From positions 3,326 to 67,325 of the forward strand of contig JAGVPB010000004.1 in the NCBI GenBank assembly GCA_020052415.1: DNA of 64,000 bases, in the 5' to 3' direction. Source of the DNA: Bacteroidales bacterium. Its GTDB lineage: Bacteria > Bacteroidota > Bacteroidia > Bacteroidales > JAADJA01. The notes under the pieces were generated by a model. It did not search any database and was not told the DNA's origin. It was given only the letters and a program-made list of their open reading frames with translations. The translations under genes and the position numbers were made by a program. Within the stretch, counting starts at the first letter, position 1; each line of letters opens with the position of its first letter. This document shows positions 1 through 64,000 of this stretch, one piece after another.

Positions 1-6
1 ACACGA

Positions 7-45
7 AAGGCTGCGGGTTGCAGCCTTTTGTGTTTTATTTTTTTT
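7..45 (+). terminator. Terminator-like hairpin for a + strand gene lying upstream of the window
   Basis: Perfect 8-bp stem aaggctgc(7-14)/gcagcctt(20-27) with a 5-nt loop, followed by T-rich ttgtgttttatttttttt. Confidence 0.5.
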
Positions 46-304
46 AGTAAAAAAATTAATTAGCCCGTAGGGCTTAAATATCAATAGAATAAATAAAAAA
101 AATACATTCATTGCCCGTTGGGCATTAACATGAAAGGAGCTAATATGGCAAACACCTTTAGGCAATGTTTTTCCCCATACGGGGAAAATGATTTTTGTTT
201 ATAATTAATCTTCTATGGATATGTATGCCCTGATGGGCAAAAATGTAATTGTAATTACTAAAAGTTAACAATAGAATTTCACAGTTGGATTTTGTATTGA
301 AGTT

Positions 305-1000
305 CTAAACGCATTGCTCTCTCAGGAAATAATCCCACAATGGATCTTTTGGCGGATCGGCTTCAATCTTCATCCGTTCACCATTCACAGGATGTATAAA
401 ATCAACTCTGCGGGCATGAAGATGGATCGAAGCATCAGGATTTGACCTGGGGAAGCCGTATTTTAGGTCACCCTTTATCGGGCAACCGATGTGAGCCAGT
501 TGCGCCCTGATCTGGTGATGGCGGCCCGTGAGCAGTTCGACTTCAAGAAGATGGTACTTATCGCTGCTTTTTAAAAGACGGTAAATCAGTTCTGCTTTTT
601 TTGCATCCTTCCTCTTTTCCGAAACAATAAAGGATTTATTTTTTTCCTGGTCTCTGAAAAGATAATGAGTAAGATGTCCGGTTATTTCTGCCGGCCGGTC
701 TTTAACAACAGCCCAATAGATTTTTTTTATCTCACGATTTTTCAGCATTTCATTTAATCGTGACAGCGCTTTGGAAGTGCGTGCAAAAATCACCACACCA
801 CTTACCGGCCGGTCAATACGATGTACTACACCAAGGAATACATCTCCCGGTTTATTGTATTTTTTCTTAATATACTTTTTGATTATTTCACTTAAAGGTT
901 CATCAGCGGTCTTGTCCCCCTGCACTATTTGGGATGTGTGCTTATTGACAATTATCAGGTGATTGTCTTCGTAGAGGATGTTAATTGGTTTCAGGTTCAA
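305..1000 (-). CDS. RluA-family RNA pseudouridine synthase
   Basis: 231-aa ORF. Catalytic motif HRIDRPVSGVVIFARTSKA (HRLD-type with Asp) and C-terminal HQIRAQLAHIGCPIKGD. Only a TTG start is available at 1000; the frame hits a stop upstream without any ATG. Confidence 0.85.
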   Translation of the reverse strand: MNLKPINILYEDNHLIIVNKHTSQIVQGDKTADEPLSEIIKKYIKKKYNKPGDVFLGVVHRIDRPVSGVVIFARTSKALSRLNEMLKNREIKKIYWAVVKDRPAEITGHLTHYLFRDQEKNKSFIVSEKRKDAKKAELIYRLLKSSDKYHLLEVELLTGRHHQIRAQLAHIGCPIKGDLKYGFPRSNPDASIHLHARRVDFIHPVNGERMKIEADPPKDPLWDYFLREQCV

Positions 1001-1104
1001 TGTTTCAGGTTTCAGGTTTGAAGTTCCGGGTTCTGAGTTCTGTGTTCTGAGTTTGTATCCGACAATATCTAATTTCTAATATCTAATTTCTCAAATCTCA
1101 CTTC

Positions 1105-1938
1105 TCAATACTGCTCCCTTTCATTCGGGAAGCTGACTGATTTCACATCGTCAATGTAAGCAGTTACCGAGCCTTTGATCTCCTCACTCAGATTGTGATA
1201 CCTTCTCAAAAAACGGGGAGAGAATTTTGTCGTGATCCCAAGCATATCATGAAGGACCAGCACCTGTCCGTCAACTCCGCTCCCTGCCCCTATTCCTATG
1301 GTCGGTATCCTGGTTTCATTTGTAACTTGGGTAGCGAGAAGTGCAGGGATTTTTTCAAGTACGATCCCGAAACATCCTGCCTCTTCCAGGCAATGTGCAT
1401 CCTTGATCAGCTTTTCGGCTTCATCGGATTCAGTAGCCCTTACGACATAGGTTCCGAATTTATGAATAGACTGGGGAGTCAGGCCAAGGTGTCCCATAAC
1501 CGGAATGCCGGCAGATAAAATGCGCTTAACCGATTCTATGACTTCTTCTCCTCCTTCGATTTTAATTGCGTTTGCTCCGGCTTCTTTCATGATACGAATG
1601 GCTGAATTAAGCGCTTCGATGGAATTTCCCTGGTAAGTTCCAAAGGGCAGATCAACTACGACCAGCGCCCTTGTAACCGCGCGCATGACAGATGAAGCAT
1701 GGTAGATCATATCATTCAGCGTAATGGGAAGTGTGGTTTTATGCCCGGCCATGACATTCGATGCGGAATCGCCAACGAGAATCACATCTATTCCGGCATC
1801 ATCGAGGATTTTTGCCATGGAATAATCGTAAGCCGTAAGCATGGCGATCTTCTCGCCTTTTAATTTCATTTCCTGCAACACATGCGTGGTGATTTTTGTA
1901 TAGTATTGCCTCGAATCTGTTGTCTTTTGCATACCCAA
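1105..1938 (-). CDS. panB: 3-methyl-2-oxobutanoate hydroxymethyltransferase
   Basis: 277-aa ORF with [34 protein letters not shown] and KIEGG motifs typical of PanB. The likely true start is ATG at 1932 (MQKTT...). Confidence 0.93.
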
Positions 1939-1944
1939 TTTTTT

Positions 1945-1952
1945 ACAAAACT
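1945..1952 (-). promoter_or_regulatory. Bacteroidetes-type -7 promoter box upstream of panB
   Basis: Reverse complement reads TAGTTTTG, matching TAnnTTTG; 12 nt upstream of ATG 1932. Confidence 0.4.
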
Positions 1953-2045
1953 ACAAAGAATTTAGTTTGGAGTTTGGAGTTCGAAGTTTGAAGTTGTTTT
2001 TAAAAAGTTTTAGTTTAAGAATTACAGGCTCAGAATAATTATATT

Positions 2046-2053
2046 TACATTTG
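2046..2053 (+). promoter_or_regulatory. Bacteroidetes-type -7 promoter box
   Basis: TACATTTG matches TAnnTTTG; 26 nt upstream of ATG 2080. Confidence 0.45.
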
Positions 2054-2079
2054 CCTCCCATTCCTATTGATAAAATATT

Positions 2080-3165
2080 ATGGATAAAATTAAATCTGGT
2101 GTTTTGATTTTTATAACCGCGTTTGTCATTGGTTCTTGTGAGACTGATTTTCCCATCATTACCGAATGGAAGGATATCACTGTAGTTTATGGCCTCCTCG
2201 ACCAGAAAGATTCGGTTCAGTATATTAAAATAAATAAAGCATTTCTCGGTGAGGGCAATGCCTTAACTTTTGCACAGGAATATGATTCGGTAAATTATCC
2301 GTTCCCCCTGAACGTATGGATTGAAGAGATCAATGAAAACGGGCAATGGGTTCAGACCATTAATTTTGATACGATCACAACCTATAAGCCGGAAGACATC
2401 AATGCTGTTTTTCCGACCGGAGCTCAGCTCGTTTACAAGGGAAGCCCTGCAACATATTATGAAATTCACTATATAGTTGAACCGCCGAATGATACTATAG
2501 GATTTGAAAAGATATGGCTAAATGAAAAAAGCACCTATAAACTATTTATTCAATATCCGGATTCCTCAAAGCTCATAACCTCGGAAACATATTTGGTTCA
2601 GGATTTTGATATAACAAAACCATTTCCCGGCAGCACAACAATTAAGTTTGTGACCGCCCCGGCTTTACCTTACGAAATTTCCTGGGCAATGGCTCCAAAT
2701 GATGTTTTCAATTTTAAATATGAAATAGAACTGGTATTCCATTATGAGGAACTCACCTTTGACAACCAGCTCATCCAAAGAACGCTGAACCTCGCATCTG
2801 GCGTTGTTTACCCGCAAAGCGGATCAGATGAACTATATTATTACTTCTGGGATAACAACTTTTTTTCTTCCTGTGAAGATCAGATACCCTACGCTGATCC
2901 CACGTTAGAATCAAATATCAAGGAACGTCATTCAGGGAATGTGGATATTATAGTTTCTTCAGCGGCCGGGGAATTTAATCTTTTCATGCAGGTTTATGAA
3001 CCTTCCACGAGCATCGTTCAGGAAAAACCGCCTTATACCAATATCGTGAATGGAATTGGCATTTTTTCAGCACGTTATAAAAAAACAGAAAGCAAGGATT
3101 TGAATGCTGAAACATTAAACGATCTGAAAGCTATAAATAATAATATCTTAAAGTTTGAGTTTTGA
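2080..3165 (+). CDS. Hypothetical lipoprotein
   Basis: 361-aa ORF. N-terminal signal with lipobox-like FVIGSC. No family recognised by eye. Confidence 0.6.
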   Translation: MDKIKSGVLIFITAFVIGSCETDFPIITEWKDITVVYGLLDQKDSVQYIKINKAFLGEGNALTFAQEYDSVNYPFPLNVWIEEINENGQWVQTINFDTITTYKPEDINAVFPTGAQLVYKGSPATYYEIHYIVEPPNDTIGFEKIWLNEKSTYKLFIQYPDSSKLITSETYLVQDFDITKPFPGSTTIKFVTAPALPYEISWAMAPNDVFNFKYEIELVFHYEELTFDNQLIQRTLNLASGVVYPQSGSDELYYYFWDNNFFSSCEDQIPYADPTLESNIKERHSGNVDIIVSSAAGEFNLFMQVYEPSTSIVQEKPPYTNIVNGIGIFSARYKKTESKDLNAETLNDLKAINNNILKFEF

Positions 3166-3459
3166 AATTTTGTTTCGAACTCCTCATTAAAATAATAATT
3201 AACTCACTATCCTTCAATTTCCGGCAAATTCATGTTTATTCTGCCTTTTTGTCATTGTAAGAACCTTATTTAACCTCCCGCTTTTTAACCGGTTTAATAT
3301 TTTCTCAGTTTGCGATTTAACGCAGTCAGCGCACTTCGTGTTATTCCTTATAAGTTTCCAACCTAAGACCGTGTAGTTGTCAATCATTTGGCATAATGAT
3401 TGAAATGCGTGGCTGTCACTTAAAAAAATTCAACTTTAAAATAGTCAAAAAAATATAAC

Positions 3460-5382
3460 ATGGGTAAAATAATTGGAATAGATCTCGGAACAACCAATTC
3501 ATGTGTTGCTGTAATGGAGGGTAATGAACCTGTTGTAATTCCCAACAGTGAAGGAAGGCGAACAACACCTTCTATTGTCGCATTTACCGAAAATGGTGAA
3601 CGTAAAGTGGGTGATCCTGCCAAAAGACAGGCTATCACCAATCCCACAAAAACTATATTTTCCATAAAACGGTTCATGGGTGAAACATTTGACCGGGTCA
3701 CCAAAGAAGTTTCGAGGGTTCCTTATATAGTAAAGAAAGGGGACAATAACACACCCCGCGTTGAAATTGACAACCGTCAGTATTCACCACAGGAGATTTC
3801 GGCAATGATCCTTCAGAAAATGAAGAAAACAGCGGAAGATTATCTTGGCCAGGAAGTTACCGAGGCGGTTATTACAGTACCAGCTTACTTTAGCGATTCG
3901 CAGCGCCAGGCAACAAAAGAAGCCGGCGAAATTGCAGGACTGACAGTAAAAAGGATCATCAATGAGCCTACCGCAGCCTCACTTGCTTATGGTTTGGATA
4001 AAAAAAATAAAGATATTACAGTTGCCGTATATGATTTGGGAGGCGGAACATTTGATATTTCCATTCTCGAGTTGGGAGATGGTGTATTCGAAGTGAAATC
4101 AACCAATGGCAATACCCACCTTGGCGGTGATGATTTTGATCAAAAGGTGATTGACTGGCTTGCCGATGAATTTAAATCTGACGAAGGAATTGATTTGCGA
4201 AAAGATCCTATGGCTTTGCAACGGTTGAAAGAAGCAGCCGAAAAAGCGAAGATTGAATTATCCAGTTCATCCGAAACGGAAATTAATCTACCCTACATAA
4301 TGCCGGTAAATGGAATACCAAAACACCTCGTGAGGAAATTATCGAGGTCGAAATTTGATCAACTGACCGATGACCTTGTCAGGGCAACCATTGATCCTTG
4401 CAAACAGGCTTTGAAAGATGCCGGTATGCAAACATCCGATATTGATGAGGTTATTCTTGTTGGCGGATCAACCCGTACTCCTTCCATCCAGAAGATGGTT
4501 CAGGATTTCTTTGGAAAAGTTCCTTCGAAAGGTGTAAATCCGGATGAAGTAGTTGCAGTTGGAGCAGCAATACAGGGTGGGGTTCTAACAGGCGAGGTGA
4601 AAGATGTCCTTTTGCTTGATGTTACTCCATTATCGCTTGGTATTGAAACGCTCGGAGGAGTCATGACCAGACTGATTGAGTCGAATACTACTATCCCCAC
4701 AAAAAAATCTGAAACTTTTTCAACCGCTGCTGACAGCCAGACTTCTGTCGAAATACATATACTTCAGGGAGAACGGCCAATGGCCAATCAGAATAAAAGC
4801 ATCGGAAGATTCCATTTGGATGGTCTTCCGCCCGCGCCCCGTGGCATTCCTCAGATTGAAGTTACTTTCGATATTGATGCCAATGGGATTTTGCATGTAA
4901 CGGCACGTGATAAGGCTACCGGAAAATCTCAGAATATCAGGATTGAAGCTTCATCGGGCCTGACGGATTCCGAAATTAAAAAAATGAAGGATGAGGCTGC
5001 AGCCAATGCTGAAACCGATAAAAGGGCTAAAGAAGAGATTGACAAATTGAACGGTGCTGATGCTTTGATCTTTTCAACGGAAAAACAATTGAAGGAATAT
5101 GGTGATAAAATTCCGGCGGATAAAAAGGGTCCGATCGAAAAAGCGTTGCTTGATTTAAAGGAAGCTCATAAAAATAAAAACCTTGCCGGTATTGATAAAT
5201 ATATGGCCGAATTGAATGCTGCCTGGCAGGTAGCCAGTCAGGAAATGTACCAGGCTGCCCAGCAGCAGGAAGGACCACAACCAGGCAGTCAGCAAGGCGG
5301 GGGAGATAACAGCGGTAATTCTTCTTCAAAAAGTGATGAGGTAACGGATGTTGACTTTGAAGAAGTAAAGGACGATAAATAA
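3460..5382 (+). CDS. dnaK: Molecular chaperone DnaK (Hsp70)
   Basis: 640 aa; [17 protein letters not shown] and [10 protein letters not shown] motifs; Gly/Gln-rich acidic C-terminus. Confidence 0.98.
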
Positions 5383-5391
5383 TAAACAGGG

Positions 5392-5417
5392 AGCCGGTAA
5401 AAAGCCGGCTTTTTTTA
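5392..5417. terminator. Shared terminator hairpin between convergent dnaK and udk
   Basis: Stem agccgg(5392-5397)/ccggct(5405-5410) followed by ttttttt. It sits between the dnaK stop (5382) and the udk stop (5415). Confidence 0.6.
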
Positions 5418-6032
5418 TTCTTCTTCCCGTAGTTTTTCTTTAATCCTTGAGGTCAGGATATCAATCGCGATCTGGTTTTTCCCGCCTTCAGGAATTATGA
5501 TGTCGGCATATCGCTTGTTTGGTTCAATAAAAAGCAGGTGCATAGGTCTTACAAACCGTTCGTAATGTTCAAGTACTTCCCTGAACGAACGACCTCTTTC
5601 CTCAATATCACGCCAGATAATCCGCATGAGCCGGTCATCCGGATCGGCATCAACGTACACTTTAATGTCGAGCTTACGCCTCAGACGAATATTTGTCAAA
5701 ATCAGAATTCCCTCTATAATCACAACTTTTTTAGGCTCCATGGGTATGGTTTCACTTGCCCTTGCACAAGTGAGATATGAATAAATGGGCATCCCTATTG
5801 GTTTACCGGCTTTCAGCAATTCGATGTGCTCTACCAGCAAACTGAATTCGATGGATGAGGGATGGTCGAAATTGATCTTTGCCCTTTCTTCGGGTGAAAG
5901 ATGGCCGTTGTCGCGGTAATAATTATCCTGCGAGATCACTGCTACAGAATTTTTAGGTAAACTTTTAACAATCTTTTTTACAACAGTTGATTTACCTGAA
6001 CCCGAACCGCCTGCTATGCCTATGATTAACAT
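5415..6032 (-). CDS. udk: Uridine kinase
   Basis: 205 aa; P-loop IGIAGGSGSGKST; FDHPSS and IIEGIL motifs. Confidence 0.93.
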   Translation of the reverse strand: MLIIGIAGGSGSGKSTVVKKIVKSLPKNSVAVISQDNYYRDNGHLSPEERAKINFDHPSSIEFSLLVEHIELLKAGKPIGMPIYSYLTCARASETIPMEPKKVVIIEGILILTNIRLRRKLDIKVYVDADPDDRLMRIIWRDIEERGRSFREVLEHYERFVRPMHLLFIEPNKRYADIIIPEGGKNQIAIDILTSRIKEKLREEE

Positions 6033-6100
6033 GAGAATTGACTAAAATTTGGATTGACTAAATTGACAAAAATGACAAAAATTATTTGAATGAAATGTAT

Positions 6101-7456
6101 TTATAGCTCCATAACTTTAAGGGTGCGGGGAGTTTTCCACATCCCTCTTGTAAAATCAGGGAATTGCATCGGCCATCCACCACTGGCAATTGATTTTTCG
6201 CTTAATCCGGTAACAGCGCTCAGCACGGCTGCATCATAAACATCCATATCGGGTTCTATACCATTCAATAAAGCATTGATCAACCGGTAATCCTCAAGGT
6301 AATCCATCCCGCCATGCCCGGAACCGGCAGTTTCATTCTCCATTTGCTGCCATAATGGATGATAAAATTCATCTTTATAGCTTTCCAAATCTTCCCACGT
6401 GTGAGCCGGGCTTCTGCCTTCGATATGAATTTTCGGATCAGGATATTTCTGAACGATCCCGTTTGTTCCCTGGATCAGGATGTCCCGGCTGTACGGACGT
6501 GGATTACTGGTATCATGTGTTACCATTATTGTTTCTCCGTTCATGGTTCTGATCATGGTTGAAACCACATCACTGAGTACAAATTCTTCTTTTGCCTGCG
6601 GGCTTTCCAAACCAAAAAGATCGAGTGCATATTTGTGCTGTCCCCGTGATTTTGTACCAAATGAAACGAGATAATCAAAATAATTTCCCCTGTTGATACC
6701 GAGGCATTGGGCAACCGGTCCGAGACCATGAGTCGGATATAAATCACCATCATGCTTCATTGAATGTGTCCTGCGCCAGACACCCTCGCCATTCATATCA
6801 TGTTTGACAGCTCTTAAATCATGAAGATAACCGCACCGGGCATGAAGGATTTCGCCAAGGATTCCTCTTTTAACCATGTTCAGGATGATCATTTCTTCGC
6901 GGTCGTAATTGCAGTTCTCCATCATAATGCAATGTTTGCCGGTATGCTCGGATGCTTCGATTAACTGCCAGCATTCGGCGATGGTCAACGCTGCCGGAAC
7001 TTCGGTAGCCGCATGTTTACCTGTTTTCATTGCTTCAAGGCATACCGGTACATGCCATTCCCAGGGTGTTGCAGTAAAAACCAGGTCAATATCATCCCTC
7101 TGGCACATCCGATTGAAATCCAATTCACCTTTCGAATAGCCTTCGGGTTTTGGAAATCCTGCTTCCACTGCCATATTCTGAGCACGAACCACTCTGTCCT
7201 CAATAATATCGCAAACAGCAACAATTTCACATCCTTTAATTTTCAGGAAATTGCTTACATGTGAAGTTCCCATTCCCCCGACACCTACCATTCCAATTCT
7301 CACTTTATCAAGTTTATTTGGTTTGAAAGGGTAATTGTTCAGTGCCGGTAGGACAGCTTCGGCTTCGCTGGAAAATGCCAGGTTTCCTAAGGCAATCCCC
7401 AGACCGGCCTGGGCACTTTTTTTTAAAAAACGACGTCGGTCAAAACTACTTTTCAT
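6101..7456 (-). CDS. Gfo/Idh/MocA-family NAD-dependent oxidoreductase with twin-arginine signal (GH109-like)
   Basis: 451 aa; N-terminal DRRRFLKKSAQAGLGIALG Tat-type signal; Rossmann motif VRIGMVGVGGMGTSH. Length and architecture resemble the glycoside hydrolase 109 group. Confidence 0.7.
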   Translation of the reverse strand: MKSSFDRRRFLKKSAQAGLGIALGNLAFSSEAEAVLPALNNYPFKPNKLDKVRIGMVGVGGMGTSHVSNFLKIKGCEIVAVCDIIEDRVVRAQNMAVEAGFPKPEGYSKGELDFNRMCQRDDIDLVFTATPWEWHVPVCLEAMKTGKHAATEVPAALTIAECWQLIEASEHTGKHCIMMENCNYDREEMIILNMVKRGILGEILHARCGYLHDLRAVKHDMNGEGVWRRTHSMKHDGDLYPTHGLGPVAQCLGINRGNYFDYLVSFGTKSRGQHKYALDLFGLESPQAKEEFVLSDVVSTMIRTMNGETIMVTHDTSNPRPYSRDILIQGTNGIVQKYPDPKIHIEGRSPAHTWEDLESYKDEFYHPLWQQMENETAGSGHGGMDYLEDYRLINALLNGIEPDMDVYDAAVLSAVTGLSEKSIASGGWPMQFPDFTRGMWKTPRTLKVMEL

Positions 7457-7568
7457 TTATTAATATCAATTTGAATAATTAAACTTACATGAATTGTGTC
7501 GACTGAATGACCAAAAGTAAATAATTTTTCAATCAGGATTTGGCTGGGGCAAGATAGGAACAGGAAAA

Positions 7569-7991
7569 TCATTTTTTACCACAAAATTCCATCAGCACTC
7601 CAAAGGTTGATTTTGGATGTAAGAAGCCAATATTCAATCCTTCGGCTCCTTTCCTTGGATTTTTATCAATGAGCTGAACACCATTTTTTTCAGCCTCAGA
7701 GAGAGCTCTAGTAACATCTTCCTGGGCAAATGCAATATGATGGATTCCCTCCCCTTTTTTTTCGATGAATTTTCCGATGGGTCCCTCAGGATCGGTGGAC
7801 TCCAGCAATTCTATTTTTGTTTTACCGATCATAAAAAAAGCGGTCTTCACTTTCTGATCCTTTACCTCTTCGATAGAATAGCATTCCAATCCAAGTACAT
7901 TTTCATAGAACCTTATCGCTTCTTCAAGATTTTTTACAGCAATTCCTATGTGTTCAATATGAGTAGGTTTCATCACTTTTTTATTTAACAA
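7569..7991 (-). CDS. mce: Methylmalonyl-CoA epimerase (VOC/glyoxalase fold)
   Basis: 140 aa; HIGIAVKNLEEAIRFYENVLG ... GEGIHHIAF typical of the epimerase subgroup. mutA/mutB lie in the same window. Alternative start at Met-7 (7973). Confidence 0.75.
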   Translation of the reverse strand: MLNKKVMKPTHIEHIGIAVKNLEEAIRFYENVLGLECYSIEEVKDQKVKTAFFMIGKTKIELLESTDPEGPIGKFIEKKGEGIHHIAFAQEDVTRALSEAEKNGVQLIDKNPRKGAEGLNIGFLHPKSTFGVLMEFCGKK

Positions 7992-8064
7992 CCTATTGCA
8001 AAAGTATTAATTTTCATTGTTGATGATATTGTGGGCTAAAGCCCTTTTAACCTGCGCCATTTCA

Positions 8065-8199
8065 AAGAGGCTGTCTCAAAAGTCTTTTTTGAGTTACACA
8101 GTCATACTGAGCCCGACGAAGTATGATTGATTTTCAGCCCAATACACATTTCGACAAGCTCAATGTGACCGACTTTTTTGACTTTTGAGACAGCCTCTT
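8065..8199. repeat. Nested palindromic intergenic element (MITE/REP-like)
   Basis: Perfect 20-bp inverted repeat aagaggctgtctcaaaagtc (8065-8084) / gacttttgagacagcctctt (8180-8199). It encloses two mutually inverted hairpin motifs, gtcatactgagcccgacgaagtatgat (8101-8127) and cacatttcgacaagctcaatgtgac (8145-8169). Confidence 0.8.
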
Positions 8200-8256
8200 A
8201 TGGATAAAACCCGTAATCAATGAAATAAGTCAAAGTTGTGAATCATGCGGGATAAG

Positions 8257-10581
8257 TCATAGTTTGAAACTAACAGGAATAATCATTTTTGTATTCACAG
8301 CGCTACCATGCTGCATTCCTGGCTTCCATTTTCCGCTGCTGAGTTTCATTACACGCAAAGCCTCCTTATCAAGCAAGGAATGGACACTCCTTTTAATATT
8401 TATTTCGGATATTGTTCCATCTTTGTTAACAACAAATTCAATATAAACTGTTCCCATTATTCCCTTCTCCGCAGCTTCTTTCGGATATTTCAGGTTGGCT
8501 TTAAGGAAAGACTGAAACGCCAGATCCCCGCCAATAAATTCAGGCTGGCTTTCTGTGATTGTGAAGACAGGTTCATTTTCATCCGAAAATTCAAAGCTTA
8601 CCTCTTGCAGACAATCAACTGCAGAATATCGGGTTTGAGAAGAATTACCCATTTTCATTGACATTGCAGAATAATAATTTTCTCCTACTGCATTGTTGCT
8701 CACTCCAGGAGGCAACGGCAATGGCTGCTTTACTTCAATCAGTTGTCCGTTTTTATTTCTGATTTCTGAATCTATCGCAACAAAAGAAGTGTAGTTTGTA
8801 AGCAAGTCATATTTGAGGCCAAGAGCAGTAATTTCATTCACCAGTTCCTCAGACTGTTCACAGCTTGCATAATCATCGAACAATCTGATTTTTTCCCTTG
8901 CCCAAAGTAACCGGATAGCTGAATTTTCCTTTGATGGTGAATATTCTGCAAGGTCAAGCCTTTGATTAATTCCCCATCCTCCTGTTGTACCGCTCAGGTC
9001 AATAAAACCCGACGGATTTCCCCTGTATTTACCAAAAACCAGAACAGGCCTTTCCGAAAAAACATCAGGAGCTTCAAGGGGTTCTACATCATAGACTTCG
9101 ATACCTTTGAACTGGATTTTTATATTCGTCAGCACGGGATTGCTGACATACTTCCTGAATTTTTCCGCCATCCTGCTCGCTTCACTCTGACTTGCAGCAA
9201 TAAAGGGAAGCCCATTGCCTGCATGAGCCATTCCTTCGATCAGGTAACGATCAACCGAGCTTCCAATCCCAAAAGGAAAGAAATTAGCATTGCCCAAATT
9301 TTTACGGATAAGGTCGAAGGCTTCTTTTTCAACAGTCACATAACCATCAGTGGCAATTATAAATGTTCTCGAAAAGTTTTCAGTACCGCTCAGAGCCAAT
9401 GCCCTCCTGAGTGCCGGTAATAATTCTGTACCTCCTCCCCCATTTTGTTTTTCAATGAAATCAATTGCCTTTTTTATATTCTGCTGATTGGCATCGAGAG
9501 AATAATCCGAAAGTATTTCATTACCACCTGCAAATAAAATTACATTAAACTTATCAGTATTCCTGAGGTTGCTGATGAGATCTTTCAGTAATGATTTTGA
9601 AACCTCAAGCGGAAATCCCGACATGGAACCGGAAACATCAACGATGAAAACATATTCCCGCAGCGGAATATTTTCAGGTTTTACCTGTTTAGGTGGTTGT
9701 ATCATTGCCAGAAAGAAATTTTCTTCCCTGCCTTCATATAGCAAAAGGCCCGATGCAATCTGGTCGCCTTTCAATTTATATTTCAAAATGAAATCCCTGT
9801 TCCCACCAAACTTTTCATCTTCTTTAAGGCCGACCTTGACCTTTTCTTTACCGGTAAAATTAATGTCTGCATGGTGTGTGGTACAGGTCACATCACTCAC
9901 AGGGATTCCGGCATTCAGGCTGACCGAAAGATCAAAAGTGTAATATGGAAGTTGTCCTTCCGGTGTATAGGGATTTGACACCCATAATTCGTTTGCACTT
10001 GCAAGCTTTTCCGGAGTATTTGAGTAGCGTGGCCCGACCACTGTCGGATAGACAAATTCATAGACACCATCCTCAGGAATTAAAAGTTCCGTATATCTCA
10101 ATTCAACTTTTATCTCATCTCCGGGCATGATGTTGGCAACATTCATTTGAAAAACATTCGGCCGCTGCTGTTCAAGCAGGCTTGCACTATAACCGTTTTG
10201 TTTTGCTTCTTCGTAATCCTGCCTGGCCTTATCCTTTTTTTCAATTTTTGCTTCAATGATTCTTTCACCGATGGTCATTTTCATTCCGTAAACTGCCGCC
10301 CGTGTAGAGGCCGGGAAAATATAAATAGCCTCTATGGCTTGATTCCCGCTGTTTTTATAAACCTGGGTCACCAGTATATCCGCGATCACACCGGCAATAT
10401 TCACATTTGCATTCGTTGATTTCAAAGGTAACTGATCGGTTCCCGGCTTATCGGATTGAATAAAGAAATAGGGAGAGAGGGTTTTGTCGGAGCCTTGTTC
10501 CGTTTGACTGATTCCGTTATAGGAACCGGCAATTAATAATGCCAGACCGATTAAAAGGATTTTTGCTGATTTTACTTTCAT
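8257..10581 (-). CDS. Secreted VIT domain + von Willebrand A domain protein with a TonB C-terminal domain
   Basis: 774 aa with a signal peptide (MKVKSAKILLIGLALLIAGS). VIT-like region at about aa 35-165. vWA with intact MIDAS DVSGSMSG (aa 315-322) and TDG. The last ~100 aa, PEFIGGDLAFQSFLKANLKYPKEAAEKGIMGTVYIEFVVNKDGTISE...IPVSFKL, are TonB_C-like. Confidence 0.8.
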   Translation of the reverse strand: MKVKSAKILLIGLALLIAGSYNGISQTEQGSDKTLSPYFFIQSDKPGTDQLPLKSTNANVNIAGVIADILVTQVYKNSGNQAIEAIYIFPASTRAAVYGMKMTIGERIIEAKIEKKDKARQDYEEAKQNGYSASLLEQQRPNVFQMNVANIMPGDEIKVELRYTELLIPEDGVYEFVYPTVVGPRYSNTPEKLASANELWVSNPYTPEGQLPYYTFDLSVSLNAGIPVSDVTCTTHHADINFTGKEKVKVGLKEDEKFGGNRDFILKYKLKGDQIASGLLLYEGREENFFLAMIQPPKQVKPENIPLREYVFIVDVSGSMSGFPLEVSKSLLKDLISNLRNTDKFNVILFAGGNEILSDYSLDANQQNIKKAIDFIEKQNGGGGTELLPALRRALALSGTENFSRTFIIATDGYVTVEKEAFDLIRKNLGNANFFPFGIGSSVDRYLIEGMAHAGNGLPFIAASQSEASRMAEKFRKYVSNPVLTNIKIQFKGIEVYDVEPLEAPDVFSERPVLVFGKYRGNPSGFIDLSGTTGGWGINQRLDLAEYSPSKENSAIRLLWAREKIRLFDDYASCEQSEELVNEITALGLKYDLLTNYTSFVAIDSEIRNKNGQLIEVKQPLPLPPGVSNNAVGENYYSAMSMKMGNSSQTRYSAVDCLQEVSFEFSDENEPVFTITESQPEFIGGDLAFQSFLKANLKYPKEAAEKGIMGTVYIEFVVNKDGTISEINIKRSVHSLLDKEALRVMKLSSGKWKPGMQHGSAVNTKMIIPVSFKL

Positions 10582-10601
10582 GATTTCATAGTTTTTATTA
10601 T

Positions 10602-11285
10602 TTAATGCATTAAGTTAAATTTAACCGGAAGCACCATCTGGACATTTACCGTTTTCGTCCTTTGTTTACCGGGATTCCATTTGGGCATGTTTGTTACGAC
10701 ACGAAGTGCTTCTTCATCACATCCACCACCAATGCCTCTTTGTACAAATACATCCCTGATGCTTCCGTCTTCCCAAACAATAAAATTCATATAAACCGTT
10801 CCGGATATGCCTGTTTCAACTGCTAACCGCGGATATTTCAAATTATCCAAAAGGTATTTTTGTAAAGCTGCGTATCCACCAGGGAAAGATGGTTGTTCCT
10901 CAACCACTTTAAATACCACAGGTTCTTCGGTGAATTCTTCGGGTTCATCAATATTGATCAGGTTCAGAACATTTTGTGTTTTGTCGGGGTCTTCAAAAAT
11001 AATTTCGATGATGTCCTCAGGTTCTGAATTATCAATAACACTAAAATTAACCGGCTGAACTTTAGGAATCGGAATCAGGGGTTTATTATCTTCCTGAACC
11101 GTAATTTTTACAATCTCCTCTATTTCATAGTTTTCGTTTGAAAAGAGTTTTTCGATTGAATATGCTTTTTCCGACCGCCATTCAAAAGCAGCCAGAACAA
11201 CAGATAAACTCACAACGAGTCCGATCTGGAAAAACAGCGTACGCTTATGCTCAAGGTTCGCTTTTTCTGATTTTTTGATTTTCAT
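10602..11285 (-). CDS. TonB-family energy transducer
   Basis: 227 aa; N-terminal TM anchor (LFFQIGLVVSLSVVLAAFEW); acidic/Pro linker; C-terminal PSFPGGYAALQKYLLDNLKYPRLAVETGISGTVYMNFIVWEDGSIRD...LPVKFNL. Confidence 0.8.
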   Translation of the reverse strand: MKIKKSEKANLEHKRTLFFQIGLVVSLSVVLAAFEWRSEKAYSIEKLFSNENYEIEEIVKITVQEDNKPLIPIPKVQPVNFSVIDNSEPEDIIEIIFEDPDKTQNVLNLINIDEPEEFTEEPVVFKVVEEQPSFPGGYAALQKYLLDNLKYPRLAVETGISGTVYMNFIVWEDGSIRDVFVQRGIGGGCDEEALRVVTNMPKWNPGKQRTKTVNVQMVLPVKFNLMH

Positions 11286-11437
11286 AACATTTTGTTTTAA
11301 AGGTTGAACTTTTTAAAATCTCATAATTTGGATGCCGGACTTATAATTATTCCATAAATTAGCAAAGAATTTTTTGGCATTTGTAATAAACCCCTGTGGT
11401 ATAATGTTTGCAACTTTGAGGGATAAAGCTGGATCAA

Positions 11438-12040
11438 ATGATTCTTAAATCTATTTTTAAATCAAAAAAAGAAAATGACCTTCGCAATTATGCGGACGGA
11501 GAATTGATCAGGGCTTTTAAAACAAATCATGGCAATGCCTTCCTCGAAGAAATATTCAACAGGTACAGCCATCTTGTATTCGGCGTTTGCATGAAATACC
11601 TGAAAAATGAAGATGAAAGCAAGGATGCTGTAATGCAAATTTTCGAAAACCTCATAGAGATACTAAGAAAACAGGAAGTTGAGAATTTCAGAAGCTGGAT
11701 ATACACCGTTTCGAAAAATCATTGCCTGATCATATTGCGAAAACAAAAATCCACAGAAAATGTAAGGTCGGGATATTTCGAAAAAGTTCACACCGAAATT
11801 ATGGAATCCACGGATGTTTATCATCAGCATAACAAAACGGATTTGAATGAAAAACTACCGCATCTTCAGCCTGCCATTGAAAAACTCAATGAAGAACAGC
11901 GCAAGTGTATAGAATTACTATATTTACACGATAAATCGTATCAGGAAGTATCGTCACTTACTGGCTATAGTTTAAAACAGGTGAAAAGCTTTATTCAAAA
12001 CGGAAAGAGAAATCTCAGAATTTATCTTGAAAACAAATGA
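11438..12040 (+). CDS. ECF-type RNA polymerase sigma-70 family factor
   Basis: 200 aa; region 2-like FRSWIYTVSKNHCL; region 4 HTH SYQEVSSLTGYSLKQVKSFIQNGKRNL. The stop overlaps the next gene (ATGA). Confidence 0.85.
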   Translation: MILKSIFKSKKENDLRNYADGELIRAFKTNHGNAFLEEIFNRYSHLVFGVCMKYLKNEDESKDAVMQIFENLIEILRKQEVENFRSWIYTVSKNHCLIILRKQKSTENVRSGYFEKVHTEIMESTDVYHQHNKTDLNEKLPHLQPAIEKLNEEQRKCIELLYLHDKSYQEVSSLTGYSLKQVKSFIQNGKRNLRIYLENK

Positions 12041-13320
12041 GTTCGGAAACAAAATATAAAACGTTGTTCAGTCCTTCGGGCTGTCTGACGCTGGAGGCTA
12101 TGAACCGCTATCAGGCATCGGAACTTACTGAGTCGGAAAAGAGAGAAATTGATGACCATCTTAATGGTTGTGAATTGTGTTGTGATGCTCTTGAAGGATT
12201 ACGTCTGATTACGGACCGCGACAAACTGAATTCAATTGTTTCAGAGATCAATAAAAACCTGAGGAAAAATCTCATCACTGAAACCGGGACTGTCAATCCC
12301 ATTTACCAGGAATCCGGCATGAAGTATTTGTATTTTGCAGTTGCTGCCTCGGTTTTACTACTGATAGCTGTTTTTTCCTATCTGAATTTTTATTCACCGA
12401 TTAAGGAAACACAATTGTCAGTTTTATCTCCCGCTGATTATGAAATTCAGATTCCGGATTTGCCTGTCCCGAAATTGCCAAAACAACAATCTCAGGAATC
12501 AGCAATTAAGCTTTCCGAACAAATACCGGCTGATGAAATTAAACAGACTTCGGTCAATCAGCAAAAGCCAGGGAAAGTAAAATCAGGATCAGACGAAAAA
12601 TCTGAAAATTTCAAACCTGCAATAGCTGAACTCAAAAGCAGCGACACTTTACTGACAGAAACATACGCAAACGGAGAAAACATTACTGTTCTCACCGAAA
12701 ATAAGGAATCAGAACCAACAAATGTTGCTATAGCCAGCACTCAGCCGGTCGAATATTATTTAGGCGGAGTTATCATCGAGGCTGAAAATTCAGGCATTGT
12801 ATTATCTGATATGAGTATTTCAAACAAATCGGCTGAAACAATGACAAATAATGGTTTGACCAGCGAATCCGGGAAGAGAAAAAATATAAATTCGGAAAGG
12901 CCGGCAAACAAAAGGAAAAACGAAGAAAAAACTAACAACAATAAAGTGTTAGACGAAATTAACGAAAAGGCTCAACCCTCAAATGTAAATTCTGAGAATA
13001 TCAGCCATTTTTTCCGAACCATAGATACAATGCCGGTTTTTCCAGGAGGAGATGTAGCCAGGACTGAGTTTCTTAAAAAACATCTTCAATATCCTCAGGC
13101 AGCAAGAATTCAGGGATTTGAGGGAACAATTTACATCTCATTTATTGTTGAAGAAACCGGAAAAATCACATCAGTCGAAATCCAGAAAGGCCTGGAGGAA
13201 GAATGTAATAGAGCCGCAGTCAGAGCTGTACAGTCCATGCCCGACTGGCAACCAGGTTATTTTGAAGGAAAAGCGATAAGAGTAAGGTTTACAATGCCTA
13301 TTACTTTTCAGTTAAAGTGA
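12037..13320 (+). CDS. zf-HC2 anti-sigma factor fused to a TM segment, a long low-complexity linker and a TonB C-terminal domain
   Basis: 427 aa. H41-x3-C45-x2-C48 (HLNGCELCC). TM at aa 96-119 (YLYFAVAASVLLLIAVFSYLNFY). A ~210-aa S/E/K/N/P-rich linker. C-terminal PVFPGGDVARTEFLKKHLQYPQAARIQGFEGTIYISFIVEETGKITS...MPITFQLK. Translationally coupled to the sigma gene. Confidence 0.75.
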   Translation: MSSETKYKTLFSPSGCLTLEAMNRYQASELTESEKREIDDHLNGCELCCDALEGLRLITDRDKLNSIVSEINKNLRKNLITETGTVNPIYQESGMKYLYFAVAASVLLLIAVFSYLNFYSPIKETQLSVLSPADYEIQIPDLPVPKLPKQQSQESAIKLSEQIPADEIKQTSVNQQKPGKVKSGSDEKSENFKPAIAELKSSDTLLTETYANGENITVLTENKESEPTNVAIASTQPVEYYLGGVIIEAENSGIVLSDMSISNKSAETMTNNGLTSESGKRKNINSERPANKRKNEEKTNNNKVLDEINEKAQPSNVNSENISHFFRTIDTMPVFPGGDVARTEFLKKHLQYPQAARIQGFEGTIYISFIVEETGKITSVEIQKGLEEECNRAAVRAVQSMPDWQPGYFEGKAIRVRFTMPITFQLK

Positions 13321-14353
13321 TGGGATTGACTGACATTTTTATCATTTCTTTCGTTGACAGTAATCCGCATGCCGCTTCAATATCCTGTCCACGGGATGCC
13401 CTTAGGGTTGTTCGTATTCCTTTTTTATTCAATCCAACCATAAACGCTTCAATCGTTTTGAGGTCGGATGATTCAAAGTCCGAACCGGGAATGGCATGAA
13501 ACCGGATGAGGTTTATTCGGCAACGGATACGGTTTAAGATACGTGCAAGCTGGTTGATATGCCTTGGTGTATCATTGATATTTTTAAACATGATATATTC
13601 GAATGATACCCTCCGCTGCCTTCCTAAATCATACTTTCTGATGACATTCAGTACTTCTTCAATCGGATGGTTATTCTGAACCGGCATCAGCATCCTTCTT
13701 TCATCGTCGAAAGGCGAATGAAGGCTGACCGCCAGATGGCAGTTGCTTTCTTCAATGAACCGGATCATGGGTCCGATTACTCCAATAGTTGAAACCGTAA
13801 TCCGACGCGGACTCATTGCAAAACCCCATTCGGAGGTCAGTATTTCAAGGCTCTGCATTACATTTTGAAAATTATCCATCGGTTCGCCCATTCCCATATA
13901 AACGATGTTGGTGAGTTGATCTCTTTCGGGAAGGCTTTTTACCTGGTTGACGATTTCACCCGTAGTCAGGTTGCCCATGAATCCCTGCCTGCCGGTCATA
14001 CAGAAAACGCATCCCATACGGCAGCCAACCTGAGAGGAAACGCAAAGTGTTGCCCTGTCCTGATCAGGTATAAAAGCCGACTCGATAAACCTGTTGTTAT
14101 TTACAGGAAATAAATATTTTTTTGTGCCATCAGCAGATATGCTTACGGACGAGTGCTGTTGAACACCTAAAGAAAAATTATCTTCAAGCAGTTGCCTGGT
14201 CTTTTTCGACAGGTTGGACATCTCATCAATGGATGAAATATTTTTTTTGTAAAGCCAGTCACTGATTTGCCGTGCAGAATATGCCGGCAATTCAAGCTGC
14301 TTTACCAGTTGAACCAATTGATCAAATGTTTTTCCAAACAGGACTTCCTTCAT
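13301..14353 (-). CDS. rlmN: 23S rRNA/tRNA adenine-C2 methyltransferase RlmN (radical SAM)
   Basis: 350 aa; CVSSQVGCRMGCVFCMTG radical-SAM cluster; GMGEP; ACGLL near the C-terminus. The 3' end overlaps the convergent anti-sigma gene by 20 bp. Confidence 0.93.
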   Translation of the reverse strand: MKEVLFGKTFDQLVQLVKQLELPAYSARQISDWLYKKNISSIDEMSNLSKKTRQLLEDNFSLGVQQHSSVSISADGTKKYLFPVNNNRFIESAFIPDQDRATLCVSSQVGCRMGCVFCMTGRQGFMGNLTTGEIVNQVKSLPERDQLTNIVYMGMGEPMDNFQNVMQSLEILTSEWGFAMSPRRITVSTIGVIGPMIRFIEESNCHLAVSLHSPFDDERRMLMPVQNNHPIEEVLNVIRKYDLGRQRRVSFEYIMFKNINDTPRHINQLARILNRIRCRINLIRFHAIPGSDFESSDLKTIEAFMVGLNKKGIRTTLRASRGQDIEAACGLLSTKEMIKMSVNPITLTEK

Positions 14354-14374
14354 GTTCTTTTAATAAAATCAGTG

Positions 14375-14382
14375 CAAAGATA
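14375..14382 (-). promoter_or_regulatory. Bacteroidetes-type -7 promoter box upstream of rlmN
   Basis: Reverse complement TATCTTTG matches TAnnTTTG; 21 nt upstream of ATG 14353. Confidence 0.45.
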
Positions 14383-14392
14383 ATACTTGAAC

Positions 14393-14515
14393 CCACTCCG
14401 AAAAGTTTCGGGGAACGTCTGTGCGAAGGCGGAGCCTGAAGCAATCTGTTGATCTATAAGACATACAGATTGCTTCACTACGTTCGCAATGACAAATAAT
14501 GACTTTTCGGAGTGG
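14393..14515. repeat. Long imperfect palindromic intergenic element (MITE/REP-like)
   Basis: Outer 14-bp perfect IR ccactccgaaaagt (14393-14406) / acttttcggagtgg (14502-14515). Inner 12-bp perfect IR gaagcaatctgt (14438-14449) / acagattgcttc (14465-14476). Additional tgcgaa/ttcgca pairing. Confidence 0.8.
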
Positions 14516-14628
14516 ACTCATACTTAAAACTCCGAACTGCTCAATCAATTACTTATGTTCAGCAATAACAAATTTTTGTAAATTTATCAGCTAAATAATT
14601 CAATGTAAAACTCTCAAAATATTATATC

Positions 14629-15063
14629 ATGAACTTTCTTGTCGCCGTTGATTTTTCGGATGTAACTGATAAAATAGTAAATATCGTAAAATCCGTAGCC
14701 TTAAATACAAATGCCAGCATTTGGTTAATTCATGTGGTACAACCCGAGCCCGATTTTATTGGTTATGAAGTTGGACCACCGAGCCACAGACATATTATCG
14801 CACAAAAATTTCAGGAAAAGCATGTTCAGATACAGGAATTAGCCGAAAGCCTGAACAAAGATGGCCTTACCGTAACTCCATTACTGGTTCAGGGACCCAC
14901 TGTGGAGACGATCATGAGTGAGGCTGAAAAACTCAAACCGGATATAATCATTACCGGTTCGCACGGACATGGTGCTATGAGCCATTTATTAATGGGAAGC
15001 GTGAGCAAAGGAATCTTAAGAAAATCATCAGTTCCGGTATTGGTTGTTCCATCGGGACATTAA
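14629..15063 (+). CDS. Universal stress protein (UspA family)
   Basis: 144 aa; C-terminal IITGSHGHGAMSHLLMGSVSKGILRKSSVPVLVV typical of the Usp ATP-binding fold. Confidence 0.85.
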   Translation: MNFLVAVDFSDVTDKIVNIVKSVALNTNASIWLIHVVQPEPDFIGYEVGPPSHRHIIAQKFQEKHVQIQELAESLNKDGLTVTPLLVQGPTVETIMSEAEKLKPDIIITGSHGHGAMSHLLMGSVSKGILRKSSVPVLVVPSGH

Positions 15064-15126
15064 CAGATTCTTTAAAGGATAAAGTTAAACTGCTTTGATA
15101 TTAGGATCCTTTGGCTCTTTGAATAC

Positions 15127-16299
15127 TCATTCAAACGCGCTGATGCCTGTAATGTCATTCCCGGTAATTAACAAATGAATATCGTGGGTGCCTTCATAGG
15201 TTATCACCGACTCCAGGTTCATGATATGACGCATGACCGGGAAATCGCCGGTGATGCCCATTGCTCCCAGAATTTGTCTTGATTGGCGCGCAACATTCGA
15301 CGCCATTTCCACATTGTTTCTTTTTGCCATCGAAATTTGAGCTGCAGAAACTTTACCCTGATTTTTCAGCTCACCCAACCGAAAGGCTATAAGTTGCCCT
15401 TTGGTAATTTCCGTCAGCATTTCCGCCAGTTTTTTTTGGGTTAGCTGAAATGAGGCTATGGGTTTATTGAACTGTTTACGTTCAAGGGAGTATTTCAAGG
15501 CTGTATTGTAGCAATCCATAGCAGCGCCAAGAGCGCCCCAGGCAATACCGTACCTTGCAGAGTTCAGACAACTTAAAGGACCTTTCAATCCGCTTATACC
15601 AGGAAGCAAATTTTCTTTAGGAATCTTAACATTGTCAAAAACCAATTCACCTGTAATTGATGCCCTCAACGACCATTTACCATGCGTTTCGGGAGTCGTA
15701 AATCCGGGCATGCCTTTCTCAGCGATCAATCCTCTCACAATATTCTTTTCATCTTTTGCCCAAACAATTGCAATATCTGCTATGGATGAATTGGTGATCC
15801 ACATTTTCGAACCATTCAGCAAAACGTGGTTGCCCTGATCTGTTATTCTTGTTTCCATGCTTCCGGGATCGGAGCCGTGATTGGGCTCGGTAAGGCCAAA
15901 GCAACCGATGATCTCTCCCTTTGCCAGCGAAGGCAAATATTTTTTCTTTTGTGCTTCCGTACCATATTCAAATATAGGGAACATCACCAGCGAAGTTTGA
16001 ACTGAAGCTGCCGACCGGATTGCCGAATCGCCTCTCTCCAGTTCCGTCATAATGACTCCATACGAAATGTAATCCAGTCCGGCTCCACCATATTCAACAG
16101 GTATAAACGGTCCGAATGCGCCGATTTCTCCAAGTTCTCTGAACAAGCCAATTGGAAAATGATGTTTTTGAGCGGCTTCCTCAATAACTGGAATGACCGA
16201 TTTGTTTACCCAGTCGCGGATAGAAGACCGGATGATCTTGTGCTCAGCAGTCAACAGATCATCAATAAAAAAATAGTCGGGAGGAGTATAAGAGTACAT
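15127..16299 (-). CDS. Acyl-CoA dehydrogenase (glutaryl-CoA dehydrogenase-like)
   Basis: 390 aa; GLTEPNHGSDPGSMETR, KMWITNS and YEGTHDIHLL motifs. Confidence 0.9.
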   Translation of the reverse strand: MYSYTPPDYFFIDDLLTAEHKIIRSSIRDWVNKSVIPVIEEAAQKHHFPIGLFRELGEIGAFGPFIPVEYGGAGLDYISYGVIMTELERGDSAIRSAASVQTSLVMFPIFEYGTEAQKKKYLPSLAKGEIIGCFGLTEPNHGSDPGSMETRITDQGNHVLLNGSKMWITNSSIADIAIVWAKDEKNIVRGLIAEKGMPGFTTPETHGKWSLRASITGELVFDNVKIPKENLLPGISGLKGPLSCLNSARYGIAWGALGAAMDCYNTALKYSLERKQFNKPIASFQLTQKKLAEMLTEITKGQLIAFRLGELKNQGKVSAAQISMAKRNNVEMASNVARQSRQILGAMGITGDFPVMRHIMNLESVITYEGTHDIHLLITGNDITGISAFE

Positions 16300-16341
16300 T
16301 GCATTAAAATTTTGGTAAAGATAGAAAAGAGGATTAAGCCC

Positions 16342-16428
16342 CAGATTAAAGGATTAAGAAAAAGTGAATAATGAATGGCCTGTATTAACTGGCAATGTTT
16401 AGCTGAGTACCGCGAATTGATTGCCAAA
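16342..16428. repeat. Partial copy (A) of the ~100-bp repeat family also present at 16935-17131
   Basis: cagattaaaggattaagaaaaagtgaataatgaatggcctgtattaactggcaatgttta closely matches 17073-17131 by eye. It continues into ctgagtaccgcgaa..ttgccaaag, which resembles the start of the next unit. Confidence 0.75.
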
Positions 16429-16456
16429 GAATATAAGCACTACGGCTATCTACCTG

Positions 16457-16759
16457 TTAAAGTTTGATATAAAGTTGTAAGTGCCCTCCAAGACCGAGTT
16501 CAACTATTTTTTGAAGTGTAGAAAGGCGAACTTCCTTTATATTATTTTCAATTTTAGAAATGTATCCTTTGTTTGTTCCACATTTCTGCGCTAATTCTTC
16601 CTGTGTCATTCCTTTTTCAATTCGGGCTTGCTGGATAAGAAACCCAAGTTTAAAGGGTTCATATCCTTTCTCAAACTTGTCACGTTTGGAAGTTCCGGTT
16701 TTACCATATTGTTCTTCAACAAATTGGTCGAGCGATTTTAAATTACTTTTCTGTTTCAT
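16457..16759 (-). CDS. XRE-family HTH protein, HigA-like antitoxin
   Basis: 100 aa; HTH MTQEELAQKCGTNKGYISKIENN. Its size and N-terminal region match antitoxins that normally follow RelE/ParE(Gp49-like) toxins in Bacteroidota. Confidence 0.8.
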   Translation of the reverse strand: MKQKSNLKSLDQFVEEQYGKTGTSKRDKFEKGYEPFKLGFLIQQARIEKGMTQEELAQKCGTNKGYISKIENNIKEVRLSTLQKIVELGLGGHLQLYIKL

Positions 16760-16774
16760 ATTCTTTTTTAATTT

Positions 16775-16846
16775 TTATTGCTTGTTATAGAAGTCAGCAA
16801 AATAGCCCTTATAAAAAAACACTGATCTTATTTTCTTATTACTCAT
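16775..16846 (-). pseudogene. 23-codon remnant of a RelE/ParE (Gp49-like) toxin gene
   Basis: My translation of the reverse strand gives MSNKKIRSVFFYKGYFADFYNKQ then TAA. This resembles the N-terminus (..V.FYK.YF.DFY..Q) of ~110-aa toxins that precede this antitoxin type. Only 15 nt separate its stop from the antitoxin ATG. Confidence 0.55.
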
Positions 16847-16852
16847 GGGTTG

Positions 16853-16860
16853 CAAAGATA
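16853..16860 (-). promoter_or_regulatory. Bacteroidetes-type -7 promoter box driving the toxin remnant and antitoxin
   Basis: Reverse complement TATCTTTG matches TAnnTTTG; 6 nt upstream of the remnant ATG (16846). Confidence 0.45.
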
Positions 16861-16934
16861 GGTAATGTTGTCCGAATGTACAACTTTATTTTTGAGCAAT
16901 CGAAATTTTGTCTGAAAGTCGGTTAGGACGGTTT

Positions 16935-17131
16935 CTGAGAACCGTGAACTGAGAACCGAGTTGCCACAGATTCACAGATTAAAGGGTTATGAATAAATGA
17001 ATAATGAATGACCAGTTTTAACCGCAATGTTTAACTGAGAACCGTGAACTGAGAACAGAATTGCCACAGATTCACAGATTAAAGGTTAAGAATAAGTGAA
17101 TAATGAATGGCCTGTATTAAACGGCAATCTT
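16935..17131. repeat. Two tandem ~100-bp repeat units (B, C)
   Basis: Unit B starts at 16935 and unit C at 17035 (period 100). Both read ctgagaaccgtgaactgagaac.ga.ttgccacagattcacagattaaagg..ta..aataa.tgaataatgaatg.cc.gt.tta.ac.gcaat.ttta. Confidence 0.85.
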
Positions 17132-17214
17132 TATTAGTTGCCGGGTTGGCTAATTAAGACACAAGTGATGCTTGCGCACGAGGCTATGCTTGAACACTTG
17201 TGGCAGCAAGGCTG

Positions 17215-17544
17215 TTAGCCTTTCGTGGCTTTGTTTTCAAGGATTATCTCAATTCCATTTTTCTCTATCTCGCAGGCAAAAGGATTCATGGCGTTAAAAT
17301 CCTTTTCTCCAATTGGATGAGGTTTAATTCTCAAATCTATCTTTCTTCTTAATCTCATAAGCAGCATCTGGGTTGAAAAGAAATTGGTCATGTTTTCAAG
17401 CACCAATGCTATGTCAATATCGCTTTCTTCCCGTTCCTTACCTTTTGCGTATGAACCATATTAATATACCTTCTTCAACCCCAGGTCCTCAGGGATTTGA
17501 GAAATGTATTTCCGTGCTGTTCCTATAATTGCCGAATTAACCAT
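17215..17544 (-). pseudogene. Minimal nucleotidyltransferase (MNT-type antitoxin) gene interrupted by an in-frame TAA
   Basis: My reverse-strand translation from ATG 17544: MVNSAIIGTARKYISQIPEDLGLKKVY*YGSYAKGKEREESDIDIALVLENMT... The stop (17461-17463) falls where this family has Leu (LYGSxARG), so TTA to TAA is plausible. GS...DxD motifs are otherwise intact. No HEPN partner follows. Confidence 0.7.
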
Positions 17545-17627
17545 GTCCTGATATTTTCAATTCTGGCAGCCCATAAATTAGTAAACTCTTTGGTGCAGAG
17601 TTTATAGAAATCGGATTACTATTCTTG

Positions 17628-17701
17628 TGGAGCATAAGGGAATCGAACCCTTGACCTTTAGACTGCCAGTCTAACGCTCTAGCCAACTGAGCTAATGCCC
17701 C
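17628..17701 (-). tRNA. tRNA-Ala (anticodon GGC)
   Basis: Reverse complement GGGGCATTAGCTCAGTTGGCTAGAGCGTTAGACTGGCAGTCTAAAGGTCAAGGGTTCGATTCCCTTATGCTCCA folds as a cloverleaf. It has the G3:U70 alanine identity pair and anticodon loop CTGGCAG. CCA is not encoded. Confidence 0.95.
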
Positions 17702-17740
17702 TTTACAATTTCAAATGAACAAGCCGCTATAAGAACCGCG

Positions 17741-17748
17741 CAAAAGTA
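17741..17748 (-). promoter_or_regulatory. Bacteroidetes-type -7 box upstream of tRNA-Ala
   Basis: Reverse complement TACTTTTG matches TAnnTTTG; 39 nt upstream of the tRNA 5' end. Confidence 0.35.
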
Positions 17749-17778
17749 TAAATTTACCGGCAAATAAAATATTGTTTT

Positions 17779-18336
17779 ATGAAGCGGTTATTTGCAGCAA
17801 TCAAAATACATCCTTCTCCGGAGTTAATAAGAATTTATACCGAATTACAAAATTCCCTGCGGATCAACAATATAAAATGGGTGGACGTAAATAATATCCA
17901 CATCACCCTGAAATTTTTCGGAGAAACTGAAGAATCAAGGATCAGTGAAATTAATAATGCACTGGCTGAGGTTGCATCTCAAAACTCATCCTTCGTTATT
18001 AATCTTAAAAATTCAGGAATTTTCGGGAGCTCTTACAATCCGCGCGTGGTCTGGTTCGGAATTGAAAAAAATCCTTCCCTGGAAAAGCTGGCGGTGGAAG
18101 TTCTTGAAACCATGGATAAAACCGGATTTGAGAAGGACAGGCAAAACTTTGTTCCTCATCTTACTGTTGGCAGGATTAAACAGGTAAAAGACAGGAGAAT
18201 TTTTCAGGAAGTAATTGACAAGTATAGAACTGTTGACGTTCAGGAGGAAAAAGTTGACAGGTTTTTACTTTTTGAGAGTATTCTCAAGCCACGCGGACCG
18301 GAATACAGGATACTCGAAACCTTCCTTTTAAAATAA
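17779..18336 (+). CDS. thpR: RNA 2',3'-cyclic phosphodiesterase (2H phosphoesterase, LigT/ThpR)
   Basis: 185 aa with the two H-x-T/S-x motifs HITLKF and HLTVGR at the expected spacing. Confidence 0.85.
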   Translation: MKRLFAAIKIHPSPELIRIYTELQNSLRINNIKWVDVNNIHITLKFFGETEESRISEINNALAEVASQNSSFVINLKNSGIFGSSYNPRVVWFGIEKNPSLEKLAVEVLETMDKTGFEKDRQNFVPHLTVGRIKQVKDRRIFQEVIDKYRTVDVQEEKVDRFLLFESILKPRGPEYRILETFLLK

Positions 18337-18389
18337 AAAAAAGCCTGCATAAAAAGCAAGCCTTTAATGTAAGGGATATTAAACCTGAT

Positions 18390-18746
18390 TCATTTCTTTT
18401 CGTTTTCCTCTTTAAACATTTTGCGGGCAAGAAAATAGTTCAAGAGGAGGGCTACGCCACCGAAAAGAAAGATCATTGAAAAATATGCGGCTTCCGGCGC
18501 CTCAATAAATGGGCCAGTGGCAGCAAGAATGCTCCCGATTAAAATGCCCAACGCAATGCCTATGAGTAGCAATCCATATTTCAGGGAATATTCGTTTTTT
18601 CCCTTAGGGGCAGCAAAAAATACGGAGGCATCAACTCCTTTTTCAAGCATCGCCATTCGTTCTTTCCTCCTGATGCCTAAATATACGATGGCTACAATTG
18701 CTCCAAAAATTACCATTAATACTAAAACCGGTGTTAAATCGCTCAT
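18390..18746 (-). CDS. Small integral membrane protein, unknown function
   Basis: 118 aa; three predicted hydrophobic helices; RRKERMAMLEKG loop. Confidence 0.55.
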   Translation of the reverse strand: MSDLTPVLVLMVIFGAIVAIVYLGIRRKERMAMLEKGVDASVFFAAPKGKNEYSLKYGLLLIGIALGILIGSILAATGPFIEAPEAAYFSMIFLFGGVALLLNYFLARKMFKEENEKK

Positions 18747-18979
18747 AACATGATGTTTTAAATGTTCATTAATTTTACTTTCAAAAACTTTGACGCCTTT
18801 AATAATTATCGGTTACAATAAAATTTTTGTTTGATGAGTAGTGTGTATCAAACACATTCTTATTAAAGCAGAAAATTAAAATACAAAATAAGAAATGTTT
18901 AATCAGAAATAATATCTAACCACACATAAAGTATTATTATCATTGTAACCGCTTATAGGTTTACCCGTCTAAATTAAAA

Positions 18980-19558
18980 ATGATGGATCAGGGCGACAAT
19001 TTTTATATTGATAAAGTTTTGAAAAATGACCTTAATGCCTATTCGGTTCTGGTTGACAGGCATAAGGACATGGTTTATTCCATCGCACTGAAGATTCTTA
19101 AAAACAGGGAGGATGCAGAGGAACTGGCGCAGGACGTATTTATGAAAGCATACCAGTCGCTCAAATCCTTCAAAAGAGAATCGAAGTTTTCGACCTGGCT
19201 TTATAGAATTGCATATAATTCAGCTATTTCAAAGACAAGGAAAAAACAATTTATAACAACAGACCTCGATTATAATATCGTGGAGAATTATTCAATAGAT
19301 GAAATTAAAGAGGATGTTGAGCGTCTCAGTGATGACGAACAGAAAAAAATAGTAAATACGATTCTCGAAAAATTAAACCCCGAAGAAAGTATTCTAATTA
19401 CGTTATTTTATTTTAGTGAAAAAACGACTGAAGACATAAGCATCATTACGGGTTTATCACAGTCGAATGTAAAAGTCAGATTGCACCGTTTGAGAAAGCG
19501 CTTGCTGACTGAAGTGCAATCGCAAATTCAAAAAAGTAATAAGGAGATATTCAGATGA
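18980..19558 (+). CDS. ECF-type RNA polymerase sigma-70 family factor
   Basis: 192 aa; region 2 DAEELAQDVFMKAYQSLKSFKRESKFSTWLYRIAYN; region 4 TEDISIITGLSQSNVKVRLHRLRKRL; ATGA overlap with the next ORF. Confidence 0.85.
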   Translation: MMDQGDNFYIDKVLKNDLNAYSVLVDRHKDMVYSIALKILKNREDAEELAQDVFMKAYQSLKSFKRESKFSTWLYRIAYNSAISKTRKKQFITTDLDYNIVENYSIDEIKEDVERLSDDEQKKIVNTILEKLNPEESILITLFYFSEKTTEDISIITGLSQSNVKVRLHRLRKRLLTEVQSQIQKSNKEIFR

Positions 19559-19989
19559 TAAATAACAGGGACAATACCGATGATTTTCTTAAAGGTTTTA
19601 TACAGAAATCGGGTTTGGAAAGCCCTTCGGATGGATTTACGAGCCGGGTTATCAGGAAGATTGAGAATGAAGTTGCTGAGCAACCATTGCAAATGAATAT
19701 TTACCGAAAACTACGCAGCTGGTATATTGTGATATTTTCAGGTATAGCAGCGGTCGCATATACTGTTTATTATTTTATCCATAGCAACTTACAATTTATA
19801 TCTGGAGATTATGATCCGATGATCATCCCGGTATTTAAAAAATTGTTCCTCAGCTTTAAAGAATTGTTACCAGGTCTTAAAGTTTCTTCCTTTACAGTGG
19901 TTATTATTTTAGCCATCACCGGCCTTTTTCTGATAGACAGGCTGATAAACAAATTCCGCACACGAAAAAACATTCTTTTTTCATTATAA
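19555..19989 (+). CDS. Membrane protein coupled to the ECF sigma (possible anti-sigma)
   Basis: 144 aa; cytoplasmic N-terminus then two hydrophobic helices; start overlaps the sigma stop. No zf-HC2 motif seen. Confidence 0.5.
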   Translation: MINNRDNTDDFLKGFIQKSGLESPSDGFTSRVIRKIENEVAEQPLQMNIYRKLRSWYIVIFSGIAAVAYTVYYFIHSNLQFISGDYDPMIIPVFKKLFLSFKELLPGLKVSSFTVVIILAITGLFLIDRLINKFRTRKNILFSL

Positions 19990-20054
19990 ATGGATTTTTT
20001 CAGTTAAATTCGTGTTAAAAATTAAATTTTTCGTCAAAAAGGAATTTTTTGTTG

Positions 20055-20062
20055 TATATTTG
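20055..20062 (+). promoter_or_regulatory. Bacteroidetes-type -7 promoter box
   Basis: TATATTTG matches TAnnTTTG; 78 nt upstream of ATG 20141. Confidence 0.4.
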
Positions 20063-20140
20063 CAAATTGGTTAAAAACCGTTTTGGAAAATATAAGATAT
20101 ATTACAACTACAACAAAGCAACCAATATAAAAATATTATT

Positions 20141-22339
20141 ATGAAAAAACGTGTACTTTTTGCATTTTTCTATGCGGTGATTCTTGCAACCCTGCTGAAT
20201 GCTCAAAATCAGTATGCTCTTCGATTCGACGGAACAAATGATTATGTAGAGTGCGGCAGTGATGCAAGCCTAGACATAACAGGTCCCATTACCATTGAGG
20301 CTTGGGTTTATTTAAATGGACACATAGGTATATATAAAAGATTCGTTGAAAAGGATTGGACAAATTCCTATTTTTTTGGTGGAAAATACGGTATAGATGG
20401 TGTGGCTTTTGGAATGGATCCAAATGGAGACCAGGCGAATATTCTGGAAACAGCGAATTATTCCCTTCCAACTTATACCTGGGTTCATGTAGCAGGTTGG
20501 TGGGATGGTTCAACACTGAAAATTTTTATCAACGGTGAGGAGTCTGCCAGCATGCCGTGGGTAAATGTCGCTGATGGCTCTCCAAGATCAGTCAAAATTG
20601 GAAAGTATTATACAACGCCTGAAAATCTCTTAAATGGTTATCTGGATGAAATCAGGATTTGGAGCGAGGCCAGGACACTTACACAAATCAGGGATAATAT
20701 GTACAGGGAACTCCCGAATCCCGCCTCCGAACCTAACCTGGCCGCTTACTGGCGCTGTAATGAAGGTATCGGTCAAACGATCGAGGATCTAAGTATTAAC
20801 AACAATACGGGTTATCGCGGAGGTACTGCCGCTGTTGAGGTATCTGATCCAACATGGATAGTATCCACAGCACCGATTCCCTATTATACTGCAGCCAACG
20901 GATCATGGAATACGAATGCAACCTGGGCGGCCTATCAAATGGCTCCGACAAAAGACTGGGCTAGAGTTAATATTAAGAACACCGTGAATGTAAATTCTGA
21001 TGAAACTGCAATTGATGTAATGATAAGCAATACCGGCAGAATGACGGTTGATAATACTTATACACTTAATGTTACAGGCGACTTCAGAGTAAAATCAGAT
21101 GCTTCTGGAACCGGTTCTTTTATCAATAACGGAACCTTCAATTACGCAAATGCTTACGTCGAAAGATATTACCCCGGCGATGAATGGCACTTGATTTCAT
21201 CACCGATTGCAGATGCCGTGTCAGGATTATTTACCGGTCTGTACCTTCAAAATCACAGTGAAGCCCTGAACAGTTTCTCCGATATCATACCTGTGAATAT
21301 TCCTATGAATCCCGGTCAGGGTTATGCTATTTGGAATTTTGTTGAGGCAACCGCAGAATTCAACGGTACCTTAAATACAGGTATAATAAACAGATCACTT
21401 ACCAGATCGGGCGCTGGAAATAATTTCGGATGGAACCTCATGGGCAATCCGTATTGTTCTTCTATTGACTGGGATGCTGCTACCGGATGGACCAAAACTA
21501 ATGTGGATAACGCAATCTATTTACACATTAACGCTTCAACCTGGGCAAGTTATGTTGCCGGGGTTGGCATAAACGGAGGTACAAGATATATTGCACCCGG
21601 ACAGGGATATTTTGTGATGGTTTCTGATGATGGTTCAACTTCGGGGACACTTAATTCCAGCGATGCGGTAAGGGTTCACAACAATACTTCCTTCTTTAAA
21701 AGCGAGGTTGCCGACCTTGTAAGGATTGAGATTTCAGGAAACGGGTATGCTGATGAAACGGTTATCCGGTTTGTTGGTGATGCCACAGTAACCTTTGATA
21801 GTGAGTATGACGCCGTAAAGCTTTTCGGTGGTGTTGAAGAATCTGCACAGGTTTATTGCCCTGCTGAAGTACCTTATTCTATTAATGCTCTGCCGGAAAC
21901 AAATAAAGTTAACATTGGATTTCAATCCGGATCAGGCGGAACATATACAATCGCAGCTACTGAAGTAAACGATTTGCAGGTTGTAATTCTTGAAGACACT
22001 GAAATAAACAGTTTCACGGATCTAAAATCAGGCAGTTATCCCTTTACAACAAATGCCGGTACCTTTGATGACCGTTTTATAATTCATTTTCAACCGTTGG
22101 CCGTTAATGAACAGTTAATTAACCCGGATCAGATATTTGCTTTCAACGGTAAAGTGTATGTGAAATCTAATGATAAAGTAAGCGGTGAAATCAATATTTA
22201 CAACATCATGGGGCAATTGATCAATTCTGTTCCTCTTGAAACCGGTGCGTCTGGTATTGATATTGAGAAATCAGGTAATTATATTGTTACCGTGGTTTCG
22301 AATTCAAATATTACGACTAAAAAAGTATTTATAAGATAA
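20141..22339 (+). CDS. LamG/concanavalin-like domain protein with T9SS type-A C-terminal sorting domain
   Basis: 732 aa with a signal peptide. N-terminal ALRFDGTNDYVECG...ITIEAWVYLN...LDEIRIWS (LamG-like jelly roll). C-terminal INIYNIMGQLINSV...GNYIVTVVSNSNITTKKVFIR (T9SS CTD pattern). Confidence 0.75.
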   Translation: MKKRVLFAFFYAVILATLLNAQNQYALRFDGTNDYVECGSDASLDITGPITIEAWVYLNGHIGIYKRFVEKDWTNSYFFGGKYGIDGVAFGMDPNGDQANILETANYSLPTYTWVHVAGWWDGSTLKIFINGEESASMPWVNVADGSPRSVKIGKYYTTPENLLNGYLDEIRIWSEARTLTQIRDNMYRELPNPASEPNLAAYWRCNEGIGQTIEDLSINNNTGYRGGTAAVEVSDPTWIVSTAPIPYYTAANGSWNTNATWAAYQMAPTKDWARVNIKNTVNVNSDETAIDVMISNTGRMTVDNTYTLNVTGDFRVKSDASGTGSFINNGTFNYANAYVERYYPGDEWHLISSPIADAVSGLFTGLYLQNHSEALNSFSDIIPVNIPMNPGQGYAIWNFVEATAEFNGTLNTGIINRSLTRSGAGNNFGWNLMGNPYCSSIDWDAATGWTKTNVDNAIYLHINASTWASYVAGVGINGGTRYIAPGQGYFVMVSDDGSTSGTLNSSDAVRVHNNTSFFKSEVADLVRIEISGNGYADETVIRFVGDATVTFDSEYDAVKLFGGVEESAQVYCPAEVPYSINALPETNKVNIGFQSGSGGTYTIAATEVNDLQVVILEDTEINSFTDLKSGSYPFTTNAGTFDDRFIIHFQPLAVNEQLINPDQIFAFNGKVYVKSNDKVSGEINIYNIMGQLINSVPLETGASGIDIEKSGNYIVTVVSNSNITTKKVFIR

Positions 22340-22372
22340 TATTGTAACTTTGAAATCTCTAAAATTTAAGAT

Positions 22373-22594
22373 ATGAAAAAATCTATTAAAGTCTTAGCCA
22401 TAGCGGTGTTGTTAACGGCAGCTCCTTTAATTATATCGGCACAGTATCTCCCGACGCATCCGAATGGTGGAAATGATCCCGGCCCAACAAATACTCCGGT
22501 AGGTGGTGCGGCACCAATTGACGGCGGATTATCCATTCTATTGGTATTGGGTGCTGCTTATGGGTCAAAAAAAATATTTCAGCAGCAGAAATAA
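22373..22594 (+). CDS. 73-aa secreted mini-protein with a PEP-CTERM-like (P-I-D) C-terminal sorting-signal architecture
   Basis: Signal peptide MKKSIKVLAIAVLLTAAPLIISAQ; a Gly/Pro-rich 30-aa core; then APIDGG + hydrophobic helix LSILLVLGAAYG + basic SKKIFQQQK. Confidence 0.5.
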   Translation: MKKSIKVLAIAVLLTAAPLIISAQYLPTHPNGGNDPGPTNTPVGGAAPIDGGLSILLVLGAAYGSKKIFQQQK

Positions 22595-22616
22595 GGTATT
22601 TAAAATAATCCATGAA

Positions 22617-22647
22617 AAGGCTATCCGGCTCGTGGATAGCCTTTTTT
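22617..22647 (+). terminator. Rho-independent terminator
   Basis: 10-bp perfect stem aaggctatcc(22617-22626)/ggatagcctt(22634-22643), 7-nt loop, T-run. Confidence 0.7.
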
Positions 22648-22675
22648 ATTTGTGTAAATTGAAACCCTGATTTAT

Positions 22676-22683
22676 TAATTTTG
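22676..22683 (+). promoter_or_regulatory. Bacteroidetes-type -7 promoter box upstream of glnS
   Basis: TAATTTTG matches TAnnTTTG; 20 nt upstream of ATG 22704. Confidence 0.5.
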
Positions 22684-22703
22684 CCCGCTTTAAAAATATT
22701 CTA

Positions 22704-24422
22704 ATGGAAAGCAACGAAAAGAAAACTGAAGAATTGAAATCACCGGAAACGAAGTCACTGAATTTCCTCGAAAACATCATTGAAGAAGATATCCGAAATA
22801 ATAAAAATAGCGGGATAATTCTTACCCGATTTCCTCCCGAACCTAATGGCTACCTTCATATAGGCCATGCAAAATCAATTTGTTTAAATTTTGGCCTCGC
22901 TCAAAAGTATAATGGAAAATGCAATTTAAGATTTGATGATACCAATCCGACAAAGGAAGAAGAAGAGTATGTAAACTCCATCATGGAGGACATCCGGTGG
23001 CTGGGTTTTGACTGGGAAAACCGTCTTTATTATGCTTCCGATTATTTCGACCAGCTGTATGAATGGGCTTTAAAGATGGTGAAAGAAGGAAAGGCTTATG
23101 TTGACGACCAGTCGTCCGAAATCATCAGTGAACAGCGAGGTGTGCCTACCCGGCCCGGAATTGAAAGTTCTTACAGAAAACGTACAGTTACGGAAAATCT
23201 CGATTTATTTGAACGCATGAAAAAGGGTGAGTTTCCAGACGGAACGCGTGTTTTGAGAGCAAAAGGTGATATGAGTTCTCCCAATATGCACATGCGCGAT
23301 CCGGTAATGTACAGGATCATGCATGCCACCCATCACAGGACGGGAAACAAATGGTGCATCTATCCGATGTACGATTATGCACACGGCCAATCGGACTATC
23401 TCGAAGGTATAACACATTCTATTTGTACACTTGAATTTGAAATTCACAGACCCCTTTACGAATGGTTTCTTGATAACTTAATTGAAACAGAATACCGCCC
23501 CCGTCAATATGAGTTTGCGAGGCTTAATCTGAGCTATACCGTGATGAGCAAACGAAAGTTGCTTGAACTGGTTAAAGATGGTTATGTCAAAGGCTGGGAT
23601 GATCCCCGGATGCCAACCATTTCAGGCATGAGACGACGCGGCTATACCCCTGAGGCTATTCGTAATTTTGCCGAGAAAGTTGGAGTCGCAAAACGTGAAA
23701 ATGTGATTGATGTCGGGTTGCTTGAGTTTACTGTCAGGGAACACCTCAATAAAATCGCTCCAAGAATATTCGCAGTGCTTGATCCGGTAAAAGTGATTAT
23801 TACCAACTATCCTGAAGGCAAGATCGAAAACCTTCATCTTGAAGTCAATCCTGAAGATCCTGAATTGGGTTACAGGGATGTGCCACTCAGCAGAGAAGTC
23901 TATATCGAAAAAGAAGACTTTATGGAAGATCCTCCCAGTAAATTTTTCCGGCTTGGACCGGGCAGAGAGGTAAGATTAAAAGGCGCATACATTATCCGGT
24001 GTGAAAGTTTTAAAAAAGACGATGCGGGAAATATCCAGGAAATTTATTGTACCTATGATCCGGAGACTAAAAGCGGTTCGGGAAGCCAGAAGAAAGTAAA
24101 GGGTACTCTGCACTGGGTTTCAGCCAAACATGCCATTGATGCCGAGATCAGGCTATACGACAGGCTTTTCATCAATGAATTTCCTGATGAAGTAGAACAG
24201 GAAGAGTTGGATTTCAAGGTTAATCTGAATCCCGGTTCATTAAAAGTAATAACCGGTAAAATAGAGCCAGGTGTAAAAGATGCCAAACCATCAGATAAAT
24301 TTCAGTTTCAGAGGTTGGGTTATTTCTGTGTGGATAGTGACTCAACCGAAGGAAAATTGGTTTTTAACAGAACGGTAACCCTTAAAGAAACCTGGACAAA
24401 ATTAAAAGATAAAACAGATTAG
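22704..24422 (+). CDS. glnS: Glutamine--tRNA ligase
   Basis: 572 aa; HIGH-type [14 protein letters not shown]; KMSKS-type VMSKRK. Overall class I GlnRS layout with a C-terminal anticodon-binding domain. Confidence 0.97.
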
Positions 24423-24448
24423 AAAATTTGTTTTCCTGAATAAAATAC

Positions 24449-24456
24449 TATTTTTG
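24449..24456 (+). promoter_or_regulatory. Bacteroidetes-type -7 box upstream of tRNA-Gln
   Basis: TATTTTTG matches TAnnTTTG; 9 nt upstream of the tRNA 5' end. Confidence 0.45.
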
Positions 24457-24465
24457 CACCGCTTT

Positions 24466-24538
24466 TGCCCGATGGTGTAACTGGCAACACGTCTGACTCT
24501 GAATCAGAAGAGTCCAGGTTCGACCCCTGGTCGGGCAA
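24466..24538 (+). tRNA. tRNA-Gln (anticodon CTG)
   Basis: TGCCCGATGGTGTAACTGGCAACACGTCTGACTCTGAATCAGAAGAGTCCAGGTTCGACCCCTGGTCGGGCAA. Acceptor TGCCCGA/TCGGGCA with U1:A72, D stem GTGT/ACAC, anticodon stem TCTGA/TCAGA with loop CTCTGAA, T stem CCAGG/CCTGG. Confidence 0.93.
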
Positions 24539-24546
24539 CAAAATTC

Positions 24547-24574
24547 AATCCTGGTTTATAACCGGGATTTTTTA
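24547..24574 (+). terminator. Rho-independent terminator after tRNA-Gln
   Basis: 10-bp stem aatcctggtt/aaccgggatt (one G:U), 3-nt loop, followed by tttttt. Confidence 0.65.
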
Positions 24575-24737
24575 TTGGACAATCATCACCAAAATAAAAT
24601 TCCTGGCTACGGAAAATCAACTTAACCTTAGGAGTTTGAATAACTGTGGCAGTCTGGCTTTATGAAAAGGTGAAACGGATATTTAGTTTGTGATACAAAT
24701 GAATAAACTTTCAGAAAACATTAACAGCGGACTGCCT

Positions 24738-26072
24738 TTAATCCAATTTTGTGTAGATTAATCTTAACTCCATTCTTGATGTATCGGGTTCATTGTTATG
24801 TGTTCCATGCAACTTTACTTCGTTTGCCCTTACTGTTTTACCCGATGGATAAAGCAAAAGGCCATAGTCGGAAGAATCTTTTAACAATTCCTGAATGTAG
24901 AATGTGATCCTGAACTGGTATGAATTTGAAGTATCGTCAAGGCTTCCGCCAAAATACGCATCCCCGACATTTTGATCAATCAAAATACTCGCTGTGCTGT
25001 CTTCATTTTGCCGTAATAAAATAAGATTATCTGAAACGGGGTAATAGGATCCGCCGGCAGCAGCAGGAATGATCAGTAATGCCTCATTAACTGCGTACTG
25101 GTTTTTGCCCCACCACTGATCCAAATCAGGGAAAAATATTTTGGTTCTTATTCCAGACATTCCTTGCAGGTAAAGATTTTGCTCACCGGCTGCAGTATCT
25201 TTTAATATGATCTGATTTAAAAAATTCTGATCCGTACTTTTGGAAAAGTTATGGTAAAAGTTTTCAATCCGGGCGTTGTTGCTGTTAAACACCAGCGTAT
25301 AGGTCAGACTGTCATTCAGGGTATCGTTAGTGTAGCTGTGATAATAAAAAGTGATTTTCGATCGTGTATTCAGCAGATTGAAATATAATATAGAACCGCC
25401 GCCAGGGTAATTCACGCTATCAACGGTCACATAGATGCCTTTAAATGCACTGATAAAATTTTCGTTTGATTTCAGAAGGTTGGTATCCCCGGAATAAAAA
25501 ATTTTATTGATAAAATCCTGATTCATAGGAATTTTCAGTTCGGCTGAAGTTTTCGTTGAATCATTGATCTCGACGCTGTCACCGGGACTCGGAAAGAAAA
25601 AATGATTTGCAAGCTCGGTATCATACGTCTGAAGGTTCCGGTTAGAATAATATATGCTGTCCTTCTGGTAAAAATCCTCTGCAACCTCATAAATTTTAAC
25701 AGTCATTGGTGTATTGATGTTTCCATAATAATCATAATAGACAAGTGTAAAAAATGCCGAATCAACTACAGGGTCGGTACCAAAATCGGGTGAAACTTCC
25801 GACAAACGAAGGTGAGAATAAAAACTCGCCACAGTCAATCCGAAAGTGCTGGTCCATTGACTTCCCAAAAGGTTGATTGAAGTTTCATCCGAGACAACCG
25901 AATCCTCCACTGAGGATAAAGCATACACGGAAAATACCGTATCATAAACCAACAGTTGATTATGATCAAGCAGGTCAAGCCCAATGGTATCCGGCTTTTT
26001 ATTGCAGGATGCAATAGTCGCTAACAGAATGACCGGAAACAGTAATCTGAATATTCGGGAATTAACTTTCAA
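24738..26072 (-). CDS. DUF4270-like lipoprotein
   Basis: 444 aa; signal plus lipobox LLATIASC. Its position directly downstream of the short glycogen synthase matches my recollection of a conserved Bacteroidota gene pair. The family call is not verified. Confidence 0.55.
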   Translation of the reverse strand: MKVNSRIFRLLFPVILLATIASCNKKPDTIGLDLLDHNQLLVYDTVFSVYALSSVEDSVVSDETSINLLGSQWTSTFGLTVASFYSHLRLSEVSPDFGTDPVVDSAFFTLVYYDYYGNINTPMTVKIYEVAEDFYQKDSIYYSNRNLQTYDTELANHFFFPSPGDSVEINDSTKTSAELKIPMNQDFINKIFYSGDTNLLKSNENFISAFKGIYVTVDSVNYPGGGSILYFNLLNTRSKITFYYHSYTNDTLNDSLTYTLVFNSNNARIENFYHNFSKSTDQNFLNQIILKDTAAGEQNLYLQGMSGIRTKIFFPDLDQWWGKNQYAVNEALLIIPAAAGGSYYPVSDNLILLRQNEDSTASILIDQNVGDAYFGGSLDDTSNSYQFRITFYIQELLKDSSDYGLLLYPSGKTVRANEVKLHGTHNNEPDTSRMELRLIYTKLD

Positions 26073-26100
26073 GGTTTTATTTGATTTTTAGTTTGACAGA

Positions 26101-26919
26101 TTATTCGGTTTTTTGCTTAACCAGGCTGTCATAATATTCATTATAAACTTCAACATAGTTATTATCTGGGAGAAAACCAATCTTAAGCTTATCGGTATTA
26201 TCGAGATATTTTTTAACTTCAGGATTGATGTTAAGCGACCCCAGAAAAATAGCATCCGAGAAATCAATGGCTGCTTTAACAATATTTGGATAGGTAGGAT
26301 TTTGATAATGAACCAGGTCTTTGTTAGTTATACCTTCGAGTTTTATTTTCTTTGCGAAATCGTGGCTGAGCGACTCGGTAAAATCATCTTCATAAACTGA
26401 AAAGATAACTTTTGTATCAGAAAATAACGGATTGTCTTTAAAAGCCTTCTTTATATAAATGGGTATTAAACTTGTCATCCACCCATGACAATGAACTATA
26501 TCAGGGGCCCAGCCAAGCTTTTTAACCGTTTCAAGGACTCCCCTTGAGAAGAATATCGCCCGTTCATCATTGTCAGGAAAGGGTTTATCGTTTTTATCAT
26601 TAACTGTATATTTCCTTAAAAAATAATCATCATTATCAATAAAATAGATTTGCATTCTTGCCTGCTGAATAGATGCAACTTTAATTATCAGAGGGTGATC
26701 ATTATCGCTGATGATTAGATTCATACCCGATAAACGGATAACTTCATGCAATTGATTTCTACGCTCATTTATACTGCCAAACCTGGGCATAAAAGTTCTG
26801 ATCTCTTTTCCCCTTTCCTGGGTGCTTTGCGGAAGGTAGCGACAAATAGTGCCCATTTGGCTTTCAGGAAGATACGGGATCATCTCCTGTGCAACAAATA
26901 AAACCTTTGGTTTCTCCAT
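26101..26919 (-). CDS. Glycogen/starch synthase-like protein (short, N-terminal catalytic domain form)
   Basis: 272 aa; KVLFVAQEMIPY... and PDIVHCHGWMTSLIP motifs of the starch synthase catalytic domain. Confidence 0.8.
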   Translation of the reverse strand: MEKPKVLFVAQEMIPYLPESQMGTICRYLPQSTQERGKEIRTFMPRFGSINERRNQLHEVIRLSGMNLIISDNDHPLIIKVASIQQARMQIYFIDNDDYFLRKYTVNDKNDKPFPDNDERAIFFSRGVLETVKKLGWAPDIVHCHGWMTSLIPIYIKKAFKDNPLFSDTKVIFSVYEDDFTESLSHDFAKKIKLEGITNKDLVHYQNPTYPNIVKAAIDFSDAIFLGSLNINPEVKKYLDNTDKLKIGFLPDNNYVEVYNEYYDSLVKQKTE

Positions 26920-26951
26920 TTTGTCGTAATCTGTTATTTTAAAAAGAGTTG

Positions 26952-26959
26952 CAAAGTTA
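26952..26959 (-). promoter_or_regulatory. Bacteroidetes-type -7 promoter box upstream of the glycogen synthase-like gene
   Basis: Reverse complement TAACTTTG matches TAnnTTTG; 32 nt upstream of ATG 26919. Confidence 0.45.
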
Positions 26960-27290
26960 ATAAAATTTTTACTTCAAAGTAACCGAAGTTATTTGTTTAT
27001 TCAATCAATTTATAAATTTATCTTAATCAAAGGCAGGTATTTCTCTCACATCATGAAAAAATTTCCCTTGTGTAATCCCGCAATAACTCAAAAGGCAGGT
27101 AAATTATTTCATTGAGGGAAATATGAAAATAAATTCTGATGCATAAAGATTTATAAATAAAGTGTCTAAAATGGTGGAAAATATTAATGATCCAAATATT
27201 TTTTTAATTTTGGTTTAATGTAATTAAGAAAACGATCTAAAATTTTTGATTTTTTCCGGAATCTATTAATATTTTGGATTGCACGATAAA

Positions 27291-30200
27291 ATGATATCTG
27301 ACAAAAGTTTCATAAAACAAGTTATACAATCCTGTTCATCAACAGCATTGGTTATTTTATTTTCATTTATCACTATCTATGCTGGCGGACAGGTTATCAT
27401 AAATGAGGTCTCTTCAAGGAATGCCACTTTTTTTACAGATCATTACGGAGACCATCCCGATTGGGTTGAACTCCTTAATGTAAGCAGCGAAGATGTTAAT
27501 CTGGCTAACTGGTCAATTTCCGATGATATTTCCCAACCCGAAAAATGGAAATTTCCTGAATTGACCCTCCCTCCTGATTCCCATTTAATTGTATTGGCAA
27601 GCAACAGAGACATGAAAGAGATTGTGGATCATTGGGAGACTATCATTAAAGCTGATGATACCTGGAAATACTGGATTCCGAATGGCGAACCGGATACCGC
27701 CTGGAAAAATCCCGGATTCGATGATTCAGGCTGGTATGAAGGGCCTGGTGGATTTGGCAGGGGTGATGGCGATGATAATACGGTTCTGCCTGATTCCGTA
27801 GCAACAGTTTATATCAGGAAAACATTTACCATTATTGATAAATCAGTCATTTCGCATGTTCTCCTGCATATAGATTATGATGATGCTTTTGTTGCCTATT
27901 TAAATGGCGTTGAGATTGCCCGCACAAATATCGGATGGCCGGGTAAAATACAGAAATGGGATGATTATTCTTATGGAGTCCACCCCGCATTGATGATCCA
28001 GGGTCTGCCACCGGAACAATTTCCGATTGATCTTGAATATTTTAATTCCATCACCATACAAGGTGAAAATGTACTTGCAATCCAGGGTTTGAACGCCTGG
28101 AACAATCATGGTAATTTTTCTCTTATACCATTTTTCTCCGTTGGTATTAATAACAATTCCTTTACTTACCAGGCGACACCCGACTGGTTTGGTGACAAGC
28201 CGATTCATCTCCATACCAATTTCAACCTTGCCGGTGAGGGAGAAAGTCTTGCTCTGTATAATGACAATCAAAATATTGTTGATTTTATTGATTTCCCCTA
28301 TCTTCATGCAGATCACAGCTTTGGAAGAGAAATGGATGGAAGCGCGGTCTGGAAATATTTTAAACAGCCCACTCCAGGTTCAGATAATGAAATGTCGGTT
28401 TTTTTTACAGGATATGCTAAAGAACCACAGTTTGATCACGAATCCGGATTTTATAGCGGTACTGTTCAGATCGGCTTCTCAAACTATCAATCCGGGGATA
28501 CGATAAGATACACGATTGATGGAAGCTGGGTGAGCGATTCATCTGCTGTTTATACCGGCGATCCAATAACATCCGATACCACCATTGTTGTTCGCGCTCA
28601 GGTTTACCAAAGTGGATTTCTCCCTGGTAAAACGCTGACAAATACATATATCATTGGTTACACTTCAACTTTACCTGTAATGTCGGTAAGTTTGAATCCT
28701 CACGATCTTTGGGACTGGGAAGAGGGTATTTATGTACTGGGTCCGAATGCAAGCACTACATATCCCTATTTTGGTGCAAATTACTGGATGGATTGGGAAA
28801 AACCTTCTCATATCGAATATTTTGACAGCAATCTTTTCCCAGCTTTTGAACTCGATGCGGACTTGATGATCCACGGCGGATTTTCGCGCGTATTTCCCAT
28901 GAAGAGCCTGCGTGTTCTCACAGATCGTAAATACGATGAATCAGAGATAAACTATCAGCTTTTCAAGGATAAGGACATCCACACATTTCAAAAATTCGTC
29001 CTGCGAAATTCAGGTCAGGATTTTAACATCACACATTTCAGGGATGCATTGATGCAGAAGGTGGTTCAAAAAAATACCGGAATTGATATACAGGACTATC
29101 AGCCGGTAGTCGTTTTCCTTAACGGACAATACTGGGGAATCCACAATATGACGGAAAAAATTGACCGGTACTATGTGAACGAAAATTTCGGGATACATGA
29201 AGACAGCACCAATGTCCTGAGAGATAACATCATCATCGTGGAAGGCGATTATTATCACTATGCCATTATGATAGATTTTGTGAAAAATGTTCCTGTTGTG
29301 GATTCCGCGGCTTATGATTCGATATCGAAAATGGTGAATATCACCAATTATACCGATTATTTTATAGCCCAGATGTATTACGTGAATCCTGAATTTCCGC
29401 GGCATAACACCAAATACTGGCGATCGGATGCCGATACATCGAGGTGGCGGTACATTATGACCGACCTGGATTTTGGATTGGGATTGTATTCTTCGGCTTC
29501 CAGCAACGAGTTATACAGGGTGCTTCACTCTAATATACAATGGTCTGACAATCACTGGATATTAAGGCGGATACTGGAATTTCCCGGGTATAAACGATAC
29601 TTCATTAACCGGAGTGCGGATATGTTTAATACCATGCTGATTACACAAAATCTGATAAATACCATCCACGCATTTAAAGACAGGCTTGCCCCTGAAATGC
29701 AGGTTCACATGCCCCGCTGGGGGAGCAGTTTTGCTGCATGGGAGTCTAATGTGAATATTATGATCAACTTTGCTCAAAACAGATTGGGTAACATCTGGCA
29801 ACATTATACAGATGAATTCGGACTGGAAAAAACGGTTACCATTGGCCTCGGAGTGGATTCCATTGCGCATGGTACAATTAAGATAAACACCATTATTCCT
29901 GATTCTTTACCGTGGCATGGAATATATTTCGATGGAAATGCAGTTGATATTTCAGCCATCCCAGATTCAGGTTATATCTTTTCGCACTGGCAAACTAATC
30001 TGATCATTTCTGGTTTGGATACCCTAAAACAATCCCTGAATATTAACCCGGATACCAATGATTTCTTCAAAGCTTTCTTTGTTTTGGATACTATAATAAT
30101 TGATACACCTTTCATAGTTTTCAGTGAGATCAACTACAATTCTTCCGATACTCTTGATGCGGGCGACTGGGTTGAAATCATGAATGCCGACACTGCCGGC

Positions 30201-30872
30201 GCTGACATTTCGGGATGGATTTTCAGGGACAGCGATGACACTCATGAATTTACATTGCCACAACCGCTTTATCTCGATACTGGTCAATTCTTTGTCTTTT
30301 GCAGGGATACGACGATGTTTAAATCGGTTTATCCCGAAATCACGGAATTTGCGGGACCCTTTGATTTCGGACTGGCAAGCGAGGGCGACGAAGTCCGGTT
30401 GTTCGACACCGCCGGGGTGCTTGTCGTTAGTGTAAATTATACCAATCAACCTCCCTGGCCATTGGATGCTGATGGTACTGGAAAAACAATTGAATTGTAC
30501 AATCCGTATGGCGACATTAACGATGGGAATAACTGGTTTTCGGGCTGCATCGGTGGTTCGCCGGGAGGGCTGTTTGTTGAATGCGATACGATTAATATTC
30601 AGGAAATCCTGGATTTAACAGGCGAGGTCAGAATATTCCCGAATCCCGCAAAAAATGTTATTTCGGCTTCAATTGATCTGGAATATCATGATGAAATTTA
30701 TATGACCCTGTATGATGCTATGGGCAACTTCTTACTCAAAGAGGGTTGTATTGTTTGGCCCAAAACAACCCGAACAATTCAGGTTGATGTTTCAGGTTTT
30801 AAAACAGGTGTTTATTTTATCAAATTAATAGGACAGCATATCAACTTTACCGGGAAGATTTTTATCCGGTAG
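27291..30872 (+). CDS. CotH kinase-family protein flanked by two lamin-tail domains, with T9SS type-A CTD
   Basis: About 1193 aa from ATG 27291 (the ORF track starts at TTG 27279). LTD-like VIINEVSSRN...DWVELLNVS near the N-terminus and VFSEINYNSSDTLDAGDWVEIMNA near the C-terminus. Central CotH-like region (FVLRNSGQDF, YWGIHNMTEKIDRYYVNENF). C-terminal VRIFPNPAKNV...GVYFIKLIGQHINFTGKIFIR. Confidence 0.8.
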   Translation: MISDKSFIKQVIQSCSSTALVILFSFITIYAGGQVIINEVSSRNATFFTDHYGDHPDWVELLNVSSEDVNLANWSISDDISQPEKWKFPELTLPPDSHLIVLASNRDMKEIVDHWETIIKADDTWKYWIPNGEPDTAWKNPGFDDSGWYEGPGGFGRGDGDDNTVLPDSVATVYIRKTFTIIDKSVISHVLLHIDYDDAFVAYLNGVEIARTNIGWPGKIQKWDDYSYGVHPALMIQGLPPEQFPIDLEYFNSITIQGENVLAIQGLNAWNNHGNFSLIPFFSVGINNNSFTYQATPDWFGDKPIHLHTNFNLAGEGESLALYNDNQNIVDFIDFPYLHADHSFGREMDGSAVWKYFKQPTPGSDNEMSVFFTGYAKEPQFDHESGFYSGTVQIGFSNYQSGDTIRYTIDGSWVSDSSAVYTGDPITSDTTIVVRAQVYQSGFLPGKTLTNTYIIGYTSTLPVMSVSLNPHDLWDWEEGIYVLGPNASTTYPYFGANYWMDWEKPSHIEYFDSNLFPAFELDADLMIHGGFSRVFPMKSLRVLTDRKYDESEINYQLFKDKDIHTFQKFVLRNSGQDFNITHFRDALMQKVVQKNTGIDIQDYQPVVVFLNGQYWGIHNMTEKIDRYYVNENFGIHEDSTNVLRDNIIIVEGDYYHYAIMIDFVKNVPVVDSAAYDSISKMVNITNYTDYFIAQMYYVNPEFPRHNTKYWRSDADTSRWRYIMTDLDFGLGLYSSASSNELYRVLHSNIQWSDNHWILRRILEFPGYKRYFINRSADMFNTMLITQNLINTIHAFKDRLAPEMQVHMPRWGSSFAAWESNVNIMINFAQNRLGNIWQHYTDEFGLEKTVTIGLGVDSIAHGTIKINTIIPDSLPWHGIYFDGNAVDISAIPDSGYIFSHWQTNLIISGLDTLKQSLNINPDTNDFFKAFFVLDTIIIDTPFIVFSEINYNSSDTLDAGDWVEIMNADTAGADISGWIFRDSDDTHEFTLPQPLYLDTGQFFVFCRDTTMFKSVYPEITEFAGPFDFGLASEGDEVRLFDTAGVLVVSVNYTNQPPWPLDADGTGKTIELYNPYGDINDGNNWFSGCIGGSPGGLFVECDTINIQEILDLTGEVRIFPNPAKNVISASIDLEYHDEIYMTLYDAMGNFLLKEGCIVWPKTTRTIQVDVSGFKTGVYFIKLIGQHINFTGKIFIR

Positions 30873-31033
30873 AAACAACATTCACAATAAATTTATTAGT
30901 TTTGAGGGAGGATTGAAAGTACTTAAACCAGTATAATATCATGGCTTAAGTCGCTCCTTCACCACTTCCGTCGCATAAAGACTTAAGCCAGAGGAGGTGG
31001 AATAAACAAGTTATTGGCAATTAAACAAAAATA

Positions 31034-31507
31034 ATGAGAGCATCTTTGATCTTTTTAGTTTTCATGATAATTACAGATTGTGTCTTTTCACAAAATTCTG
31101 ATTTTTCACCAAGAGAAATTTATAATCAATTGGACTATAAATTAATGAATATAGACTCCTCAACATTTAGCAACATTGAATCCCAATTAACTAAAGAGAA
31201 TCAAAAGCATATTATTACACGAGAGGAAAAAGACTTTATTAAAAATTATCCGCAGATATTTATAAAAAAGGATAAATGTTACAACATTAAGTCAATAGAT
31301 GGAAAACCACTTGGAATTTGTGAAATAGATTCAACAGAGGATATTAAAGCAAGAAAACATTATGAGTTTAAAGGACTATTTTGTGACTTTGCATTAATTT
31401 ATGTTACTGGATATGAGTGGTGGGGTTATATCAGCGTTGATTTGACTGATAGATTTGTACTTTCATCAAAACAATGGATTGAAAAAACAAATGCCATTGG
31501 CAGGTAA
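31034..31507 (+). CDS. Hypothetical secreted protein
   Basis: 157 aa; signal peptide MRASLIFLVFMIITDCVFSQ; AT-rich coding sequence; no recognisable family. Confidence 0.5.
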   Translation: MRASLIFLVFMIITDCVFSQNSDFSPREIYNQLDYKLMNIDSSTFSNIESQLTKENQKHIITREEKDFIKNYPQIFIKKDKCYNIKSIDGKPLGICEIDSTEDIKARKHYEFKGLFCDFALIYVTGYEWWGYISVDLTDRFVLSSKQWIEKTNAIGR

Positions 31508-31532
31508 TAAACAAATTGCAAAATTATAATAA

Positions 31533-33320
31533 ATGAAAAAAGCTTTACTCATCATCCTGTTAATCTTACCCTTCCTGATTTTCGGTCAGGAAGAGGAATT
31601 TAAATCCATTCACCAGGAGGAACAGGATTTTTACAGGGATTTGAATTTAAAATCGAGAACTGAATATGATTCGCTGAATGGTTTTAAGAATACCAATTGG
31701 ATTAAAAACTCTGATATTTCTCTTGAAAAACGCGTCTTCGGCTACCATCCCTACTGGGCGGGCAGCAATTACCTTAATTACCAATGGAATCTGCTCACCG
31801 ACCTGTGTTTTTTCTCCTACGAGGTTGATCCTTATTCCGGTGAGCCGCTTTACGTTTACGACTGGTACACGTCGGAAGCGGTGGACTCGGCTTTGGCAAA
31901 CGGGGTGAATGTTCATCTCTGTGTAACTCTGTTTTCGGGTCATGCCTCTTTCTTTGGTTCGGCAACATCACAGCAAACGCTTATCAATAATGTGATTGAA
32001 CTTATCGAAGACCGTGGCGCTCATGGTGTAAACGTTGATTTCGAGGCTGTTCCTTCTTCTCAGAGCAATGCACTGACCGGGTTTCTGATTGATCTTTCGG
32101 GACAAATGCACACGGCAATTTCCGGCTCGCAGGTAAGCATAGCAGCTCCCGCCGTCAACTGGAGCAACACATTTAACATTCCGGTTCAAAACCAATACCT
32201 CGATTTTTTTGTCGTAATGGGCTATGATTACTACTGGAACGGAAGCACACAAGCAGGACCGGTTTCGCCGCTTTATTCCATGGCAGGAAACTACGACTAT
32301 AATTTTACAAAAACTGTTTCTTACTATCAGTCACAGGGAGTACCGGCTGACAAATTAATTATGGGTGTACCTTATTATGCCAGGCAGTGGCCGACACAGG
32401 GGCAGTTTGCTCCGTCAAACACCACAGGATCAGGGACAGCTTACACATACAGGTACATTAAAGATAATTCCTCCGGCAATTATTCGGTTGCCAACCAGCA
32501 TCTGGAACCTAACAGCCGTTCGGCTTATTATTCATTCAATTCCGGGGGATGGAAACAATGTTTTCTGGATGAAATCTACAGCATGGGAAAAAAGTATGAT
32601 TTGGTCAACCGCAGGGACCTGGCGGGTATTGGAATCTGGGCACTTGGCTATGACAACGGATATACAGAAATGTGGGATTTAATTGCAACGAAGTTTTCCG
32701 ATGAACTACAATTACCGGATACCGACACCATCTATGATTCAGGCGGCCCGGCCTTTAATTATTATAATGATGAATCGTATTTATATACACTTGCCGCACC
32801 TGAAATAAAGACAATTCAATTGACTTTTGAATTTCTTGATCTTGAGGCAGGTTATGATTCACTATGGATTTATGACGGAGCCGATACAAACAGTTCTCTG
32901 GCCGGGGTCTATTCAGGGAATGAAACTCCTGAAACTCTTAACTCCTCATCGAATTTCATCACACTGAAATTTAGTTCAGATGGGGCAATTACAGGTGAGG
33001 GTTGGGAAGCAGTTTACCAGGTTTACCCTTCTTCAAATGACAATAATAATCCGAATTTAAGTCAATCCGAATTTATCTCTATCTATCCAAACCCGGTGAC
33101 GGACATGGTTTATCTCAGGACTGTTTCGAACTATTACGGATATCTCGAAATATCAATTTTGAGTAGTTCAGCTTTTTCTTTACCTGATAAACATTTTTAC
33201 AGATTTTTCTCAGGCACGGAAGAAATTTCTTTGAATCTGGATGATCTGCCAGGTGGATTGTATTTTATTCGGATAATCGGAGGGCAAAATCAAACTGTTA
33301 AAAAACTGATAATCCGGTAA
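31533..33320 (+). CDS. Glycoside hydrolase family 18-like protein + CUB-like domain + T9SS type-A CTD
   Basis: 595 aa. GH18 active-site region AHGVNVDFEAV (D-x-E retained). GIGIWALGYD. CUB-like YDSGGPAFNYYNDESY...GYDSLWIYDGADTNSSLAGVYSG...ITLKFSSDGAITGEGWEAVY. C-terminal ISIYPNPVTD...GGLYFIRIIGGQNQTVKKLIIR. Confidence 0.8.
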   Translation: MKKALLIILLILPFLIFGQEEEFKSIHQEEQDFYRDLNLKSRTEYDSLNGFKNTNWIKNSDISLEKRVFGYHPYWAGSNYLNYQWNLLTDLCFFSYEVDPYSGEPLYVYDWYTSEAVDSALANGVNVHLCVTLFSGHASFFGSATSQQTLINNVIELIEDRGAHGVNVDFEAVPSSQSNALTGFLIDLSGQMHTAISGSQVSIAAPAVNWSNTFNIPVQNQYLDFFVVMGYDYYWNGSTQAGPVSPLYSMAGNYDYNFTKTVSYYQSQGVPADKLIMGVPYYARQWPTQGQFAPSNTTGSGTAYTYRYIKDNSSGNYSVANQHLEPNSRSAYYSFNSGGWKQCFLDEIYSMGKKYDLVNRRDLAGIGIWALGYDNGYTEMWDLIATKFSDELQLPDTDTIYDSGGPAFNYYNDESYLYTLAAPEIKTIQLTFEFLDLEAGYDSLWIYDGADTNSSLAGVYSGNETPETLNSSSNFITLKFSSDGAITGEGWEAVYQVYPSSNDNNNPNLSQSEFISIYPNPVTDMVYLRTVSNYYGYLEISILSSSAFSLPDKHFYRFFSGTEEISLNLDDLPGGLYFIRIIGGQNQTVKKLIIR

Positions 33321-33351
33321 AGTTTGATGGTTCAAAAAATAACAGGGAATT

Positions 33352-33978
33352 TTATTCTGTTTCTACTCTTTTCTTTATTCCTCTGATAATTTTAAGGGGG
33401 GTTTCTGTAAGTACCATGTTATATAGCCATGCAGGAACATTGCCGGCCGGATCAACAAATCCTTCGAGTGTGATATGGACTACGCCATTCCCAATGTCTT
33501 GAATGGTCCATCTTTGCCAGTACTTTTTAATCCGTATCAGGTTCGGTTTCTCAGGAACAACATCCAATAGAGGTTCCGTATAAACTATCCGCTGACCTTT
33601 TTCATTATCCGTTGTAATATGAGCCTGAACACATAAATCACGGTCTGCTAATGGCCAGGGTACATCATACACCAGATAGTATTGAACAAAACAGTTCTTT
33701 TTGTGCGAAAGAATTTTCAGATCCCTTATATCTTCATCCCACCAGTCAACATTCTCAACATTTCCTATCATGGCATACACCTTATCCAAACGGGTATGCA
33801 AATAAGCCTCTCCTTTAAAAGACTTCAAATTACTGTCATATTCTTTTCTGGTATAAATTTTTATTCCATCCTTTTCCTTCTCGAAATTCCAGCTTTGTGT
33901 AAACACATTTTCAGAGAACGCCAGATTCAATAAAAGAACCAATAATCCGGAATAAATATTATAACTCAACCGTGTCAA
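33352..33978 (-). CDS. START/SRPBCC-like lipid-binding domain protein, secreted
   Basis: 208 aa; signal peptide; WNFEKEKDGIKIYTRKEYDSNLKSFKGEA...VPWPLADRD...DPAGNVPAWLYN pattern typical of the START fold. Confidence 0.55.
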   Translation of the reverse strand: MTRLSYNIYSGLLVLLLNLAFSENVFTQSWNFEKEKDGIKIYTRKEYDSNLKSFKGEAYLHTRLDKVYAMIGNVENVDWWDEDIRDLKILSHKKNCFVQYYLVYDVPWPLADRDLCVQAHITTDNEKGQRIVYTEPLLDVVPEKPNLIRIKKYWQRWTIQDIGNGVVHITLEGFVDPAGNVPAWLYNMVLTETPLKIIRGIKKRVETE

Positions 33979-34055
33979 AGATTTTATGCAAATTAAGGTA
34001 ATTATTTTAATAATCCCTGAATTCTGAAATTAAAATCTAATCGGGATATAAAATG

Positions 34056-34063
34056 TATTTTTG
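34056..34063 (+). promoter_or_regulatory. Bacteroidetes-type -7 promoter box upstream of mutA
   Basis: TATTTTTG matches TAnnTTTG; 42 nt upstream of ATG 34106. Confidence 0.45.
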
Positions 34064-34105
34064 CGATAAATTCTTTGAAAGCATTAATATTAAAGACGAT
34101 GGATC

Positions 34106-35992
34106 ATGGAACAGTTGGAAAAAAACGATAAATTATTTGGTGAATTTCCGGAAATATCGGCAAAGGAATGGAAAGAAAAAATAAGAGAGGATCTGAAAGG
34201 TGCCGATTATGAAAAGAAACTGGTTTGGAACACCGGCGAAGGTTTTAGGGTGAAACCATTTTATAATTCGGATGATACGGATGAGCTGGCTTTTATAGAA
34301 ATGCTTCCCGGAAAATTTCCATTTATCAGAGGACATAAAATAACAGGGAACGAATGGTATATCCGGCAGGATATTTATGTTGATGATATTAAAACAGCCA
34401 ACAAAAAAGCTCTTGATGTACTGATGAAAGGAGTTACATCGCTCGGCTTTGTCATTGACCCCAAATTCGAACCGAGAATTGACGAGATAGAGTTATTGTG
34501 TGAGAATATTTTTGCCGATGCTGTGGAACTCAATTTTATTTGCTCTCACAATTCTCTGAAGGTTGTTCAGTATGTTGAAAAGTTAGTCAAAAAATATAAC
34601 CGTGATTTGGACAAAATCTATGGTTCCGTTGATTTTGATCCGCTCGGGCAGTTTGCGCTTAAAGGAATTTTCCCGGTATCGGCAGAAACTTCTTTTGATC
34701 TTGCAAAGCAAATGATTGAAACAGCTGCACATCTGCCGCATTTTAAGGTAATAACTGTGAATGGAACTTACTTTCACAATTCCGGTTCATCCATTATTGA
34801 AGAGCTTGCCTTTTCTTTGGCCAAAGGGGCCAATTATCTTACTGAAATAACCGAACGAGGTATTAGTGTAGATAAGATTGCGCCGAGAATTAAATTTCAG
34901 ATGTCGGTGGGTTCGAATTATTTCTTCGAAATCGCCAAGCTGAGGGCAGCAAGATTTTTGTGGGCTCATATTGTTAAAGCCTATGGTTGCGGTTCTGAAA
35001 ATGCCTGCCTGATGAATATTCATTCCACAACTTCCGAATGGAACAAAACAATCTATGATCCGAATGTGAACCTTTTACGTTCAACCACTGAATCCATGTC
35101 GGCTATCCTTGCAGGTACCGATTCGCTTACTGTAAATCCCTTCAATTCAACCTTTGGACAAACAACAGAACTTTCGGAACGAATAGCCCGTAATCAGCAA
35201 TTGCTTCTGAAAGAGGAATCCTATCTGGACAAGGTAGCCGATCCTGCAGCTGGCTCTTATTACATCGAAAACCTTACGGATGCGATTGCAGAACACGCAT
35301 GGAAATTATTTTTAGAGGTCCAGGAAAAGGGCGGATTTCTTGAAGCGTTAAAAGTGGGCTTTATCCAGGATACAATCGAAAAGACAGCAATGGAAAGGGA
35401 TATGGCTATTGCCACAAGGAAAGAAATTTTGCTGGGCACCAACCAATATCCGAACAGAAACGAAGTAATTGAACAACCGTTACCTGAATCCGTTTTCGCA
35501 CCCAAATTAAAAAGTGATAAAAATGCCTCCATTCGTACCTTAAAGACATACAGAGGAGCACAGGCTTTCGAGGAAATGAGATATAAAACGGATTTGTTTA
35601 CCCAAAAGGTAAAGCGTCCGAAAGTTTTTATTATCCCCATTGGCAATCCGGCTATGAAAAGAGCAAGAGCGCAGTTTGCAGGAAATTTTTTCGGTTGTGC
35701 CGGGTTTGAAATCATTGATAATCCCGGATTTAATTCAGTTGATGAAGCAGCAAGAGCTTGTTTAAATGCCAAAGCAGATGTTGCTGTGATCTGCAGTTCA
35801 GATGAGGAATACAGCACCCTTGCTCCCGCCCTATTCGAAATACTGAAAGGCAAAACAATTTTTGTTGTAGCAGGTTTTCCGAAATCAATTATTGATCAGC
35901 TTAAAGACAAAGGAATTGAGCATTTTATTCATGTAAAGTCCAATGTATTGCATACGTTGAGCAAATTTCAGGAAATGATTAAAATAATTTGA
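34106..35992 (+). CDS. mutA: Methylmalonyl-CoA mutase small (beta) subunit
   Basis: 628 aa. Mutase TIM-barrel-like region (RIARNQQLLLKEES, DPAAGSYYIE). The C-terminal flavodoxin-like domain lacks the DxHxxG cobalamin-ligand motif (VICSSDEEY). Confidence 0.88.
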   Translation: MEQLEKNDKLFGEFPEISAKEWKEKIREDLKGADYEKKLVWNTGEGFRVKPFYNSDDTDELAFIEMLPGKFPFIRGHKITGNEWYIRQDIYVDDIKTANKKALDVLMKGVTSLGFVIDPKFEPRIDEIELLCENIFADAVELNFICSHNSLKVVQYVEKLVKKYNRDLDKIYGSVDFDPLGQFALKGIFPVSAETSFDLAKQMIETAAHLPHFKVITVNGTYFHNSGSSIIEELAFSLAKGANYLTEITERGISVDKIAPRIKFQMSVGSNYFFEIAKLRAARFLWAHIVKAYGCGSENACLMNIHSTTSEWNKTIYDPNVNLLRSTTESMSAILAGTDSLTVNPFNSTFGQTTELSERIARNQQLLLKEESYLDKVADPAAGSYYIENLTDAIAEHAWKLFLEVQEKGGFLEALKVGFIQDTIEKTAMERDMAIATRKEILLGTNQYPNRNEVIEQPLPESVFAPKLKSDKNASIRTLKTYRGAQAFEEMRYKTDLFTQKVKRPKVFIIPIGNPAMKRARAQFAGNFFGCAGFEIIDNPGFNSVDEAARACLNAKADVAVICSSDEEYSTLAPALFEILKGKTIFVVAGFPKSIIDQLKDKGIEHFIHVKSNVLHTLSKFQEMIKII

Positions 35993-36049
35993 CGATTTTG
36001 TATTCAGAATATCATTGGAAAAGAATGATAATTATTAGTTAGAACTTTT

Positions 36050-36616
36050 ATGGACGCAAAATCAGACCTTAAACGATTCAAGAAAAATTCAATGGAAAAT
36101 CCGATAGTTAAATATAGTGAAGATATTTCAACTTTAATATACTTTGTCAGGGGCCACAGGATTATGTTGGATTCTGATTTGGCATTGATCTATAATGTAG
36201 AAACAAAACGTCTTAAAGAAGCTGTGAGAAGAAATATTGAAAGATTTCCTGATGATTTCATGTTTGAATTAACTCAGCTGGAACATCAGTCTTTAAGGTC
36301 GCAAAATTCGTCCTTAAAAAGAGGAAAACATTCCAAATACTTACCTTTCGCTTTTACTGAGCATGGTGCTATAATGCTTGCCAGTATTCTCCGTAGTCCT
36401 GTCGCAGTTAATGCAAGTATACAAGTTGTTCGGGCATTTGTAAAACTTAGAGAAGTTCTTTCTTCAAATAGTGGATTGGCAAAAAAGTTTGAAGAATTAG
36501 AGAAAAAATATGACAAACAATTTAAAGTAGTCTTTGAGGCAATCAGGCAATTAATGTCACCGGAAAAAACAGAGAGAGAGCCGGTTGGATTTAAAATTAA
36601 ATCGAACAATAAATGA
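36050..36616 (+). CDS. ORF6N (KilA-N-related) DNA-binding domain protein
   Basis: 188 aa; [46 protein letters not shown] matches my memory of the ORF6N domain. Coiled-coil-like C-terminus. The stop overlaps mutB ATG 36613 (ATGA). Confidence 0.75.
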
Positions 36617-38778
36617 ATTTTATGAAGCCGAATTTTCATAACATTAATATCAGATCGAAATCAAAAAGTAATATTGATCTCCGCCAATGGGAACTTGAAA
36701 ACCGTGTTTCGAAAGACTGGAAGCCGGCAGAGCAAATTGATGTTAAATCTGTATATACCAGGGATGATTTGAAAGAGGTGGAGCATTTGAATTACGCAGC
36801 AGGCATTCCACCCTATTTACGGGGGCCTTATTCCACAATGTATGTGACGCAACCCTGGACCATCAGGCAGTATGCCGGATTTTCAACTGCCGAGGAATCA
36901 AATGCCTTTTACAGGCGAAACCTGGCTGCAGGTCAGAAAGGATTATCCATTGCATTTGATCTTGCGACCCACCGTGGCTATGATTCTGATCATCCCAGAG
37001 TTGAAGGTGATGTCGGTAAGGCGGGAGTGGCTGTTGATTCTATCCTCGACATGAATATACTGTTCGATCACATACCACTTAACCAGATGACCGTTTCGAT
37101 GACCATGAACGGCGCAGTGATCCCTGTACTTGCTTTTTATATTGTTTCGGCTCTGGAACAGGGAGTGAAGTTTGAAGAAATGGCCGGTACGATACAAAAC
37201 GATATCCTGAAGGAATTCATGGTTCGAAACACGTACATCTATCCTCCAGCTCCATCCATGAGAATCATCGCAGATATTTTTGAGTTTACCTCGAAAAAAA
37301 TGCCCAAGTTCAATTCGATAAGTATAAGCGGCTATCACATGCAGGAGGCAGGAGCCACCGCCGATCTGGAACTGGCTTACACCCTGGCTGACGGACTTGA
37401 ATACCTCAGGGCCGGAGTGAATACAGGAATGGACATTGATTCCTTTGCTCCCCGTTTATCCTTTTTTTGGGGCATCGGTATGAACCATTTTATGGAAATT
37501 GCAAAAATGCGGGCTGCACGTATGTTATGGGCTAAGCTGGTCAATCAGTTCAATCCGAAAAATCCCAAATCGCTTGCCTTGCGAACCCATTGCCAAACCT
37601 CTGGCTGGAGCCTCACCGCTCAGGATCCATTCAATAATGTCACCCGAACATGTGTTGAAGCGTTGGGAGCCGTATTGGGCCATACTCAATCATTACATAC
37701 AAATGCAATGGATGAAGCCATTGCCCTTCCAACCGAATTTTCTGCAAGGATAGCCAGGAATACTCAAATCTATATTCAGGAGGAGACCAATGTTTGCCGC
37801 ACTGTTGACCCCTGGGCTGGTTCCTATTATGTTGAATCGCTTACCCATGAACTGGCGCACAAAGCATGGAAACTGATTCAGGAAGTTGAAAAACTTGGCG
37901 GAATGGCTAAAGCAATCGAAACAGGCATTCCAAAGATGAGAATTGAAGAAGCGGCAGCACGGAAACAGGGCAGGATAGATTCAAATAAAGATACCATTGT
38001 TGGAGTTAATAAATACCGGCTCGAAAAACAGGATCCTATTGAAATACTTGAAATTGACAACACGGCAGTCAGGGAATCTCAAATCAGACGGCTTGAAATG
38101 CTCCGGGCAAACCGGAATGACGATGATGTGAGAGCCGCTTTAAACGCAATTACCCGGGCAAGTGAATCCGGAAAGGGTAACTTACTCGAACTTGCCATTG
38201 ATGCAGCAAAAAAAAGAGCAAGTCTTGGTGAGATATCAACAGCAATGGAAAAAGTATTCGGACGATATAAGGCAGATATAAAAGCAATTTCAGGTGTTTA
38301 TTATTCCGAAAGCAAGGGAGATGCAAGTTTTAAAACAGCCTGTGAACTGGCCAACAAATTTGCCTCACTTGAAGGGCGCAGACCAAGAATTATGGTGGCA
38401 AAAATGGGTCAGGACGGGCATGATCGCGGCGCTAAAGTAGTTTCGACAGGATTTGCAGATATCGGATTCGATGTGGATATCGGGCCTTTGTTCCAGACAC
38501 CGGAAGAAGCGGCAAGACAGGCAGTGGAAAACGATGTTCATATTCTCGGGATTTCGAGCCTTGCTGCCGGACACAAAACGCTGGTGCCACAGGTAATAGC
38601 CGAACTTAATAAGCTTGGCAGGGAAGACATCATGGTGATCGTTGGGGGCGTGATCCCGCCGCAGGATTATAACTTTCTTTATAAAGCAGGTGTGCTGGCT
38701 ATTTTCGGACCCGGATCGGTAATTTCGGATGCAGGGATTAAACTGCTGGAGATTTTGATTGAAGCGAGGGAGGGGTGA
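36613..38778 (+). CDS. mutB: Methylmalonyl-CoA mutase large (alpha) subunit
   Basis: 721 aa; [32 protein letters not shown], and the B12-binding [11 protein letters not shown] (DxHxxG) motif. Alternative start ATG 36622. Confidence 0.95.
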
Positions 38779-38894
38779 AAGTGTTAAATGGTTAAAGTGT
38801 TTGCCGTAGGCATCCCTTCGGGAAAATTGTTAAATTGCGAAGGTTGATAGTTCAAGTTTCGGACAGAGAACTGAGAACTGAGAACTTCGATCTC

Positions 38895-39611
38895 TTACAA
38901 ATCCAGATTAAACTGAACCTTATATTCCATAGATTTCAATTCAAGGGCAACCAGATTTCCGAATCCTTCGCGCTTAATCATGTAAGAGCCGTTGTCGAGA
39001 TCAATGAACCTGTAGTTTTTGTTTTTAATACTCAAATCAATAAATTCAAGACTTACGGGCACGTGCCCGTGTATGATTCTTTTATTGCCAATCTTGTCCA
39101 AATCAATGTCGTATTCGCGAATCCAAAGCATCGAATCTTTGTCTTTAAAAGGATTTTCCAGTTTAAAATTGAAGCCGGCATGAACAAGGTAAAAATTATC
39201 GTGCTCGATAAAGTACTCAAGGTTCTTCATCCATTCGAGATATTCGGCAGGAAATTCTTTAAGGTGGGTTAACTTGAAACTTTTCATGGTTTCCTTTCCG
39301 CCATGAAAAAACCACTCCTCTTTTTTCCTGTTCTTTCTTCTGATACCCATGAAGCTCTTCAGTTTCGCTTCCTCCTCAAATGCCTTTAAAAGAAAGTCTT
39401 CATGATTTCCCATTAAAGTCCTGATATTGTATTGCTCTCTCTGAAGGTATATGATATAATCTATTACTTCTTTCGAAGATGGGCCGCGGTCAATATAATC
39501 CCCTAAAAAATACAACCAGTCATGCTTCGACGGTTGGATCAAATCCTCAATCAGCGCCTGAAGTGTTTTCGCGCATCCGTGTATGTCAGGAATTACCCAG
39601 TGTTCTCTCAT
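38895..39611 (-). CDS. Metallophosphoesterase (PPP-family Ser/Thr phosphatase / ApaH-like)
   Basis: 238 aa; PDIHGC, GDYIDRG and GNHE motifs in canonical order. Confidence 0.85.
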   Translation of the reverse strand: MREHWVIPDIHGCAKTLQALIEDLIQPSKHDWLYFLGDYIDRGPSSKEVIDYIIYLQREQYNIRTLMGNHEDFLLKAFEEEAKLKSFMGIRRKNRKKEEWFFHGGKETMKSFKLTHLKEFPAEYLEWMKNLEYFIEHDNFYLVHAGFNFKLENPFKDKDSMLWIREYDIDLDKIGNKRIIHGHVPVSLEFIDLSIKNKNYRFIDLDNGSYMIKREGFGNLVALELKSMEYKVQFNLDL

Positions 39612-39757
39612 TTTTGCAGTTCAATTGTAGTTCTAATTCGATGCGGGTTAAATTTTTCAGTATTAGTGTCGCAGAAAATAACCTTTACTTCAATGCAGGA
39701 TTATTAATTGGACCAAACCCGTATCAATTGTCAGTTTTAAATAAATCAATACCGGAA

Positions 39758-40504
39758 CTATTTTTTCTTTGCCTGGTTTGCAACCTGCTCCATCAGCTTT
39801 TTGATTTCTTCCGGATCTCCAATAAAGTAATCTTTTAACAGTTTCATATTGTCGTCGAACTCAAAAACATAAGGAATTCCTGTAGGGATGTTGAATTGAA
39901 TGATTTCATCCTCTCCCATATTTTTGAGATATTTTACTATCCCTCTTAAGCTGTTTCCGTGCGCGGCGACAAGTACCTCTTTGTGTGTTCGAAGTGACCT
40001 GGAAATTTCATTCTCCCAGTAGGGAATAATCCGGTTCACAGTGTCCTTTAAGGCTTCAGCAGCAGGAAGCTCTTTTGCAGTAAGTTCTGCATAACGGGGA
40101 TCATTCCCGGGGTGGCGTTCATCGTCCAATGCGAGTGGCTCGGGAGGTGTTGAATAGCTGCGGCGCCAGATCAGAACCTGCTCATCACCATATTTTTCGG
40201 CAGTTTCCAGCTTGTTCAAACCCTGCAATTTACCGTAATGCTTTTCGTTAAGCCTCCAGGATTTATAAACCGGAATCCACATCAGATCCATCTGTTCGAG
40301 AATGATCCAAAGGGTTTTAATGGCACGGGTTAAATAAGAGGTATAAGCCACCTTAAACGAAAATCCCTGTTCTTTTAAAACCTTTCCTGCATCAAAGGCT
40401 TCCTGAATGCCTTTTTCCGATAATCCGACATCCTTCCATCCGGTGAACCTGTTTTCCTTATTCCAGATACTTTCACCATGGCGGATCAACACAAGTTTCA
40501 ACAT
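39758..40504 (-). CDS. gpmA: 2,3-bisphosphoglycerate-dependent phosphoglycerate mutase
   Basis: 248 aa; [18 protein letters not shown] and AAHGNSLRG motifs. Confidence 0.95.
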
Positions 40505-40530
40505 AGTATTTTTCTTATAATTTCAGCGTG

Positions 40531-40538
40531 CAAAAGTA
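40531..40538 (-). promoter_or_regulatory. Bacteroidetes-type -7 promoter box upstream of gpmA
   Basis: Reverse complement TACTTTTG matches TAnnTTTG; 26 nt upstream of ATG 40504. Confidence 0.5.
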
Positions 40539-40639
40539 TGTATTATTAGAATTAAGGCAAAAATTACTTCTCACCCTTCTGCTGTTTCAGGATTGCTTAT
40601 ATTTTATACTTTCGCATAAGATTTAATTTCCATATAACA

Positions 40640-43600
40640 ATGAATAATTACAGTAAATTAAACAATATCCTTGGATGGATTGTTTTCGCTATTGCTTCGA
40701 CAACTTATATAATGACCTCGGAGCCGACAGCCAGTTTCTGGGATTGCGGAGAGTATGTCGCAACGGCTTTTAAACTTCAGGTCGGTCATCCGCCTGGTGC
40801 ACCCTTGTTTCAACTTATCGGAAGATTCTTTACATTGTTTGCTTTTGGGAATATCTCTGATGTTGCGATGATGATCAATATTATGTCGGCATTGGCAAGC
40901 GGTTTCACAATATTATTTCTGTTCTGGTCATTGGCCATTTTGGTTAAAAAGCTGGCCATACGCTCAGGCGTTTTGACTCAATGGAAGATGATTGCAGTTT
41001 TTGGCAGCGCTGCTGTTGGCTCTTTGGCTTACACTTTTTCCGATTCATTCTGGTTCTCTGCAGTGGAAGGCGAAGTCTATGCGATGTCGTCTTTTTTTAC
41101 TGCCCTTGTTTTTTGGGCCATTCTAAAATGGGAAGAAAACGCCGGTGAAAAAAATGCCTTTCGCTGGCTTATTTTCATTGCTTATATGGTTGGCTTATCC
41201 ATTGGCGTCCACCTTTTAAACCTGCTCGCAATACCTGCCATTGCTTTTGTTTACTACTTTAAAAAGCACACACAATCAAATGCCAAAGGTATTATTCTTA
41301 CTTTTTTAATTTCCATCCTGATCCTTGGATTTGTAATGAATGGCATTATTCCATGGATCGTAAAGCTGGCCGGGTATTTCGAATTATTTTTTATCAATAT
41401 CATAGGATTACCCTTTAATTCAGGAACCATCATTTATTTTCTTCTGATCATCGCAGGAATTTATTTTGGAATCCGATATACCCGGAAAAATCAGAAAACT
41501 ATTTTAAACGCAATAATTTGGGGTTTGACTTTTATCCTGATCGGTTATTCTTCATTCTTTTTGCTGATCATTCGCTCCAATGCAAATACTCCTATAGATG
41601 AAAACAGTCCTGAAGATGCCATCAGCCTTTTAGCTTATCTTAACCGGGAACAATATGGCGACTGGCCAGTAATTCACGGACAATATTTCAATGCTCCCGT
41701 AAGCGGCAGAAAGGATGGGACTCCTGTTTACCGCAAAAACAGGGAAAGTGGCAGGTATGAAATACTCGATCACAGAAAAGGTACCATCCCGGTATATGCT
41801 GCGGAATTCACTACTCTGTTTCCGAGAATGTGGAATGATACCGAACAAAGATATATTGATGATTATAAAACCTGGAGCGGGATGAAAGGGATTCCGACCA
41901 GTGTCACGGATGAATACGGAGAGAAAGAAGTTTTAAATAAACCGACATTTGCCGAGAACTTTCGCTTCTTTTTCAGGTACCAGGTTGTTCACATGTATTT
42001 CAGGTATTTAATGTGGAATTTTGCCGGACGACAAAACGATATCCAGGGTATGGCCGATAAAAAAAACGGGAACTGGATAAGCGGGATTCGCTTTTTAGAT
42101 CATGCCCGCCTCGGTCCTGTCCTGGATGTCCCTGCCAGCCTGAAAAACAAGGCTACCAACAAATTTTACCTTTTACCATTGATTTTAGGTTTGACCGGAC
42201 TCATTTATCAGTTTCGATCCGATAAACGGAACTTTCTGGTTATCGGTTTGCTATTTATAATGACAGGGATTGCAATTGTCATTTACCTGAATCAGCATTC
42301 ACCTCAGCCCCGTGAAAGGGATTATGCTTATGCAGCCTCATTTTACGCTTTTTCAATTTGGATTGGTTTGGGTGTTTATGCGATATTTGAAATTTTAAAC
42401 AGAAAAATTTCTGCGAAATGGGCTGCCATTTCGGCAACACTCGGCGCTTTTCTTTTAGTTCCTTGTATAATGGCAAAGGAAGGCTGGGACGATCATGACC
42501 GTTCCGGCAGATACACTGCTCTTGCCATTGCCAACAACTACCTCAACTCATGTGCTCCGAACGCCATATTATTTACAAACGGAGATAATGATACTTTTCC
42601 ATTGTGGTACACTCAGGAGGTGGAAGGTATCCGAACCGACGTCAGAGTTATTAATCTTAGCCTGCTCAATACCGAATGGTATATCCAACAATTAAAACGA
42701 AAAGCTTACAAATCCGAACCGGTTCCATTTTCTTTACCCTGGGAAAAGTACAAAGAGGGATCGGGAAATTACACATATTTTCTTGAAAATGAGAACATAA
42801 AGGGGAATGTGGAACTCAAGCAATTATTTGACCTGATGAAGACCGATCCGTCAAAACTAAAGATGCAAAGCAGGATCGGGCCGATTGATTATTTCCCTGC
42901 CAAAAAATTTAAAATTACAATAGATCGTGACCAGGTTTTAAAAACAGGAACGGTATCAAAGCAAAGCGTTGATTTGATTGAAAAAGAAATAGCCTGGACA
43001 ATTAACCGAAACGGTATTACTAAAAATTTTTTAATGGTTCTCGATTTGCTTGCTACCAACAACTGGGAAAGGCCTGTTTATTTTGCAATCAGTACGGGAA
43101 GCAGCGCCTACATAGGATTACAGGATTATTTCCAGCTTGAAGGTATGGCCTATCGGCTGGTTCCAATAAAAAATACAGGCAAGGACGGACAGGAGGGAAG
43201 AGTTGAAACAAGGATTATGTTCGATAACCTGATTAATAAATATCGCTTTGGCAACATGAGCGATCCGGACATTTATCTTGATGAAACCAATATGAGAATG
43301 ACGCTGAACCTCAGAAATAATTTTTACCGGCTTTCGAACAAGCTGATAGAGGAGGGCAAAAACGACTCGGCAAGAATTGTTCTTAACCGTTGTATCAAGG
43401 AACTTCCGGATAAAACCATCCCATATAATTACTTCGTAATGCCCATTGCTGAAGGTTATTACAGGATCGGGGATATCGAAAAGGGTAATGCCATTTATAG
43501 CCGTATGATCGAAATTATTATAGAACAACTGGAATATTACTTTAAGTTCAGTGGTAGTTTTAAAACCGGCTATGATATTGAGAAGGAACAAAATCTTGCC

Positions 43601-43708
43601 ATGCTGCAAAAAATAGCGCAGCTCACCGCTCGTTACAAACAAGATAATTTGACACAAAAAGCCGGAGATGAATTTGATCGCTATTACAAACTGTACACTC
43701 ACAAATGA
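40640..43708 (+). CDS. DUF2723-type polytopic membrane glycosyltransferase-like protein
   Basis: 1022 aa; N-terminal TASFWDCGEYVATAFKLQVGHPPGAPLF followed by more than 10 hydrophobic helices; large soluble TPR-like C-terminal half. Confidence 0.75.
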   Translation: MNNYSKLNNILGWIVFAIASTTYIMTSEPTASFWDCGEYVATAFKLQVGHPPGAPLFQLIGRFFTLFAFGNISDVAMMINIMSALASGFTILFLFWSLAILVKKLAIRSGVLTQWKMIAVFGSAAVGSLAYTFSDSFWFSAVEGEVYAMSSFFTALVFWAILKWEENAGEKNAFRWLIFIAYMVGLSIGVHLLNLLAIPAIAFVYYFKKHTQSNAKGIILTFLISILILGFVMNGIIPWIVKLAGYFELFFINIIGLPFNSGTIIYFLLIIAGIYFGIRYTRKNQKTILNAIIWGLTFILIGYSSFFLLIIRSNANTPIDENSPEDAISLLAYLNREQYGDWPVIHGQYFNAPVSGRKDGTPVYRKNRESGRYEILDHRKGTIPVYAAEFTTLFPRMWNDTEQRYIDDYKTWSGMKGIPTSVTDEYGEKEVLNKPTFAENFRFFFRYQVVHMYFRYLMWNFAGRQNDIQGMADKKNGNWISGIRFLDHARLGPVLDVPASLKNKATNKFYLLPLILGLTGLIYQFRSDKRNFLVIGLLFIMTGIAIVIYLNQHSPQPRERDYAYAASFYAFSIWIGLGVYAIFEILNRKISAKWAAISATLGAFLLVPCIMAKEGWDDHDRSGRYTALAIANNYLNSCAPNAILFTNGDNDTFPLWYTQEVEGIRTDVRVINLSLLNTEWYIQQLKRKAYKSEPVPFSLPWEKYKEGSGNYTYFLENENIKGNVELKQLFDLMKTDPSKLKMQSRIGPIDYFPAKKFKITIDRDQVLKTGTVSKQSVDLIEKEIAWTINRNGITKNFLMVLDLLATNNWERPVYFAISTGSSAYIGLQDYFQLEGMAYRLVPIKNTGKDGQEGRVETRIMFDNLINKYRFGNMSDPDIYLDETNMRMTLNLRNNFYRLSNKLIEEGKNDSARIVLNRCIKELPDKTIPYNYFVMPIAEGYYRIGDIEKGNAIYSRMIEIIIEQLEYYFKFSGSFKTGYDIEKEQNLAMLQKIAQLTARYKQDNLTQKAGDEFDRYYKLYTHK

Positions 43709-43884
43709 ACCAGGGAAATTTAATTCGTTAAATCCTTTTATTTAATTTGACTTTTTTATTATTTTGCAAACCAGATACAGAGCCGTAGAATGTTGTTTAA
43801 TAATTATTAGATCATTTGACAACATATTGACAACTTCTAATGTTTTAATAGAGTCTATATGTTACAATTCAAGGTAAATTATTA

Positions 43885-44205
43885 ATGTCAGACTTTGATT
43901 TTTTAAACCCGGAGTTTCTATTCATTTGTGGTATTGTGTATATTTTTTTGGCAATTTCTGTTGCCAGATTAGGTACTTACCGGGCATGTGGTGGCTTAAA
44001 AGCGATGATATTCAGTATTTTGTTTACCCCGGTTATCGGATTGATTTATGTTCTTAATTCCAGGGAAAAACATGTATTAAAAATTGTTCATTACCGTTGT
44101 CCATCCTGTGATCTTGAATATACCAGCAATCACCGGTATTGTCCTTCATGTGAAAAAGATGGAAGGAAAGTCCATCTTGAAAGAATCAGCATGAGAACTT
44201 ATTAA
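43885..44205 (+). CDS. Small membrane protein with C-terminal zinc ribbon
   Basis: 106 aa; two hydrophobic helices, then CPSC-x13-CPSC. Confidence 0.45.
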   Translation: MSDFDFLNPEFLFICGIVYIFLAISVARLGTYRACGGLKAMIFSILFTPVIGLIYVLNSREKHVLKIVHYRCPSCDLEYTSNHRYCPSCEKDGRKVHLERISMRTY

Positions 44206-44335
44206 TATCATTTAAGAACTTGCCTGTAATTTAATTTTTAGTTTCAAGTCATCCTGTTAATTCCTTATACAGTATTAATTTCTCTTTATCCGGGTGATTA
44301 TTACATGTTAAGAAACTATTTGTATTTTTACCCCT

Positions 44336-45427
44336 GTGAATCCGTTTCGCCTCATACTATTGTTTCCTTTCGGGGCTCTCTATGGAATTGTAACATGGAT
44401 CAGAAATAAATTTTTCGATTGGGGAATTTTTTCTTCCCTTCCATTCGATTTTCCGGTTATTTCAGTTGGGAACCTTACTACCGGCGGAACCGGAAAAACA
44501 CCTCATGTTGAATACCTGGTCCGGTTACTAAAAGATAATTACAAAGTTGCAATACTAAGCCGCGGATATAAAAGAAAAACGAAAGGATTTTTAATAGCCG
44601 GCGACACTACTAGCGCTGGTGAGATCGGTGATGAGCCCAGGCAGTTCAAATCAAAATTTTCCGACATTACAGTCGCTGTTGATGAAAAAAGGGTAAGGGG
44701 TATTAAAGAACTCCGGCGACAGTTACCGGAAACAGATTTGATCCTTCTCGATGATGCATTTCAACACCGTTGGGTAAAACCCGGATTATCCATATTACTC
44801 ACCGATTATCACAAGCTTTACTCAAATGACTGGCCGTTGCCGGCAGGTTCACTTAGAGAATTCAGGAGAGGGGCAGAAAGGGCTGATATAATAATAGTAA
44901 CAAAAAATTCAAAAATCCTTTCTCCAATTACCCGTAGGGAAATAACAGCAAGACTCAGGCCCGCAACTCACCAATCGCTGTATTTTTCTTATGTGGAACA
45001 CGGCCATTTTAAAAAAATACCCGGAATTGATTGTGTCATTATTAACAAGGCCCGGTTTAATACCATCCTGTTGGTAGCCGGTATTGCGAATCCTTATCCG
45101 CTTGAGTTTCATTTAAAAAGTTATTGTGACGAATTTGAAACACTTCATTTTCCGGATCATCATTATTACACTTCAGAAAATGTGGTTCAGATCATTGAAA
45201 AATTTGATAATATTGTCACGCGAAATAAAATCATTGTAACAACTGAAAAAGACAGTATGCGGTTAAGCAAACCGGAATTCATTAAATTATTAAAAGGGTA
45301 TCCGATATGCTATGTGCCAATTGAAGTTGTATTTTACAAAGAAGATAAATCAGCATTTGAAAAACAGATTTTAGAATATGTTAGAAAAAATTCAGGAAAC
45401 AACAAGCTATATCAGGAACAAAATTGA
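44336..45427 (+). CDS. lpxK: Tetraacyldisaccharide 4'-kinase
   Basis: 363 aa; GTG start; P-loop GNLTTGGTGKTP; ILSRGY; LLDDAFQH. Confidence 0.88.
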   Translation: MNPFRLILLFPFGALYGIVTWIRNKFFDWGIFSSLPFDFPVISVGNLTTGGTGKTPHVEYLVRLLKDNYKVAILSRGYKRKTKGFLIAGDTTSAGEIGDEPRQFKSKFSDITVAVDEKRVRGIKELRRQLPETDLILLDDAFQHRWVKPGLSILLTDYHKLYSNDWPLPAGSLREFRRGAERADIIIVTKNSKILSPITRREITARLRPATHQSLYFSYVEHGHFKKIPGIDCVIINKARFNTILLVAGIANPYPLEFHLKSYCDEFETLHFPDHHYYTSENVVQIIEKFDNIVTRNKIIVTTEKDSMRLSKPEFIKLLKGYPICYVPIEVVFYKEDKSAFEKQILEYVRKNSGNNKLYQEQN

Positions 45428-46205
45428 TTTTGAGCCAGAATTCGGGATTGTACTTGGAACCGGTCTGGGAGGGCTTGTGAATGAAATCGAGGTGGTGAGT
45501 ACATTGCTTTACAGGGATATTCCAAATTTCCCGGTATCCACCGTCAAGGGCCATGAAGGGCATTTGATTTTTGGGAAACTCGGAGGCAGAAATGTGATGG
45601 CGATGCAGGGCCGGTTTCATTATTACGAAGGTTATTCAATGCAGGAGATTTCTTTTCCGATCAGGGTAATGAAATACCTTGGCATTAAGCTATTGATCCT
45701 TTCGAACGCTGCCGGCGGCGTGAATCCTGAGTACCAGATCGGCGACCTGATGATCATACGCGATCACATCAACCTGATGGGAAGCAATCCCCTGATCGGG
45801 AAAAACGATACTGGCCTGGGCCCTCGATTTCCTGACATGAGCGATGCTTATGACAAAAACATTATCCGTCACGCTACTAAAATTGCGCGGAATCATAGCA
45901 TTCATTTCCAGGTGGGTGTTTATGCTGCCGTTACCGGACCTACTTTTGAAACTCCGTCTGAATATAAATATATTCGCATCCTTGGGGCGGACGCTGTAGG
46001 AATGTCAACAGTTCCCGAAACTATTGTAGCGCGTCACATGTCATTGCCTGTGTTTGCTGTTTCCGTTATCTCCGATTTGGGTGTTGAGGGTAAAATAGTA
46101 GAAATATCACACGATGATGTCATTGACGCGGCCAGTTTGGTTGAACCTAAAATGACCATTGTGATCAAAGAAATGATAGAAAAAATGGAGCCACTGCAGG
46201 TATAA
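45378..46205 (+). CDS. Purine nucleoside phosphorylase (trimeric PNP-I type)
   Basis: 275 aa; GHEGHLIFG, GRFHYYEGY and VGMSTVPE motifs. The N-terminus MLEKIQETTSYIRNKI is typical, so the 50-nt overlap with lpxK looks real. Confidence 0.9.
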   Translation: MLEKIQETTSYIRNKIDFEPEFGIVLGTGLGGLVNEIEVVSTLLYRDIPNFPVSTVKGHEGHLIFGKLGGRNVMAMQGRFHYYEGYSMQEISFPIRVMKYLGIKLLILSNAAGGVNPEYQIGDLMIIRDHINLMGSNPLIGKNDTGLGPRFPDMSDAYDKNIIRHATKIARNHSIHFQVGVYAAVTGPTFETPSEYKYIRILGADAVGMSTVPETIVARHMSLPVFAVSVISDLGVEGKIVEISHDDVIDAASLVEPKMTIVIKEMIEKMEPLQV

Positions 46206-46256
46206 CTGAATTCCTTAAGGTATAGCGGAGATATTAAGTTTTATCAGATACCCAAA

Positions 46257-46721
46257 CTATTCTTCAAATACTTTTTCTGCAGTTTCGTCGGCCCATTGCA
46301 CTATGAGATCCCGGTCCTCTTTCTTAAGATTAGCTTCAGAGTGCATGAGAATATAAATCTTCAGAGGCATTTCTTCCTCACCAACCATTTCTGAAATTTC
46401 ATCGAGGGTCTTTAACTTATCCTTTTTGGAGAGTTCACCCCATTTACTAAAATCGAGATTCTTACGCCCGTTATTTACATCCTTTGCAACCAGCCATGAA
46501 ACCGGCGCTACATACGAATACCATGGGAATCTTGTATTTTGCGAATGACAATCAAAACAGGCTTGCCGGATTAAATTCCCGACTTCTTCCGGGACTTCGG
46601 TAACTGAAGCTATATCCTTACCCGTCACAGGTTTGTTTTGTGGCCTGCCTGACGGAAAAAACTGAATAATGACAAACAGACCGGCTACAGCGATCAGCGC
46701 ATTCATAATCCATTTTCTCAT
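46257..46721 (-). CDS. Haem-binding-domain protein (Haem_bd-like)
   Basis: 154 aa; N-terminal TM; CFDCHSQNTRFPWYSYVAPVSWLVAKDVNNGRKNLDFSKW matches the CxxCH-containing haem-binding domain pattern. Confidence 0.65.
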   Translation of the reverse strand: MRKWIMNALIAVAGLFVIIQFFPSGRPQNKPVTGKDIASVTEVPEEVGNLIRQACFDCHSQNTRFPWYSYVAPVSWLVAKDVNNGRKNLDFSKWGELSKKDKLKTLDEISEMVGEEEMPLKIYILMHSEANLKKEDRDLIVQWADETAEKVFEE

Positions 46722-46725
46722 GCTT

Positions 46726-47142
46726 CTATTTTTTCAAAAGTAAATCTGAAGTTGCAACCGCCCATTCCCTCAAAGCTTTTGCTTCTTCAGGGGTCAGAGC
46801 TTTGTCAGGAAATTTTGCAAGGAATTTTTCGGGTGGCATTTCGTTCTTCTCCACCATCTCGTTTATTTTATCCAGCTTGGATACCATTTTTACTTTTGAA
46901 AGGCCAGGCAGTTTATCAATTAAGAACTTCTCTTTTGCCTTATCATTTTTCGATTCTGTATTGTGGCATCCAAAACATGATTTATCGAATATGTTATTAA
47001 TGTTCTCCGGAATAACCAGGTTATCGTCCGGAGGTGGAGTATTGGAGGTTCCTGAACCGAAATAACTGAAAGCCGTCAACAAAATAAAAATTGCACTTAG
47101 GGCAGGAAGCCAGATTACAAATACTTTTTTACTCTTTTTCAT
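46726..47142 (-). CDS. Haem-binding/cytochrome c-like small protein (paralogue of the neighbour)
   Basis: 138 aa; N-terminal TM; CFGCHN motif; shares EMPPEKF / EEMPLKI and LREWA / IVQWA segments with 46257-46721. Confidence 0.55.
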   Translation of the reverse strand: MKKSKKVFVIWLPALSAIFILLTAFSYFGSGTSNTPPPDDNLVIPENINNIFDKSCFGCHNTESKNDKAKEKFLIDKLPGLSKVKMVSKLDKINEMVEKNEMPPEKFLAKFPDKALTPEEAKALREWAVATSDLLLKK

Positions 47143-47296
47143 AACAGTTGATTAATTTTTATTATTGTGAATTTTTTTACTACAAAAGTTAAACACAAGA
47201 AAATCAAAAAAGTTTAAAACTGTAATTATTATTTATGGCATATTAATCAGGAACTGTAACCATTCCAGGCGGGAATTCCAACCCTTCATCTCGGAA

Positions 47297-47794
47297 CTAA
47301 TCCGTAAAATCAAGGATCTTGACCCGCCATTTTTTATTATCTGTTTTATGTTTTCGGCTTGTTAAAGGAGTTACTACAATAGCCGCCGCTATGAGGCTAC
47401 CACTTATAATCAGCGTCTCCGTTGGGACAACAGGCTCATCGTTATTGATAACACCATTTATTGTACTGATCAGTAAATAGGGAATCCCTGCGGTAATAAA
47501 TAATTTCTGCAGGAAATTAAAGCCCCACCTTTTCCTGATAATTGTGCTAATATTCTTCAGTGTCACTTCATTCACCCGATCAATAGTAATACTGCTATCA
47601 TTAATTAAACTTATAAAACCATGTATCGTCGTGTCGGGTTTGCTGGTGCTTAATTTAATCCAATCATTAACTTCATATTTAAAGTATTTAATTGTTCCTG
47701 GCCTTTCAAGAATCAATATGTTCTGAGTCTGTGAATCAGATATATTCAATAAAAAACAAAGAAGTACTAAAATTACTGACGGATTAAACTTCAT
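47297..47794 (-). CDS. Hypothetical secreted/membrane protein
   Basis: 165 aa; signal peptide; two C-terminal hydrophobic helices; no family recognised. Confidence 0.45.
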   Translation of the reverse strand: MKFNPSVILVLLCFLLNISDSQTQNILILERPGTIKYFKYEVNDWIKLSTSKPDTTIHGFISLINDSSITIDRVNEVTLKNISTIIRKRWGFNFLQKLFITAGIPYLLISTINGVINNDEPVVPTETLIISGSLIAAAIVVTPLTSRKHKTDNKKWRVKILDFTD

Positions 47795-47898
47795 CGGCTC
47801 AAATTTCAGCCCGAAAATAATTAAAATAACGATTCACATCGGAAAGGCGCAACATTTTAATGCTTAAAATTATAGGGCCGGTTAAGCGTTTCATTTTC

Positions 47899-47906
47899 TA
47901 TTTTTG
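47899..47906 (+). promoter_or_regulatory. Bacteroidetes-type -7 promoter box
   Basis: TATTTTTG matches TAnnTTTG; 17 nt upstream of ATG 47924. Confidence 0.5.
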
Positions 47907-47923
47907 TACACAATTCATTATAA

Positions 47924-49087
47924 ATGTTGAGCAGACGGTTTTTTAGTTTTTTGTTTTTCTCAATTCTTACTTCCTGTACTTCACAAAAACAGGAATCCAT
48001 GGTTATCTCCGGTAAGTTACCTGAATTATCAGGCGTATGGTTATACCTTGAAGAATTAGATGTAAAAAATATGACCCTTCTCGATTCCATAAAAATAAAG
48101 AGTGATGGCAATTTTAAATTCGGGCTAAAAGTTGAGGATGCCGGATTTTATATTCTGAGAACTACTAAGGAAAACTATTTGCTACTATTACTTGAAAAAG
48201 GTGAAAAGGCTGAAATATTTTCAAAGGATTCACTTTTTAATACCGGCTGTGAAGTGAGAGACTCTCCGGGATCAATGTTATTAAAGGATTTCGAGATATT
48301 TATTGCCGGACAAAAGACCCGGATTGATTCATTGGCTGAAGCCTTTTATCAAAGCAAGGATTCCATAAACTTCCTGGAAAAAAAACTTGAACTTGATTCA
48401 ATCTACAACCTGATCTTTGAGAATCAAAGAAATTATGTAATGAACTTTATCAATAACAATCCCGGATCCCTCGCTTCACTTATTGTCCTTAACCGTAAAC
48501 TCGGGAATAACACCGTGTTGGATGAAGAAAAAGATTTTATCTTTTTCCACCGGACCGACAGTGGATTAATGATCACACATCCGGAAAATAAACACACTAT
48601 TGATCATGACAACAGGGTTAAAGAAATCAGGGGCAGGATATTTGACCGTTTTACCGCCGGTGAAAAATTAAAACCCGGAGAAAAAGCCCCTAATATTGTG
48701 ATTCGCGATTCAAGTGATAAAATGCTCTCCCTTAAAAGCCTCACGGGCCAAAAAGTTTTGATCTGTTTCTGGGCAGGATGGAGCGCCAAATCAAGAAAAG
48801 AAAACCGTAAGGTGGTTGATCTTTATCCGGAATTAAAGAGGAAAAACATTGTGCTGTTTGGAGTTTCTCTTGATGAGAACATTGTTGTGTGGAAAGGCGC
48901 CCTCAAACTCGATAAACTTCCGGGAATACAAGGCAGTGACATGAAGGGATTGAATTCGGAAGTTATGAAAAACTATAATTTGCCGGACGATATTAGTTTT
49001 TACTACATCGTTGACGAGAACCAGAAAATAATATTCAAAAGCAAAGATTTTAATGAAATGACGTCATTCATTGAAAATTTGATATAA
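47924..49087 (+). CDS. TlpA/AhpC-like thioredoxin-fold lipoprotein with the CxxC replaced by SxxS
   Basis: 387 aa; lipobox ILTSC; DUF4369-like N-terminal region. The C-terminal thioredoxin fold reads GEKAPNIVIRDSSDKMLSLKSLTGQKVLICFWAGWSAKSRKE, where relatives have FWASWCGPCR. Confidence 0.75.
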   Translation: MLSRRFFSFLFFSILTSCTSQKQESMVISGKLPELSGVWLYLEELDVKNMTLLDSIKIKSDGNFKFGLKVEDAGFYILRTTKENYLLLLLEKGEKAEIFSKDSLFNTGCEVRDSPGSMLLKDFEIFIAGQKTRIDSLAEAFYQSKDSINFLEKKLELDSIYNLIFENQRNYVMNFINNNPGSLASLIVLNRKLGNNTVLDEEKDFIFFHRTDSGLMITHPENKHTIDHDNRVKEIRGRIFDRFTAGEKLKPGEKAPNIVIRDSSDKMLSLKSLTGQKVLICFWAGWSAKSRKENRKVVDLYPELKRKNIVLFGVSLDENIVVWKGALKLDKLPGIQGSDMKGLNSEVMKNYNLPDDISFYYIVDENQKIIFKSKDFNEMTSFIENLI

Positions 49088-49129
49088 TTGCAACTGTTAA
49101 TGTTTTCAAAACAAATTAAAAGCATTTAT

Positions 49130-49137
49130 TACTTTTG
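49130..49137 (+). promoter_or_regulatory. Bacteroidetes-type -7 promoter box upstream of lpxH
   Basis: TACTTTTG matches TAnnTTTG; 48 nt upstream of TTG 49186. Confidence 0.4.
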
Positions 49138-49185
49138 GTATCTGAAGTATAACAATCCCGAGGGGTATAATTAAATATAACTGAT

Positions 49186-49944
49186 TTGAAACCTGGTAAC
49201 AAGATATATTTTATTTCCGATAGTCATTTCGGGGTTCCAACCCATGAGAAAAGTCTCGAAAGGGAACGACTTTTTATTTCCTGGTTGGATGAAGTAAAAA
49301 AGGATGCGGAGGAAATTTATATCATGGGCGACCTGTTCGAATTCTGGTTCGAATATAAAACCGTCATCCAGAAGGGCTACGTCAGGTTATTCGGAAAGCT
49401 GGCTGAAATAACCGATTCAGGAATCCCGGTTTATTTTTTTCGTGGGAACCATGACGTTTGGGCATTCGATTATCTTTCCAAAGAACTCAATTTTAAAATT
49501 TACCCCGACACACTTATCAGGGAAATCAACGGAAAAAAATTCTTCCTGGGACATGGTGATGGATTGGGCAAAGGTGACAACGGTTACAAATTCATTAAAA
49601 AAGTATTCCGAAACAGGGTAAATCAATGGTTGTTCCGGTGGCTGCATCCCGATATAGGCACCGCTTTGGGATTATTCTGGTCGAACCGCAGCCGGATCGC
49701 CAATGAAAACACCGGACTTGAAAAAGTGAACCAGGAAGGAATAGACCGTTTAAAATCATACTGTCTTAAAATTCTTACAAAAAACCCTGATATTGATTAT
49801 TTCATTTTCGGGCACATTCATAAACCCGTAGCTGAACAACTGAATGAAAAATCAACATACTTCAACATCGGCGACTGGATAAATTATTTTTCTTATCTCG
49901 TTTTCGACGGAAATAAAATTGAACATAAATATTTTGACAAATAA
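49186..49944 (+). CDS. lpxH: UDP-2,3-diacylglucosamine diphosphatase
   Basis: 252 aa; TTG start; metallophosphoesterase motifs FISDSHFG, GDLFEFWFEY, GNHD, GHGD, GHIH. Confidence 0.85.
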   Translation: MKPGNKIYFISDSHFGVPTHEKSLERERLFISWLDEVKKDAEEIYIMGDLFEFWFEYKTVIQKGYVRLFGKLAEITDSGIPVYFFRGNHDVWAFDYLSKELNFKIYPDTLIREINGKKFFLGHGDGLGKGDNGYKFIKKVFRNRVNQWLFRWLHPDIGTALGLFWSNRSRIANENTGLEKVNQEGIDRLKSYCLKILTKNPDIDYFIFGHIHKPVAEQLNEKSTYFNIGDWINYFSYLVFDGNKIEHKYFDK

Positions 49945-49954
49945 AATCTTCTTT

Positions 49955-52309
49955 ATGAAAGCCTGTCTTTTAATTATGATTTTCATCCTTTCGGGAATTA
50001 CAGGTTCGATGGCACAGAAAGCAGCTCAAATTGAACCCGCCGGTAAATTTTGGATCAGCGATACGCTCGATGCTCTTACATACACTATTTATATCACTGA
50101 ATTTGATTTCACAAATCATGAAATTACTGCTCATGCGGATATTGAAATAACAACAAAAGTGAATGGCGTTACAGAAGTGACATTGGAATTAATGGAGCTC
50201 ACTGTTGATGATGTATCGGTGGATGGAACTGCTGTTACAAATTTTCAGCACACCGGGGGTATCATATCAATTCCTCTGGCTAACCCGATAAATACATCCG
50301 ACACCATTCTTGTAAGTGTTGTTTATCATGGCGAACCCTTTCATGAGGAATGGGGTGGATTTCACTGGTCGGGGAATTACTGTTTCAATCTCGGGGTAGG
50401 CTTTGTTTCCATACCTCACAATCTTGGCAAGACCTGGTTTCCCTGCATAGATGATTTCCACGACCGTGCATATTATACCATTTTTGCCACTGTTGATGAA
50501 GGCAAGGATGCAGTATGCGGCGGAATCCTCGAAGAAATCATTAACAATGGGAACGGAACCCTGACCTATAAATGGACGATGGATCAGTCGGTTCCTACTT
50601 ATCTCGCTTCGGTTGCAGTTGGTGATTATGCAAGGTGGACGGGAATATACAACGGGATAAATGAAGATATTCCGATTGAAATCTGGGTTATGCCTCAGGA
50701 TTCGAATAAGGTTGATGCATCTTTCATTCATCTGAATGATATTCTGGCAATTTTCGAACAGAGCTTTGGTCCTTATCGCTGGGACAGGATCGGTTATGTC
50801 GGGACTGCAATTGGAGCTATGGAACATGCCACCAGTGTTGCCTATCCGCATTTTGCGATAAACGGCAACCTTCAGTACGAATCGCTTTATGCGCATGAAC
50901 TCTCACACATGTGGTTTGGGGATAATGTGACATGTGCAAGCGCTGAGGACATGTGGCTTAACGAGGGATGGGCTGTCTTTTGTGATGCCCTTTTTCAGGA
51001 AGTACTTTACGGTGAAGAACAATACAAGGAATTTATACGTGCAAAACACAAACAGATCATCCAATACTGTCATACATCAAGCGGTGACGGGAGTTATTTC
51101 CCTCTGAACCAGATTCCTCAGGAATACACTTACGCAATGACCGCCTACGACAGGGGTGCAACAATTGCCTACACCTTGCGCGGCTACCTTGGCGACGAAG
51201 TGTTTTTCGATGCGATGGCCGGTTACAATGAATTTTTCCAGCATAATTTTGCTTCCTCCGAAGACATGCGCGATTTTATTACCAATCATACGGGTATAGA
51301 TATGACCGGCTGGTTCGATAACTGGGTTTTTCATTCGGGTACTCCACAATTTTCGGTTGACTCTTTTAATGTTTTTCCAACAGTAAATGGGGCAGATGTA
51401 ACGGTTTATATGCGTCAGAAAAGACACGGGCCTTATTTTATCGGCAATTCAAATAAAATGGAGCTGACATTTATGGATGAAAACTGGAATCAATATACAG
51501 AAACGATGACTTTTGATGGTTCTGCAGGAAGCTCGGTTTTTAATGTTCCCTTTGAACCGCAAGCCGTCTATGTTGATCTCGAAGAAAAAATGTGCGATGC
51601 AACTACCGATTATGCTGAAACTATAACTCAGACCGGATTATACAACTATGGCAATTCATTTTTTAAACTCGATGTTCAGGAGTTGACCGATTCAGTTTTT
51701 ATAAGGATCGAGCATCATTGGGCGCCGCCGGATACTTTAAAAAATCCGGTTCAGGGATTGAAAATCTCACCATACAGGTACTGGAAATTCGATGTCATTA
51801 TACAGGAAGATTTTAATGCAACCGGAGTTTTTATGTATAACAAAAGCGCTTTTCTCGATGATAGCCTGATTCTAAGTCAAAATGATTCAATAGTCATTCT
51901 TTACCGTCCCGGACCTGCTTTCGACTGGCAATTGGTTGATTTTACACAAGTCGGTATTTGGTCTATCGGAAATCTATATGTTGAAAATCTCCAAAAAGGT
52001 GAATATACAATGGCGGTTTGCGATGATACTTTTGTTGGAATAAAATCCGGGCCGGCAAAAAAAAATAGAGGTTTTATAATTTATCCCAATCCTTCAAACG
52101 GTAATTTCAATTTCGGCACCAATCAGCCCGGACTTATCCAGTTTTTTGATGTCAACGGCAACCTCCTGGATTCGATGAATGTTTCTGAAAATCAGCAAAA
52201 CAACTCCTGGATTGCAGGAGATTTGCCGGAAGGAACTTATTTTGCCAGGTTCAGATCAATTACTAACGAAATCATTGGTGAAGAAAAACTGGTCATTGTC
52301 AAAGATTAA
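49955..52309 (+). CDS. M1-family zinc aminopeptidase with T9SS type-A CTD
   Basis: About 784 aa from ATG 49955. HELSHMWFG followed 18 aa later by WLNEGWA (HEXXH-18-E). GAMEH exopeptidase motif. C-terminal FIIYPNPSNGNF...GTYFARFRS...EKLVIVKD. Confidence 0.88.
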   Translation: MKACLLIMIFILSGITGSMAQKAAQIEPAGKFWISDTLDALTYTIYITEFDFTNHEITAHADIEITTKVNGVTEVTLELMELTVDDVSVDGTAVTNFQHTGGIISIPLANPINTSDTILVSVVYHGEPFHEEWGGFHWSGNYCFNLGVGFVSIPHNLGKTWFPCIDDFHDRAYYTIFATVDEGKDAVCGGILEEIINNGNGTLTYKWTMDQSVPTYLASVAVGDYARWTGIYNGINEDIPIEIWVMPQDSNKVDASFIHLNDILAIFEQSFGPYRWDRIGYVGTAIGAMEHATSVAYPHFAINGNLQYESLYAHELSHMWFGDNVTCASAEDMWLNEGWAVFCDALFQEVLYGEEQYKEFIRAKHKQIIQYCHTSSGDGSYFPLNQIPQEYTYAMTAYDRGATIAYTLRGYLGDEVFFDAMAGYNEFFQHNFASSEDMRDFITNHTGIDMTGWFDNWVFHSGTPQFSVDSFNVFPTVNGADVTVYMRQKRHGPYFIGNSNKMELTFMDENWNQYTETMTFDGSAGSSVFNVPFEPQAVYVDLEEKMCDATTDYAETITQTGLYNYGNSFFKLDVQELTDSVFIRIEHHWAPPDTLKNPVQGLKISPYRYWKFDVIIQEDFNATGVFMYNKSAFLDDSLILSQNDSIVILYRPGPAFDWQLVDFTQVGIWSIGNLYVENLQKGEYTMAVCDDTFVGIKSGPAKKNRGFIIYPNPSNGNFNFGTNQPGLIQFFDVNGNLLDSMNVSENQQNNSWIAGDLPEGTYFARFRSITNEIIGEEKLVIVKD

Positions 52310-52325
52310 AACTTTATCTGCTTAT

Positions 52326-53012
52326 ATGCATCCTTATCTTAAACCTTTATCTGAATTATTTGCTGTCAATTCGAATGAAGAAATTGCCCGATACATGAAA
52401 CAATACATGAAAGGGCAATATGAATATTTCGGGATTAAATCGCCGGAACGCCGCGAATTGAAAAAAGAATTCCTTCACCGGTACGGCATGCCGGAGATTT
52501 CAGAATTGGGAACAATTACAAGGGAATGTTGGGAACTTCCGCAAAGGGAATATCAGTATTTTATTATGGAAGTGCTTGAAAAAATGGCTAAGAAAGCCGA
52601 TATGGACCGAATAAACCTATATGAACACATCCTTGTAAATAAATCATGGTGGGATACTGTGGATTTTATTTCAGCAGTGCTTGTGGGAATTCATTTTCAG
52701 AAATACCCTCAGCAAATCATACCCTATACCAAAAAATGGATGAAATCCGGGAATATATGGCTGCAAAGATCTTCCCTGCTGTTTCAGTTGAAATACAAAA
52801 AGAAAACCGACCTTGGCCTGTTGACAAAATATATTCAACAATTACAGGGATCTAAGGAATTTTTCATCAATAAGGCGATTGGCTGGATTTTGAGAGAATA
52901 CTCAAAAACCGATCCCGTCTGGGTGGTTAGTTATGTTCGCGATTTTCAGCTTGCACCATTAAGTCGCAGAGAGGCACTGAAATGGATGGAACGGAAAAAT
53001 GTTTATATTTGA
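52326..53012 (+). CDS. DNA alkylation repair protein (AlkD-like HEAT-repeat glycosylase family)
   Basis: About 228 aa from ATG 52326, the first ATG after the upstream gene's stop. KSWWDTVD, RSSLLFQL and NKAIGWILREYSK motifs. Confidence 0.75.
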   Translation: MHPYLKPLSELFAVNSNEEIARYMKQYMKGQYEYFGIKSPERRELKKEFLHRYGMPEISELGTITRECWELPQREYQYFIMEVLEKMAKKADMDRINLYEHILVNKSWWDTVDFISAVLVGIHFQKYPQQIIPYTKKWMKSGNIWLQRSSLLFQLKYKKKTDLGLLTKYIQQLQGSKEFFINKAIGWILREYSKTDPVWVVSYVRDFQLAPLSRREALKWMERKNVYI

Positions 53013-53340
53013 CATCATGAATTTCGCGGTGATGAATCAAAATGAAATATTGCGACTTTTAAAAATAGAAGTCCTTAATGCAGAGCCCCAAGCTAAAATA
53101 ATTTTATTCGGCTCACGGGCACGAGGTTCTGCGCGGGAGGACTCAGATTGGGATTTGTTGATCCTTGTTGATAAAAAACTTACGCATGAAATTGAGGATA
53201 AGATACTGGATGCCATTTATGATTTTTCCCTGAAAGCGGATGAATTATTCACTCCATTTATTTATTCCCAATCCGATTGGGACAAATACCGTTTATTACC
53301 ATTTTATAAAAATGTAGAATCTGAAGGGATTTTTTTATGA
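52999..53340 (+). CDS. Minimal nucleotidyltransferase (MNT, type VII/II antitoxin-like)
   Basis: LFGSRARGSAREDSDWDLLILVD (GS-x9-DxD). Possible starts at 52999, 53017 or 53032. The stop overlaps the HEPN start (ATGA). Confidence 0.8.
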   Translation: MFIFDIMNFAVMNQNEILRLLKIEVLNAEPQAKIILFGSRARGSAREDSDWDLLILVDKKLTHEIEDKILDAIYDFSLKADELFTPFIYSQSDWDKYRLLPFYKNVESEGIFL

Positions 53341-53765
53341 TAAATGAACCTGCCAATCAAAAGTACTTTTCTAAACCCGAACTAATTAAATATCGGATTG
53401 AACGGGCCTCTGTAACTCTTTTGGAAGCCAGAAAACTCTATAAGGATAAACTATATATGGGTTGTGTAAACCGTTTATATTATGTGTGTTATCATTGTAT
53501 TCAGGCACTATTTATTAAAAAAAATATCATCGCAAAATCTCACTCCGGAGTTCTGAAAATGTTTCATAAAGAATTTATTAGTACAGATTTATTTCCTAAG
53601 GAAAATGGGAAATTTGTTTCCAATTTGTTTATTAAAAGACTCGACAGTGACTATGGTGTTTTTATTGATTTCACAGGAGAAGAGGTACTTAAATTTTTAA
53701 ACCTAACGGTAAGTTTTCTCAAAAAAACTGAAGACTATATTTCAACTACAATAAATGAAAAATAG
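53337..53765 (+). CDS. HEPN domain protein (toxin partner of MNT)
   Basis: 142 aa, all-helical. ASVTLLEARKLYKDKLYMGCVNRLYYVCYHCIQALF...SHSGV...KRLDSDYG is the HEPN-like pattern, coupled to the upstream MNT. Confidence 0.75.
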   Translation: MINEPANQKYFSKPELIKYRIERASVTLLEARKLYKDKLYMGCVNRLYYVCYHCIQALFIKKNIIAKSHSGVLKMFHKEFISTDLFPKENGKFVSNLFIKRLDSDYGVFIDFTGEEVLKFLNLTVSFLKKTEDYISTTINEK

Positions 53766-54237
53766 ATTTATCGGGTTATTACAATTTCCTTTACTCCTTA
53801 CATTGGTTGCTTTCACGGCTTGTACTCAGCAAAAATTATTCGAACAATTCCAGAAATTCGACAAGCAATCCTGGAACCGGTTCAATATTCTGAAATTTGA
53901 TGTCCCAGTAAAAGATACTATCAATACATTCGACATTATCTTTTCCATTCGGCATTTTCCTGAATTTTCCATTAAAGAATTACCGATCAACCTGACGATA
54001 TACATGCCTTCGGGTGAAATGCGAACGGCAGAACATCTCCTCATATTTACCGATAAGGAAGGAAACAAGCTTAGTGAATGTCTTGGTGATCTGTGTGATA
54101 TTTCATTCCCCGTTCGTGAAAGTTTCGTTTTCCCGGAATCAGGAACCGTCAGAATTGAAATTGAGAATAAATGGTCAAAACTTGATTTGCCCGGAATTAT
54201 GGAAGCGGGACTGATCTTAAAAAGATCAAAGAACTAA
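53755..54237 (+). CDS. gldH: Gliding motility lipoprotein GldH-like
   Basis: 160 aa; lipobox VAFTAC. ...W..FNILKFDVPV....FDIIFSIRHFPEFSIKELPINLTIYMPSGE...LPGIMEAGLILKR parallels the GldH family pattern as I recall it. The start overlaps the HEPN stop. Confidence 0.65.
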   Translation: MKNRFIGLLQFPLLLTLVAFTACTQQKLFEQFQKFDKQSWNRFNILKFDVPVKDTINTFDIIFSIRHFPEFSIKELPINLTIYMPSGEMRTAEHLLIFTDKEGNKLSECLGDLCDISFPVRESFVFPESGTVRIEIENKWSKLDLPGIMEAGLILKRSKN

Positions 54238-54294
54238 TATTCATGATATTTTGTTAATAATTTGTTAATCTTTCGTCCTATCCCGGCAACTATT

Positions 54295-54302
54295 TATATT
54301 TG
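54295..54302 (+). promoter_or_regulatory. Bacteroidetes-type -7 promoter box
   Basis: TATATTTG matches TAnnTTTG; 27 nt upstream of ATG 54330. Confidence 0.5.
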
Positions 54303-54329
54303 CGGATGTTTAATGCACGTTAATAGTTT

Positions 54330-54788
54330 ATGAAGACTATAAAAAAGATATCCGGTTTTATAATGCTGGCAATAATTCTGTTCAGCAGTATGGGTATTTC
54401 ATTTTATCTTCATGAATGCGATTGCAGGGGAACTAACCTTTACAGTATCGGGACCGGTTACTCCGGACCTAAATCATTTTGTTGCTGCCCAACCAAAACA
54501 CAAATTTATGTAAATATTGATTTGGAAGGCTCCATTGATGCAGAAGGCTGTTGCAAGGACCTGGTTTATTTTTATTTATTACCTTTTAGCCCTGAAAAAG
54601 ACAATACAGGATTACCAAGGTTAAGCGAAAAGGTATTGTTTTCATTTATTCCGGTGAACAGCTCAGAAACCGTACAATCAATTGAAACGAAAACCATTCC
54701 GCTTTTTCTCTTTCCGCCGGATAAGCTATCCGGAAAAAATCTTATCTTTTTCATTCAGCAAATTAAAATCCCGTCCCCGGTCTGTTGA
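54330..54788 (+). CDS. Membrane-anchored Cys-rich small protein (HYC_CC_PP-like)
   Basis: 152 aa; N-terminal TM; YLHECDCRG, SFCCCPTK, GCCKD and LFPPDK motifs. Confidence 0.5.
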   Translation: MKTIKKISGFIMLAIILFSSMGISFYLHECDCRGTNLYSIGTGYSGPKSFCCCPTKTQIYVNIDLEGSIDAEGCCKDLVYFYLLPFSPEKDNTGLPRLSEKVLFSFIPVNSSETVQSIETKTIPLFLFPPDKLSGKNLIFFIQQIKIPSPVC

Positions 54789-54969
54789 TTTTAGTTCGTT
54801 ATGTTGTAAGTTGTTAAACATAGCGGTTGAATGATTGTGTCCGGTAACCTTTGAAATGGATCAGTGAGAAAACTTTAATACCATCTGAATATCGCAGGAA
54901 TCTCAACTTAGCGGTCATTTCAAAACCGGTAATGTTATAATTCTTGTAAAATTAAAAAAACAGATTAGG

Positions 54970-57381
54970 ATGAAATCAAATATAATTCTGGCAATAGCAG
55001 TGACCTGTCTTTTGCTATTCATTTTACCCGGACTAAAAGCCCAAAATGTGGTCGGTTATGTTTACGAAGTGAACGGTAATAACCAGAAAAATTTTCTTCC
55101 GGGAGTTAATATCTGGTGGCTTGGTACAGTCACTGGAACTTCAAGCGATGTTAATGGAAGGTTTATCCTTTCAAAATCCGGCATCAGTACAACAAAACTG
55201 ATTGTGAGTTTAATGGGTTATAAAACCGATACTGTTGAAGTTAAAAGAGAACTTACAAAACTGGAAATTGAAATGGTTCCTGAAACCCTTCAGTTGCAGG
55301 AAGTTGAAATACATGGAAAAGTAAGGGATTCATATATTTCACACCTAAGCCCGAGAAAAGTACAGGTAGTGACCCAGGGCGAACTGAAACGTGCCGCCTG
55401 TTGTAATCTTTCGGAAAGTTTTGAGACCAATGCATCCATTGACGTAACCTACAGTGATGCCATAACCGGGGCAAAACAAATACAATTGCTTGGTTTGTCC
55501 GGCATTTATAGTCAAATTCAAACAGAGAATATACCTGCCATCCGCGGACTGGCATCAGCTTATGGGTTGAACTATATTCCTGGTCCCTGGATGGAATCCA
55601 TTCAAATTTCAAAAGGAACGGCTTCTGTCATCAACGGCTATGAATCAATTACCGGCCAGATCAATGTTGAATACAAAAAGCCCCAGGATGCAGAAAAACT
55701 TTATGTTAACCTTTTCGGTAATTCAAACGAAAGAATGGAAGCCAACCTTTATAGCGGTTATAAGATCAATGAAAAGCTAAGTACTATGCTTTTGGTTCAT
55801 GGTAATTATTTTGGGAATAAGATCAACCGGATCAATACAACTACAATTAATCAAAACGGGGAACAGGTTGAAATTGATGAAAACTTTATGGACATTCCGA
55901 TGTCAAAAGGCATCAATCTTTTCAACCGGTGGGAATATCATGCAGGAGAAAAATATGAGACCCGGTTCGGAATAAAGTACCTCGAAGAATCCAGGGATGG
56001 GGGAACACTTGATTACGATAAAGACAACTTTGTCCTTGATACTGCTTTGATCAACCAAAAGAGATTACCTTATGGATTCGGGTTTAAAACAAGACGGACA
56101 GAGGCCTTCTGGAAAAACGGTTTTCTGTTTCCGAATAAAGACTGGAAAAGTATCGGGTTGATTTTTTCGGGTGTGAACCATGAGCAAACCGGATTTTTTG
56201 GAGTAAATAATTATCATGGTTTCGAGAGAAGCTTTTATGCCAACCTGATTTATCAATCCATCATCAGTAATACCAATCATAAATTCTCTACCGGATTAAG
56301 CTACCTTTTTGACGAATACAGAGAGGGTTACGACCAAATTCAATTCACCTATATTTATCAGACCTTAGCTGCGGATAGTACCCCCACAATGCACGATATC
56401 ATCACGCTTAGCCCGACCACCAACTTAAATCCGGTAATTTACAATTGGGATCGTACCGAATCAGTTCCCGGAGCTTTTTTTGAATATACCTATTCGTATC
56501 TTGATAAATTGACATTCATCGCAGGTATCAGGGCTGATTACCATAACAAATACGGTACTTTTGTTACACCCAGGACCAACCTCCGTTATCAGATCACCGA
56601 AACGGCAGTGGTAAGAGCTTCGGCGGGAATGGGATACAGATCGGCCAACATTATTTCTGAGAATCTTTCATTGCTTGCAAGTCAGAGGAAACTGGTTCAA
56701 AAAGAAACTCTGAACCAGGAAAAAGCCTGGAATTACGGTATCAGTTTTATGAAAGAGTTCAGGCTTTTCAGGAATCCTGCCGAGATTGATCTTGACTTTT
56801 TCCGCACCGATTTTATCAACCAGGTAATTGTGGATTTAGAAACCGATCCGACAGTTGCATACTTTTATAACCTGGAAAAGGACGGAAAATCCTATGCGAA
56901 CAGCTTTCAGACTCAATTGACACTAGAACCTGTCAGAAGGTTATCAGTACTCCTTGCTTTTCGACTAAACGATGCAAAGCAAACCATGCATGGCACTTTA
57001 AGTCAGAAATTGCTTCAGAATAAATATAAAGGACTCATCACTCTGTCGTATGCCACAAATTTCGAGAAGTGGAAGTTTGACTTTACAGCTCAATTCAATG
57101 GAAGTGCCAGAATTTCTCCCCAGTATTTAATGCCTGAAATTGTACGCCGTGATTATGAAACCACACCTGCATATATGGTTCTCTTTGCTCAGGTAACCAA
57201 AAAGTTCAGACATAATCTTGAAGTATATGTCGGAGGTGAGAACCTTACCGGGTTCATGCAGAAAGATCCGATTACCGAGTCCTTCATTCCTTATCATACC
57301 CATTTCGATACCATGATGGTTTGGGGTCCGATTACCGGTCCTACGATTTATGGCGGATTAAGATATTATTTTAAAAAATAG
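54970..57381 (+). CDS. TonB-dependent outer-membrane receptor with N-terminal carboxypeptidase-regulatory-like domain
   Basis: 803 aa with a signal peptide. VVGYVYE...GVNIWWLG...SSDVNGRFIL (CarbopepD_reg-like). Plug region (QVVTQGELKRAACCNLSESFETNASIDV). Long beta-barrel ending GGLRYYFKK. Confidence 0.88.
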   Translation: MKSNIILAIAVTCLLLFILPGLKAQNVVGYVYEVNGNNQKNFLPGVNIWWLGTVTGTSSDVNGRFILSKSGISTTKLIVSLMGYKTDTVEVKRELTKLEIEMVPETLQLQEVEIHGKVRDSYISHLSPRKVQVVTQGELKRAACCNLSESFETNASIDVTYSDAITGAKQIQLLGLSGIYSQIQTENIPAIRGLASAYGLNYIPGPWMESIQISKGTASVINGYESITGQINVEYKKPQDAEKLYVNLFGNSNERMEANLYSGYKINEKLSTMLLVHGNYFGNKINRINTTTINQNGEQVEIDENFMDIPMSKGINLFNRWEYHAGEKYETRFGIKYLEESRDGGTLDYDKDNFVLDTALINQKRLPYGFGFKTRRTEAFWKNGFLFPNKDWKSIGLIFSGVNHEQTGFFGVNNYHGFERSFYANLIYQSIISNTNHKFSTGLSYLFDEYREGYDQIQFTYIYQTLAADSTPTMHDIITLSPTTNLNPVIYNWDRTESVPGAFFEYTYSYLDKLTFIAGIRADYHNKYGTFVTPRTNLRYQITETAVVRASAGMGYRSANIISENLSLLASQRKLVQKETLNQEKAWNYGISFMKEFRLFRNPAEIDLDFFRTDFINQVIVDLETDPTVAYFYNLEKDGKSYANSFQTQLTLEPVRRLSVLLAFRLNDAKQTMHGTLSQKLLQNKYKGLITLSYATNFEKWKFDFTAQFNGSARISPQYLMPEIVRRDYETTPAYMVLFAQVTKKFRHNLEVYVGGENLTGFMQKDPITESFIPYHTHFDTMMVWGPITGPTIYGGLRYYFKK

Positions 57382-57410
57382 TGTATTGTTCAATTATAAA
57401 ATTTAAAATT

Positions 57411-57776
57411 ATGCAAAAGAGAAATCAAATTTTAGCAGCATTTATGGTGGCTATATTTTTCTTATCCTTCTCCGGAATGGTAAATGCGCAGGAGCAAAAG
57501 AAAGAAGAAACCATAACAATCAAAACCTCGGCTGTATGCAGCATGTGTAAAGAAAGGCTCGAAAGTAATATGGCTTTTGAAAAAGGAGTCACAGAAGTTC
57601 AGCTTGACAACAAAACAAAAATTTTGACAGTAACTTATAAAACTGCAAAAACTACTCCGGAAAAGTTAAAAACTGCGGTCACAAAAATCGGGTATGACGC
57701 TGACGAATTGCCTGCCGATACTAAAGCTTACGAAAAACTGCCGGCCTGTTGCAAAAAAGACAATGCAGCTCATTAA
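57411..57776 (+). CDS. Heavy-metal-associated (HMA) domain protein, secreted
   Basis: About 121 aa from ATG 57411; signal peptide. IKTSAVCSMCKERLESNM...GYDADE is a ferredoxin-like HMA fold with CxxC. C-terminal CC pair (LPACCKKD). Confidence 0.75.
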   Translation: MQKRNQILAAFMVAIFFLSFSGMVNAQEQKKEETITIKTSAVCSMCKERLESNMAFEKGVTEVQLDNKTKILTVTYKTAKTTPEKLKTAVTKIGYDADELPADTKAYEKLPACCKKDNAAH

Positions 57777-57877
57777 TTAGTCCGAAGTCTGTAGTCTATT
57801 GTCTTGAGTCGTTAGTCCTGAGAAATATGTGCTTAGATTTAAGACTTAAGATTTTTGATATTAACTGTTATTAAAAC

Positions 57878-57942
57878 AATTCATCCGATGACTCACGCCG
57901 GCTTCCTTTATTAAGCTACCCCGCAAAGTCATCGGATGAATT
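57878..57942. terminator. Strong hairpin between convergent HMA gene and ribF
   Basis: Perfect 16-bp stem aattcatccgatgact(57878-57893)/agtcatcggatgaatt(57927-57942) with a 33-nt loop, followed by tatttcttctt. Confidence 0.55.
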
Positions 57943-57984
57943 TATTTCTTCTTAACCCAATTCAACCAGTTCATCTGATTCAAC

Positions 57985-58111
57985 CAATTCAGTCCACGAA
58001 TTACACAAATTACACGAATCTACCGATTCAACCAGTTTAACCAGCTCAACCAATTCAGTCCACGAATTACACGAATTACACGAATCTACCGATTCAACCA
58101 GTTCAACTAAT
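57985..58111. repeat. Two tandem 66-bp repeat units abutting the ribF stop codon
   Basis: caattcagtccacgaattacac[a/g]aattacacgaatctaccgattcaaccagtt.aac... starts at 57985 and again at 58051. Each unit contains internal acgaattac sub-repeats. Confidence 0.85.
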
Positions 58112-59041
58112 TCAACCCTTCAACAATTCCTTGATCATTTCCCGGTCCCTTTCCAGTTGCTCTCTCAGCCTCTCCAGTCCCTCAAATTTCTGCTCGCTCC
58201 TTATCCGGTCAATAAAATATATGGTTATTTCCTTTCCGTAAATATCCCTGTCGAAATCAAAAATATGAACTTCGGTAGTGAAATCATGTTTGCCAATCGT
58301 AGGCCTCGTACCAATGTTTCCCATTCCCTTATAGATTGCCCCATCGCATTCAACTTTGCAGGCATATACCCCTCCTGCCGCAATCAGCTTGTATTTATCT
58401 TCTACCTCTATATTCGCTGTCGGAAACCCAATTTCCCTTCCAATTTTATTTCCCATTACTACTTTTCCGGTAAGGCTGTAATCATAGCCCAGCATCATGT
58501 TTGCGAGTTTCACATCACCCTCTGTCAGGGCATTTCTTATCTTGGTTGAGCTGACAGCAATGCCCTGAATATATTGAGCCGGAATTTCTGCCACCTCAAA
58601 ACCCAGTTCCCTGCCCAGTTTGAATAACTGTTCATAATTACCTTCACGGTCTTTCCCGAAATGGTGGTCATAGCCAACGATCAGTTTCTTTGTACAGAGC
58701 TTTCCTACCAGGTATTCCTTTATAAAATCCTCTGATGATGTTCTTGAAAATTCAAGAGTAAATGGGATAATTATAAGGTTCCCGATCCCGAATTTATCCA
58801 GCAACTCGAATTTCCTTTTCTGAGTAAGAATGAACCTAAGATCCTTATTGTCCGGATCAAGAACCAGGCGCGGATGAGGATCAAAAGTTACAAGTATCGT
58901 TTCACCACCGTTCTCCTTTGCAATTGCTGTCATCCGCCTAATGATCTCCTGATGCCCGATATGCAATCCGTCGAATGTACCTACAGTAACTACTGTATAT
59001 TCCGATCCCTCAAAATCGTCTATATTCTGAATTATCTTCAA
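58112..59041 (-). CDS. ribF: Bifunctional riboflavin kinase / FAD synthetase
   Basis: 309 aa; VTVGTFDGLHIGHQ (FAD synthetase), GFPTANI, and EVHIFDFDRDIYG (riboflavin kinase). Confidence 0.93.
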   Translation of the reverse strand: MKIIQNIDDFEGSEYTVVTVGTFDGLHIGHQEIIRRMTAIAKENGGETILVTFDPHPRLVLDPDNKDLRFILTQKRKFELLDKFGIGNLIIIPFTLEFSRTSSEDFIKEYLVGKLCTKKLIVGYDHHFGKDREGNYEQLFKLGRELGFEVAEIPAQYIQGIAVSSTKIRNALTEGDVKLANMMLGYDYSLTGKVVMGNKIGREIGFPTANIEVEDKYKLIAAGGVYACKVECDGAIYKGMGNIGTRPTIGKHDFTTEVHIFDFDRDIYGKEITIYFIDRIRSEQKFEGLERLREQLERDREMIKELLKG

Positions 59042-59142
59042 ATAAAATTTTATTAGGAAAAAATAAAATAACTATATTTACCCTCGCTAAGAAAAGCGGC
59101 AAATTTAAATATTTTGAACCACTTTTTTTATACCACAACCTT

Positions 59143-62100
59143 ATGAACTGTAATATTTTTATGATAAAAACATCGGGGTTACTCTTGTTGTTAATAGCTT
59201 CATCTATAAGTTTTTCACAAGTCCATGATGATTTTTCAGACGACAATTTCACCTCTAATCCAGCATGGCTGGGCGACACCTCCAGCTTTCAAATAACCTC
59301 CAGCAGCGCTATACCACCGGAGTTAAAACCTGCATTACAGCTAAACTCCGAGGGGTCCGATACTTCCATCCTTTATCTCCCGAATAATATGATGATGAAT
59401 ACCGAGTGGCGGTTCTGGATTAAAATGTCATTCAATACATCTGCTAATAACTTTGCGCGTATTTATCTTGTTTCCGACCAGGAAAACCTTGAAGGAGATT
59501 TAAATGGATATTTTGTTCAGGTCGGAGGAACTGAAGACAGTATCGCCCTGTTTAAGCAAACAGGAAACAACTTTGAAAAAATTATTACCGGAACAATAGC
59601 CTATACCGGAAATTCCACAAATGTGCTCAGAATAAAAGTTACTCATGATCAGGATGACATCTGGCAACTATATTCGGCAACAGACGGTGGATATGATTTT
59701 GAGCTTGAAGGAACTTCGGCGGATAACAGCATTTCTACAGCAAATTATTTCGGACTGTACTGTAAATACACTTCAAGTAATTGTACCAAATTTTACTTTG
59801 ACGATTTTTATGTTGACGAAATCATTGTTGATACGATCCCACCGGAAATTTCCAATCTTTTAGTGGTTTCTGACTCAACACTTGACATATACTTCAATGA
59901 ATCGGTAGAATTATCTTCCGCACAGGATACGGCTAATTATTTTGTGAATAACTTCATCGGGCATCCTTCCTCCGCAACCCGTGATGCGGCAGATTTTTCA
60001 CTGGTTCATCTTGTATTTGAACCGAATTTTGTAGCTGGAATCAACTATACGTTAACGGTTGATGATGTTGCTGATTTGTCTGGAAATTACACAAATAATG
60101 AAACGGGGAGCTTTCAATATTTCCCATCGGCAATCATCAATCCCTGGGATATCGTTATAAACGAAATCATGGCTGATGAAAATCCTTTGCCCGCAGGCCT
60201 TCCCGAAGCGGATTACCTTGAACTTTATAACCGGACCGGCCAAATCATTAACCTTGAAAATTGCACTATCAAACCACGTGAAACTGCCGATCCTGTTTTA
60301 TTTCCATCGGTCACTATAGAACCCGATAGTTATCTGATCGTTGTATTGACAACTGATGTCACCCTTTTCGAACCTTATGGTTCTGTTATCGGACTGACTG
60401 GATTTTCACTCAATAATGAAGGGTCTGTTGTCCTTCGCAATCCTCAGGGAACATTGATCTGTTCCATATCCTATACTGACGAATGGTACAACGATGATGT
60501 AAAAATGGATGGAGGCTGGTCACTCGAACAGATAGACCCGGATCATCCCTGTACAGGAAAAGAAAACTGGATTGCTTCATCGGATTTGAACGGTGGTACG
60601 CCGGGTAAAGTTAACTCCATCAACAATACAACAGTTTCTATACCCGGAATCATTTCGGCGGATGCAACAAGTGCGAATACCATTTGTGTAATGTTCACTC
60701 ATTTTATGGATAGCCTTTCCGTGATCTGCCTGGCCTCATTTAGTATAGATGAAGGAATGGGCCACCCCATTACAGCCGTTGCAATTGAGGACGGATTTAA
60801 TTCTGTGATATTGGGATTTGCTGAAAATTTCGAAGAAAATGTGGTTTATCATCTTACCATAACCGACACGATTTTCAATTGTGCAGGTGATTTTATAGAA
60901 TTAAATTCCACGATTACAGTTGTCCTGCCTGCTGCGGCCAAAGTATATGAAATCGTGATCAATGAAATAATGGCCGATCCCGATCCCCCGGTCGGCCTGC
61001 CCGAATATGAATTCATCGAACTGTATAACACTACGGATTCTTTTTTAAAGATGAACGGATGGTCGTTGCAGGTCGGAACTTCATTTAAACCACTTCCCGG
61101 TATTGTTATGGCTCCAAACGAATATATTATTCTCACAGAGGATGACGCTTCAGAACTTTACGGTATGCTCGCCCGTTCCTTCGGTTTTTCAAGCCTGGGA
61201 CTATCAAACACCGGGACATCCCTGAAACTGCTGGATCAGGACAGCGTCATCATTTCTTCGGTAAGCTTTCGCGAAAACTGGTACAACGATTCTGAAAAAT
61301 GCGAAGGTGGATGGTCGCTCGAACAGATTGACCCTTCTAATCCCTGTCCCGGAAAGGACAACTGGACTGTCAGCATGGATGAACGGGGCGGAAGTCCGGG
61401 GATAGCTAATTCGGTCAATTCTCAGAATTTTGTTGAACCGGTTGCAGTCAAAGTAATTGCCCTCGACAACAAAACTTTCGAAGTTCATTTTAATCAAATG
61501 ATGGATGAACAATCGCTGTTAAATCCGGCATCTTATTCCGTTGACCGGGGAATTGGAAATCCATTGCAGTCCGTTACCGACGGCGTTGATATGGAATTGG
61601 TGATCCTTGAATTTTCGCAGCAACTGGAAACTAGAAAATTATATACCCTTACATTGACCGGTGACATTCAAAGCTGTATAGGACAAACAGTTCCGGAGAA
61701 CTTTGAAATTCTCTTCGGAATACCTGAAACAGCCGAATCCAATGATGTCATAATTAATGAAGTGCTATTTAATCCTGCTGATGATTGTGAGGACTTTGTC
61801 GAAATTTATAACCGCACCGAAAAGATCATTGACCTGAGTGACCTGATGCTTGGAACCATTGAAGTCAACCAGCTTGAACCCAACGATACTGCATATAAAT
61901 CCGTTTCTGATGAAAATTCCTTACTGCTTTCAGGTACTTACATTGTTTTAACCCTTGACCCGCTTAAAGTTCTGGAACAATATTTCACTACAAACCCTGC
62001 CGGATTCATTGGCATGAGTTCATTTCCGGCCTATAATAATGATGCAGGAGCCGTCATTCTTGTTAATTCCGGTGGTTCGATTCTCGACGCTTTCAATTAT

Positions 62101-62589
62101 GAAGAAAGCATGCATTATCCCTTATTGAATTCATTCGAAGGTGTATCATTGGAGCGAATTAATTTCGAGCGGCTTACGCAGGACAGGACCAACTGGCATT
62201 CGGCATCTTCGGATTGCGGTTTTGCTACTCCGGGATTTAAAAACTCCCAGTACAGCGAATCGTCCGAAATGAATGATGAGATCACTATCGAGCCGGAAAT
62301 TTTCTCGCCGGACAATGATGGCTTCGACGATATAGTTAACATCAATTATAAGTTTGATTCTCCCGGCTACTCTTGCAGCATAACCATTTACGATGCACAG
62401 GGACGGCTGATAAATTATCTTGTCCGCAATGAACTTCTTGGAACCGAAGGGACTTTTTCGTGGGATGGCCGCACTACCGACAACTGCAAAGCCGATATCG
62501 GGATTTATGTGGTTTACATCGAGGCATTTGATATGGCGGGAAAGGTAAAAAAGATCAAAAAGGTGGTGGTGGTGGGTGGAAAACTATGA
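59143..62589 (+). CDS. Large secreted protein with three (Ig-like + lamin-tail domain) modules and a T9SS type-B-like C-terminal domain
   Basis: 1148 aa with a signal peptide. LTD starts [28 protein letters not shown] (~60150), [27 protein letters not shown] (~60950), [23 protein letters not shown] (~61745). Each is followed by GGWSLE/GVSLER and GGTPG/GGSPG/ATPG. C-terminal [20 protein letters not shown]...[10 protein letters not shown]...FSWDGRT...[11 protein letters not shown] resembles the gliding-motility C-terminal (type B) domain. Confidence 0.75.
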   Translation: [1148 protein letters not shown]

Positions 62590-62791
62590 ATATATTAAAC
62601 CTCCGGAATAACATTAAGATTTTTTAACGACATCAGGCATTGCACTTGCGTCTTATTCATTTATTTAATGTTTAGTGTTAAAATTCCTATGCCTAACTCC
62701 GACTGTCATGTTATTTTCAAATCCTAAATCCCTATTCCTAAATCCTAAAATCATTTTAATCTGTGGCAACCATTTTCACCACTACATTTAT

Positions 62792-63355
62792 CTATCTGGT
62801 ATTATACACATTCATCGTCCGCTCCACCCCTATCGCAACAAAGCTCTTAACGATTTCAACAGCAGTTTTTACTTGGGGTATCATAATTTCCTCTTCTGTT
62901 TTTGTCCATTTACCCAAAACATAATCCACCTGGGTTCCCTGTGCAAAATCATTACCAATCCCTACTCTTAACCTTGCAAAGTCAGTAGTACCAAGATGCT
63001 CAATAATGCTGATCAGCCCGTTGTGCCCCCCGTCGCCACCCTTTGCTCGCAAACGGAGTACCCCCGTAGGTAAAGCAATATCATCAGCAATGATCAGCAG
63101 GTTTTCAAGCGGGATATTTTCTTTTCCAAGCCAGTATTTGATTGCCTTACCGCTCAGGTTCATATAGGTTGTTGGCTTTATCACCACCAGTATCCTTGCT
63201 TTATATTTTACCCTAGTCACATCGGCCAGTCTCCCCGCTGCAAACACAGCCTTTCCCTCCCGGACAAGTGCATCGGCAACCACAAACCCGATGTTATGCC
63301 TTGTATTGGCATATTCGGCTCCTATATTTCCTAATCCTGCGATCAGATATTTCAT
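62792..63355 (-). CDS. pth: Peptidyl-tRNA hydrolase
   Basis: 187 aa; LIAGLGNIGAEYANTRHNIGF, GGHNGL. Confidence 0.95.
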   Translation of the reverse strand: MKYLIAGLGNIGAEYANTRHNIGFVVADALVREGKAVFAAGRLADVTRVKYKARILVVIKPTTYMNLSGKAIKYWLGKENIPLENLLIIADDIALPTGVLRLRAKGGDGGHNGLISIIEHLGTTDFARLRVGIGNDFAQGTQVDYVLGKWTKTEEEIMIPQVKTAVEIVKSFVAIGVERTMNVYNTR

Positions 63356-63626
63356 TTCATCTCTATTTGTTCAAGGTATTTTATATCTGGGATTTAACTG
63401 TATATCCTTTAATGGGGTATAAAGGTATAGGGGAAATAAGGGAACCCCCTTATACCCTTATACCCTTATACCCCTTTTCCCCATAATTCCCTCTTTTCCA
63501 TCATGTTCTTAATCCCGTTTGAGGCAATATTTTCAGTTTACTAAATTACGAATCCTGCCGAAATAAAAATTCCAGGTCCTGGGTTAAATATATCCTGAAC
63601 CTGGAAATTCATCAAAGGACCAGCTA

Positions 63627-64000
63627 TTATTTTTTATCTTCGCCTTCTTTTTTCTCTGCATCCGCCTCACCGGCTTCAGTCAGCTTGGCTGCAGCTTCTG
63701 CAGCGGCTTCCTCCTCAGGTGTTGCGCCTGCCCCTCTTGCCGTCTTCACATTTACGATAACCGAACTTGGGGTATCAAGAAATTCAAGGTTTTCATATTT
63801 CATGTCCCTTACCTTTATGGAATCCCCGATATTCAATCCATCAATATTCACTACAAGAAAATCCGGCAGGTTCTCAGGCAATCCCAATACCCTGACTTTT
63901 CTTAACTTCTTGTTCAGCTTGCCGCCTTGTAATATACCGGGTGCAACGCCTTCAACCTTTACGGGAACAGCAATATTTACTTTTTTACCAGGAATAATTT
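63627..64000 (-). CDS. rplY: 50S ribosomal protein L25/general stress protein Ctc, 5'-truncated by the window edge
   Basis: The reading frame stays open to position 64000. It shows the C-terminal beta-barrel part of L25/Ctc and an Ala/Glu/Lys-rich tail (ATPEEEAAAEAAAKLTEAGEADAEKKEGEDKK). The usual ctc-pth gene order is present. Confidence 0.85.
   Translation of the reverse strand, partial: IIPGKKVNIAVPVKVEGVAPGILQGGKLNKKLRKVRVLGLPENLPDFLVVNIDGLNIGDSIKVRDMKYENLEFLDTPSSVIVNVKTARGAGATPEEEAAAEAAAKLTEAGEADAEKKEGEDKK

Follow-up and report, generated by a model that had tools for sequence, protein, structure and literature searches.

What could an anti-sigma factor sense if it carries the docking domain of TonB itself, and why should it lie, with its ECF sigma factor, beside two further proteins ending in the same domain? 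These questions are raised by a four-gene locus in a Bacteroidales contig, of which a stretch of 64 kb (the window) was analyzed. The ORF calls place the genes at 8257-10581(-), 10602-11285(-), 11438-12040(+) and 12037-13320(+), exactly as the divergent pairs had been placed in a preliminary description. The features are as follows.

8257..10581, minus strand: VIT-vWA::TonB_C protein, 774 aa (Pfam, PDB sequence matches, AF2)
8260-8496, minus strand: its TonB_C (Pfam)
8575-8724, minus strand: its disordered tether (AF2)
9190-9651, minus strand: its vWA domain with intact MIDAS (Pfam)
10093-10425, minus strand: its VIT domain (Pfam)
10602..11285, minus strand: TonB paralogue, 227 aa (Pfam)
10611-10844, minus strand: its TonB_C (Pfam)
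11175-11237, minus strand: its N-terminal TM anchor
11331..11357, minus strand: predicted ECF-type promoter TTATGGAAT-N14-CATC, exact match, facing the tonB/VIT-vWA operon
11397..11414, plus strand: conserved element TGGTATAATGTTTGCAAC, 24 nt 5' of the sigma ATG
11438..12040, plus strand: ECF sigma factor, 200 aa, sigma2 and sigma4 (Pfam, NCBIfam)
11799..11825, plus strand: second copy of the ECF-type motif, exact match, inside the sigma ORF at the sigma2-sigma4 linker codons I-M-E-S...H
12037..13320, plus strand: ZAS anti-sigma::TonB_C protein, 427 aa (Pfam, alignment, AF2, Foldseek)
12037-12285, plus strand: its cytoplasmic anti-sigma domain (C16, H41-x3-C45-x2-C48)
12316-12390, plus strand: its TM helix
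12391-13023, plus strand: its disordered periplasmic linker
12730-12786, plus strand: clade-specific beta-hairpin motif within the linker
13024-13317, plus strand: its TonB_C (Pfam)

Pfam searches identified TonB_C in all three non-sigma proteins (E 1e-16 to 1e-19), together with VIT and VWA in the 774-aa protein, and the shared C-terminal module reported earlier is thus bona fide TonB_C; its YP motif and C-terminal strand are kept in all three classes. Since the whole genome of B. thetaiotaomicron encodes 11 TonB_C proteins (PMC10350073), three inside 5 kb would not be expected by chance. In Bacteroidota the domain has 88,616 representatives, many of them multi-domain, and given this promiscuity, TonB_C may have partners other than TonB boxes.

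The 427-aa protein holds TonB_C at residues 349-426 (E 2.9e-17) and a zf-HC2 match at residues 19-48. The earlier assignment to zf-HC2 is carried by the conserved ZAS motif but not by the Pfam score, which at 21.1 bits lies slightly below the cut-off of 22.2. C16, H41, C45 and C48 were invariant in an alignment of 19 homologues, and the motif C-x24-H-x3-C-x2-C was present in 14/14 anti-sigmas checked. As had been described, the gene overlaps the sigma gene by ATGA (12037-12040). Judged by its sequence, this protein is a genuine ZAS-type anti-sigma factor, translationally coupled to the ECF sigma factor. Sequence and AF2 model give the order anti-sigma domain, one TM helix, a disordered linker of about 200 residues and TonB_C, a predicted topology that is that of a TonB protein plus a cytoplasmic zinc-binding anti-sigma domain. 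The modelled C-terminal domain has the TonB-CTD fold, and its top Foldseek matches were TonB CTDs, including FoxA-bound TonB (6i97_D, TMt 0.80); the N-terminal domain gave a weak match to RslA (3hug_L, probability 0.66). The membrane anchor is without the N-terminal signature of TonB, and a small-residue AAA(S/T) run in the TM helix is conserved in 14/14 proteins.

No anti-sigma examined departs from the complete ZAS motif, and the zinc site might itself be the sensor, as an RsrA-like cytoplasmic redox switch, with TonB_C serving for localization or stability only. We consider this very unlikely, as TonB_C is kept in every member despite wide divergence (23-36% identity), zinc is purely structural in many ZAS anti-sigmas (RslA, ChrR), and redox anti-sigmas of the RsrA type are soluble, whereas the present one is anchored in the membrane and has a large portion in the periplasm.

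The 200-aa sigma factor matched Pfam Sigma70_r2 and r4_2 and the ECF model TIGR02937 (5e-23), and scored 79 bits against TIGR02985, the FecI-like model of Bacteroidetes, well under its cut-off of 126. Its homologues form more than 100 clusters at 50-88% identity, and those with a named source are all uncultured MAGs, mostly Bacteroidales. On the opposite strand, the 227-aa TonB paralogue has an N-terminal TM, an acidic/Pro linker and TonB_C at residues 148-225 (E 9e-16), and its N-terminal signature KKSxKANLExKR..FFQIGLxxSLxxVLxAFEW is conserved among orthologues. As a gap of 20 nt separates tonB from the VIT-vWA gene downstream of it, the two genes probably form one operon. The 774-aa protein comprises VIT (residues 53-163, E 4e-36), VWA (311-464) and TonB_C (696-774, E 7.5e-19), with a signal peptide lacking a lipobox Cys, and its sequence matches in the PDB were PARP4 and ITIH4/ITIH1. 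Among 33 homologues the mean column identity was 63%, and the MIDAS residues D315, S317, S319, T385 and D412 were invariant. In the AF2 model (mean pLDDT 75) the tether 620-669 is disordered and TonB_C reaches pLDDT 83-92, while the N-terminal strand of the mature protein, DKTLSPYFFI (residues 32-41), is nearly invariant with a pLDDT of 50-58.

For synteny, 21 loci were compared, the window among them; every one comes from uncultured Bacteroidales or Bacteroidota. The pair of sigma factor and zinc-finger anti-sigma::TonB_C was found in 21/21, a divergent VIT-vWA::TonB_C gene in 14/21 and the TonB paralogue in 12/21, including loci with quite different flanks. Two close relatives (L001, L003) share the outer flanks dnaK-udk-...-rlmN with the window, as would be expected if unrelated genes were adjacent by chance or by mere background gene order; this explanation is hardly credible, and both synteny and motif data already contradict it. 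The arrangement recurs in many species-level genomes, the module is kept with different flanks in L011, L030, L081, L082, L083, L085 and L087, and the divergent genes are linked by a common promoter motif. The neighbourhood check proposed in the preliminary description thus found synteny far above background gene order (L011, L030, L081-L087).

What is new here is the bipartite ECF-type promoter motif, TTATGGAAT-N14-(G)CATC, which links the divergent operon and the anti-sigma gene and occurs exactly twice per locus. The divergent copy ends 46 nt 5' of the tonB ATG. It occupies this position also in L001, L003-L006, L010, L013, L015, L023, L081, L083 and L085-L087; L011 and L030 have a GGAAA variant of it there. 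In L023 an IS200 insertion has not parted it from the VIT-vWA gene. The internal copy faces the anti-sigma gene, 212 nt downstream, and is conserved in 17 sigma genes, in which Glu is always GAA, His is always CAT and the next codon always begins with C although its residue varies (Q, P, H, L). This synonymous-site evidence argues for a constraint on the internal site at the DNA level; because the reading frame is the same everywhere, part of its conservation could be at the protein level (I-M-E-S..H). In L030 both sites have changed together to GGAAA, a form that L011 has at the divergent site. The strict motif TATGGAA[AT]-N14-CATC gave 28 matches in 17 loci when the 1.13 Mb of loci fetched, most from other genomes, were scanned, all at the two module positions; for the relaxed core, 35/37 matches in 331 kb fell there, and exact 13-base matches in the window were confined to the two module sites. 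We infer that the motif is a promoter recognized by the module's own sigma factor, although the 14-nt spacing between GGAAT and CATC is shorter than in many ECF promoters. Upstream of the sigma gene, TGGTATAATGTTTGCAAC is conserved in the window, L001-L004 and L023, and more weakly in L005, L010 and L015; its likeness to the Bacteroidetes -7 box TAnnTTTG makes it a candidate housekeeping-type promoter of the sigma/anti-sigma operon.

Since a conserved sigma-type promoter precedes their operon, both paralogues, TonB and VIT-vWA, most likely belong to the output of the sigma factor. The suggestion that they could be competing or cooperating partners therefore survives as possible competition, while obligatory co-sensing is unlikely. 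Both genes are dispensable, as some loci have just one and some have neither, and in a sister clade a DUF4139 protein stands under the same promoter in their place; 'more TonB' is therefore not a universal output.

These observations also bear on a closed circuit, in which the anti-sigma TonB_C would bind a component of its own module, the VIT-vWA protein sensing a ligand through its MIDAS and relaying occupancy. Candidate partners would be the TonB_C of either paralogue, as TonB CTDs can dimerise, or the DKTLSPYFFI strand, whose near-invariance at low pLDDT is often seen in docking strands. The VIT-vWA protein is far more conserved than the anti-sigma, as expected of a ligand-binding part, its TonB_C in L011 and L030 has become similar to that of the adjoining TonB, and vWA-containing anti-sigmas are known in group ECF289 (PMC7826278). 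We nevertheless hold this circuit to be rather unlikely: the VIT-vWA gene lies behind a sigma-type promoter and is hence a predicted output, and pairs without adjoining VIT-vWA or TonB exist (L002, L005-L007, L015, L017), where the sensor must function without them unless they are encoded elsewhere.

As stated previously, no TonB-dependent receptor, exbB or exbD is adjacent. None occurs for about 10 kb around the module, and none was linked to it in any of the loci examined, the window included, which counts against the proposal made below; the window's only TonB-dependent transporter is at 54970-57381. Reading of the TonB boxes of outer-membrane transporters by the anti-sigma TonB_C would fit the TonB-like topology and the 200-residue disordered linker. 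We propose, at a probability of roughly 45%, that the cluster forms a stand-alone module for envelope signalling, with an ECF sigma/anti-sigma pair at its core, and that it acts as a TonB-demand homeostat. The housekeeping-type promoter would make both factors together, and the sigma factor would be held at the membrane by the anti-sigma, whose linker would let TonB_C reach the outer membrane. There TonB_C would dock by pairing a beta-strand with an exposed TonB-box-like strand, which most likely belongs to TonB-dependent transporters waiting for TonB, and engagement would free the sigma factor, probably via regulated proteolysis of the anti-sigma. Free sigma factor would then drive production of the TonB paralogue and the soluble VIT-vWA protein, which, bearing the same docking domain, could compete the sensor off its target, and of extra anti-sigma from the internal promoter as negative feedback. 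Both outputs would switch the response off again, which would make the module a homeostat for unserved TonB boxes.

With its single TM and long disordered linker the anti-sigma also has the anatomy of a tether. TonB_C might then be no more than its anchor in peptidoglycan or the outer membrane, and altered envelope spacing or damage to the outer membrane would tug at the tether or let it go, making the anti-sigma accessible to proteases. In E. coli the TonB CTD has been proposed to bind peptidoglycan, the AAA(S/T) run would be compatible with intramembrane cleavage, and outputs differ between clades (TonB/VIT-vWA or DUF4139), as in general stress regulons. Such a sensor of envelope integrity is distinctly unlikely, as the predicted regulon seems tiny and specific, with two sites in the window and none beyond the module positions in the 1.13 Mb, and an output that carries the sensor's own domain points to competition for a specific partner rather than general repair.

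No published description of this architecture was found in the literature, and the module is a real, uncharacterised variant of ECF signalling. Its closest relatives include FecA/FecR/FecI cell-surface signalling (ECF239/240 with FecR-like anti-sigmas in Bacteroidetes), which likewise has an ECF sigma factor held by an anti-sigma with one membrane pass, involves the TonB machinery, and is proposed to read an outer-membrane transporter through the periplasmic part of the anti-sigma. In contrast, the module has neither a FecR domain nor a linked transporter with an N-terminal signalling domain, its anti-sigma itself bears the TonB C-terminal domain, and it is predicted to switch on a TonB paralogue and a VIT-vWA protein rather than a transporter operon. 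With the ZAS (class I) anti-sigmas RsrA, RslA and ChrR it shares HxxxCxxC with an upstream Cys, a helical modelled domain that is weakly RslA-like, and an anti-sigma gene directly downstream of, and coupled to, the ECF sigma gene. The extracytoplasmic sensor, TonB_C on a 200-residue disordered tether, sets it apart, and no characterised ZAS anti-sigma with a TonB_C sensor part was found in the literature.

TonB proper (E. coli TonB; B. thetaiotaomicron TonB4/TonB6) has the canonical TonB_C of the three module proteins and a TM-linker-CTD topology that the anti-sigma copies, and at 227 aa TonB4/TonB6 equal the TonB paralogue in length and domain position (PMC10350073). Unlike TonB proper, the anti-sigma TM lacks the N-terminal signature that the neighbouring paralogue has, the VIT-vWA::TonB_C protein is without any membrane anchor, and exbB/exbD are not linked. 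The BlaR1-like Peptidase_M56::TonB_C proteins of Bacteroidota (B. thetaiotaomicron TonB1/TonB10), one of which (P0023) appeared as a distant match only, also fuse a signal-transducing membrane protein to TonB_C, but follow a logic of protease and repressor cleavage where the module would use sigma sequestration. The VIT-vWA body with its intact MIDAS resembles the eukaryotic ITIH heavy chains and PARP4, and vWA domains have been met before in ECF signalling, in the ECF289 anti-sigmas (vWA + DUF3520; PMC7826278); by comparison, the vWA protein of the module is separate and secreted, has a C-terminal TonB_C, and is apparently a sigma target rather than an anti-sigma.

The four genes proposed in the preliminary description matched the list of open reading frames (ORFs) exactly. 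Pfam and NCBIfam models were run on the four proteins, with the following result:

8257-10581, minus strand: VIT-vWA::TonB_C protein, 774 aa (VIT, residues 53-163, E 4e-36; vWA, 311-464; TonB_C, 696-774, E 7.5e-19)
10602-11285, minus strand: TonB paralogue, 227 aa (N-terminal TM segment, then TonB_C, 148-225, E 9e-16)
11438-12040, plus strand: predicted ECF sigma factor, 200 aa (Sigma70_r2, 40-105; Sigma70_r4_2, 146-193)
12037-13320, plus strand: predicted anti-sigma::TonB_C protein, 427 aa (zf-HC2, 19-48; TonB_C, 349-426, E 2.9e-17)

All three C-terminal modules, earlier read as TonB_C by eye, passed the Pfam and TIGR01352 cut-offs, and the ATGA overlap of the sigma and anti-sigma genes was found at 12037-12040. 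The cluster lies among housekeeping genes: one flank has dnaK, udk and genes for a Gfo/Idh oxidoreductase and a glyoxalase-fold protein, the other rlmN, usp and an acyl-CoA dehydrogenase gene. The 3′ ends of the anti-sigma gene and the convergent rlmN overlap by 20 nt (13301-13320), and no terminator-like site was seen between them. A generic scan for sigma-70 promoters and terminators was uninformative (14 found, 15 expected), and PADLOC defence models gave 0 matches to the four cluster proteins. Another ECF sigma is encoded 6 kb downstream of the cluster (18980-19558, plus strand); in a further module locus, L086, the equivalent gene (10367-10942) precedes a 144-aa ORF that matched nothing in Pfam and may encode the anti-sigma of this second sigma. 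The window also encodes three type IX secretion cargo proteins with Por_Secre_tail (27279-30872, 31533-33320 and 49919-52309, plus strand), whose domains include CotH with lamin-tail, GH18 with CUB, and M1 peptidase; a CotH/LTD protein adjoins the module in locus L083 too.

The 200-aa protein has only the sigma2 and sigma4 domains, as expected of an ECF (group IV) sigma factor, and scored 81.5 bits against TIGR02937 (cut-off 42.9). It stayed under the cut-off of all NCBIfam subfamily and equivalog models (79 against 126 bits for TIGR02985, 62 against 130 for sigma_PG0214), so that its sequence identifies it as an ECF sigma below the cut-off for every named subfamily. The zf-HC2 domain ascribed to its partner narrowly missed the Pfam threshold (21.1 bits, cut-off 22.2), but the zinc residues C16, H41, C45 and C48 were invariant in 19 homologues of 30-83% identity and the motif C-x24-H-x3-C-x2-C was present in 14 of 14 anti-sigmas extracted from other loci. 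The zinc-finger anti-sigma assignment is therefore safe despite the sub-threshold score, and by its HxxxCxxC motif, upstream Cys and N-terminal helical domain the 427-aa protein is classed as a zinc-binding anti-sigma (ZAS, class I). Given the overlap and the adjacency of the two genes in 21 of 21 loci carrying the module, their co-transcription is predicted.

An AF2 model of the anti-sigma (19 sequences, mean pLDDT 60) comprised an N-terminal helical domain at residues 6-82 (pLDDT 80-90), a TM helix at 94-118, about 200 disordered residues (123-233 and 254-324, pLDDT 30-40), a short hairpin at 238-249 and a confident TonB_C domain at 330-427 (pLDDT about 90). The best Foldseek matches of the C-terminal domain were solved TonB C-terminal domains, including FoxA- and TbpA-bound ones (6i97_D, TMt 0.80; 9dc4_T), and the N-terminal domain weakly resembled RslA. 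The modelled architecture is thus that of a TonB plus an anti-sigma domain at the cytoplasmic end. In the alignment, an AAA(S/T) run is conserved along the TM helix (pattern ..AAAS(V/I)LxLIG..), which is without the N-terminal signature by which TonB couples to ExbB/ExbD; nothing in the sequence suggests that the anti-sigma couples to ExbBD. The linker motif IASTQPVEYYLGGVII (residues 232-249), which adopts a beta-hairpin in the model, was considered as a universal TonB-box mimic; it occurs only in a subclade (5 of 14 anti-sigmas) and was therefore demoted to a clade-specific feature. The anti-sigma family has at least about 22 full-length members among the best 150 of a profile search in a representative library, a lower bound because proteins with 3-7-fold tandem TonB_C swamped the search. 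Many such proteins are present in that library, for example P0147 (692 aa, 6 stretches) and P0168 (1214 aa, 7), so use of the domain extends far beyond classical TonB.

The protein described earlier as an ordinary TM-anchored TonB bore out that reading. Its TM anchor carries the signature of TonBs of this lineage, KKSxKANLExKR..FFQIGL...AFEW, and it is the only one of the three TonB_C proteins to do so, and hence to rank as a TonB by its anchor. It equals Bacteroides thetaiotaomicron TonB4 and TonB6 in length and domain position (Table 1 of PMC10350073). The 774-aa protein has a signal peptide only and no TM anchor with the TonB signature; since the signal peptide is without a lipobox, the protein is presumably periplasmic. 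Its VIT domain together with VWA_3 (E 3e-15) marks it as a VIT-vWA protein of the ITIH/PARP4-like kind, with a body resembling PARP4 (E 1e-30) and the ITIH heavy chains (ITIH4, E 2e-19). The residues of the vWA metal site (MIDAS, DxSxS...T...D) are invariant, and the mean column identity of the protein is 63%. It is not an equivalog of the sortase-target family TIGR03788, because it scored 424 bits against a cut-off of 552 and has no sortase signal. In AF2, a disordered tether (residues 620-669) stands just before TonB_C, and the TonB_C domains of this protein and of the anti-sigma were modelled at pLDDT 83-94. The VIT-vWA::TonB_C family is large, with at least 8000 candidates, and well conserved, and its best 120 clusters are 55-87% identical and have the full domain set.

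The three TonB_C classes share 37-49% identity, within as between classes, and none has lost the YP motif or the C-terminal strand. In two module loci, L011 and L030, the TonB_C of the VIT-vWA protein is without the class-typical KLTSGKW insertion and is close to that of the adjacent TonB (PGKQRGKAVRV..NLPV.F), a pattern that suggests gene conversion between these neighbours. Accessory genes were broken in some loci: the TonB paralogue is truncated before TonB_C in L082 (5190-5660) and possibly in L001 (~6541-7215), and L086 has VIT-vWA::TonB_C in two separate ORFs (2798-5125). This decay could be real or due to assembly errors.

To follow the gene order, relatives were sought by a pattern-plus-tblastn scan with one genome per species, which returned only uncultured Bacteroidales and Bacteroidota. 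Counterparts of the four cluster proteins and of the genes flanking them were mapped on these loci, and unassigned ORFs were checked by Pfam. The loci had these genes opposite the sigma/anti-sigma pair:

VIT-vWA::TonB_C together with TonB, same divergent layout: the window, L001, L004, L010, L011, L030
VIT-vWA::TonB_C only: L003, L023
TonB only: L005, L015
Neither partner: L002, L007, L017
Another divergent gene, for a secreted DUF4139/DUF4140 protein: L006, L013

L001 and L003 say little about linkage because the outer flanks are also common to them. L011 and L030 have kept all four genes amid quite different flanks (a sigma-54 activator gene, a LysM-SLT gene), and in L023 an IS200 transposase gene and a CapR-domain gene stand between the two halves. 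In a sample taken from the VIT-vWA side, 4 of 4 long contigs (L081, L082, L083, L085) had sigma and an X::TonB_C protein of about 400 aa adjoining, with flanks that differ again, and a sample from the sigma side (L086, L087) gave the same picture. With the window included, sigma and anti-sigma::TonB_C were together in 21 of 21 loci, VIT-vWA::TonB_C was present in 14 and TonB in 12, the truncated TonB of L082 coming on top; the partner percentages are biased, as 4 of the 14 VIT-vWA loci were selected through VIT-vWA. On this gene order, the linkage of the module genes is not in doubt, and the chance adjacency considered in the preliminary description is contradicted. The module proposed there is borne out in that its genes are conserved together. 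Against the version given there, neither the TonB nor the VIT-vWA partner is obligatory, and in a sister clade the DUF4139 protein takes their place. In that more distant Bacteroidota clade, the secreted protein ('mucoidy inhibitor-like'; L006, 5490-7217, and L013, 3-1070, both minus strand) lies behind the same motif as the window's partners; it was considered as a disguised VIT-vWA protein and had no BLAST similarity to it.

This motif was noticed by eye in the aligned spacers upstream of sigma. The sigma strand has a conserved ATTCCATAA, and the strand of the divergent genes reads TTATGGAAT-N14-(G)CATC. The copy belonging to the sigma gene lies inside the ORF, not upstream of it. The window contains:

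11331-11357, minus strand: site 1, before the tonB/VIT-vWA operon, its end 46 nt before the tonB-paralogue ATG
11799-11825, plus strand: site 2, inside the sigma ORF, with the anti-sigma gene 212 nt downstream

Within the window, the 10-base core occurred twice against 0.44 expected and the 13-base form exactly twice, while two-mismatch variants were at chance level. The strict form, TTATGGAA[AT]-N14-CATC, gave 28 matches in 17 loci, all at sites 1 or 2 and none elsewhere in 1.13 Mb, and 35 of 37 matches to the relaxed core in 331 kb of module loci were at these sites. No match was found in 69 of the first 80 loci, which were those with only another TonB_C protein, bar L007, L011, L014 and L030; L007, L011 and L030 are module carriers with a GGAAA variant. 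The three loci without a divergent partner (L002, L007, L017) have no site 1 either, and in L023 site 1 still stands directly before the VIT-vWA gene despite the insertion. GGAAA replaces GGAAT at both sites in L030 and at the divergent site in L011; the joint change in L030 points to a single factor that reads the two sites. In L011, the promoter-sigma spacer contains an 84-bp tandem duplication (7181-7348; 95% identical), which places the motif about 120 nt further from sigma than in L030.

The conservation of site 2 could be protein-level, because its frame is always the same (I/V-M-E-S .. H). Against this, all 17 genes have GAA as the Glu codon (background 0.76) and CAT as the His codon (background 0.67). 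The residue after this His is Q, P, H or L, with a codon that always starts with C, and Leu there is CTN in 11 of 11 (background 0.60); the preceding codon always ends in T. These counts are phylogenetically non-independent, and no combined probability is given for them; the direction is clear, and the codon pattern argues against purely protein-level conservation. Cognate promoters of ECF sigma factors have an AAC-like -35 and a short -10 and are normally autoregulatory. Most likely, the motif serves this ECF sigma as promoter, and the operon of the TonB paralogue and VIT-vWA::TonB_C would then be its local regulon. The sigma gene itself seems to be without an autoregulatory promoter and to carry an internal predicted promoter for the anti-sigma alone; additional transcription of the anti-sigma from within the sigma gene would give negative feedback without positive autoregulation. 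Another conserved element, TGGTATAATGTTTGCAAC (11397-11414), is found 24 nt ahead of the sigma ATG. It resembles the Bacteroidetes housekeeping -7 box and may drive basal expression of sigma and anti-sigma.

From the domain content, topology, synteny and motif distribution documented here, the genes very probably constitute a working sigma/anti-sigma module, with the divergent operon and the anti-sigma gene as its local regulon. For the sensing step, we hypothesize that the ZAS domain sequesters sigma while the tether lets TonB_C reach the outer membrane, where it would dock by pairing of beta strands with an exposed TonB-box-like strand. On engagement the anti-sigma would be lost, probably through proteolysis, and free sigma would then fire both promoters. 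The response would be self-limiting, because the outputs share the sensor's docking domain and extra anti-sigma is made. We rate this explanation as the best overall, at a probability of roughly 0.45.

That the TonB boxes of transporters are the signal is, in our estimate, less likely than not. The preliminary description had noted that no TonB receptor, exbB or exbD adjoins the cluster, which is correct: exbB and exbD were found neither near the cluster in the window nor in the loci with called genes, and a linked transporter or ExbBD was found in no locus, a point against the version in the preliminary description. As many tonB genes lie unlinked to exbB/exbD, the missing link to these two genes is not decisive. 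The sole TonB-dependent transporter of the window (54970-57381, plus strand; CarboxypepD_reg, Plug and barrel) stands 42 kb away from the cluster; a TonB-box-like LQEVEIHG comes ahead of its plug, and no motif site was found near it.

Three rivals bear on the same evidence. The disordered stretch between membrane and TonB_C would also fit a tether-type sensor of envelope integrity, and the invariant zinc site a cytoplasmic redox switch. In a closed circuit, the VIT-vWA protein would be the ligand sensor and dock on the anti-sigma. Its nearly invariant DKTLSPYFFI, residues 32-41 (10459-10488), stands before VIT at pLDDT 50-58 in AF2, and its role as a docking strand for a TonB_C domain is speculation; the dispensability of VIT-vWA weighs on the other side. 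The docking hypothesis can be extended to a TonB-shaped anti-sigma that counts unserved TonB boxes and converts the count directly into transcription of the genes for additional TonB and for a soluble VIT-vWA protein able to cap TonB boxes. Sensor and outputs would compete for the docking strand, the intragenic sigma-dependent promoter would provide anti-sigma-only negative feedback, and cell-surface signalling would have a second form that does without FecR. We rate this extended version as rather unlikely.

Bacteroidota have numerous TonB paralogues and TonB-dependent transporters by the dozen, and we know of no explanation of how they adjust the supply of TonB to what the transporters demand. 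If the anti-sigma TonB_C binds TonB boxes, this would show that the state of a transporter can be read without a FecR/STN pair, and it would also explain the recruitment of TonB_C onto signalling proteins, BlaR1-like ones included. According to Pollet et al. (2023), TonB proteins bearing extra domains had yet to be characterised. With four genes, two predicted promoters and a 13-base motif open to mutation, the module is a conserved test case of small size, and its circuit logic is unusual, as an intragenic anti-sigma promoter would take the place of sigma autoregulation; the ECF pair and its motif could serve as an orthogonal switch. All carriers found are uncultured, which limits immediate experiments.

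Among known systems, the module would operate in the manner of FecR/FecI cell-surface signalling and of other ECF systems with a single-pass anti-sigma. It is not of the FecR type, because no FecR domain was matched on the anti-sigma and no STN domain on the nearest transporter. The ECF reclassification (PMC7826278) places vWA+DUF3520 anti-sigmas in ECF289, and its main text contains nothing on a TonB_C anti-sigma. The periplasmic force transducers (PMC12204202) are membrane-tethered vWA proteins coupled to TolQR-like motors, an arrangement that differs from this module's. No description of an anti-sigma with TonB_C or of VIT/vWA with TonB was found in the open-access literature, and annotation in ECF Hub or InterPro may exist. 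The module is real, conserved and uncharacterised, a variant of ECF signalling and no new kind of system; what appears new is the motif that ties the genes into a putative circuit and the unusual predicted promoter of the anti-sigma within the sigma gene.
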